DNA from: Nemertoderma westbladi
Lineage: Eukaryota; Animalia; Xenacoelomorpha
Direction of reading: 5' to 3'
Length of the DNA: 39,150 nucleotides
NCBI GenBank assembly: GCA_032718475.1
Contig: JAUCBJ010001627.1
Coordinates: forward strand, 1-39,150
The notes beneath the pieces are model-generated. The model did no database searches. It saw only the letters and a list, made by a program, of their open reading frames with translations, and was not told the DNA's origin. The position numbers were made by a program, and so were the translations under genes. Of the stretch, positions 1 through 39,150 are shown piece after piece (the stretch's first letter is position 1; every line of letters starts with the position of its first letter).

Positions 1-1400
1 CGATGGTAGCAAGACGGAAGAATATCTACAGTTCCAGCGTATGTACAGCAATAAGATCTTGACAAAAAATATCACACAGGTGGAGTGCCTTAAATATCTA
101 CAAGTCTATACAGGGGGGCCAGCTTACGATATCGTGACGCAATACCAAGGTATTGAAGGAGGATTCACGACTGCATGGAGAGCCCTGGACAGGGAATTTG
201 GCCATCCTGCGAAGATTATCTGACAAACCTTAAGGGGAATAACATCAGGCGGACCCGCAGATACCCCCATTAGCATCAAGACATTCGCTAACAAAGTAGA
301 GAAAGCGCTAATAGTATTAAAGACTCTAGATGCACCTTACAAACTCAATGCATCAAACAACATCACCACGATAGCGCAGGCACTACCGATCTGGCTGAGA
401 AACAAATGGAGAAAGATCGCTTTCTCCACTCGAGAAAAGAAAGGTGCAGAGCCAGGTGGAGGAGATGTCGAACTTCCTTAACTACGAGGCGGAATTAATA
501 ACAGATCCAGTCTATAGTGAGGACAGTCTAGGTAAGGCACCAAAACGGAATACAGCCGACCTAAACCGGAACATAGTCCGGCGGATGCATTTCCGAAAGT
601 GAGACAGTCGCTACACATGCGGCCACACAGGGGACTTCTAGTCCACAGAGAGCTGGGAGTAGAGCCACACCGTGGCAGGGACAGAGGCAAAGTAACAACA
701 CAAACAAATACAAACCCAATACCCCCAGTAGGCCGAGTCCAAGTAACCAAAACTACTAAACCGCTAGATATGAATCTAAGCGCAATACGTGAAGCGCTAT
801 ATAAGGAATGCTACAATCCCGAATACAAATGTCAATTGCATAGAGATGGGACCCATAAGACCATAGACTGTAAGCATTGGCAGGCGTTACTCAAACAAGA
901 TCGGATAGCCTACACTGGTAAGAATGGACTATGTCATCGATGCGTGGTAGGAGGACACTGGAACGATCTCGATCCACGTGACCACGATCTCAAGCAAAGA
1001 CGATGTCATGAAGATGAGGAGGGGACGATGCGAGATTGCAGCGATAACCCCAGGGTGCGACTATGGGGCTACCATCGAAGCCATTCAGATAATAGAGTCG
1101 ATCAACATTAACGGCAGGCGACCTATGAAGATCGAGATCGAGCAGTACCGGTACCTGGACGACATCGACTTCTCCGTACCAGAACTGGACGTCCCAAAAG
1201 TGTCTCTCATAGTCGGCATGGACTGTCCGACGGCCCATGAGAGACTACAGACCATTTTCGGCGATGGCAGGGAGCGAGACCCGGTGGCCATTCTCACGCC
1301 ATTCGGATGGACGCTCAGTGGCCCAATAAAGACGAGGATCCCATTTAGCATGTCCGAAACATCTGGATGCATGCTGTCTGGTACTGTTGAGGACATAGAG
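1..1400 (+). pseudogene. gag: Decayed gag and protease/RT-linker region of an older BEL/Pao element (outer element)
   Basis: DUF1759-like LKYLQVYTGGPAYDIV...AWRALDREFGHP with in-frame TGA at 221-223 and frameshifts; knuckles CQLHRDGTHKTIDC and CHRCVVGGH; DDIDFSVPELDVPKVSLIVGMD...TPFGWTLSG aligns with the inner element's DDVDLRCPQLDVNRITLLIGLD...TIMGWTLCG. RT/RNase H/IN are absent downstream. Confidence 0.85.
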
Positions 1401-1476
1401 GAGAAACCAAAGACGGGCGATGGGGAGGTCCCACATGATAAGCAGCCCGAGCAGAAACCAAAGATGGGCGATGGGG

Positions 1477-2400
1477 CTAATTTATATATGCACTACTTGT
1501 GGGCACTGAGGGCGCCACGTGAGGAGTTGATGGGGGGGGGGGGGGAGGTATGTACGCATACCATAATAGAAGGGTACGGGCATGCCGGCGTGCATGATAC
1601 ATAGGTGTAGGTAGTTAATTACGTACGTCGGATGGGTACAAAACGTACCAACGTACCTAATTTATATATGCACTATTGTGGGCACGGAGGGCGCCACGTA
1701 AGGAGTTGAGGGGGGGGGGGGTATGTACGCATACCGTAATAGAAGGGTATGGGTGTGCCGGCATGCATGATACATAGGTGTAGGTAGTTAATTACGTACA
1801 TTGGATGGGTACAAAATGTACCAACGTACCTAATTTACATATGCACTATTGTGGGCACTGATGGCGCCACGTGAGGAGTTGAGGGGGGGTATGCACGCAT
1901 ACCTTAGTAGAGGGGTACATAGTACTGTAAACTTGTGGGCACTGAGGGCACCAAGTAAGGAGTTGAGGGGGGGGGTATGTACGCATACCATAATAGAATG
2001 GTACGGGCGTGCCGGCGTGCATGATACATAGGTGTAGCTAGTTAATTACGTACGTCGGATGGGTACAAAATGTACCAACATACCTAATTTACATACGCAC
2101 TATTGTGGGCACTTAGGGTGCCATGTAAGGAGTTGAGGGGGGGGGGGGTATGTACGCATACCATAATAGAAGGGTATGGGTGTGCCGGCATGCATGATAC
2201 ATAGGTGTAGGTAGTTAATTACGTACATTGGATGGGTACAAAATGTACCAACGTACCTAATTTACATATGCACTATTGTGGGCACTGATGGCGCCACGTG
2301 AGGAGTTGAGGGGGGGTATGCACGCATACCTTAGTAGAGGGGTACATAGTACCGTAAACTTGTGGGCACAGAGGGCACCACGTGAGGAGTTGAGGGGGAT
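1477..2400. repeat. Tandem array of ~180-bp units with shorter variants
   Basis: Unit ctaatttatatatgcactattgtgggcac...gaggagttga(G)n...gggtacaaaa(c/t)gtaccaacgtac recurs at 1477, 1657, 1830, 2083, 2257; long-long-short higher-order pattern. Confidence 0.95.
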
Positions 2401-2800
2401 ATGTAGGCGTGGTAGGATAGACTGTGTAGGCCGCATGAACTAGACTACTGTAGCGCATAATCCGTAGTTCAGAGTTAGAACATTGCTACAGAGCCAGAAG
2501 GATATCTGGTAGGAAGCTACTACAAGAGTAAGAAATTGTAGCTAGTCTTCTCTGTAGACAAGTAGTGATGAATTACTTACATAGTAATTGAGTAGTAGAT
2601 ATAGTAATAGCATGTCAGTTGAGGTTGGGGAGTAAACACTGCACTATAGAATCAGGGGTAAATTAGCACATAGAGGGGAACACTAGTATGAAACATAGTC
2701 TGAAGAAGATAGGAGGTAGGCCATCACTGATTTAAACTAATTAAGACCATACTTAGTTATCTCTTGCCCTACTGAGCCTTTCAAAGGCACCACCAGTCTG

Positions 2801-3120
2801 GTGAGAGAGGAGAATCGTGATGGCGGGGAAACTATGAAGGAGTTTATCGTATTCCGTGGAGAGGGGCGGATAGATATGGTCCCAGATGACGTGGAGACAG
2901 TAGAGGATGATGGTGGGATAAGAAAGGGGTCAGGAGGGTCGAGTAGAACTATATTGCTGCATTTAGCGGCCATGAATGGAGATATTTTTCTGATTGACCT
3001 AGCGACCTATGGTAAGAAGACCGGGCCAAAGTTGAACCGCCTACCGGATGCGATGCAGAAGCTGGTAAGGTCAAAGACTATGATGGAGATTGGATCGGCG
3101 ATACGTGGCAACGCGGAGAG
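2801..3120 (+). pseudogene. N-terminal part of a DEDDy-like 3'-5' exonuclease ORF of the outer element
   Basis: PDDVETV (ExoI DxE), ILLHLAAMNGDIFLIDL, LPDAMQKLVRSKTMMEIGSAIRGN (ExoII region); cut at 3120 by the inner LTR. Confidence 0.7.
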
Positions 3121-4618
3121 TGTTGCCGTTATCCCAACACCAGGGGGGAAAAACGCCGATGCTGGAGACGTGACTTTACAGACCACCGAGCCCCGGCCAG
3201 TCACCGGATATTGATTGTGGAGAAGGAATGATTTCTGAGATGCAGGTTGCGGTTGAGAAAAAGCTGCATTAGTTGGATATACTCTTTAATGTAACTGAAC
3301 TCTGTTGAACCTGATTGAGAATAATTTTGGGCTTCCCCAAATCAATATACACCAAATATTCACAATAATTATACACGACAATATAAATCCCTACAGTATA
3401 TTATTTAATTACCCACTGTTCGCTCAGATTTTAGCCTAACTAATGTTCCCCAGATTTTCCCTCGGTCCTAGTCTTGATGCCGTAGTGTCGGTGTCGGTCG
3501 ACCCTGTCGCGTGTCCGTTCCACCCCTCCCGAACCCCGAAGGGAACGATCATCGAGAACCAGCACGGCTTGGCTAAGGGTCGGTCCAGTCGGTAGACTCT
3601 GTCGCGTATCCGTACCACCCCTCTCGAACCCCGAAGGGATCGGTCATCGAGAACCAGTACGGCTTGGCTAGGAGTCTGTCGTGTCGGTGGACCCGTTCGC
3701 GTGTCCGTCCAACCCCTCACGAACCCCGAAGGGTTCAATCATCGAGAACCAGTACGGCTTGGCTAGAGGTCCGTCGGTTCATCGCAGAAACCCAACCACC
3801 TAGGCTTTCCGAGTCCCTTTCAGGCTCGTAGTCGCTTCGGCAGCCGAGAAACTGCTCCGAACAGTCGGTAGGCCAGTAGAGTCTAGTCCTTTGTCTTTCG
3901 ACCCCGTCGCGTGTCCGTCCCACCCCTCACGAACCCCGAAGGGAACGATCATCGAGAACCAGTACGGCTTGGCTAAGGGGTCTGTCGTCGGTTCCCGTCG
4001 CAAATCCCTGGTGCAAGCAGCTGGCGTTCCGATGTCCTTTTCAGGCTCGTAGTAACTGCTGTTGACCAGAGACCGCTAAGGGCAGTCCTCGTCAAACCCT
4101 TCCTCTGTAAGTCGGTAGACCCTTTCGCGTGTCCGTCCCACCCCTCACGAACTCCGAAGGGAACGATCATCGAGAACCAGTACAGCTTGGCTAGGGGTCT
4201 GTCGTGTCGTTTCCCGTCGCAAGTCCCTGACACAAGCAGCTGGCGTTCCGATGTCCTTTTCAGGCTCATAATAACTGCTGTTGGCCAGGGACCGCTAAGG
4301 GCAGTCCTTGTCCTTTAGGCCTGGCGCGTTACCAAATCCACCTCTACAGGCAGCAGGAAGTTGGCCAGGGCCTAATAGTAATCAGGCTAACCTGAATACT
4401 GCTTGAATTTTCCATCCCCCTTGGCCCTTATAAACATGAAATTAGTCCCGTACCCTGTAAGTCGCCCCAAAGTTCGCCCATAAATCGCCCCCAGTTTATA
4501 GAATGTGCCCAAAACCCATGGTCCCGCACCCACCCAGTAGTAATATCGGAATAATCATTTTAAATTAATACAAAAAAATATTCAACTCGCGTTATGGAAA
4601 GTTGAAATACCGCGAACA
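3121..4618 (-). repeat. 3' LTR (1498 bp)
   Basis: Direct repeat of 16925-18418 with roughly 8 substitutions and 3 small indels counted by eye; TG...CA ends. Confidence 0.98.
3500..4199 (-). repeat. Five ~82-nt structured repeat units in LTR U3 (mirrored at 17304-18003)
   Basis: Units at 3500-3581, 3595-3676, 3690-3771, 3900-3982, 4118-4199, each closed by a self-complementary stem. Confidence 0.92.
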
Positions 4619-4627
4619 GTCCCCCCC
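4619..4627 (-). promoter_or_regulatory. Polypurine tract
   Basis: Minus strand reads GGGGGGGAC immediately before the TGTTCGCG start of the 3' LTR. Confidence 0.85.
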
Positions 4628-4792
4628 AATGACCTTCGTGAAGTCTGTCGGTAGATTGAGTTTGCGTAGGTCATTCCCAATATAAAAAACCCAAATTTAA
4701 TATTGCATAGTTTTAATTAATTTGGCCTAGAGTTTATATATATATGTATAAAAATAAATGTTCGATAAATGTTCCTGGAATATCCCGATCCA

Positions 4793-7393
4793 CTATTTCT
4801 TTCTCTGATACGCCTTTCGCCTCTTCGCCCGTCGGCTCTCATCGATCGCTATAGATGGTAGAGGAGCGTCAACATCCATCGTGAGCAACGCTTCGGCTTG
4901 TCTCCTGGCGGCTCTTCCTTTCGATGGCAGTGGGATCATATCGGATCGTTGTTCCAACTCGGAGTTGCGAGCCTCGAGGAACCACTCTCCGTCACCGAAC
5001 TCCTCTTTATACGAGTATAAGCGTCTAATGACTTCGAATGGGCCGAATAATCCAGCGCTCAGCAACAAATCCACGTAATGGAAAGGCAGCGTGGCCGACG
5101 TGTGGAGGCGTTCCGGGAAGGAGAAGTACCCGCACGCCATCTCCTGCGCGATATTCCGAGCGTTTCTCCGAACCTTGGTCTTTATGTGGCTGTTTGCGTA
5201 TGTTTCAAACATGACCATATTTCCCATAGTGGTAACGTCTTTGGTAGGACATTTGATATAGCAGCGGGGGCTAGAGGAATGTCCACGGAAACCGCACGTG
5301 GTGCAGAGGTTATATAGGATCGGACAGACGGAAACGTCGTGGCCCGATGTCGCGCAGTATGGGCAATAGAGTATCCCGAGGAGCTGGAGGCACGAATTGG
5401 TAACCCGATTCCTTCTACCGCGTGGGCACTGCTCCGAACCACAGTCGCCGCACACCTCCAACTGCATCTCTCGACTGGGAAATATCGGAATCGGGACGCC
5501 GACGTAATACTCGAGTCGCCGGTCGCTCTTCTGAATATTCGCGGTGGTCGGTAGCCCGCGGAAGGCTGAGCTTTTGCGTAGTAGGTCCTCGCTATGATAA
5601 CCTTCTTTGTGTCCCGTCGGTCTCAACTCGGACGACCGTTTCTGGCGGTGGATCCATTCGGTTTGCTCGGCGTACCAACGGGTTAGTCGCATAGGATCCT
5701 GAGGAACGGAGGGTGTAGTAGCCACCGCTGGTCGGCGAAGAGGTGCCGGGGTTTTCGACGGAGGGATTCCGAGGAGATCGTCGGGAGTCGGCGCAGCGCT
5801 GGGGCCCTTCTCGACCAATATCGCTGAGCGGGTACGTTGATTGCTGGTACTCAGAATCTCCGACGACCAGTCTTCGCCACCCGGGAAAGGATACGGGGAT
5901 AACCTTTGGCACGTATCGCCGAAGTCGTTTAACGCGAAGGTAGTAACCAACTCCCTCGCAGGGCTACCGAAGCCGAGTGGTGAGGAAACGCCCGCTTCCG
6001 TCGTTGGTTCGGCGGAGGCAACCCGTTTGGCTGCCGGTTGGTAAGCGGCCTCCGGCTCGAGTTGTCGCTTCGGGGTGGAGAGAAGAACACCCTCATTTAG
6101 CCATATTTCTTCCCCTTCCGACGAAATCAGAGGCTCCTCCGCACCGAGAAGATCGGTAATCGTAGGGATGTCGTAAGGTCCGCTCTCGTCCCAGGAATCG
6201 ATAACGGCGAGCGTTTTCGTCTCTCCCGGTGTGATGTTCTCAACCGCTTTGAACGCGTGGTTTATAACCTCGTTCCAGTCGTAGTCGACGAAGGAAAGAG
6301 GAACCGCCGTAATGAGGTTATCTAGAGTTTTACAGATAAATTTAGCGACGGTATAGCACTCCATAACGACGTAGACGTAGTTCCGTCGATCGGGATTCTC
6401 CCACCTTTGGTGTATCGTCCACTTCCGGTCAACGTCCTTCCATCGACCCTCTCGCTCGCTCTTTATTTCTAATCCCGGGTATCCACCATATATTTTATTA
6501 TAGTCCCGGAATTTCTGGGGTTTGAAGTCGATGCCGCCGTTTAGCACAGCGAGGTAGCCGATCCCGGATTTCGTCGGTCTCACCTCTCGGAATCCTCGCA
6601 TTAACTCGGCGAATCGTAACCAGGCTAGTAGCGTTTGAGTGTCGACGCAATGGCTAAGGGCGTTGAGGTCGTCTCGTCGGTTTCTTCCTGAAGGAGTGTT
6701 CGTATAGTTGTTCCGAACGTCCGCCTTTATATCCGACCCGATTTTAATGACGTCGAAGTCGAAGAGGATCTTTTGGATTTCCGGAGGTAGCAACCAGATC
6801 GCTCCGGCTGCCTGCACTTCCTGTCTGGGCGTCGGAAATATTCGACACACCAATACCAAACCGTCCAGTGTTCCGAGGATGACGACCAAGGATCGACCGT
6901 ATTCTTTCGCCCCGTACTTTTCTTGGTAGTCGTCGCGATTTTGGATGGTCGATATACGTTCCTCTCGAAGCGTCGCCGTACACTCCGACAGGTTTCCCCA
7001 GTGGGCGAGGTACGTACTCTTGTCGTCGACGAAACTTTGACATCTCGCCAACGTAATCGCTTTCGAGGTGGGCGTCGCGTTTCCCTCGTTGTCGTAGATC
7101 AAACATCGGGATCTGTAGACGCTTTGCCGGAACGTTTCCCAAAACGACGAATCGTCCCCTCCGGTTGCCTTTGCGTTCCGAGTTCTTTTCAGTCTCGTAC
7201 TAGCATCGGCTAACCGGAGGGCTCGTAGATTCTTGGAATCCGGTCCCTCTCGCCCGGTGAATTTAACGACTCGCACGTTCTCATTTAGCAGGGTGCTCCA
7301 ATTTGTATCAAAGTCAGGGGATCCGGGTTGCGAATATTCCAGTAGATCTATCGTGTTACGTAATTCGCCGATAATTTGGCGATTTGGGTCCAT
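4793..7393 (-). CDS. 866-aa accessory protein: DEDDy/RNase D/WRN-like 3'-5' exonuclease, Pro/Ser-rich linker, CCHC zinc-knuckle cluster
   Basis: Uninterrupted ORF, sense to pol. ExoI LIYDNEG; LPPEIQKILFDFDVIKIGSDIKAD (ExoII); CVDTQ; SGIGYLA; QRWENPDRRNYVYVVME (ExoIII-like, Yx3E); knuckles CPYCATSGHDVSVC (Cx2Cx4Hx4C) and CTTCGFRGHSSSPRC; basic C-terminus RRAKRRKAYQRKK. Confidence 0.88.
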   Translation of the reverse strand: MDPNRQIIGELRNTIDLLEYSQPGSPDFDTNWSTLLNENVRVVKFTGREGPDSKNLRALRLADASTRLKRTRNAKATGGDDSSFWETFRQSVYRSRCLIYDNEGNATPTSKAITLARCQSFVDDKSTYLAHWGNLSECTATLREERISTIQNRDDYQEKYGAKEYGRSLVVILGTLDGLVLVCRIFPTPRQEVQAAGAIWLLPPEIQKILFDFDVIKIGSDIKADVRNNYTNTPSGRNRRDDLNALSHCVDTQTLLAWLRFAELMRGFREVRPTKSGIGYLAVLNGGIDFKPQKFRDYNKIYGGYPGLEIKSEREGRWKDVDRKWTIHQRWENPDRRNYVYVVMECYTVAKFICKTLDNLITAVPLSFVDYDWNEVINHAFKAVENITPGETKTLAVIDSWDESGPYDIPTITDLLGAEEPLISSEGEEIWLNEGVLLSTPKRQLEPEAAYQPAAKRVASAEPTTEAGVSSPLGFGSPARELVTTFALNDFGDTCQRLSPYPFPGGEDWSSEILSTSNQRTRSAILVEKGPSAAPTPDDLLGIPPSKTPAPLRRPAVATTPSVPQDPMRLTRWYAEQTEWIHRQKRSSELRPTGHKEGYHSEDLLRKSSAFRGLPTTANIQKSDRRLEYYVGVPIPIFPSREMQLEVCGDCGSEQCPRGRRNRVTNSCLQLLGILYCPYCATSGHDVSVCPILYNLCTTCGFRGHSSSPRCYIKCPTKDVTTMGNMVMFETYANSHIKTKVRRNARNIAQEMACGYFSFPERLHTSATLPFHYVDLLLSAGLFGPFEVIRRLYSYKEEFGDGEWFLEARNSELEQRSDMIPLPSKGRAARRQAEALLTMDVDAPLPSIAIDESRRAKRRKAYQRKK

Positions 7394-7931
7394 ATTTACG
7401 ATTATATCCGTTACAAATTAGATCAGTTAATTATAAGTCCAGAAAGTCTGAAACTATAGTGATTGCAGAATAATTCAGTTCAGTTTATTAAATAACATTG
7501 CTATATAGGCATCTATCATCTTATTGCTAATACATTCAGCATTTATAGTTACTATAACTATACATTAATATCCAACCAGTTTTATGACTTTTTATGTCCT
7601 TTCTTTTTTCCAATTCTTTTCTTTAGACTTTTTTATACCTTTTTTTGTCTTTTTTCATTTCTCATTATTATTTCATCACATTTCATTTATTTCAACACAT
7701 TTCATCATTTAGTTCCACCATTTATTTCACATTTTGTTTATTTCCACATCATCATTGGGGTTATAGCCCCCCGGCTATCATCATTTGTTATAAGCGCAGC
7801 ACCAGGGTGCGCATCATTACATTTTCATCATCATACGCGTCATCATTCAGGTTTATAGTAGAGTTGTCTGATCCTTTTCATCATTTCCAACTACATTCAA
7901 TCATCTTCTTTGGTTAATCTTTGTCGTGGAA

Positions 7932-8331
7932 GGGGTGTTACGCGGCAATCTGGGATCTACAGCTGGGCTAGTTACACCGCCTACGCCCCAAACTGCACAC
8001 GTAACGGACAATGAAGACGCTGGAAGTGAAGTCACGTGGATGCACCAGGGACCCACCAGAATAACACTCCCAACAACATAAAGCTCAGTCGACGAAGTCA
8101 TGTGGGATGGGGTTACGCAACATTCTGGGATCTACAGCTGGACTAGTTACACCGCCTACGCCCCAAAATCCACGCAACGGTCCCACCAGAATAACGCGAC
8201 TGAGCAACATAAAACCCTCTATCGTCGAAGTCATGTGGATGCACCATGGACCCACCAGAATAACGGGATAGAGGGGGTGTTGCGCGGCAATCCGGGATCT
8301 ACAGCTGGACTAGTTACACCGCGTACGCCCC
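7932..8331. repeat. Three ~58-bp imperfect self-complementary repeats in the IN-ORF3 spacer
   Basis: Copies of ggggtgttacgcggcaatctgggatctacagctgg..tagttacaccgcctacgcccc at 7932-7989, 8109-8164, 8274-8331, interleaved with gaagtca(c/t)gtggatgcacca..gacccaccagaataac repeats. Confidence 0.85.
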
Positions 8332-8625
8332 GAACAGCGCACACAACGGACAACATAACATACTACAATGGATACAATGAATTCCACTTCAAATCTTTAC
8401 CATTTCCAATAATCCAATATCGTAGGTCCCGATGACCAAAATCAGGGTAAACAATACATAAACGACCCTGCGTCAGTCGAAACATCTGCAGGGTGACGCT
8501 GGACTCCACATAACACACGAGGAAACACAAATACCATTGTGTGGTTACAGTTGGTTTAAAGGGGGGTCCATTTTCATTGTCGATAAATCACAGTTTAAAG
8601 AGTTTGTCAACATGATGAGAAGGGT

Positions 8626-11600
8626 TTAAACGCATTTGTAATTGTCACCAATGTCTGCAGCAGGATCCTGAGTAGGGAACTTATCACCTCTCGTAGAGTC
8701 ACCACTGTCATTGCCTTCGAGAAGGCACAGCCTCTGGATAGGGCGTTGGTAGTGGCCCTTTTTATAATTGTCACCAATGTCTGCAGCAGGATCTTGAGTA
8801 GGGAACTTATCACCTCTCGTAGAGTCACCGCTGTCATTGCTTTCAAGAAGGCAGAGCCTCTGGATAGGGCGTTGGTAATGGCCCTTTGCCGTTCGTATCG
8901 TCACAGTCCTCGCAAGTCCGTCTTTACTCGGATGTATTGTCACAACTCGCGCCACAGGCCAGTGGACGCGGTCTTTAAGGTCTTCTTTTACTAGTACCAT
9001 GTCGCCAACTTCGACATTCCTGTAGGTGTTGTTCCACTTCCTCCTGGTCCGGAGGGTTATGAGGTACTCCTGGGCCCAGATTCTCCACCAATGCACTGCC
9101 AACGCTTGGGCCTTCTTCCAGTTTATATGTCTCGCAATATCATTGGGATCCGGAAACATTGTCTCCGGGAGAACATGAGTTTTAGGTCTCCCCAGTAGGT
9201 GATTAGGAGTAAGGGGCTCCAGGTCTGTGGGGTCGTCGCGGATAGGGACAATGGGTCGGTTGTTCAGGGTAGCCGTGATCTCGCAGAATGTTGTGCGGAG
9301 GGTGTCATGGGTTACCCGGGTGTCTCCTAGAGCGATGCGCATGGATCGTTTCACTAGGTCGATCAGTTTCTCCCATACCCCGCTCGTATGGGGCGCTAAG
9401 GGGGTTTGGAAGTGCCACTGTATCTGGTGTTCCTTCCAGACTTGGGATGCGGTGTTATCGGTAAACCATCCCTCGATCGCCTCTCTAAGTTCTCTTTCTC
9501 CTCCCACAAAGTTTGTGCCATTATCGGAATACATGTGACGACATGTCCCATTGCTTGCCACGAACCGACGCAGAGCGTTGATGAATGCGTGTTGCGTAAG
9601 GTTCACCACAATGTCTAGGTAGATTGCCCTAGACCTAAGGCATGTAAATATGGCCCCCAGCATTTGATGTTGGATCGTCGTTCAATGACCGTAAACGGAC
9701 CGAAACAGTCCACTCCGGTGACGTAGAATGGTGGGGAATCGGGCTGTAGACGGGTGGCTGGTAAGTCGGCCATCTTTTGTGTGAGTGGTGGCGCTAGATA
9801 TCTTCTGCAGATAAAGCAACGTTTCAACACTTTCCGGATCAGTGGCTGGATGTGTGTGATCCAATATCTTTGTCTTATATTAGCTATAATCCAGTTTTGT
9901 CCTGCGTGATGGTTCTCCTCGTGACATTGTTGAATTAATAGCTTGGCTAGTGTTGAAGTTCCGGGCAGAAGCGCCGGGTATTTAACCTCATATTCGACCG
10001 GGGCGTTTGCCATCCGGGTATTCAGTCGGATCAGTCCGTCCTCTCCCATCATTGGTCTCAGTTGGTAGACTGGGCTATCCGGTTTCAAGGTCTTGCCCAC
10101 ACTGAGTTGTTCCCACTCATCGGGGAAACTTTCTCTCTGGACATATCCAACGATACACTTCTCTGCGATAATGAGTTCTTGTATACTCCGTTGAACTATC
10201 GGCTTGTTGTCTTTCCACCTTAGGAAGTTGTGAAGGGTTATAATGTGGTGGATGAGCCGTCTCATTGATGAGGTTCGCTCGATCAACAGATATAAAGACG
10301 CCGCTGGTTGAATGATCGTCGCAACGTTATAGTGCCTGCCCGAGTCCTTTGCAGGCTCAGTCAGACAACTATAAATTTCCACTGCGTTGCTTCTATGGAT
10401 TTTACGGATCTCTTTATCGTCCTCGGAGTATTTTCCGCTATCGAGTTCGGGGTCGAATCGGGTACTCCATGTTAATTGTGGCTGTTGTAGGAATTCCGGG
10501 CCTGTAAGCCAGAGTTTACTTTTACCGAGTTGTTTTGGGGTGGCGCCTCGGCTTGATAAGTCCGCTGGGTTTTCTTTCCCGTTCACATGGTGCCACTGTT
10601 CTCGGCCGGTACACTGTTTAATCTCTGTGGCTCGGTTCGCAACAAACGTAGTGTGACGCCGTGATGGAGAGTGGAGATAATAGAGAACTATACTCGAATC
10701 GACCCAGAAGTGTTGAGACTCGATGGGGATTCGTAGGTTCCGCATGACCATGCGATTCTGTCTTACTGCCCAAACTGCAGCCTGTAGCTCGAGTCTTGGA
10801 ATCGTTGCTACGAATTCCCCGGATACTGTCTTGGCTTTAGAAAATAAGAAGCTCGTATCGCCGTTTCCATCGTTGCTGAGTCTTCGTAAGAAGGTGACTA
10901 CGCCAATTCCGGTATTCGAAGCATCCGAGAAGGTATGGAGCTGGAAGATATCGGTGGGTAGTTTATCGAGGAAGAACGGTCGAGGTATCCGCATAAGATG
11001 TAGGTGTTCGAGCTGCTCCGTCCATCCTCTCCACCTGACGCTGAGGTGTAGGGGGAGTTCTTCGTCCCATCCCAGTCCTTCTATCCACATTTCCTTAATC
11101 AGGTTCATTCCGGCCAAGGTTACTGGAGATATAAAATTTAGTGGGTCGAAGATGGCGCTTTTTATCAACAAACATCCCCTTTTTGTCATAGGCTTGGGTA
11201 GGGGTTTATATTTGAAAATGAATTCGTCTGATTCTATGTCCCATTCAATCCCAAGTACACGGTGTTCCACATCCTCCGAATACATTTTGTTATTTTCCAG
11301 TCGGATGTCCTCCGGAAACTTTTCCATAAGTGTTTTGTCGTGGGATCTGAACTTCACGAGCGGAAAACCTCCTTTCTTTAGACATTCTACCATCCCCATT
11401 GCTAGCTGATATGCCTCGTCCACATTATCTGCGCCGGCGCATCCATCGTCCACGTAAAAGCATCGTCGGATGGTTTCTATGACGGTTGGAGGGAACTCGT
11501 TTTCGCACATAGTTGCCGTCCTCTTCAGCATGTCACTGCATGCTACCAGCGAGTCCTTAGCACCGAAGATCCTGACGACCATACGCATTATGTCTACGTC

Positions 11601-12524
11601 CTTTATCGTAAGTTGACTAATCTCCTGTTGAGTTAGCGTTTTATCCGTACATAGGATACGTAGACAGTCTGAGTCTCTTGGTAGCGTACGAACTTGATGA
11701 AACATGGCCTTGATGTCGCAGGTGAATGCTACCCGGTTTTCCCTGAACCTGATCAGTACGCCGATGAGTGTACTATATATGTTGGGTCCCGTGTAAAGCT
11801 GACTGTTTAGGGATTCGCCCTGGTACATAGCGGCGGCATCATTTACCACTCGGATTTTCCCATCCTTCCGGGCTTCTACCACATAGTGGGTTGGGAGGTA
11901 ATATGTTCTTTTACCACCTTGCAGTTCATTCCGTGGTACCATTTCTGCTAATCCATCGTCGAGATATCCTTGGATTACGGTATTATATTTCTCCTTTATC
12001 TCGGGTTGGTCATTCAGCCGGCGTAGAATCCCCTTAAGTCGCCTAAGTGCCATGCTGGCGTTGTTTGCCATTGGTTTGTTTGGGTCCTTCCATAACATAG
12101 GTGAACACCAGTGTCCGTCTTTGAACGTGGCCTGGTTGAGAACGTCCATACAATATTGATCCTCTTCGGACGGGTTTTCGTCCTTTTCAGCGAACTCCTG
12201 GGTCTCTAGATTAAAGTATTTTGTCATCTCTTGTTGGGTTTTCTCGTTCTCCAGAAACAAATCCTCGTCAAGGTCCGTAGCTGAGCAATAACCCACGGAG
12301 GTTGCATTCTCTTTAATCTGACATTTGGGATATGTGTCAGTAGTTTCTTTCTTAATGCCGCAGAGTGTCCATCCCATTATTGTTCGTTCAGCGTAAAATC
12401 CATCATCCTGTTTTATAGATCGGGCGATATCTCCGGTGGGGATGTGTAGTTCCGGTGTATCAAGTCCGATCAGTAGAGTGATGCGGTTTACGTCCAACTG
12501 CGGACACCTCAGATCTACATCGTC
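8626..12524 (-). CDS. pol: Pol: reverse transcriptase, RNase H, integrase (one frameshift near 9654-9658)
   Basis: RT DIKAMFHQV, FG, FYVDD; RNase H TFSDAS, RLELQAA, WVDS, NPADLSSRG; IN HHCC (HEENHH...CFIC), GVDCFGP, SDNGTNF, GVWE. A G5 run one base short splits KCWG/AIFTCL and may be a sequencing error. Confidence 0.96.
8635..8886 (-). repeat. 126-bp in-frame tandem duplication at the integrase C-terminus
   Basis: Copies 8635-8760 and 8761-8886 encode KGHYQRPIQRLCLLE(S/G)NDSGDSTRGDKFPTQDPAADIGDNYK twice. Confidence 0.97.
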
Positions 12525-13492
12525 TCAGTCCAATTGTATGAGGGGGGCGTACTCGGCCGATTGTCGGAACCGCACTCGGAGGTCTGTATGTACCAAGGCG
12601 TTCTTGATGTTTAACTTAACCGTTTCGTAGCCCTTCATCACTCCTTCCATCTGGAGTTGCACCTCCCCGGACTCTACCTCTCTGTTATCGGTGATGGTTT
12701 GTATGGGCCGTTTACAAGGTTCATATTCTAGGCCGAGTTGCTCGAGGAAATCCCGGTCGATGATGGTTCCGTCAGACCCGTTATCAAGGAACGCGAGCGT
12801 CGTCAGGGATTTGCCAACTCCTTGAATCCTTACTGGGATTACCTTTGCGAAGACCATGTAGCGGCGATTTATAAGATTAATCGTGGCTGAAATATTTGTT
12901 ACTTGTGGTGTATCGGTGGAGATTTTAAACGGGTTGGTTTCTCTCCGTTGGGTTGTCCGGGTTCCTTTGAAAACGTGGTTCGTTTCTCCCCTTCGCTTGG
13001 CTTCGATCCGAAAGGGGAGGGTAGTGAAATCGAAGTTCGCGGGGATGTGGAGGAGCGTGTGGTGACGTTGGTCGTTACAGACGGCACAGCACGATCTTTG
13101 GTCGCAATCCCGAACATAGTGACCTGTTCCAAGACACCGGAAGCATCCTCGGTGTTTCATTATCGCCTCGAAGCGTGGGACAAGTTCGGCGAACTGAAAC
13201 TTCCTGCAGAATTCCACTTTATGTTTCTCTCCACAGAAGAGACAGAGGAGGGAGTTTGTGATGCCTTCCCTCTCGGGTGCCCAATTCGCAAGGTAACAAC
13301 ACGCCCATTCCTCGGCGGATGTCGGTTCCTCGTAGTCTTCGTCGTCGGAATCCTCGGCCATGGTGATGGCCATCGTACTCACCGGTGGGGGGCGGAATCT
13401 CGGTTTCGGAGGGGGTATCTTACTCCTGGAGTTGCTCTCTATTAAATCCAACTTGGCGAGACTCTGTTTTGAAAACATCGAGTCATTCATGG
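12525..13492 (-). CDS. gag: Gag C-terminal triple zinc knuckle and aspartic protease; in-frame TGA at 12525-12527
   Basis: CLFCGEKHKVEFC, CFRCLGTGHYVRDC, CAVCNDQRHHTLLH (BEL signature); protease AFLDNGSDGT; same frame as the RT ORF. Confidence 0.95.
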
Positions 13493-14670
13493 TGTAAAAG
13501 CTTTTGCGGATATACTCAGTCCCCCTCGCCCGCAAGGTACCGTTATAGGTGTTTTAACGGACATAAAAGTCATTCTTCGATATGTGTGCTTTGGTGGACA
13601 TGGTAAGGCAAAAAACCCGCAATGCGTAAAATACCCTGGCACAGCTTAGCCTTGATGATTCAGATTACGACATCTAACAGCTGGTTGCTGACATGGAAAC
13701 GGCCATTGGACACATGGTTTTTTGTTTAGCTTAACAGCCAATCAGAGCGATTTTTTCTGTCGATGTGGAGATATTTGGCCGATCGTGCTAGGAGTGTTCA
13801 GTCTTACTGTTTTTCTTGATACTATTGTGTTGTTTCTATCTAGGCCAGGAACACCAGCTCACCGGCTCTAGAGTCAATTCGTTTCAGACTTTGGAAGAAA
13901 CATTAGTAGGCTTAAATTATAGAGCGTATAACTGTTATCTCAGTTCAGTCTTACATTATCGGTTTAACATACATTATTATACTGCTATTTACTGTTGTCA
14001 TTGTTGTATCAGTTGGTTGAATATTATTTGGAGAACATCTATAAAGAACCCAAATTTCCCAATTTTCTTGATACACTACAGGTTAGAGAGACGGGTTACA
14101 TATAGCGATTGCGACTTATATTATTGTGGTTTGTAGTGAATTTAATGCTATTTGGTAAGCACTACATGAGTCAGTTGCTGTTCTCTTTATATATGATAAA
14201 ATTCATTGACGGTCGGCAAATTAGTGAGCAGTATTGTGTGTTACCGGTAGTGTGCATGATTGTGACTGATAACTAAGCATTTCCTAAAGAATGCGCCTCA
14301 TACGTGAATCATAAGCCTTACCGACTTACCGTTGTGTTTAGTACAAGTCATATCTCTGTTTACCTAGATAGAGCGCCACGTCCTAAAGGAACTGTTAATA
14401 TTTCCCGAAAGTGAATAATATTAGTCAGAAATTATTATTAACGATCAATCGAATAATACAGTAAGCTTACACTGCAATAATAATCTAAGCCCTCAGAATC
14501 CAGTCTCCCGGGTATATCCAGCGGGTGAATGGACGCGCACTAGGCTGGCTTCTGCTAATGTTGTGTTTATTGGTATTAAATATTTGTCAATTTCTAAAGT
14601 CTATTTATAAACCAAAAGACATATAAATTTTGGCAGGTTAAACTGCTAAAGGTCTTCAAAAGCGCGTACA
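13493..14670 (+). mobile_element. Solo LTR (1178 bp) of an unrelated family inserted in gag
   Basis: TGTA...TACA termini; 5-bp TSD CATGG at 13488-13492 and 14671-14675; removal restores DDISEAM-NDSMFS in frame; non-coding. Strand is inferred from TCAGT Inr-like motifs and ATTAAA at 14575-14580. Confidence 0.9.
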
Positions 14671-16488
14671 CATGGCTTCGGAGATATCATCCAGGAATGC
14701 CGACATTTCAAGGAAGCTAGGATCTCGATCTGGATGTCTGCGCCGGAGATCTACGCATTTATAAGCCCACTTACTTTGTAGCCATCCGGGGAACTTCCGG
14801 GCGATCTGTCGGAGGTTTAGAATGTTGTTCAACTGGTCCTCCTTATTTAAGGGTTTCAGAGTATAGTAGGCATCCTTCATAGAGTCGGAGAATTCCTGGA
14901 TGTTCTGTGGGTCCCCTAGTGATCCCGCGTCCTGTATCAGTCTCTCTAGAGTTTTATTAATTATAGTTCCGGTATTTCCGTATCTTTTATCTAGAGTTTT
15001 CCATGCGTCATAGTATGCCTCATGAGAACCTCCCTCAAAACATGCAATAATTCTGCGTGGTTTGTCACCCAGGTATTGCGACAAATATACCAATTTCTGT
15101 GCGTCGGCTATGCCCGTTGATCCAATCTGCGCAAAGAACCGTTTCTTGAATCTGAGGTAATCGACGGGATCTCCTTCGAAGGTGCGGATCTCCATCTTAG
15201 GCATGGCAAGGCGGTTTTCCAACGCCTGGATAATACTGACGTCGTCTGAACTGGAGTGACTCGGAGGGTTATAGTTATTGGCACTCACTCCCATACTCGA
15301 TGGATCAATGATAGGTGGAGTTTTAATGATGACGCGACTACGGATTTGTGGTGTGGATGTAAATGGGTTGTTGGATCGGGGAGTGGTGTCCCGTTCCGAG
15401 TCCCTTTCAGGCTCGTACTTGGGTACACTCGTTGTCGTGGGGTTGGATGGGAAACACGGTTCCTCATTTTTCAGCGTAACCGGTGGAGGATGGAACACCG
15501 GTGCTTGTGCCGATAACGTAGACTGTATGGTAGGCGGGATCTCGGGTTTCGGAAGTTTCGCCGCTGTTGGTGTAAATGACTTCTCTAATTCCGGTACCAG
15601 GATTGGTTCATATTCATGATCTATATCCCTTTCCCAGTCCTCATAGAGTTGAATATCTCATTCTATAAGTGCGGCTTCGTACTCCGCGAGTTTCGCGATA
15701 TCCGCATTCTTTTTGTGTATGAGAATCGCTTGGGCCTCGGCGTGTTGTTTACGCATTTCTGCTTCCCATTTACGTTGTTCGATCTCTCGTTCGGCCTCTC
15801 GTCCACGTTGTGCGGCCTGCCGTTCGGCCTCTTGTTCGGCCTCTCGTTTTTGCATTTCGGCGGCTAATACATCTTGCTCGGTTTGCAGTTGAATATACTC
15901 ATCTTCCATCTGAGCTTTGAGGGCTAATGCCTTCCGTTCTCGTAGCTGGTCTCGGAGTGGTTGACCCCCTTGAGAGCTGTGTGCTGAACCGGACACCGCG
16001 CTCCTAGCGCTGGAGTGCTGATTTCTAGAGGACCCCATTCTCTTTCGATATACTGCTGTCCTGGTGCTGGAGGTTCGCACTGATTCTGCGTCTGTTCTTT
16101 CAGCTCTCTTGTAGTACTGTTCTTCGTAGCCCCTCACGAGGCTAAGGGTCCTCCGGTGTTGTTTGCGGAATTCGTCTAGGCGTGCAACGTGTTCTTCCAA
16201 TTTGGGATAATTTACCTGGTCGGTGGCGGGGATGAGTTCTTGGTACGCCTGTATCATTCTCTCATATCTTTGTAAGATACTTCGGATACTCTGAAGCTGA
16301 GTTTGTATCTCGTTGAGGGGGGTTTCGACTCCCTTGAGTTGTTTCTCTATACGTTGGTACGCTCGAGTGACTCCGCCTTTGAGAGCACCTAGTCGACGAG
16401 CCATGTTCTTGATGTTCGGTACCTCGTCGGTTTCCGAGTCTGTGTGGTGATCGATCTCGTCGGTATCGGATACGTTATTTGTCGTCAT
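14671..16488 (-). CDS. gag: Gag N-terminal coiled coil and DUF1759-like capsid region; in-frame TGA at 15658-15660
   Basis: ORFs 15658-16488 and 14656-15498 share a frame separated by one TGA; PKMEIRTFEGDPVDYLRF, KLVYLSQYL, AWKTLDKRYG. Confidence 0.93.
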
Positions 16489-16676
16489 TGTAGCGCCTCG
16501 TCGATAGCTAGATATGCGATGTCATAAAACAGTTCCTCGTAGGTATTGTACTCAGCTTGGACCACCCGAACGGTAATCCTGAATCGTCCGACGTTCGTTC
16601 CTTGTACTTCAACCTCGACGTGCCAGATTCCTGGCTCAACTTGGATTATATTAATGGGTGTGATCGATACTTCCAT
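16485..16676 (-). CDS. 63-aa upstream ORF overlapping the gag start (ATGA)
   Basis: Its TGA (16487-16485) overlaps the gag ATG (16488-16486); protein-like amphipathic pattern; no recognised homology. Confidence 0.45.
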   Translation of the reverse strand: MEVSITPINIIQVEPGIWHVEVEVQGTNVGRFRITVRVVQAEYNTYEELFYDIAYLAIDEALQ

Positions 16677-16909
16677 TCCCTGTTAACAACTCTCCAAATA
16701 TGTGATCTGCCGACTACGAGTTGGTTAGATCGAGTTTGTTGATTAATTAAACCACGACTTAGTCTTAACTCAAATACCAGAGTTTCCTCGTAGTGGGTGC
16801 TGGCAAGCACGTAGAGAGTTTTGAAGAGTATTGTAGGATTCTCAACTTCCACCAGTTGAAGTTGGCCGCGTTTTATTCTCAATTTTGACACCCTGTCAAA
16901 ATTGACTGT

Positions 16910-16922
16910 AATTATTCTCAAT
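16910..16922 (-). promoter_or_regulatory. Non-tRNA primer-binding site candidate (self-priming)
   Basis: 2 nt inside the 5' LTR edge; minus strand ATTGAGAATAATT, no TGG; exact reverse complement of LTR 17118-17130. Confidence 0.7.
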
Positions 16923-16924
16923 TT

Positions 16925-18418
16925 TGTTGCCGTTATCCCAACACCAGGGGGGAAAAACGCCGATGCTGGAGACGTGACTTTACAGACCACCGAGCCCCGG
17001 CCAGTCACCGGATATTGATTGTGGAGAAGGAATGATTTCTGAGATGCAGGTTGCGGTTGAGAAAAAGCTGCATTAGTTGGATATACTCTTTAATGTAACT
17101 GAACTCTGTTGAACCTGATTGAGAATAATTTTGGGCTTCCCCAAATCAATATACACCAAATATTCACAATAATTATACACGACAATATAAATCCCTACAG
17201 TATATTATTTAATTACCCACTGTTCGCTCAGATTTTAGCCTAACTAATGTTCCCCAGATTTTCCCTCGGTCCTAGTCTTGATGCCGTAGTGTCGGTGTCG
17301 GTCGACCCTGTCGCGTGTCCGTTCCACCCCTCCCGAACCCCGAAGGGAACGATCATCGAGAACCAGCACGGCTTGGCTAAGGGTCGGTCCAGTCGGTAGA
17401 CTCTGTCGCGTATCCGTACCACCCCTCTCGAACCCCGAAGGGATCGGTCATCGAGAACCAGTACGGCTTGGCTAGGAGTCTGTCGTGTCGGTGGACCCGT
17501 TCGCGTGTCCGTCCCACCCCTCACGAACCCCGAAGGGTTCGATCATCGAGAACCAGTACGGCTTGGCTAGGGGTCCGTCGGTTCATCGCAGAAACCCAAC
17601 CACCTAGGCTTTCCGAGTCCCTTTCAGGCTCGTAGTCGCTTCGGCAGCCGAGAAACTGCTCCGAACAGTCGGTAGGCCAGTAGAGTCTAGTCCTTTGTCT
17701 TTCGACCCCGTCGCGTGTCCGTCCCACCCCTCACGAACCCCGAAGGGAATGATCATCGAGAACCAGTACGGCTTGGCTAAGGGGTCTGTCGTCGGTTCCC
17801 GTCGCAAATCCCTGGTGCAAGCAGCTGGCGTTCCGATGTCCTTTTCAGGCTCGTAGTAACTGCTGTTGACCAGAGACCGCTAAGGGCAGTCCTCGTCAAA
17901 CCCTTCCTCTGTAAGTCGGTAGACCCTTTCGCGTGTCCGTCCCACCCCTCACGAACCCCGAAGGGAACGATCATCGAGAACCAGTACGGCTTGGCTAGGG
18001 GTCTGTCGTGTCGTTTCCCGTCGCAAGTCCCTGACACAAGCAGCTGGCGTTCCGATGTCCTTTTCAGGCTCGTAATAACTGCTGTTGGCCAGGGACCGCT
18101 AAGGGCAGTCCTTGTCCTTTAGGCCTGGCGCGTTACCAAATCCACCTCTACAGGCAGCAGGAAGTTGGCCAGGGCCTAATAGTAATCAGGCTAACCTGAA
18201 TACTGCTTGAATTTTCCATCCCCCCCTGGCCCTTATAAACATGAAATTAGTCCCGTACCCTGTAAGTCGCCCCAAAGTTCGCCCATAAATCGCCCCCAGT
18301 TTATAGAATGTGCCCAAAACCCATGGTCCCGCACCCAGTAGTAATATCGGAATAATCATTTTAAATTAATACAAAAAATATTCAACTCGCGTTATGGAAA
18401 GTTGAAATACCGCGAACA
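16925..18418 (-). repeat. 5' LTR (1494 bp)
   Basis: Direct repeat of 3121-4618; minus-strand TATA-like GTATATT near 17148-17154 and ATTAAA at 17094-17089 suggest long U3, short R, ~150-nt U5. Confidence 0.98.
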
Positions 18419-18672
18419 GAGAGGATTATTGGACTGGGCACCCCGAATGAATAAATGTTAAAATGTTAATGTTAGATCTTCTGGACATGCAGGTAGTCTA
18501 CATGGCTATGACGAAACCTGATGGAAGAGGATTGATGGATAACACGGGACAATATGGGGCCGTGGCGATGGGTCAGTTGATGGGACTCACGTGCCACAAG
18601 CCGATGGAGTGGAACAAGTTCCAAGAGGAATACGGTGAGGGACTTGCGGATTCACTCAAGTGGGGGGCGTGA
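18419..18672 (+). pseudogene. Continuation of the outer element's exonuclease ORF
   Basis: LLDMQVVY...GQYGAVAMGQLMGLTCHKPMEWNKFQEEYG aligns with inner ORF3 CVDTQTLL...TKSGIGYLAVLNGGIDFKPQKFRDYNKIYG; stop and aaatgtta micro-duplication frameshift at 18452-18475. Confidence 0.7.
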
Positions 18673-18710
18673 CGGGGAGAGACAAGTCATATCACCTCTG
18701 AAAGGGGGGG

Positions 18711-19951
18711 TTAAGACACATCGTGTAGACGAATATATAATATACGTACTATAGTCAAGTACAACATTTTTCCAATTAGCTACTGGGACTGGGGACTAAT
18801 TGACTAGAACAGGAGGACGAGACATTAGACGGATCCCATTTCTCAAGTGTGGCCACACTAATGAGAATGTGGGAGCCCAACAGGAGCGTACGGAGAGTGA
18901 GATCAAAGGGGGTTGAGTATTGGGGAAGTATGGAAGGGGAGGTACGAGAGTTAAAGGGGGGGAAACTAAAGAGTGTGAGGCCTGAGTGTAGGGAGCGAGC
19001 GGAGAGGAGGATGAGTCCTAAGGGACTAGTGAGGGAGGAAGGGACAGCAAAGTCCGATAGGTACAATTGTGTGAGGAGTGACGGCGATCATCTAAAACAG
19101 AGACGCCAGATGCCTTGGTACAGCATAGCTCGCATATGTACCAAGGATGGGTAGTGAAAACAGACCCATGGGGGCTGGCCTGGAAAGCCGACCCCAAGAA
19201 AAAAAAATTCCACCCCACATCCAATAATATTAGATTGGATTCAAGCGGAATTGAAGCGCACTTAAGGTTGATGCTATCTTCTTACTGGGAAGATAGCATG
19301 GGGGGGGGGGGGGTTGTAAGCGGATTCAATTCCCTGCACTACCCACCCAAAATGGGACTAGTGGCATTTTACCAATATAGTTGGCGAGGTGACATTACCA
19401 ATAATAATGTCACCTCACAACCAACTAAGGCGATACATGCCGCAAGCCACAGGGAGAGTTGAGAGGTCAAACCATCTCAGAGGGACAAACAGGCTAGCAA
19501 GGCTAGCACATGGGGATAGTGGCAACAGGGAGTGGCGAGGTGACAATTAATCAGGTTAAGCCAATGGTGGGTGGGAGAGCATATTGGGAGTGATTAGAGC
19601 GCATCTATTGGACACTCAGGCCACTCAGTAGTGTAGAGCTGATTTGTATGTGTTAATAATAATATAACCGTTGCAGTTATTGATTCTGATTCAGTTGGTT
19701 TTCCTATACAGTTGTGAGACCGGAACAGTTTTTAACCATCGTCGTCGTCACTACCGTGCTATTATATTCTGACTGTGCTATTATTACGTTCTGTGATTAT
19801 AAAGACTGACAGTAAAAACTCAATTATTTGAACGGCCTTTGGCCTATTACATATCCAGACTACAGCTTTAGCAGCCTACGGACGCTGCGACGCATATAAC
19901 TCACACACCGGTCGGGATTCATTACTGCCAACTCTGTTGGATCACGTTTCA
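18711..19951 (+). repeat. Putative degenerate 3' LTR of the outer element
   Basis: Follows purine tract GAAAGGGGGGG and ends TTTCA where a different repeat starts; no TG at the left edge and no partner LTR in the window. Confidence 0.35.
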
Positions 19952-20783
19952 TTAAATGTCATCAAATGGGTTCAAACTTAGTTAGATACCAAAATTTCAT
20001 TTTTATTTTTATTTTTTAAGGGGATTAGTGCCACAGGCACATGGCCAGAACCTACCATTTGGCGCAAGTGATGATTATTCTCAATTTTCGCGATGGCCAA
20101 CTTTGATTTCTCCTACTGCATTAATATTGTGATCATTAGAACCGCAATGACCAATTTAGTGGGTGTAGACACCTTAAAAACAAACGTAGAGCGAATAGTT
20201 CTTGAGATATCGCAGAAAATGTGACACAAGCACAAGTCTACATTACCGCCTTGATGTGATAATGGACAAATACACTAAAAATGATATTTGAATTATCTCA
20301 AGGAATCAAGAATAGACACATCACAGAAATGATCGATATAGTGGGTGCAGACATCTTCAAAATAAGAGTAGAGTCATTAGTTCTTGAGTTATTTTATAAA
20401 ATGTCAAGACTATGTCCACAATTTAATACTTGATATTGAGTTGACCCATTCCACACATTTTGTACAAAAACTATAGTGAATTAATCACTGCTCTTTAATT
20501 TTGAAGGTGTCTGTATACACATACTTAATATTTTCTGCATATCTCAAGAACTTTCACTCTTTTGATGGTGTCTACCCCCACTAAATCGGTCATTACTGTT
20601 CTAATGAGCATAATACAGTATTAATGCCGTAGGAGAACTAAAAGCTGTCCATCACCAAAATTGAGAATAAGGTATTGCCAATGGGTAGGTTCTGGTCATG
20701 TGCCTGTGGCACTTCTTCCCTTCGTCCCAAAATCAAAATTTTGGTATCTAACTAAGTTTGGACCCATTTGATGACGTTTGATG
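19950..20783. mobile_element. Foldback/MITE-like element with ~250-bp imperfect inverted arms
   Basis: gtcatcaaatgggttcaaacttagttagataccaaaattt and agtgccacaggcacatggccagaacctacc at left are mirrored at 20684-20776. Confidence 0.85.
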
Positions 20784-21989
20784 CATGCAGGAAGTTCTTT
20801 CTTGAGTCATTGATCTTTCATCAATGTGTTATATTGTTATAAATTTCATTATGGTGCATCGCGATGGCTCAAAATTTCACGCCTTATTTTTTTACCATTT
20901 GGCAACTTTTGTGCACTGGTAGAACAATGAAATCGTAAAAAAAGTAAAAAACGCACCGCCCTAGTGCGCAGGGCCTCTGGGGCCGCATCCGATTTTTACA
21001 ACAATGTAGTTTACATGCTCAGTGAAAAAATATAAAAAAAATATTAGAATGAAATTCGACAATTAATTTTTATTACAACAGTACTGTACATGAAAAGGAT
21101 AATATTTTGTAGCCTCGTAAGCTTACAAGAACAATGGTTAATTACAGTAGAACCACCTCAAAGTGTCTTGGCTTTATTTCACCAGTTACACCAAATTTAT
21201 ACTTCAACAACCTTATTTGTTTATTTATTCAACCAGAAAACATTACGCTACCCGTACAAACTACACAAACAAAGTACAGACCAAACGCTGGCAGACTACT
21301 ATCAAGCCTAAATAAACTACAGTATATGCAGACTCCGAAATGGTTAGTTAGTATGCGTTCTAACTTGGTTGGTACCAACGGAATACTTTCCATGAAATTC
21401 CAAATATGTAACATAATATTAACTTCGTTGTGAAATAGCCAGAGCTATTTCTTTGAAAATTAAGATATGGTGGCTTGTGATTCTACAAATAATGTACAAA
21501 TATTCTGTTGAGTACTTCATAGGTGACTGACATCCTGCTACAGTACCTGCTATAATACTGCACTATAAATTTCAAAGATCTATTGCATGGTAAATTTATT
21601 TAGCAAAAACCTATGAAACCTAAGGTTTTCTTTAAAAAACCTACGAAAAAATCCTAATCCTATTTGAATCGTAAATTATTTCCTTTTCGCTCGAATATAC
21701 CATAAAATCGGGATAAAAACGATCATTTTTTCCCTGGGGGAAAAAGCAACCCATTGGGTTGCATTGATTTACTTTTTTCCCTGCGAAATAAGTACAGTAA
21801 TATATAATAATTTTGGTGGAATTCCTTACATTTTATTACATGTGCTGAAAGAGCATTGACGTAGAAAAGGTTTTAATTTGAGCAATGTGAGCAGGAATTT
21901 TATGCAATTTATGCAATGACAATTATGCAATGTAATGGGGAGCGGGCAAAACTTTGCAGGAGGGCGTATGGTGATGCTGAGACCCCACT

Positions 21990-22460
21990 GACAGAGAGTT
22001 TCACTTCCCGACTAGTTATCGGGTGAGCCAGAATTTTTAATTTATTAGTTACTAGAGTTTAAAAAACGTATCTCCTGCGATATTGCTATTATTCTATTAA
22101 ATAATAACACCATATTCTAGAACATTTTGTTTATGTATGAATGAATAACTACATAATAGTATGATTAAAGAAGCATTACATTGTTGCCCAGCTACGTATG
22201 GGATAAACAAAATGTTCCAGAATATGATGTATTTATTAAATTGAATAAATAAAATACAATAAAATAAATGAAATATTTTTACTAATTTTTCTGTGATACT
22301 CATGGGCTACCATACTAAAGAATGAAATCAAAAATAAAAATTATGGCTCACCCACCAAGGAGAAGTTGAGTGAAACTATCTTTGTTTCAAATTTCATGCA
22401 ATTTCATTAATATTTGTAGAATACTTTGGGGGGGGGGGGGGGGTGGTGGTAGGCATGTCC
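21990..22460. repeat. Dispersed repeat family, inverted pair; another copy at ~31021-31190
   Basis: gggtgagc(c/t)agaattttta and aaactatc..tgtttcaaatttcatgcaat motifs shared in both orientations. Confidence 0.6.
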
Positions 22461-23347
22461 AAAAATATCGACACTATATTACAGGTGTATATTGGTGGGT
22501 TGTTTTTGTTGGCCTTGTAGTTTCATTGGTTGGGGAAGGGGGGGGGGGGGGGGGGGGTGGTTTATTTCAAAGTCATCAGTAGTGTATGTACTCATACATT
22601 CTTGGGAATAAGCTTAGATGGAAATATTAATAGGTTGGACAATAGCAGTATGCTTTATTGTGTTTGTTTTTACATAATGTATAAATATTGTACAATCTAT
22701 CTGCAACATATAAATTAAATAATTTAATATAATATAATCTCATACACACCAGAAAGGGTGGTACATAATATTGTACATAATTGACAAATTACAAAATTGT
22801 AGAATGGTACATATTATTTATAATATTGCTAGAGTCAATATAGTTTCTGGAATTTAATGGTCCCCCGCCCCCCTCCCCCTCCATCCTTCTCTCTATAATC
22901 ATTAGTAAAATTATGTTATATTATTCCTATTCCCATTTATATATTTTATTACTTGTTTTTATAATATATGGACGTAACATATGTCTAGCCCTTTAGTTTA
23001 GAAGCAAATTATTATTGAATAAGTTACATTTTTTATAACGCATCTGGCAGCAATACTCGAGCCATGACGATGACATGACGCTCGAGTATGAAAGCCCCTA
23101 AATTTAGTAGGTCATGCTCGAGCTGAATATTCACTAATCTGTACTACTAATTAAAACTAGATTGTTTCGGGGGGGGGGGGGGGGGGGGGGGAATTATGGG
23201 ATTGATAGAATATATAAATATACAAAATAATGTAAATAATGTAATAGTTTTAGGTAGAAAGATATTCGTGATAATGAACAACACATCTATTACATCTAAA
23301 CATTGTAATGATCCTAAAAAATGTATCACATCATATAAGATAGTTTA

Positions 23348-23646
23348 GGCCCACCGCACACTAGAGATGCAAGATGCAAGATGCATCGTATTTTATTTTA
23401 TATATTATACTTTGATTATATTAATGTATATTTCAAAGAATTTATCATGCATCTTGCATATCTAGTGTACTTCCTCCCATAGTCTACCATGTATTCTATA
23501 ATTCGAGATGCAAGATGCAAAAAATAGAACATCAAGGATGTCCTTTTTTCCATCTTGCATCTCGCATCTCTAGTTTGCGTGGTCTGATAGGAAATAATGT
23601 ATTCTAAAAAAAAATTGCATCTTGAATCTCTAGTGTGCGCCGGGCC
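23348..23646. mobile_element. PIF/Harbinger-type MITE (299 bp)
   Basis: TIRs ggcccaccgcacactagagatgcaagatgca / tgcatcttgaatctctagtgtgcgccgggcc; TTA on both flanks; internal gatgcaa repeats. Confidence 0.85.
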
Positions 23647-23854
23647 TTAGATAACACTAGAAGCTGCTCTGATTCCAGTTACGCTGTCAGCATACGACAC
23701 TCATTTTGCATCACTTCTTGCATACATACTGTACTTCTTCTCGTGTTGCTTCTGTATGTATATAATCTTAAAAAGTGTGATATATATATAATAATGTATG
23801 AATTATTGCACAATGCACAAATATAGGCTTAATCCTATTAGTACCAGGCTATAA

Positions 23855-24077
23855 AACTTTGAAAGTCCTCAGCAAATCTCTGATCGGATGAGCATAAGCT
23901 CAAAGGATGGCAAGCTTGAGCATGTGGACGACTTCTGTTACCTGGGATCATGGAACCGGAAGTCACGTAAGGATCATCAAATAAGTAATGAAATGAAAGG
24001 CATGGGCAGCATTAAATGAGCTTTCCAGGATTTGGAAGTCACACAGAATTCATCGGAAACTTAATGTCCGATTATTT
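23855..24077 (+). pseudogene. Diverged duplicate of an internal LINE RT segment
   Basis: Aligns with 24976-25197 with substitutions and deletions. Confidence 0.9.
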
Positions 24078-25675
24078 GCCTTTGCAGAAGTGAAGGCTGC
24101 TGCAAAGAGCATTAAGACCAATCGTGCCAGTGGAGTAGATGGTGTTCCCCCTGAGGTCTTTAAAATACTAATAAAAGAGGTGTTTAAAGCTCATCTATCC
24201 CATCATAGTAGACATGTACCGTACAACAAGAGTCCCACAAGAAATGAAAACAAATAAGTTGGTGCCAGTTCCCAAGAAGGGCAACCTAACACTCTATGGT
24301 TCTTTTCGGGGAATCTCATTGATCTTGATTGCTGCAAAACTATACAATAGGATTCTATTAAATCGCATCAGGGATCCCATTGAGAGACTGCTCCGTGGAA
24401 ATCAGAATGGGTTCCGTAAAGGTCGTGGGACCATGGAGCCCATTTTGGCACTTAGAAGGATAATTGAAGAGTTATCAAAAAAGAAAGACAGGCATCTGGC
24501 TGTTATCTTTGTTGACTTCTTCAAGGCCTTTGATTCAGTCTCTCGCTCACGTATGTTCAGCATACTTTCATTATATGGGATTCCTGATGAAATTATTGCA
24601 GCAATCAGATCAGTATACGATGGTTCGACAACATTTGTGTCTACTGTTGACGGTGACACAGAACCATTTGAAGTGTTATGGGGCATCCTCCAAGGAGACA
24701 CACTTGCACCATTCTTGTTCATTATTGTGGTTGACTATGTTCTACGCATGTCCTTAGATCATCATAATGATGATGGGGTGATGATAACTCCACCTACTGG
24801 CTCCAGAAGTCGAGGAAATCCTGCCAAGTACCTAACTGATCTAGACTTTGCTGATGACTTAGGAGTACTCTCAGAATCATTAGAGGGAGCCCAACGGCTC
24901 CTCAGCTCATTAGAACATGCTGCTTCTAGTGTTGGTCTTTTTATTAACTCCAGAAAGACCAAAATTCTGACAGTTAACTTTGAAAGTCCCCAGCAAGTCT
25001 CTGATCGGATGAGCATAAGCTCAAAAGATGGTATGCTTGAGCATGTGGATGACTTCTGTTACCTGGGATCATGGATCCGGAAGTCAGGTGAGGACCTTCG
25101 AATACGTAAGGAGGGAAAGGCATGGGCAGCCTTGAATAGGCTTTCCAGGATTTGGAAGTCACCTAGAATTAATCGGAAACTTAAGGTCCGATTATTTAGA
25201 GCAGCAGTAGTTCCAGTACTCCTCTACGGGAGTCCATGCTGGGCTCTAACTGCTGAGGACACCAAATCTCTGGATGCCACATTCACAAGAATGCTACGCC
25301 GGGTTCATTGTGTCAAGTACAATGCACACATCTCCAACCAGACACTATATAACATTGGAGGTGTCTCATTGGTTCCCCCAAGCTTGACACTAGAACAAAA
25401 TCGCCTCCGCTTTGCAGGACATTGCTTTCGCCGTGAGGACCAGCCAGTGCATAATCTTGTACTTTGGCAGCCTCATGGAGTGAATAAGCATGGTGGACAG
25501 CCCATGACTTTCTTGAGACGCATCTTAAAGGACACTGGCCTTAAAGATGCGGATGATCTAGCAAATGTCATGTGTGATAGGGAGTTGTGGCGGTGCAATT
25601 TTGTTGACAAGCCGGCACAGCATTCTTAAAAATGCAGCTGCAATGCAGCATGCCGATCCTAGTAGTAGTAGTAGT
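24075..25675 (+). mobile_element. 5'-truncated RTE-like LINE; RT ORF 24214-25629, (AGT)n tail
   Basis: ASGVDGVPPE, FRGISL, QNGFRKGR, FVDFFKAFDSV, QGDTLAPFLF, DFADD, YLG; short 3' UTR ending (AGT)5 at 25661-25675. Confidence 0.92.
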
Positions 25676-27545
25676 GGTTGTCAAGTTTCCATCAACATTG
25701 AAAGTCATAAATTCGGTCTTGGTAGCATTTATATGCAATCCAACCTCCTTAGCAGCCCTCTCCACTTTATTTAGAAGAAGATGTGCATCTGCTAGCGTAT
25801 TAGAGAGCAGGGCGATGTCATCCGCAAAGTCGGTCTCTGTGACTGTAGTTGCCGGATATCTACTACTTCTGCATTCTTGAAGTGTGAATCCCAGATCTTC
25901 ACCCTTTGTGGCCGTCCTCATTGCATAATCCAGTACAATTACAAATAGTAATGGTGCTAATGTGTCACCTTGCAGTACGCCAGCCAGGATTTAAAAAACT
26001 CAGTTTCACCATCTGGTGAGAGTACCTGCGCTTCTGTGTCACAATATATCAATTCAATGCCAGCAACAATTACTTCTGGTATTCCATAATTCTAATTATT
26101 TCAAGCATTTTTCCCTCTATGGTTAGAGTCGAATGCCTTCTTGAAGTCCACAAAAATCATGACTGTGGGGAGATTCTTTGACTTAATTCCTTCAATCATT
26201 CTCTGTAGTGCAAGTATCTGAGTTATTGTTGATCTATTTGGTCGAAATCCGTTTTGGTTCTTACGTAGTAGTTTCTCCATGAGATGCCTAATCCTATATA
26301 TAATAATTTTATTGTATATTTTGGCAGCTACCACAAGCACAACAGATCCCACGATAGTTTGTTGGCATACTGAGGGTCTCCTTTCTTGGGGAGAGGCTTT
26401 AGTTGACCTACCTTTAGACCAAATTCGTGGTGGCCTTTCCACTTTTAACATCCGGTTGCAAACATTCAATAATGGTCTGTTTAGTACTCCTGTTTTCCAT
26501 ACCTCCGTTGGAATTTCATCTAATCCACTCGCTTTATTATTGGACATGTTTTTAATGCTTCTGTGGAGTTCAGCAGGTGTGAAAGTCCCCTGTTTCTATA
26601 GGTAGTATCTTGTCATATATTTTCCTTGTAGGGCTGACCTCGATGTTTGGTGGCTGCCCAAGCAAGTTGCTGAAGTGATTTTTCCACTTCCCAACACGTT
26701 CTTCGGGACTATCGGCTTTGAGGCGCCCCTTTGCACAACTTTCCCGACCAGATACCCCATTTACAGTTTGCCAGGTAAGTCTTGATTGTTGCTGTATGTG
26801 AGCAGTTGTAATTGCTTCAATTTTATCCTGTATATACTTTTCCTGGCTGATGTTGTAGGCCAATTTAAGATCGTTCTTAGCTTTCTCAACCTTTTCATTT
26901 ATTGGTTGTTCAGTTTTACTTTGTAGGCTATCTTAAGATTTTATCTCTTACAAGTAACCTCAGAGTTTCACCATGGCACATACTGTTTTCGTTTGGGTTT
27001 CTGTGGGATATGCCTCTTAGCTGATTCCTTGGGGGCTTTTATTATATTCTGGTATATTGAATTGGTGGATTGGTCTTCATCCATTGACTGAAGTGCTTCA
27101 AAGCGGTTTTGAACTTCTACTGTATAAGCATCCTTTACAGCATTGTCAGTTCTGAGTTTCTCCCAGTCATATTTGATTTGCTTGCTTGTCCTGGATTTGC
27201 TGGCTCTCAAACTGAGTCTGATCTCTGCAGTCACAATTCTGTGGTCCGAACCAATTAGGTTGAACGAGCTTTATAAGGATGTAATCCAGTTGTGCTTTGG
27301 TTCCATTAGGGCATTGAAAGGTCCCTTACTCTTTTCGAATGTGTTGTTTGTTGGTATCAATTCACATTCTTCCATTAGGTCTAAAAGTAAGTACCCATTT
27401 CTGTTAGAACTGGTGTTATAGGTGTAACCCTTGATGTCTTCTGGGCCAATTTGCGCATTCAGGTCACCAGCAATGACTTTAACATTGTATTTCGGAATGT
27501 CCTTTATAAGTCCAGTCAGATCTTAATAAAACTTGACTGCTTATT
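25676..27545 (-). pseudogene. Second RTE-like LINE: APE endonuclease C-terminus and RT, frameshifted, 3'-truncated
   Basis: VIAGDLNAQIG, GSDHRIV, KASGLDEIP, QNGFRPNRST, FVDFKKAFDS, QGDTLAP, DFADD. Confidence 0.92.
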
Positions 27546-27699
27546 CTGGCCTGGGCTGACAGCTACAGGTAGTACCACATTACTGCCATAGTGGTAGCAG
27601 GATCTGGGGACCTGACCTGACCTGACTTGATTTGATATGTAATGCTAAGTAAGGCCTCATAATCCCCATGGGGGTCAATGCTAATATTTCTTGTGGGGG

Positions 27700-27790
27700 C
27701 AGCAGTTGAAAAAATGTATTTCTATCCATTCGAAAATATCTTCTGAAGTGGTCATTATCACCAGTTTGTATTAGTAGGTTTAGCATTAGG
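27700..27790 (-). pseudogene. PIF/Harbinger transposase N-terminal fragment
   Basis: DNDHFRRYFRMDRNTFFQLL matches the FxxxFRMxxxxFxxL motif; short, nothing else remains. Confidence 0.6.
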
Positions 27791-28230
27791 TATTAGGTGT
27801 TTTCTCCAAGATTGTTCCTTTGAAGAAACAACTACAACCTTTAAGTCCAACATTGCGGTTCGAATGAGCCTAAGATTAGGATTCTATGGGTACAAGAAGT
27901 TGGTCAACACGAAAATTGAGTTTATAAGTTTGTCGCACAAATTGTCGCTTTGGTGCGAAATGTTTAAGGTGCTTGTGCTACCTCAAGATGTCAATGAATT
28001 TTCAAATTTTCCTTGCTTAGCAAAACAGAACAATATATATCAATAAATAAATAAATATATATATATATATAGATATAACTTATATATAATTTTGAGTTGA
28101 ACGAAATATATTTTTGACAGACCAATATCAAGCAAGTAAAATTGTTTGGAAACAGAGAAACAACATGTTCCTTCCATCTGTTCAACCGAAGTAGTCATCA
28201 TTTTATTTAAGCCTATCCACTAACCAACAG

Positions 28231-28785
28231 ATGAAGGGCATGTTCCAAAATACTGTACGTAGATACTCCAAAAATTACGATCTTGACATCAACATTAATG
28301 TAGTCACGAAGAACCCCACATCACTAGGACAAATACTAACCAAAAATAAAACTCAATCGCAAACACACACAAATAACACCACTAATGAGCCATGTAACTC
28401 TAGCCGCTGCCTTACATGCAAAACTATCACTGACATACAACAGACACCATGGGGTGAAACGATAAAAGGTAAGTCCCACACTGTATGTTACTTGGACTGG
28501 TGCCACTGCCACCCTACTCTATACTACATAGGCCAAACGAGACAGAAACTTCAGAAACGCTTTAATGGACACCACAACAACATACGACACTACCCCTAAC
28601 GAGCCAATGACTGAAAAACACATGAAGACATACTCCTAGCTAGGCACATATACGGTTGTGGTTTAGAAAATCTACGCACCGCAACCATAAAACAATTCAC
28701 AAACATACCCGAACTACTAGCGACGGAAGCTAACCTAATCTATACATACAACCCCCCACTTAACGTAGCAAGACCAGCAATCTAA
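28231..28785 (+). pseudogene. Penelope-like element 3' end: Cys linker and GIY-YIG endonuclease
   Basis: PCNSSRCLTC; VCYLDWCHCHPTLYYIGQTRQKLQKRFNGH; same frame continues past two stops to TEANLIYTYNPPLN. Confidence 0.88.
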
Positions 28786-29329
28786 ACCCAACGCTTTATA
28801 TAATACACCCTATATATACCCTTACAAAACTACAGTGCCCTCTATAGCGAATTTCCGGGGTTTTTATATGCTTTTCCCCTATCTTCCTTTTTGTTTTTGT
28901 CTTGGTTTTTCTGTTTCTTGTGATTTCTTACTCTGTAAAAATTCCCCGGCAACCCATTACCTTAACCAATATGTAGACAGCTATCATTATGTTGCATTCT
29001 ACCTAACCATGCGCTTTAAGTAGATACCTCATAATCCTATGTAACCTACCTAATCCAATTATACCATTCAGTATGTAGACACATGACCACTCCTGGGATT
29101 TCCCTATCAACTTCTCCCAACCTTATAACCCAACCTGCAGCCCTATGTCTGTACTTTAGATTGACAGCTTACAACCAACTCGGTGTATTTTCCCTATCAC
29201 AATTACCTTACGCTATACAGTACATACATACACGTTAACCTTTCTGGGATTCACCTATCAGGTATTCCCCTTTAAAACTTATATATATATATATATAGAC
29301 CCCCACCTTTTCCTGTTAGTTGCCAGTAC

Positions 29330-29369
29330 ATAGTCTGATGCAGACCGGTAGGTCGAAAACGTTTACTAT
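29330..29369 (+). ncRNA. Minimal type I hammerhead ribozyme-like motif in the Penelope pseudo-LTR
   Basis: ATAGT CTGATGC A GACC-ggta-GGTC GAA AACGTT T ACTAT: stem I, CUGANGA-like core with A9 as C, stem II, GAAA, palindromic stem III. Confidence 0.75.
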
Positions 29370-29569
29370 TGTATCTTTATCTAATATAATATAACCAGCT
29401 AAAGACCATCAATACTTTATTTTTTCTATCATCTTTACATTATGCTGCCGCTGGTGAATACCTACCACTTCATCCCTTCGTATCATATAATAACATAATA
29501 CAATATTTTAATCAATATGAATAATTGTTGAATAACTCAATAAATGGGGATACGGCATTGAAAAACCAT

Positions 29570-30530
29570 TTCACCTGTGTAGCAATACACGCGGAACTAA
29601 TGATGTTCTTCATCCTCAATAGCATCTACATCATTCTGAGCGCAGTTCTTGCATAAACATTGTTCCTGTGGAACCTGTTTCCACCGCCCAGTTTCTATAG
29701 CTAGCTCGTTTTCACCTGATACGGAATATAAGAAAGAATCAATAAATTTTATTTGTTCCAGGATTCAAGGAATTGTGACGTTTGTAGATGCGGATTCATC
29801 CTAAGGTAGGTACATAATTTAGTGCGGTTATTACAGGCTTAAACTTTAATGTGGTCCTTCATTTTGTTGAGTTATGGCTGCATGGACCACATCGCGAGAT
29901 CCATTGAATTCATTAACATGTTTGTAGTGTCTTACATACTTGGTAACCTGGCACATTTCTATCAATCTTTTATAAATATAATCACGAGGTTTATTCATGA
30001 ATTTTTTCCAATGTAATTAAATGTGTTTCGGCAAATAATATTGCACTTGGTAAATTATTTCTGACGGACAACATCGCGCGGAAAAATTTAGTTTATTAGA
30101 CTTGAATTAGAGAATTATTAGTGATTCCATGCAACTATATGTCACACTTGCGCTTTACTTTGTAGTACTGCTGTACACCTACCACTAACATTATTTTTTT
30201 ACTTAACTTGCTTGATGAATTAAATTAAATGAGAATTATTAATATTACATTTATATGACCTAATCTAATATCATATAGATACAACATTTTGTCCACATTT
30301 GAGTCTCTGTAAAGTGCATCATATTGTTGATACACAGCTGCAGATATTTTATGATTCGTTCCCATGTTCGTGTGACACACATTCGTTCTACAGTGTTTAT
30401 GTTAGACTCAACTCAAACAGCAATCATTTTACATTGTCATCTGCATTAAAAAATGCTCTAAAAAAACTCCCATCTGATATTAAAAACAATATTGGGCTTA
30501 GGATTGCTGTACTCTATTCAACAACTGTAA
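29570..30530 (-). pseudogene. Highly decayed LINE (RTEX-like C-terminus)
   Basis: ELAIETGRWKQVPQEQCLCKNC...IEDEEH at ~29600-29710; AILSPILFLI and NADD remnants at ~30430-30510. Confidence 0.6.
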
Positions 30531-31752
30531 CACAATGCCAATAGAAGTGGATTTTTAAGATTGTTAACATATGTTATCCCATTGGTGATGGTAGGAAAAT
30601 TTAAGCAAGGCTGTGATTAGCTGATTATTTGCGAATGTTGGTAGTTTGTTGGGAATTACTGCAGAACCACTGAAGCACTACATACGATGCTGCACTGTAT
30701 CGTCACATTTCCTTTCACAGATAAATCGGTACTGGTTGGTGAAACAATATGTGGGATGTCAGATTGCAATTTCTCCCTCACCAGATCGAAATGGTGATAT
30801 TCCATATCCTCCTTTGGGATATATCGATTGAAAATGGGAAGAGAGAAGCAGCTACTTTAAGCACTGTAGCAGGAATTAGAAATAATGAAAATTAATGATA
30901 GGATTAGTAGTTATTTGGACTAACACTGGAAATTTAACCTGGCAATGGAGAGAATAATTAGTTTTGGTGGAACAAAACTAAACTCAATTACACCATATCC
31001 TGGAATCTAGTGTCGTTATTATGGTACATGCCCCCCCAAATTTTTCTACAAATCTTAATGAGATTGCATGAAATTTGAAACAGAGATAGTTTCCCCTCCC
31101 GACCACTGACTGGGTGAGCTAGAATTTTTATTTTCGCTTTCATTCTTTAGCTACAAGCTTTTGAAAAAGGTGTCTCCGTCAATATTGCACCAGTTACCAC
31201 AGTCATTCTTCAGCCTTATAGTGTAGTGATTTGTAGATACTAGTGGAAAGCTGGACATGCAAGGAATCCAAATATGTAAAAATATTTGAATTTGGTCGGG
31301 AAATAGCTGAGATATGGGCATTCGAATGTTGCATGTATTTACTTGCCCTGCAGGCCATTTATTCTATTAAATTAATATCTGTAAATTAATTTTCTTCCAT
31401 TTAAAATCATACAATTGCCACATTTGGGTTCTATGGAATTAAACAACAAGAAAATAAAGACATCGTCCAGATTTGAAACCTTCGATGTTAATCGCTGCAT
31501 TGTACACAATATGGACACAATATTGAAAGGCTCTGATAATGTAATTGTTTGAATACTTTCAGTCTCCTAATTAAGGAAATCCTATGAACTCCATGTTTCG
31601 CATTATTATCTCCTCGTTATGTCCTGGTGTCTTATTAAGCGTAGTTAACTGACCAAGGGCTTCATCCAAAATATGTTTCTTGTTGTGCCTGAAAACTCTA
31701 TTCTTCAGTTCAGTTTAGTTCAGATTTTCTTCAAATATTTTTTTAATATTGT

Positions 31753-32130
31753 TTACGGTTGCACCATAAACTTGCGCCAATCACGTTTCTGATTGTTGAT
31801 AACAGGCTTGCGTGTTTGGATGTAATACATTTCAAGCTTTTGCAAGACTGACCGCAATGGGTGTCTAGCAATTACAGTGAAATGTTTAAACAATTCACGC
31901 CAGTCAGTCATCCAACGTTTGTGTATTGGGCTCGCCGCAGTGTGTCATGATGTGGTTGTGCACAGTCTTACCCCGTTCGCTCCCATCATTGGCTGTCCCA
32001 TCCTGTTGCTGTCTAACGCGTTCAAACAAGTGTTGGATGGTGTGTCCAACATATTCCCCCTTACACGAGGGACAAGAGATAGAGTAAACAACATTAGACG
32101 CAAGGATTTTCGGGATAGGGTGTATGATAG
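31753..32130 (-). pseudogene. Second Penelope-like GIY-YIG fragment
   Basis: SNVVYSISCPSCKGEYVGHTIQHLFERV; further C-terminal LEMYYIQTRKPVINNQ. Confidence 0.82.
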
Positions 32131-33552
32131 AAATGGCAATATCAGTAGTATGCATGATTCAGGTAGAGAAGTGGGTGATGACAATAGCGATAGTATGGAA
32201 GATAGTGATGATTCTGATGGTATGGAAGTGGAAGATAGTAAGGTTCAGGATGTTCACAAAGATAAATGGAAATTACAGTAGATCCATTTACAGAATGCCC
32301 AGGAATGAATCCAGCTATCAATACAAAAGACTTTACGGAAATAGATTATCTTGAACTGTTTTTAACAGATGAACTGTTTAGTTCACTTACAAACTGGACC
32401 AACAAGCATGCAATCAAGTTTTACAAAGAATGTGCTAAGAAGGATACCAGAAATGAGGAAATTTGTTTTTGGTCTAACTCTACTTATGGGGATTATTCAT
32501 CAGCCAGATGTCATGTCTTACTGGGCAACAGATGGGATGATGGAAACACCGTATTTTCTCAACCCAAATAGTATAAGTCGAAATAGATATACTTTGATTC
32601 TGAAATTTCTGCGGTTTGCCAATTAGGATAATATAATACCTGAGCAAAGAGATAATACTAGAGTCAACTACTTTTTGTCACTAGTAAATGACACATGTAA
32701 GAAGGTATATTATAAGGTATGATATAAACTTATCTGTAGATAAATCATTATTACTACATAAGGGTTGGTTCACATTCAAGATGTTTATTAGAATGAAGCG
32801 AGCACGATTTTGATTAAAATATTTGTTCTATGTGACTCATCAGGATACATGATAACAAGTATGATTTATTATGGTTCAGGTTCAAAAATTCCTTTTGTAC
32901 TAAGTACCACTAAACTATCTCACAGAGAAAATGTTGTTGCTTTATTATTGGAGCAGGGTGGGTTATTGGAGAAAGATTATGTTGTCCATGTTGACAATTG
33001 GTATCGCACTTTATTTTTTTATTTTATTGGTGAAGAAATTGAATATAAGAAACCGCGTTCAATTGAACTCTACAATAAATACATGGGAGAGGTAGATGTG
33101 CAAGATCAACGGCTGAAGTATTATAACCCATGCAGAAAAAACCATTTATGGTTTAAAAAGATCGGCATAAATGCAATTGCGCATTTGATTATCAATGCTT
33201 ACATACTTTATAAAAAGCTCAATAATACTAAGAAGAGATGCCGATATTTCGACTTTCTAAAGAAGTCTATTCAATCGTTGGCAAATATCAAGCCTTAGAA
33301 TGCATTGCAGCGTATACGTATCTCTGGCAATATGTATTCACCGGCAGCTTGCCCACAACATCAACATCAAATAAACATCACTCAGTTGACATTTTACCTC
33401 CAATGGAAAAGATTCGGAAACCTCGGAATAGATGTAGAGTTTGCTATAGAAATTGGAAACGTATACTTACTAGATATTTTTGCCCCCAATGTGAAAGTAA
33501 ACTGGCACTCTGCCTTGGATGTGCTAATTGGATGAATAAAATATATAAATAA
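32130..33552 (+). pseudogene. piggyBac-family transposase pseudogene
   Basis: Acidic N-terminus; GLTLLMGI, YW, ISRNRY; catalytic-site contexts LSVDKS, VDNWY, YNKYMGEVDVQDQ; C-terminal RCRVC...CPQC...LC; several frameshifts and an internal deletion; TIRs not found. Confidence 0.92.
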
Positions 33553-34017
33553 AATTGGATGAAATGACCTAGAATGTGCTAAACCATGGTAAACTTAGAT
33601 CACGATACCTGAAGCGACCAAGAAACGACCTGACACGAGCTGAAACGACAATAAAAACTACATAATGTAAACTGTGCTAAAACCATGAACTTAGGCCTAC
33701 TGTAGATACTTGGTGAACTGGCTATTTTCATATGCCACAGACAGCCACATGTCCCTAAAAGGTGCCACGTATCACCACTAGGTGCCACTAAAAGGTGCCA
33801 CGTCCCAAAATATCAATTCACAGCGCCTTTCTATCATCTATCTACTTGAAATCTACTATTAATATACTAGGTATAAGTGTATAATTGTTATGATTATAAT
33901 GTTCTGATGTAATTATAACTGATACAAGCAAATAATAAATGTTCTTTACATTTTACTGATAGAGGTCAAATCAAATCCCCCAAGTTATCCCCCCTCCTCA
34001 ATTTTCAATTTTGCTCA

Positions 34018-34282
34018 AAGTCCCAGACTAGTTAACCAGTCAACTTAGTTGTTCACGTGCTGCTCGAACCTCGAAGTCCCAGACTAGTTAACCAGTCAGC
34101 TTAGTTGTCAAGTGCTGCTCGAAGCCCCAGAATAGTTAACCAGTCAGCTTAGTTGTTCACGTGCTGCTCGAAGTCCCAGACTAGTTAACCAGTCAGCTTA
34201 GTTGTTCACGTGCTGCTCGAAGCCCCAGAATAGTTAACGAGTCAGCTTAGTTTTTTACATGCTGCTCGAAGCCCCAGAATAG
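34018..34282. repeat. Minisatellite, ~50-bp unit, about 5 copies
   Basis: aag(t)cccaga(c/a)tagttaaccagtcagcttagttgttcacgtgctgctcg repeated. Confidence 0.95.
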
Positions 34283-37068
34283 ATAAAACAACAACAATAA
34301 CGGATGAGTGAATTAAACCGATAAGAAATAATTTACTCTGATTCAATGAATTACATTATTAGTCTTACTCTATTCATGTATTCAATGTTAAAACAGATTT
34401 GAATTTACCGCCAAAATATAGGTGGCAGATCTGATCTGCCACCCTTTCCAATACAAATTACGGCTCTCTTACAGTTTGCCGTGCCACCTATTGCTATAAT
34501 GGCACGGTAAAGTGTAATAGGACTGAGGAGCTCTCTTACAGTTTGCCGAGCCAACTATATATTTAATTTAATTCAAAATAAATATAATTGTTATAATTAT
34601 ATAATATATATTTACGCAAGTGATACCGTAATTTACTCTACGTACAATTACATTTTGTTACGTTTTGTGTAGCTAATGTTTTTATTGTTTGTTACTAAAC
34701 CGGGTACACTTCCTTCTAGTTTCCCTAATTATGATATGATAGATTAAAAACCCTAATTATGATATGATAGATTAAAAACTATCATTTTATTATATCAAAA
34801 AATTTCAAAATGGCAAGCTAGCTAGTTTTTGTTTCTTTTTTTAATGTTCTAGAACATTTTATCTATACATTTAATATAAAAATTTTGATCTAGAACAAAT
34901 ATTTTTTGTTCTAGAACAAATATGTTAAGATCATTTTATTATATCAAAATATGGCTATAATGGCACAGTAAAGTGTAAGAGTCCCCAAATTACATGTCTT
35001 TCAATCATTTGAATTTACTGCGCTATGGAGCAGGGTGGCACCTTTTAGGGACTTGTCACACAGCCTTACAGGTAGGACAGCCAGTTGCCAATGAGATGGG
35101 GTAAATATTTTCGATCTACACGTAGCTATGCGTAGTTTGATGTATGGCACTGCCGCCTCTCCCTGAAGTTTAGATATCATCAGCAGTCTGACATGCTGTC
35201 AGAACTCAGAAGTATGCTATTCTGCTATTTAACCGGACCCGGCTCTGGATTCAGATTCAGCCTGTTAGTGGTTAGTGGGTAATTCAATTCGAGAGCTGCC
35301 TGACTGCTGCAGACTGTTGGACTTATGCTGGCAGGCTGGATTGATTGATATTCCAGTATTCAGACTGTCAGACAGGCAGTTGTAGTTCTGTAGTTACCTT
35401 ACAGCCTTACCTAGTAGGCCTACTGCCAAACTGCCATGCCGTACTAACTGACTGACTTACTAAAAGCTATAAAGTGCCAATGACAGGATGATGACCAGTC
35501 ATACATTCTGCCAGTACAGTGAAAACATTAAAGACAGTCTTAACAGATCTGCCACAGCCAAGAGGAAAACAGTAATTAATCATCCAATCGTAGCTCCCTT
35601 AGAATGCATTTCCAGTAATGGCTCCGCCCTCCTGTCAACCTTCATCTATATTCAACTTTATTACAGTCTAATCTTGTAATCTATGATATACATTATATAT
35701 ATATATATATCTTAAAACGGTCAATATGGCCACATTTAACAAAGTGAATATATTGCCCTTTATATTAATTTTAAGACTTGAAACGTTTTCAGAACCTCTG
35801 TGTCCTTGAAATATGGCACTACAAATGATAAGGTGTATTTTTAATCATAGAAACTTTCCAAAATTGATTGTCAAGTAAAAGTGGCCATATTGCGTTTAGT
35901 TGCTATTTGCTTTTAGTTTCAAAAGATACACACTAGGGCCACGTGTCCATTATGTGCAATATATATATATAAAATAATGACAGTGAATAAGTGTAAATTG
36001 GAGCACCCCCTGACGGCATGTTAAGGTATTGCAAAAGGGCAATTGTTGTTTCTTTATGATTTAATGGTGAGAGTACTTACAACGAAATTTTTATGGAACG
36101 GCTGTAATTATTATACTAATGTGGTTTATGACTATTCAGGAGATGATTTAATGAACAAAAAGCTAATTTAATAGTTAAAATAATATTTTAAAAATTATAA
36201 TAAAACGAGATTTACTATTTAGTAAGCCCTAAACAGTTTTAATTAAAAATACTCGTATTGTTTAAAAAAAACTGTAGTGGCTGAAATATTGGCAACTCAA
36301 TTTTCACTCGTCATTTTTAATTTGATAGTAGATCAGTCTCAACCTCTTATCGTTGATAATCTAAACAAGAGGACGATTCATTCCCATACAATTAGGACAT
36401 GCCATTAAATTGATGAAATACTGCTCCATTCATAGGGGGTGTAGGTCCTACTGTACATCCTACTGTACATCCATTGCTTCTACATTGCATCGTTGGGTCG
36501 TGCGTCAATATTTCCTCTAGGTGGTTTATTATTTTGGTTCTTATAATGAACCTATCTCTGTATCATATGTTTCTTTACTAAGAAATATACAATCACTTAA
36601 ATTGAAAGATAAATGTTAGTCACGTAATGAGAGTATCTCCTGGCGTTAGTTATTGAATTCGAATCTGCTAATTTAATATTGCTACTGCTAAATTAATATC
36701 AAAATGTATTTTACTCATCATTTCAATAAATACATACTTACATAATTTTAATATCTTTTGTGATTACACACGTTTATATTACTTTGATTTTATTTGGACC
36801 ATTTGAGGTCTGGAATATTGAAGAATTGAAAATCTCGCCTCATTGTTAAATAAACAATTAATGGAAAGGAGCAGGTCACAATGGCTCGTTATTCTAACAA
36901 TACAAAAATTTAATTTAATAGAACAGGTAACAACAGTTCAGCTGTTATTTACCCAGGATTTTCCCCTGGAGGAGAGGAATTAATTTTGATTGCATCGAAA
37001 GTCCCCCTAGCTAGCTGTCATGGTTAGAAACTCTGTGACAAGGTTTCATTTCCTTAGACTTAATTAAA

Positions 37069-39150
37069 TATTACAAACCTATATAAAGTGTCCATATAGG
37101 GTAATTTATTTATCAACACTAAATGGCCAGTGTTAAACAGTAGTTCCGGGCATACTGAGAAATCAAATTTACATTGATCTGGCCATAATGGCGAATTTCC
37201 ACATGATATTGACTACGGATTTATGGCCACAGTGGCCATGGCAGAGAAGATATCACATTAAAAGATGCAAGCCCACAACTAAAGTGATTTCTTACATTTA
37301 TTTAATCTGTATGGGTACAGGCAGCTAGCTATAATAATAGTTCTCATCGGAAATTTGTATTTTTTTTAGATAATACAATGTAGAGATGTTATATACTAGT
37401 CTTGTTTGGATTTACAGTAATTTTGAGAGTTAAATGAATTCAAAGTTACATTTGAAGAATAATTTAGAAGTTAATGAGATCATCATGCTAACAATTTTAT
37501 TGTGAGTACCCGAAGCTACAGTATGTTAGTCGCGTAATGAGAGTAGGCCTATCTCCTGACTTTTAGTTATTGAATTGGGGATCTGCTTGTTTGGGGTATG
37601 ATTACAATAATGAAAAAAAATACTGTTGGTAAAGTAACGGCAATTATTGTTTATGGTTAGAAACGCTGTTACAAAGTTTCAATTCCTTAGACTAAATTAC
37701 ATATCCCAAATCTATATAAAGTGTCCATATATAGGGTAAATTTAACTCAACACTACTTAATGAACAGTGTTTTGTAGTTCCAGGCATACCGAGATATCAA
37801 AATTTATTTGATATGGCCGTATAGTGGCGACCGACCGACCGACCGACCGACCGACCGACCGACCGACCGACCGACCGACCGACCGACCGACCGACCGACC
37901 GACCGACCGACCGACCGACCGACCGACCGACCGACCGACCGACCGACCGACCGACCGACCGACCGACCGACCGACCGACCGACCGACCGACCGACCGACC
38001 GACCGACCGACCGACCGACCGACCGACCGACCGACCGACCGACCGACCGACCGACCGACCGACCTTAAATACAGATTTAAATACAGACCTTAAATACAGA
38101 CAGATTAAATATACAGTATGTAAGAAATCACTTTAGTTGTGGGCTTTCATCTTTTATGGTGATATCTTCTGTGCCATTTCTCTGTATGGCCTCTGTGGCC
38201 ATAAATGCGTAGTCAATATCATGTGGAAATTCGCCATTATGGCCAGATCAATGTAAATTTGATTTCTCAGTATGCCCGGAACTACTGTACACTTGCCATT
38301 TAGTGTTGATTAATAAATTACCCTACAGTATATGGACACTTTATGTAGGTTTGTTATATATACTGTAATTTAGTATATTTTAGTATAATTTATTACAAAC
38401 CTATATAAAGTGTCCATATAGGGTAATTTATTTATCAACACTAAATGGCCAGTGTTATACAGTAGTTCCGGGCATACTGAGAAATCAAATTTACATTGAT
38501 CTGGCCATAATGGCGAATTTCCACATGATATTGACTACGGATTTATGGCCACAGTGGCCATGGCAGAGAAGATATCACATTAAAAGATGCAAGCCCACAA
38601 CTAAAGTGATTTCTTACATTTATTTAATCTGTATGGGTACAGGCAGCTAGCTATAATAATAGTTCTCATCGGAAATTTGTATTTTTTTTTAGATAATACA
38701 ATGTAGAGATGTTATATACTAGTCTTGTTTGGATTTAGAGTAATTTTGAGAGTTAAATAAATTCAAAGTTACATTTGAAGAATAATTTAGAAGTTAATGA
38801 GATCATCATGCTAACACTTTTATTGTGAGTACCCGAAGCTACAGTATGTTAGTCACGTAATGAGAGTAGGCCTATCTCCTGACTTTTAGTTATTGAATTG
38901 GGGATCTGCTTGTTTGGGGTATGATTACAATAATGAAAAAAAATACTGTTGGTAAAGTAACGGCAATTATTGTTTATGGTTAGAAATGCTGTTACAAAGT
39001 TTCAATTCCTTAGACTAAATTACATATCCCAAATCTATATAAAGTGTCCATATATAGGGTAAATTTAACTCAACACTACTTAATGAACAGTGTTTTGTAG
39101 TTCCAGGCATACCGAGATATCAAAATTTATTTGATATGGCCGTATAGTGG
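37069..39150. repeat. ~760-bp direct duplication (37069-37827, 38391-39150) with an inverted ~235-bp copy at ~38118-38355
   Basis: Direct copies are near-identical; the inverted copy is the reverse complement of ~37072-37297. Confidence 0.93.
37829..38064. repeat. (GACC)59 perfect microsatellite followed by ttaaatacaga repeats
   Basis: Read directly. Confidence 0.99.

What the first reader, a model, noticed from the sequence alone, without database searches (positions are those of the whole stretch)
4793..7393. BEL/Pao retrotransposon carries an intact exonuclease plus zinc-knuckle gene in the env position
Seen: an unbroken 866-aa sense ORF between integrase and the PPT, with no obvious signal peptide or transmembrane segment, DnaQ-fold motifs at ~6340-7110 (DNE; KIGSDIKAD; VDTQ; W...YVVME) and a Cys/His cluster at ~5260-5455; it looks more CpG-rich than pol. 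Known: DEDDy proteins of the RNase D/WRN/EXD/MUT-7 group include small-RNA pathway factors, and from memory DEDDy extra ORFs occur in some rotifer and nematode LTR elements. Inference: a transposon-encoded RNA-binding nuclease that could counter piRNA/siRNA silencing or trim the primer, RNA or cDNA ends. ExoIII has E in place of D, so activity is uncertain.
Basis: partly seen in the sequence, partly recalled or inferred. Interest (0 to 1): 0.85.

Follow-up and report, generated by a model that had tools for sequence, protein, structure and literature searches.

The report
Retrotransposon carries disarmed exonuclease zinc-knuckle gene
A young BEL/Pao jumping gene carries an intact, conserved extra gene where a viral coat gene would sit; it resembles RNA-trimming exonucleases but lacks two of the four metal-binding residues, so it likely works as an RNA-binding helper and not as a nuclease.

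Summary
The 866-codon ORF (4793-7393, minus strand) is real and lies between integrase and PPT of a young BEL/Pao element (3121-18419; LTRs 99% identical; GAGAG duplication). No Pfam family matches it. Two remote homologs, a profile match to RNase D/PolA exonucleases (E 3.6e-4; 0 of 200 shuffles) and an ESM-Atlas lead support a DEDDy fold at aa ~125-370; both structure models failed. Three aligners put Q151 and R153 at the ExoI D/E positions, where both homologs keep D/E, and other copies vary only synonymously there. So this family most likely encodes a pseudo-nuclease plus CCHC knuckles, under purifying selection (14 of 18 listed exo-domain differences synonymous). The element is inserted inside a broken homologous gene of a second BEL/Pao element, so the cargo is shared by two families. 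It has no tRNA-type PBS but a 13-nt match suggesting self-priming. DEDDy ORF3s are known from rotifer LTR elements; I found none reported for BEL/Pao. New variant of a known kind; mechanism untested.

The parts
4793..7393 (-). ORF3, 866 aa: N-terminal extension, DEDDy-like domain, low-complexity linker, zinc knuckles, conserved C-terminal motif, basic tail
6284..7021 (-). DEDDy/RNase D-like domain, aa ~125-370
   Evidence: hhalign E 3.6e-4 over 189 columns; 0 of 200 column shuffles reach the score; homologs P0002, P0003
6935..6943 (-). ExoI position, Q151-N152-R153 where the DEDDy enzymes have D-x-E
   Evidence: three MAFFT modes agree; only synonymous differences listed at codons 151 and 153
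6719..6745 (-). ExoII, KIGSDIKAD, D225 kept
6359..6373 (-). ExoIII, Y341-x3-E345 (E also in P0002)
5261..5452 (-). Zinc-knuckle array: one degenerate unit (from C648), CX2CX4HX4C (677-690), CX2CX4HX5C (697-711)
   Evidence: sequence; aligned with P0002, E 1.6e-9 in the window; no Pfam hit on ORF3 itself
4796..4834 (-). Basic C-terminal tail, NLS-like (inferred); P0002 also ends in a basic tail
16925..18419 (-). 5' LTR, 1495 bp, TG...CA
3121..4619 (-). 3' LTR; 8 mismatches and 6 gap columns in 1500 against the 5' LTR; GAGAG duplicated at 3116-3120 and 18420-18424
4620..4630 (-). Polypurine tract
16910..16922 (-). PBS position: 13 nt, not TGG/tRNA-like, exactly complementary to LTR 17118-17130 (candidate self-priming site)
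   Evidence: 3 of 5000 and 1 of 2000 shuffles
14656..16521 (-). gag (DUF1759), in-frame stop at 15658-15660
13493..14670 (.). Nested 1178-bp TG...CA insertion with a CATGG duplication, probably a solo LTR of another high-copy family
   Evidence: (joint 13487 to 14671)
8626..13553 (-). Gag knuckles, protease, RT, RNase H, integrase, DUF5641; in-frame stop at 12525-12527, frame change near 9615-9681
7448..7460 (-). Candidate splice acceptor (TATAGTTTCAG) about 55 nt before the ORF3 ATG, no ATG between; untested
2741..3120 (+). 5' piece of a broken homologous exonuclease-like gene of an outer BEL/Pao element (D-x-E at ExoI, N at ExoII)
   Evidence: 10.8 bits with a profile of P0002+P0003 only, 0 of 1000 shuffles
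18421..18669 (+). 3' piece of the same outer gene, with one internal stop
   Evidence: 4.6 bits, 0 of 1000 shuffles (three-sequence profile); 2.7 bits, 3 of 1000 (two-sequence profile)
20..1322 (+). Broken gag and start of pol of the outer BEL/Pao element
   Evidence: tblastn to the inner gag E 3e-16, to the stretch before RT E 2e-6

Best explanation
ORF3 is an intact accessory gene of a BEL/Pao retrotransposon family whose exonuclease-like domain lacks both ExoI acidic residues, so it is likely a catalytically dead RNA-binding protein that would clamp and protect the element's own RNA against host decay and silencing. Shown: the ORF, its position, Q151/R153 at ExoI, the knuckles, and the excess of synonymous differences. 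Strongly inferred: the DEDDy fold (sequence profiles only, no usable model) and loss of two-metal catalysis (established DEDD chemistry, recalled: the ExoI Asp and Glu are metal ligands). Weakly inferred: expression from a spliced subgenomic RNA, nuclear import by the basic tail, and binding of the element's RNA through the dead pocket (where Arg could contact phosphate) together with the CCHC knuckles, in the manner of Exuperantia or EXD1.
For: Homologs P0002 (E 5.9e-5) and P0003 (E 1.7e-4) among 1.84 billion representatives; P0002 has the same exo + linker + knuckles + C-terminal motif layout. Their joint profile aligns end to end with 11 RNase D/PolA-exo sequences (E 3.6e-4; score 33.3 against a null maximum of 19.95 in 200 shuffles). 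ESM Atlas: 25 of 30 hits fall in a set marked DNA_pol_A_exo1 (50% of members), score 0.92, a lead. Catalytic columns read DEDYD in RNase D and P0003, DEDYE in P0002, QRDYE in ORF3, in 3 of 3 aligners. Differences between copies: 14 of 18 synonymous in the domain against 0.28 expected (p 2e-5, pN/pS about 0.11), 19 of 27 in the whole ORF. Codons 151 and 153 differ only synonymously. Dead DEDD domains that bind RNA are known: Exu and Exd1 (10.1101/2025.08.03.668247, passages); Maelstrom and EXD1 (PMC5408684, passages).
Against: No Pfam hit for ORF3; P0002 hits PF01612 only at E 0.2. ORF3 alone does not match the reference profile (hhalign E 0.38, hmmsearch E 0.37), and the joint hhalign probability is only 37%. 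The Atlas hit shares 164 features, under the 170 typical of true family members. Both AlphaFold models were unusable (pLDDT 33.6 and 37.2) and Foldseek gave nothing at E <= 0.001. D154 and D155 sit next to the ExoI position and could supply ligands. Nothing shows expression, location or RNA target.
Confidence: 0.42

Rival explanations
1. The dead domain is a decoy against host machinery: it binds partners or substrates of host DEDDy factors (EXD1/MUT-7-type small-RNA factors, or the Rrp6 exosome with Air-type knuckles) and so lowers silencing in trans.
For: Exo-like domain plus knuckles plus basic tail; weak Atlas leads for the knuckle part include CCHC/AIR2-like clusters (0.77-0.88). A helicase captured by retrotransposons shows weak silencing suppression (PMC6338049, passages).
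Against: No partner evidence. The domain is too diverged (about 25-30% even to its own kin) to argue that it keeps a host-protein interface. I could not place it among cellular subfamilies.
Confidence: 0.2
2. ORF3 assists self-primed reverse transcription: it anneals the RNA 5' end to the PBS-position sequence or holds the primer end; active relatives would trim that primer.
For: No TGG/tRNA-type PBS; a 13-nt exact complement lies 23-47 nt below TATA-like boxes in the LTR. CCHC knuckles are nucleocapsid-type RNA chaperones (recalled).
Against: A BEL family without ORF3 (L001, L002, L008) shows a similar, shorter complement (9 nt, 22 of 2000 shuffles), so self-priming may not need ORF3. Gag has its own knuckles. 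The start site is not mapped.
Confidence: 0.13
3. It is still an active exonuclease with a rearranged site (D154/D155, D225, E345), trimming RNA or cDNA ends.
For: ExoII D and ExoIII Y/E are kept; two Asp follow R153; homologs keep a full tetrad.
Against: All three aligners and hhalign put Q and R in the ligand columns without a gap; an Arg at the Glu position would repel metal (inference).
Confidence: 0.15
4. ORF3 is neutral captured cargo or an env substitute.
For: The copy is young (0.5% LTR divergence), so an open frame alone proves little; one hydrophobic window of 2.09.
Against: Synonymous excess; the same gene type in a second, diverged BEL/Pao element; no signal peptide seen; the hydrophobic stretch aligns inside the nuclease fold.
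Confidence: 0.06

Closest known systems
DEDDy ORF3 of bdelloid rotifer Juno and Vesta LTR retrotransposons and Athena/Terminon elements (PMC5408684, passages; PMC6431247, passages)
   Same: RNase D-like DEDDy ORF in the env position of an LTR element; no coiled-coil or transmembrane env features; function untested there too.
   Different: Here the carrier is BEL/Pao; the rotifer ORFs keep the invariant residues (DEED) whereas this one has Q-R-D-E; this protein is 866 aa with C-terminal CCHC knuckles. Sequence relationship to the rotifer ORFs was not tested (sequences not held).
DEDDy domain of Dada DNA transposons of Laccaria and Ectocarpus (PMC3706591, passages)
   Same: Transposon-borne DEDDy domain.
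   Different: Inside a DDE transposase, all four catalytic residues kept.
Pseudo-nucleases Exuperantia, EXD1, Maelstrom; Egalitarian (10.1101/2025.08.03.668247, passages)
   Same: DEDD-type fold used for RNA binding, with extra basic or zinc modules.
   Different: Cellular genes; no SAM, Lsm or EHD partner domain seen here; Egalitarian keeps its tetrad.
env genes of BEL/Pao elements Tas and Cer7 (PMC554778, passages)
   Same: Extra gene in a BEL/Pao element.
   Different: Those encode envelope proteins; ORF3 is unrelated in features.
Tf1/Sushi, Tcn1 and TAR self-priming (PMC6317226, passages)
   Same: PBS position complementary to a site in the element's own LTR rather than a tRNA 3' end.
   Different: Described for gypsy and copia lineages; here a BEL/Pao element, start site unmapped.

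Membership tests
BEL/Pao LTR retrotransposon | Gag DUF1759, Peptidase_A17 (RNase H region), integrase with DUF5641, order PR-RT-RH-IN | tested here: met
BEL/Pao LTR retrotransposon | TG...CA LTRs, 5-bp target duplication, PPT | tested here: met
BEL/Pao LTR retrotransposon | tRNA-complementary PBS | tested here: inconclusive
   No TGG start; self-complementary to the LTR. Host tRNAs not available, so a half-tRNA primer is not excluded.
DEDDy/DnaQ exonuclease fold | Profile similarity over the whole domain with ExoI-II-III in order | tested here: met
   through the two homologs; ORF3 alone is not significant
DEDDy/DnaQ exonuclease fold | Structural match | tested here: inconclusive
   pLDDT 33.6 and 37.2; Foldseek no hit at E <= 0.001
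Active DEDDy exonuclease | ExoI D-x-E | tested here: not met
   Q151-N-R153
Active DEDDy exonuclease | ExoII D | tested here: met
   D225
Active DEDDy exonuclease | ExoIII Y-x3-D | tested here: inconclusive
   Y341-x3-E345; E also in P0002
Active DEDDy exonuclease | 3'-5' exonuclease activity | not testable with these tools
   needs an assay
Rotifer-type retroelement DEDDy ORF3 | Separate ORF in the env position of an LTR element | tested here: met
Rotifer-type retroelement DEDDy ORF3 | Groups with Juno/Vesta/Athena ORFs in a tree | not tested
Env glycoprotein | Signal peptide and C-terminal transmembrane anchor | tested here: not met
   only hydrophobic window is aa 165-188, inside the exo-like domain

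The most novel reading that the evidence does not exclude
A lineage of self-priming BEL/Pao retrotransposons carries a mobile exonuclease-plus-zinc-knuckle accessory gene that exists in active and independently disarmed forms, and the disarmed form is a retrotransposon-encoded suppressor that mimics host DEDDy pseudo-nucleases (EXD1/Maelstrom type) to shield element RNA from piRNA or exosome attack in an animal.
Probability: 0.2. Interest if true: 0.8.

Novelty: new variant of a known kind. Interest (0 to 1): 0.5.

Why it matters
The role of DEDDy ORF3s has been open since they were reported in rotifers in 2017, where no departure from neutrality was shown for ORF3s and activity was untested. 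This case extends the cargo to BEL/Pao elements, shows it in two families of one genome, and shows selection on a version that has lost its ExoI ligands, which points to binding, not cutting, as a selected function. The natural Q/R form and the D/E homologs P0002 and P0003 make a ready comparison for assays. The separate hint of tRNA-independent priming in BEL/Pao is cheap to test by 5' mapping.

Tried and rejected
DNE (aa 101-103) as ExoI: rejected, outside the aligned domain although the query included it. Pfam on ORF3: only a chance Melibiase row, E 0.29. Word-index homolog searches: none at 476-1516 aa, none for the exo part at 185-592 aa, only P0002 itself with the alignment. PDB by sequence: nothing meaningful. 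AlphaFold single sequence and four-row alignment: unusable; Foldseek on the second model uninformative. Related loci with ORF3 or P0002: none in viral contigs or metagenome contigs; RT query none in viral contigs, 10 loci in metagenomes, 0 of 10 with an exo-type ORF, but only L001, L002 and L008 (apparently one family) reach well past an integrase end, and they run into an LTR and the next gag. P0002 against plasmids: no match. No genome held, so no full-length copy alignment. No RNA holder listed on record; X5 is only guessed to be RNA and is another organism label, so nothing is said about expression. No tRNA genes or Rfam hits. Depth was not used to rank genes. The genomic context of P0002 and P0003 could not be read, so it is unknown whether they sit in LTR elements. 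Single-sequence RNase D comparison gave only E 0.015 over ExoII.

Full report
Observation. The window holds a minus-strand LTR element from 3121 to 18419. Its LTRs (16925-18419 and 3121-4619) differ by 8 mismatches and 6 gap columns in 1500, start TG and end CA, and are flanked by GAGAG on both sides; a PPT lies at 4620-4630. Pfam gives the BEL/Pao set: DUF1759, Asp_protease_2, Peptidase_A17, Integrase_H2C2, DUF5641. BEL/Pao elements are confined to metazoans (PMC3601003, passage). In this copy gag-pol is broken by two in-frame stops, a frame change and a nested 1178-bp insertion. The extra ORF is intact: 866 aa, ATG 7393, stop 4793, sense to pol. It is richer in CpG than pol.

What the protein is. 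Pfam has no family for it and three word-index searches found no other relative. An exhaustive HMMER scan with aa 1-398 found two: P0002 (E 5.9e-5) and P0003 (E 1.7e-4), each a singleton without a name. P0002 repeats the whole layout: nuclease-like domain, low-complexity linker, three Cys/His units, a shared aromatic C-terminal motif and a basic tail (E 4e-13 and 1.6e-9 for the two domains against the window). I built a reference alignment of 11 RNase D and PolA 3'-5' exonuclease sequences (10 of the 25 listed hits were fetched, plus E. coli rnd). The three-sequence profile aligns to it over 189 columns, E 3.6e-4, probability 37%; 0 of 200 column shuffles reach the score (33.3 against a maximum of 19.95). 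ORF3 alone does not (E 0.38). The ESM Atlas puts 25 of 30 hits in a set labelled DNA_pol_A_exo1 at 0.92 with 164 shared features, a lead only. Structure prediction failed twice and the fold search is uninformative. The DEDDy fold is therefore well supported by sequence but not shown structurally; I put it at about 85-90%.

The active site. In all three MAFFT modes the five signature columns read DEDYD in E. coli RNase D and P0003, DEDYE in P0002 and QRDYE in ORF3. ExoI is thus Q151-N-R153. This is not private decay of one copy: laid on 6890-7010, three runs from three studies list nine differing sites at 2% or more, and codons 151 and 153 differ only synonymously; the fourth run had no cover. 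Loss of both ExoI ligands abolishes DEDD catalysis in the enzymes I know (recalled), so I put 'no nuclease activity' at about 80%.

Selection. Of the 27 distinct ORF3 sites listed are synonymous against the window's codon; in the nuclease-like domain 14 of 18, against 0.28 expected with a transition weight of 4 that I chose from the change counts (p 2e-5; pN/pS about 0.11); alone gives 9 of 12; the rest of the ORF 5 of 9 (p 0.08); gag/pol 5 of 12. One search shows only the 40 best-supported of 1825 sites, and each site was judged singly, so this is an indication, not a dN/dS.

A second carrier. The element is inserted into a plus-strand frame that is itself a homolog. The piece 2741-3118 scores 10.8 bits on a profile made without ORF3 (0 of 1000 shuffles); the piece 18421-18669 scores 4.6 bits (0 of 1000) and 2.7 bits (3 of 1000) on the two profiles. 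Upstream lie a broken BEL gag (E 3e-16) and the start of pol, downstream a PPT and probable LTR. Its ExoI column reads D-x-E and its ExoII column N, though a decayed copy cannot say much. Two diverged BEL/Pao families in one genome thus carry this gene type. In contrast 0 of 10 metagenome BEL loci (30-38% RT identity) show it, and the three that reach past integrase go straight into an LTR.

Priming. The sequence after the 5' LTR does not begin TGG. Positions +3 to +15 are the exact complement of LTR 1290-1302, 23 and 47 nt below TATA-like boxes and above an ATTAAA; 3 of 5000 and 1 of 2000 shuffles do as well. This is the geometry of self-priming described for Tf1/Sushi, Tcn1 and TAR (PMC6317226, passages). 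A BEL family without ORF3 has a weaker 9-nt version (22 of 2000), so the two features need not be linked. The start site is unmapped and a half-tRNA primer is not excluded.

Mechanism. I favour a dead-nuclease RNA-binding protein that guards the element's own RNA (0.42): the domain is conserved without its ExoI ligands, it is joined to RNA-binding-type knuckles and an NLS-like tail, a candidate acceptor lies 55 nt before the ATG, and cellular precedents exist (Exu, Exd1: 10.1101/2025.08.03.668247, passages). Rivals: decoy for host silencing or exosome factors (0.2), rearranged active nuclease (0.15), helper of self-priming (0.13), neutral cargo or env substitute (0.06). Target, location and expression are all untested.

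What is known. DEDDy ORF3s with intact DEED sites are described for rotifer Juno and Vesta elements and Athena/Terminons (PMC5408684, passages; PMC6431247, passages; cited again in PMC6338049, passages), and a DEDDy domain in some Dada transposons (PMC3706591, passages). For BEL/Pao, the survey PMC3118150 has 0 occurrences of 'exonuclease', and PMC554778 names env only for Tas and Cer7 (passages). Eight searches (listings and abstract starts seen) showed no paper on an exonuclease ORF3 or on self-priming in BEL/Pao; PMC5443660 (passage) mentions self-priming only for Tf1. The library lacks most subscription papers and Repbase, and I read no supplements, so an annotation may exist there. Unchecked notes of this scan report active and dead Rrp6-like or DEDDh ORF3s in LTR elements of other genomes (e1-7470661, e1-9291447, e1-9506579), which suggests the theme recurs; none matches this sequence.

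Verdict. Real feature; fold likely right; 'intact exonuclease' wrong. A new variant of a known kind: BEL/Pao carrier, zinc-knuckle fusion, conserved loss of ExoI, shared by two families. Interest 0.5.

Noticed in passing
window 16910-16922 and 17118-17130 (also 3314-3326): No tRNA-type PBS; the 13 nt after the 5' LTR are exactly complementary to an LTR site just below TATA-like boxes, and pair in the predicted fold: candidate Tf1-like self-priming in a BEL/Pao element.
   Followed up: partly
L002 5196-5690 (same family in L001, L008): Tandem BEL elements sharing one LTR, no ORF3; the first 9 nt after the LTR are complementary to an LTR site 78 nt from its end (22 of 2000 shuffles).
   Followed up: partly
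window 1-3120 and 18420-19950: Older plus-strand BEL/Pao element with broken gag, mostly deleted pol, tandem repeats at 1495-2400, an exonuclease-like gene split by the younger element, a G-rich PPT at ~19300-19314 and a probable LTR from ~19315 to ~19951.
   Followed up: partly
window 13493-14670: Nested TG...CA element with a 5-bp duplication and roughly 10-25 times the contig depth of the rest; probably a solo LTR of a very abundant family.
   Followed up: partly
window 3492-4312 and 17296-18116: The LTR U3 holds five ~95-bp repeats and two ~107-bp repeats, CpG-rich.
   Followed up: no
window 7929-8353: Three ~83-bp repeats in the spacer between integrase and ORF3, possibly regulatory.
   Followed up: no
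window 8635-8886: 126-bp tandem duplication at the integrase C-terminus; contigs that skip it exist in X1 and X3.
   Followed up: no
window 16810-16910: Two perfect hairpins directly after the PBS position in the leader, candidates for packaging or priming signals.
   Followed up: no
window 9219-10002 and 10060-12108: Joints show copies with internal pol deletions; none of the 15 joints shown (49 not shown) deletes ORF3.
   Followed up: no
window 24175-25629: Non-LTR (LINE-type) RT fragment, RVT_1 E 8e-28 with DUF6451.
   Followed up: no
window 19950-20783: MITE-like element with long imperfect inverted arms.
   Followed up: no
window 37020-39150: Duplicated and inverted ~760-bp repeats around an 8-bp microsatellite.
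   Followed up: no

Follow-up and report, generated by a model that had tools for sequence, protein, structure and literature searches.

The locus described here raises the question of how a retrotransposon could start reverse transcription when the site expected to bind a tRNA is complementary to the element's own long terminal repeat (LTR). The window, by which we mean the whole stretch of DNA that was analysed, comprises 39,150 nt of Nemertoderma westbladi (assembly GCA_032718475.1, contig JAUCBJ010001627.1, positions 1-39,150 of the forward strand). It contains a 15.3 kb LTR retrotransposon on the minus strand, bounded by two LTRs (3121-18418); all features of the element given below lie on that strand. 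Comparison of the two LTR copies delimits a 5' LTR of 1494 nt with TG...CA termini (16925-18418), from which the 3' LTR (3121-4618) differs by eight substitutions and three indels. The element is flanked by the target-site duplication GAGAG, with its left copy at 3116-3120 and its right copy at 18419-18423, and it is this duplication together with the two LTR copies that fixes the edge of the 5' LTR. A polypurine tract, recognised from its sequence, precedes the 3' LTR at 4620-4627.

Gag-like frames extend over 14656-16521, with a stop between the two and a DUF1759 match in 14656-15657. They are followed by a Cys/His-rich region with an aspartyl protease (PF13650; 12525-13553), by a reverse transcriptase, RNase H and integrase zinc-finger region (PF05380 Pao and PF17921; 9615-12524) and, in a different frame, by an integrase core with DUF5641 that carries a terminal 126-bp tandem duplication (8626-9681). 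The domain order in the element is PF13650, PF05380, PF17921, PF18701, PF03564. A further frame, ORF3 (4793-7417, 874 aa), joins a weakly 3'-5' exonuclease-like N-terminal part to a Cys/His-rich C-terminus. The gag-pol of this copy is disrupted by stops, by the frame change and by some 1.1 kb without a long ORF; this AT-rich stretch (13554-14655), which separates the gag and protease frames, is probably an insertion.

The ICTV Belpaoviridae profile describes BEL/Pao elements as tRNA-primed, with an 18-nt primer-binding site (PBS) that pairs with the 3' end of tRNA-Arg or tRNA-Gly; it gives 0.2-1.2 kb for the LTRs and 4.2-10 kb for the genome, and calls their replication poorly understood (PMC8742986). 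The window element shares with that description the Gag-PR-RT-RH-IN order, the Pao peptidase, DUF1759, DUF5641, the paired TG...CA LTRs and the polypurine tract, and it has the affinity of its reverse transcriptase and a target-site duplication in common with BEL/Pao as well. It differs in having no TGG and no such 18-nt tRNA site, in its LTRs of 1.5 kb and total length of 15.3 kb, and in its exonuclease-like ORF3. The Pao-type domains and the lack of a chromodomain match separate it from the Ty3/gypsy chromoviruses. On its protein sequences we file the element as BEL/Pao, and we read the missing tRNA PBS as a gap in the family description. PF05380 was present in all 120 homologs among the matches listed, at 27-36% identity; because of this divergence, the domains, the near-identical LTRs and the GAGAG duplication, we judge from the sequence that the element inserted recently and belongs to a divergent BEL/Pao family, one that is present in high copy number in contigs from one organism.

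Several other features of the window were recorded. The U3 of each LTR (17296-18013 and 3492-4209) holds five GC-rich units of about 95-100 nt, each with a sense-strand C-UUCG-G-type hairpin in which two of 28 predicted pairs show two-sided changes and for which there was no Rfam match. Outside the element lie an ORF for a LINE-type reverse transcriptase (24175-25629; PF00078, weak DUF6451), a pair of direct repeats of 1.3 kb with an internal piece inverted, together with 59 copies of (CGAC)n at 37828-38064 (37020-39054), and satellite-like tandem arrays at 1477-2405 and 34004-34286, with periods of 173/427 and 49, respectively.

Read on the sense strand, the LTR terminus CAACA is followed by a 2-nt spacer and then by 13 nt at the primer-binding position (16910-16922). 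An earlier note on this DNA had pointed out that no TGG is found at this position, that the 13 nt two bases off the LTR edge are the perfect reverse complement of LTR positions 17118-17130, and that a TATA-like motif and an ATTAAA lie around the latter segment. All three observations stand: no TGG occurs within 5 nt of the LTR end, the complementarity is exact, TATATT starts at 17153 and ATTAAA at 17094. The candidate self-primer segment (17118-17130) lies 193 nt before the LTR end and has a copy within the 3' LTR at 3314-3326, and ATTAAA, a candidate polyadenylation signal (17089-17094), follows it after 23 nt. Among 12,306 interior positions (12.3 kb), the longest stretch complementary to the LTR is the 13-nt PBS itself, with runners-up of 11 nt. 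A match of at least 13 nt starting 0-5 nt from the edge was obtained in none of 5000 dinucleotide shuffles for the whole LTR, and in one of 5000 for its AT-rich last 330 nt. The layout also agrees with the Tf1-type rule of at least 10-11 nt complementary to the element's own LTR and starting 0-5 nt from its edge, here with 13 nt and a 2-nt spacer.

The surroundings of the PBS were searched for other candidates. A second PBS-like copy, which the earlier note had overlooked, lies in the leader 39 nt downstream of the PBS (16871-16885), where it is partly buried in a hairpin; it matches the primer over 11 nt (16883-16873), and was rejected as a working site at a predicted pairing probability of 0.00. 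A leader hairpin just 3' of the PBS (16881-16903) is predicted at a pair probability of 0.96. The leader varies within the family at 16860-16910: one contig skips 44 bases that include the hairpin and the second PBS-like copy, and another contig end may hold an extra unit. A primer of the window element extended across a splice junction was likewise rejected, the best spliced match being 6 nt and no such joint being listed in the family contigs. ARAGORN detected no tRNA in the window, which disposed of an element-encoded tRNA primer; for some nematode BEL-type elements, a self-encoded primer resembling a tRNA has been reported. An Rfam search was negative for the whole window at the gathering score, and for 16700-18420 even at E <=1.

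Variation within the family was read from contigs of three samples aligned to 16870-17170, with 61 loose ends left out of the listing. No substitution at or above 2% was listed in 16910-16924, while 16907-16909 were variable. The primer segment has one common change, at 17121 (about 85-90% of LTR depth in three runs and 67% in a fourth), which turns a G-C into a G-U pair; all 13 pairs are retained, and the energy of the AU-rich primer/PBS duplex goes from -12.1 to -9.9 kcal/mol. A PBS-like copy with a change that matches 17121 was found at one contig end, and none was listed at the PBS itself. Rare loose contig ends carry changes that break one or two primer/PBS pairs. Low variation as such fails to single out the primer, because 17131-17170 is equally without a listed substitution. 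Taken together, within-family variation is mildly supportive of the pairing.

Covariation between PBS and LTR was read from distant relatives and not from sister families, because the window element is phylogenetically isolated. A metagenome scan with a pol alignment provided 79 loci (from the best 80 of 575 confirmed stretches); viral contigs searched for relatives gave 39 pattern matches, none of which was confirmed. Nine of the 79 loci, in which the 5' LTR end was set from two LTR copies, form a fixed set. One end in it was placed by hand (L030, score 11) and two are less firm (in L062 the 3' copy stops at the contig end, and in L076 the position of the end is uncertain to within a few bases); L058 and L062 are sisters. 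Five loci with long direct repeats that are not LTR-like were excluded (L005, L021, L022, L033 and L041). No TGG occurs within 5 nt of the LTR end in any of the nine fixed-set relatives. In all nine the PBS pairs with the element's own LTR over 10-12 nt, and every PBS sequence is different. With the window element included, own-LTR pairing is 10-13 nt in 10 of 10 elements. Cross-pairs among these ten average 5.7, with a maximum of 9 and none of 90 reaching 10 (permutation 0/100,000). Complementarity is thus kept with different letters in related families, a check that the earlier note had proposed, and its claim of tRNA-independent self-priming in a BEL/Pao lineage gains support at the sequence level from this element-specific pairing. 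Control leads from the flanks or from deeper in the leader scored 4-7, the exception being the window's second copy at 11.

The LTR segment is contiguous in three of the nine relatives, and in the other six it becomes continuous only if a GT...AG intron, 71-186 nt long and containing a pyrimidine tract, is taken out. Its distance to the LTR end in the fixed set is 87-216 nt where computed (193 nt in the window element). Twelve further families, set B, were chosen by eye for the match, which makes them circular for the core match itself; they comprise ten spliced and two contiguous cases. Contiguous, chance-like matches of 10-13 nt were dropped from the source of this set (for example L005, L007, L010, L019, L023, L057 and L058), as was a 30-nt inverted match in L022. 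Across 22 families, set B included, the segment terminus is AC in 20 and AT in two, one of them the window element; the spacer is 0-3 nt, and in 13 of the 22 the segment is followed within 60 nt by a poly(A)-type hexamer. Five more loci have a known LTR start and an end that is not fixed; three of them reach 10 and two do not (L007 with 8, L075 with 7). At about position 312, L075 has a possible TGG-type primer site and no self-match. In L042 (1-326 and about 6690-7103), one LTR copy has, up to the primer junction, an intron-type stretch that terminates in AG, and in the other copy the two sides are joined; the two look like spliced RNA copied into DNA, and, being 88% alike, may be an assembly mix.

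In a tree of RT-RNase H sequences with 105 rows (L069 and L065 are absent, having no HSP of at least 330 aa), elements with the layout are dispersed through a large group, to which proteins from fish, molluscs, corals and brachiopods belong as well. The contiguous forms are scattered, with six changes for six rows, a pattern that fits repeated intron loss. The window element is a long branch of unsure placement, at most 40% identical to any row. The proposal that self-priming arose independently in this lineage is not borne out, since the layout is found across a broad group of BEL/Pao relatives.

The start of the transcript determines what the primer would be. The zone upstream of the segment (17148-17189) is AT-rich and promoter-like, with TATA-like hexamers at 17189, 17177 and 17153; an initiator-like TCAGTT lies at 17102, below the segment. 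Canonical spacing from TATATT at 17153 would place the start inside the primer, and initiation at TCAGTT would place it below; the latter motif is a sign against a start upstream of the segment. A TATA-like hexamer occurs within 60 nt in 10 of 22 families, in only two at -29 to -33, and at no fixed spacing. In the relatives, the sequence 5' of the perfect match pairs with the element's own post-PBS leader better than with the leaders of others (-7.7 against -5.6 kcal/mol; permutations 3/20,000 for 22 families and 964/20,000 for 10 independent ones), extending about 15 nt upstream of the perfect match and fading beyond about 25 nt. No such extension is seen in the window element, which ranks 15-21 of 22. 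Because own-leader pairing extends 5' in relatives and TATA spacing is not fixed, comparison of these sequences speaks for a primer that exceeds the perfect match in length and, because the pairing runs about 15 nt further 5', for a transcription start that is probably somewhat upstream of 17130. The same two observations leave the earlier proposal that the primer is the very first 13 or so nucleotides of the RNA, with a start at 17128-17131, unsupported.

Folding predictions were obtained for a range of starts. The PBS duplex has a predicted probability of 0.87-0.95 when the transcript begins at 17130-17135 and of 0.54-0.84 when it begins at 17150-17165; transcripts from 17180 or any point farther upstream are predicted to lose it (0.01-0.07). 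In these longer transcripts, a degenerate upstream copy of the primer (17175-17162) is a predicted competitor for the PBS that would pair in the primer's own register, and these models make it possible that the copy (17162-17175) acts as an off-state for priming. A 6-bp hairpin is predicted to adjoin the 5' side of the primer (17130-17145), where no substitution at or above 2% was listed in the family contigs; it was listed by a bacterial promoter scan, the rest of which is irrelevant here. Folding of the whole region is unremarkable (z -1.96, with 3 of 100 shuffles as good).

We consider it likely, and with good confidence, that the window element starts reverse transcription with its own RNA by some form of self-priming, because a tRNA-type site is lacking and the 13 bases in its place pair exactly with the element's own LTR. 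The specific route that we also hold to be likely is priming by a piece of the element's own 5' RNA, with 17130-17118 paired to 16922-16910 and released by an internal RNase H cut. Transcription would start in the 5' LTR within about 17130-17165, shortly upstream of the segment; the position that we would guess is about 17146, 30 nt below TATAAT at 17177, and a transcript from there would open with the small hairpin. Folding of this RNA would then pair 17130-17118 with 16922-16910 and loop out the remaining R and U5. Cleavage immediately 3' of 17118, for which the element's own RNase H is the probable enzyme as in Tf1, would provide a free 3'-OH, which the reverse transcriptase would extend over the 2-nt spacer and U5; following strand transfer, the segment would be regained from its copy in the 3' LTR. 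The window element would represent the intron-less form of a layout common to many BEL/Pao relatives, the majority of which would have to remove an LTR intron to assemble the pairing segment. We lean slightly towards a broader reading as well, namely that a large animal branch of BEL/Pao primes with its own 5' RNA, longer than the 11 bases of Tf1, and not with a tRNA; that most members have the host spliceosome join the primer from two LTR exons; and that the window element belongs to this branch as a deeply divergent form without the intron, whose duplex would be switched on or off by where transcription starts, via the competing upstream copy.

An alternative source for the primer would be a second genome copy, through its 3' R end, or a short LTR-only RNA acting in trans, trimmed as far as the duplex by a 3'-5' exonuclease of the host or from ORF3 without any internal cut. 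The poly(A)-type hexamers that follow the segment in 13 of 22 families would place it near 3' tips, LTR depth far above PBS depth in the family contigs is consistent with many solo LTRs, ORF3 resembles an exonuclease, and a start at TCAGTT below the segment would be compatible with such a scheme. It is nevertheless an improbable account, as the layout occurs in relatives without ORF3, and as ORF3 lacks the acidic first-motif pair of its two relatives (weak evidence, from a three-sequence alignment). Moreover, the 3' copy of a single RNA could not serve as both spliced primer and unspliced template, so that two RNAs would be needed; the persistence of introns in relatives would favour a 5'-derived primer with an unspliced 3' template. 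The pairing could also be real and selected and yet structural, as a packaging or dimerisation fold or switch, with a host tRNA fragment or other host RNA as the primer. Half-tRNA priming without a TGG is known from the Osser, Bryco and Bianca copia lineages (PMC6317226), and the leader here has a hairpin and a duplicated PBS-like copy. Against this, ten different PBSs match their own LTRs in the same register where a tRNA primer would make them converge on a small number of host RNAs, and a stem over the PBS would block a tRNA; we regard a purely structural role as quite improbable.

The match might, lastly, have nothing to do with the pairing in relatives, being an inverted pair of a recurrent AT-rich DNA motif, such as a site for a host protein, or the product of chance. 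The earlier note had cautioned that the match is AT-rich and that the same 15-mer occurs in an unrelated repeat at 20074-20088 (plus strand), which is true and proves sharper than it was put. That repeat, outside the element, is a foldback- or MITE-like structure with long imperfect inverted arms (19950-20783), and the 15-mer is present in its other arm too (20656-20670). Of 13,786 15-mers of the element, three are found elsewhere in the window, all of them from the PBS motif, and the 14-15-mer occurs twice in the leader in addition to both arms. An empirical null for a match of this length and position, drawn from the repeat-rich window, also gives 1.0% (6269 plus-strand positions) and 0.7% (6269 minus-strand positions), the element is isolated in the tree, and its segment ends in AT and not in the usual AC. 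That the motif alone explains the match is nonetheless unlikely: the 2-nt spacer, the length of 13 nt, the distance of 193 nt and the downstream poly(A) hexamer are all as in the relatives, and there is no alternative TGG site despite a young, high-copy family. Priming by the element's own 5' RNA remains the reading that we prefer.

The suggestion that self-priming is possibly linked to the exonuclease did not find support, because relatives that bear the layout are without ORF3: none of the 79 loci (from the best 80 of 575 confirmed stretches) gave an ORF3 match at E <1, and in the 14 loci, of 17 checked, that have a detected polypurine tract only about 0.9-1.3 kb separate the end of the pol match from that tract. 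The protein itself scored 0.92 in the ESM Atlas to a cluster with PF01612 in half its members. The window protein has no Pfam match and nothing relevant in the PDB, a homolog search returned no match, a search of representatives returned three weak matches (one a short repeat match), and both structure models have a pLDDT of 33-34. The two informative distant relatives are P0122 and P0123, of which the former likewise combines an exonuclease-like part with a zinc knuckle. The rotifer LTR retrotransposons Juno and Vesta have a DEDDy exonuclease ORF3 with intact catalytic residues; the word 'priming' does not appear in their description (PMC5408684). Like them, the window element carries an extra ORF resembling an RNase D/WRN-type 3'-5' exonuclease between pol and the 3' LTR; in contrast, Juno and Vesta belong to other LTR lineages, and the window ORF3 is weakly assigned and seems to have lost its first acidic motif. 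ORF3 is probably incidental to priming.

Self-priming is known from Tf1 and Tf2 of Schizosaccharomyces pombe, Tj1 of S. japonicus and the Tf1/sushi group, in which the PBS pairs with 11-13 nt of the element's own LTR and not with a tRNA (PMC7175516, PMC4600332, PMC5341516); the Tf1 primer is released through RNase H cleavage (PMC7175516). The LTR-adjacent PBS complementary to the own LTR is common to those elements and to the one described here, but they are Ty3/gypsy chromoviruses, whereas the window element is BEL/Pao by its domains and many of its relatives need splicing. Self-primers have also been predicted for the plant elements Tcn1 (Ty3/gypsy) and TAR/Houba/Osr-1 (Ty1/copia), under a rule that the window element likewise follows, of at least 10 nt complementary to the LTR and located 0-5 nt after the 5' LTR; they differ in superfamily and host kingdom, and the available portion of that survey describes no splice-junction form (PMC6317226). 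A metazoan BEL/Pao survey contains no occurrence of primer, PBS, tRNA, intron or exonuclease (PMC3118150), and no BEL/Pao self-primer appears in the accessible parts of five further papers (PMC3601003, PMC8220671, PMC4558846, PMC6934838, PMC3286476). In a literature search that covered few subscription papers, we found no report of a self-priming BEL/Pao element; such a case may be recorded in repeat-database annotations.

The feature itself is real, and what is new is probably the occurrence of a known self-priming mechanism in a superfamily described as tRNA-primed. If this reading is true, tRNA-independent priming would reach a third LTR superfamily, after gypsy (Tf1/sushi, Tcn1) and copia (TAR). 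The annotation of BEL/Pao elements would change, because LTR finders often score a tRNA PBS, and the intron-bearing relatives would tie reverse transcription to the splicing machinery of the host.
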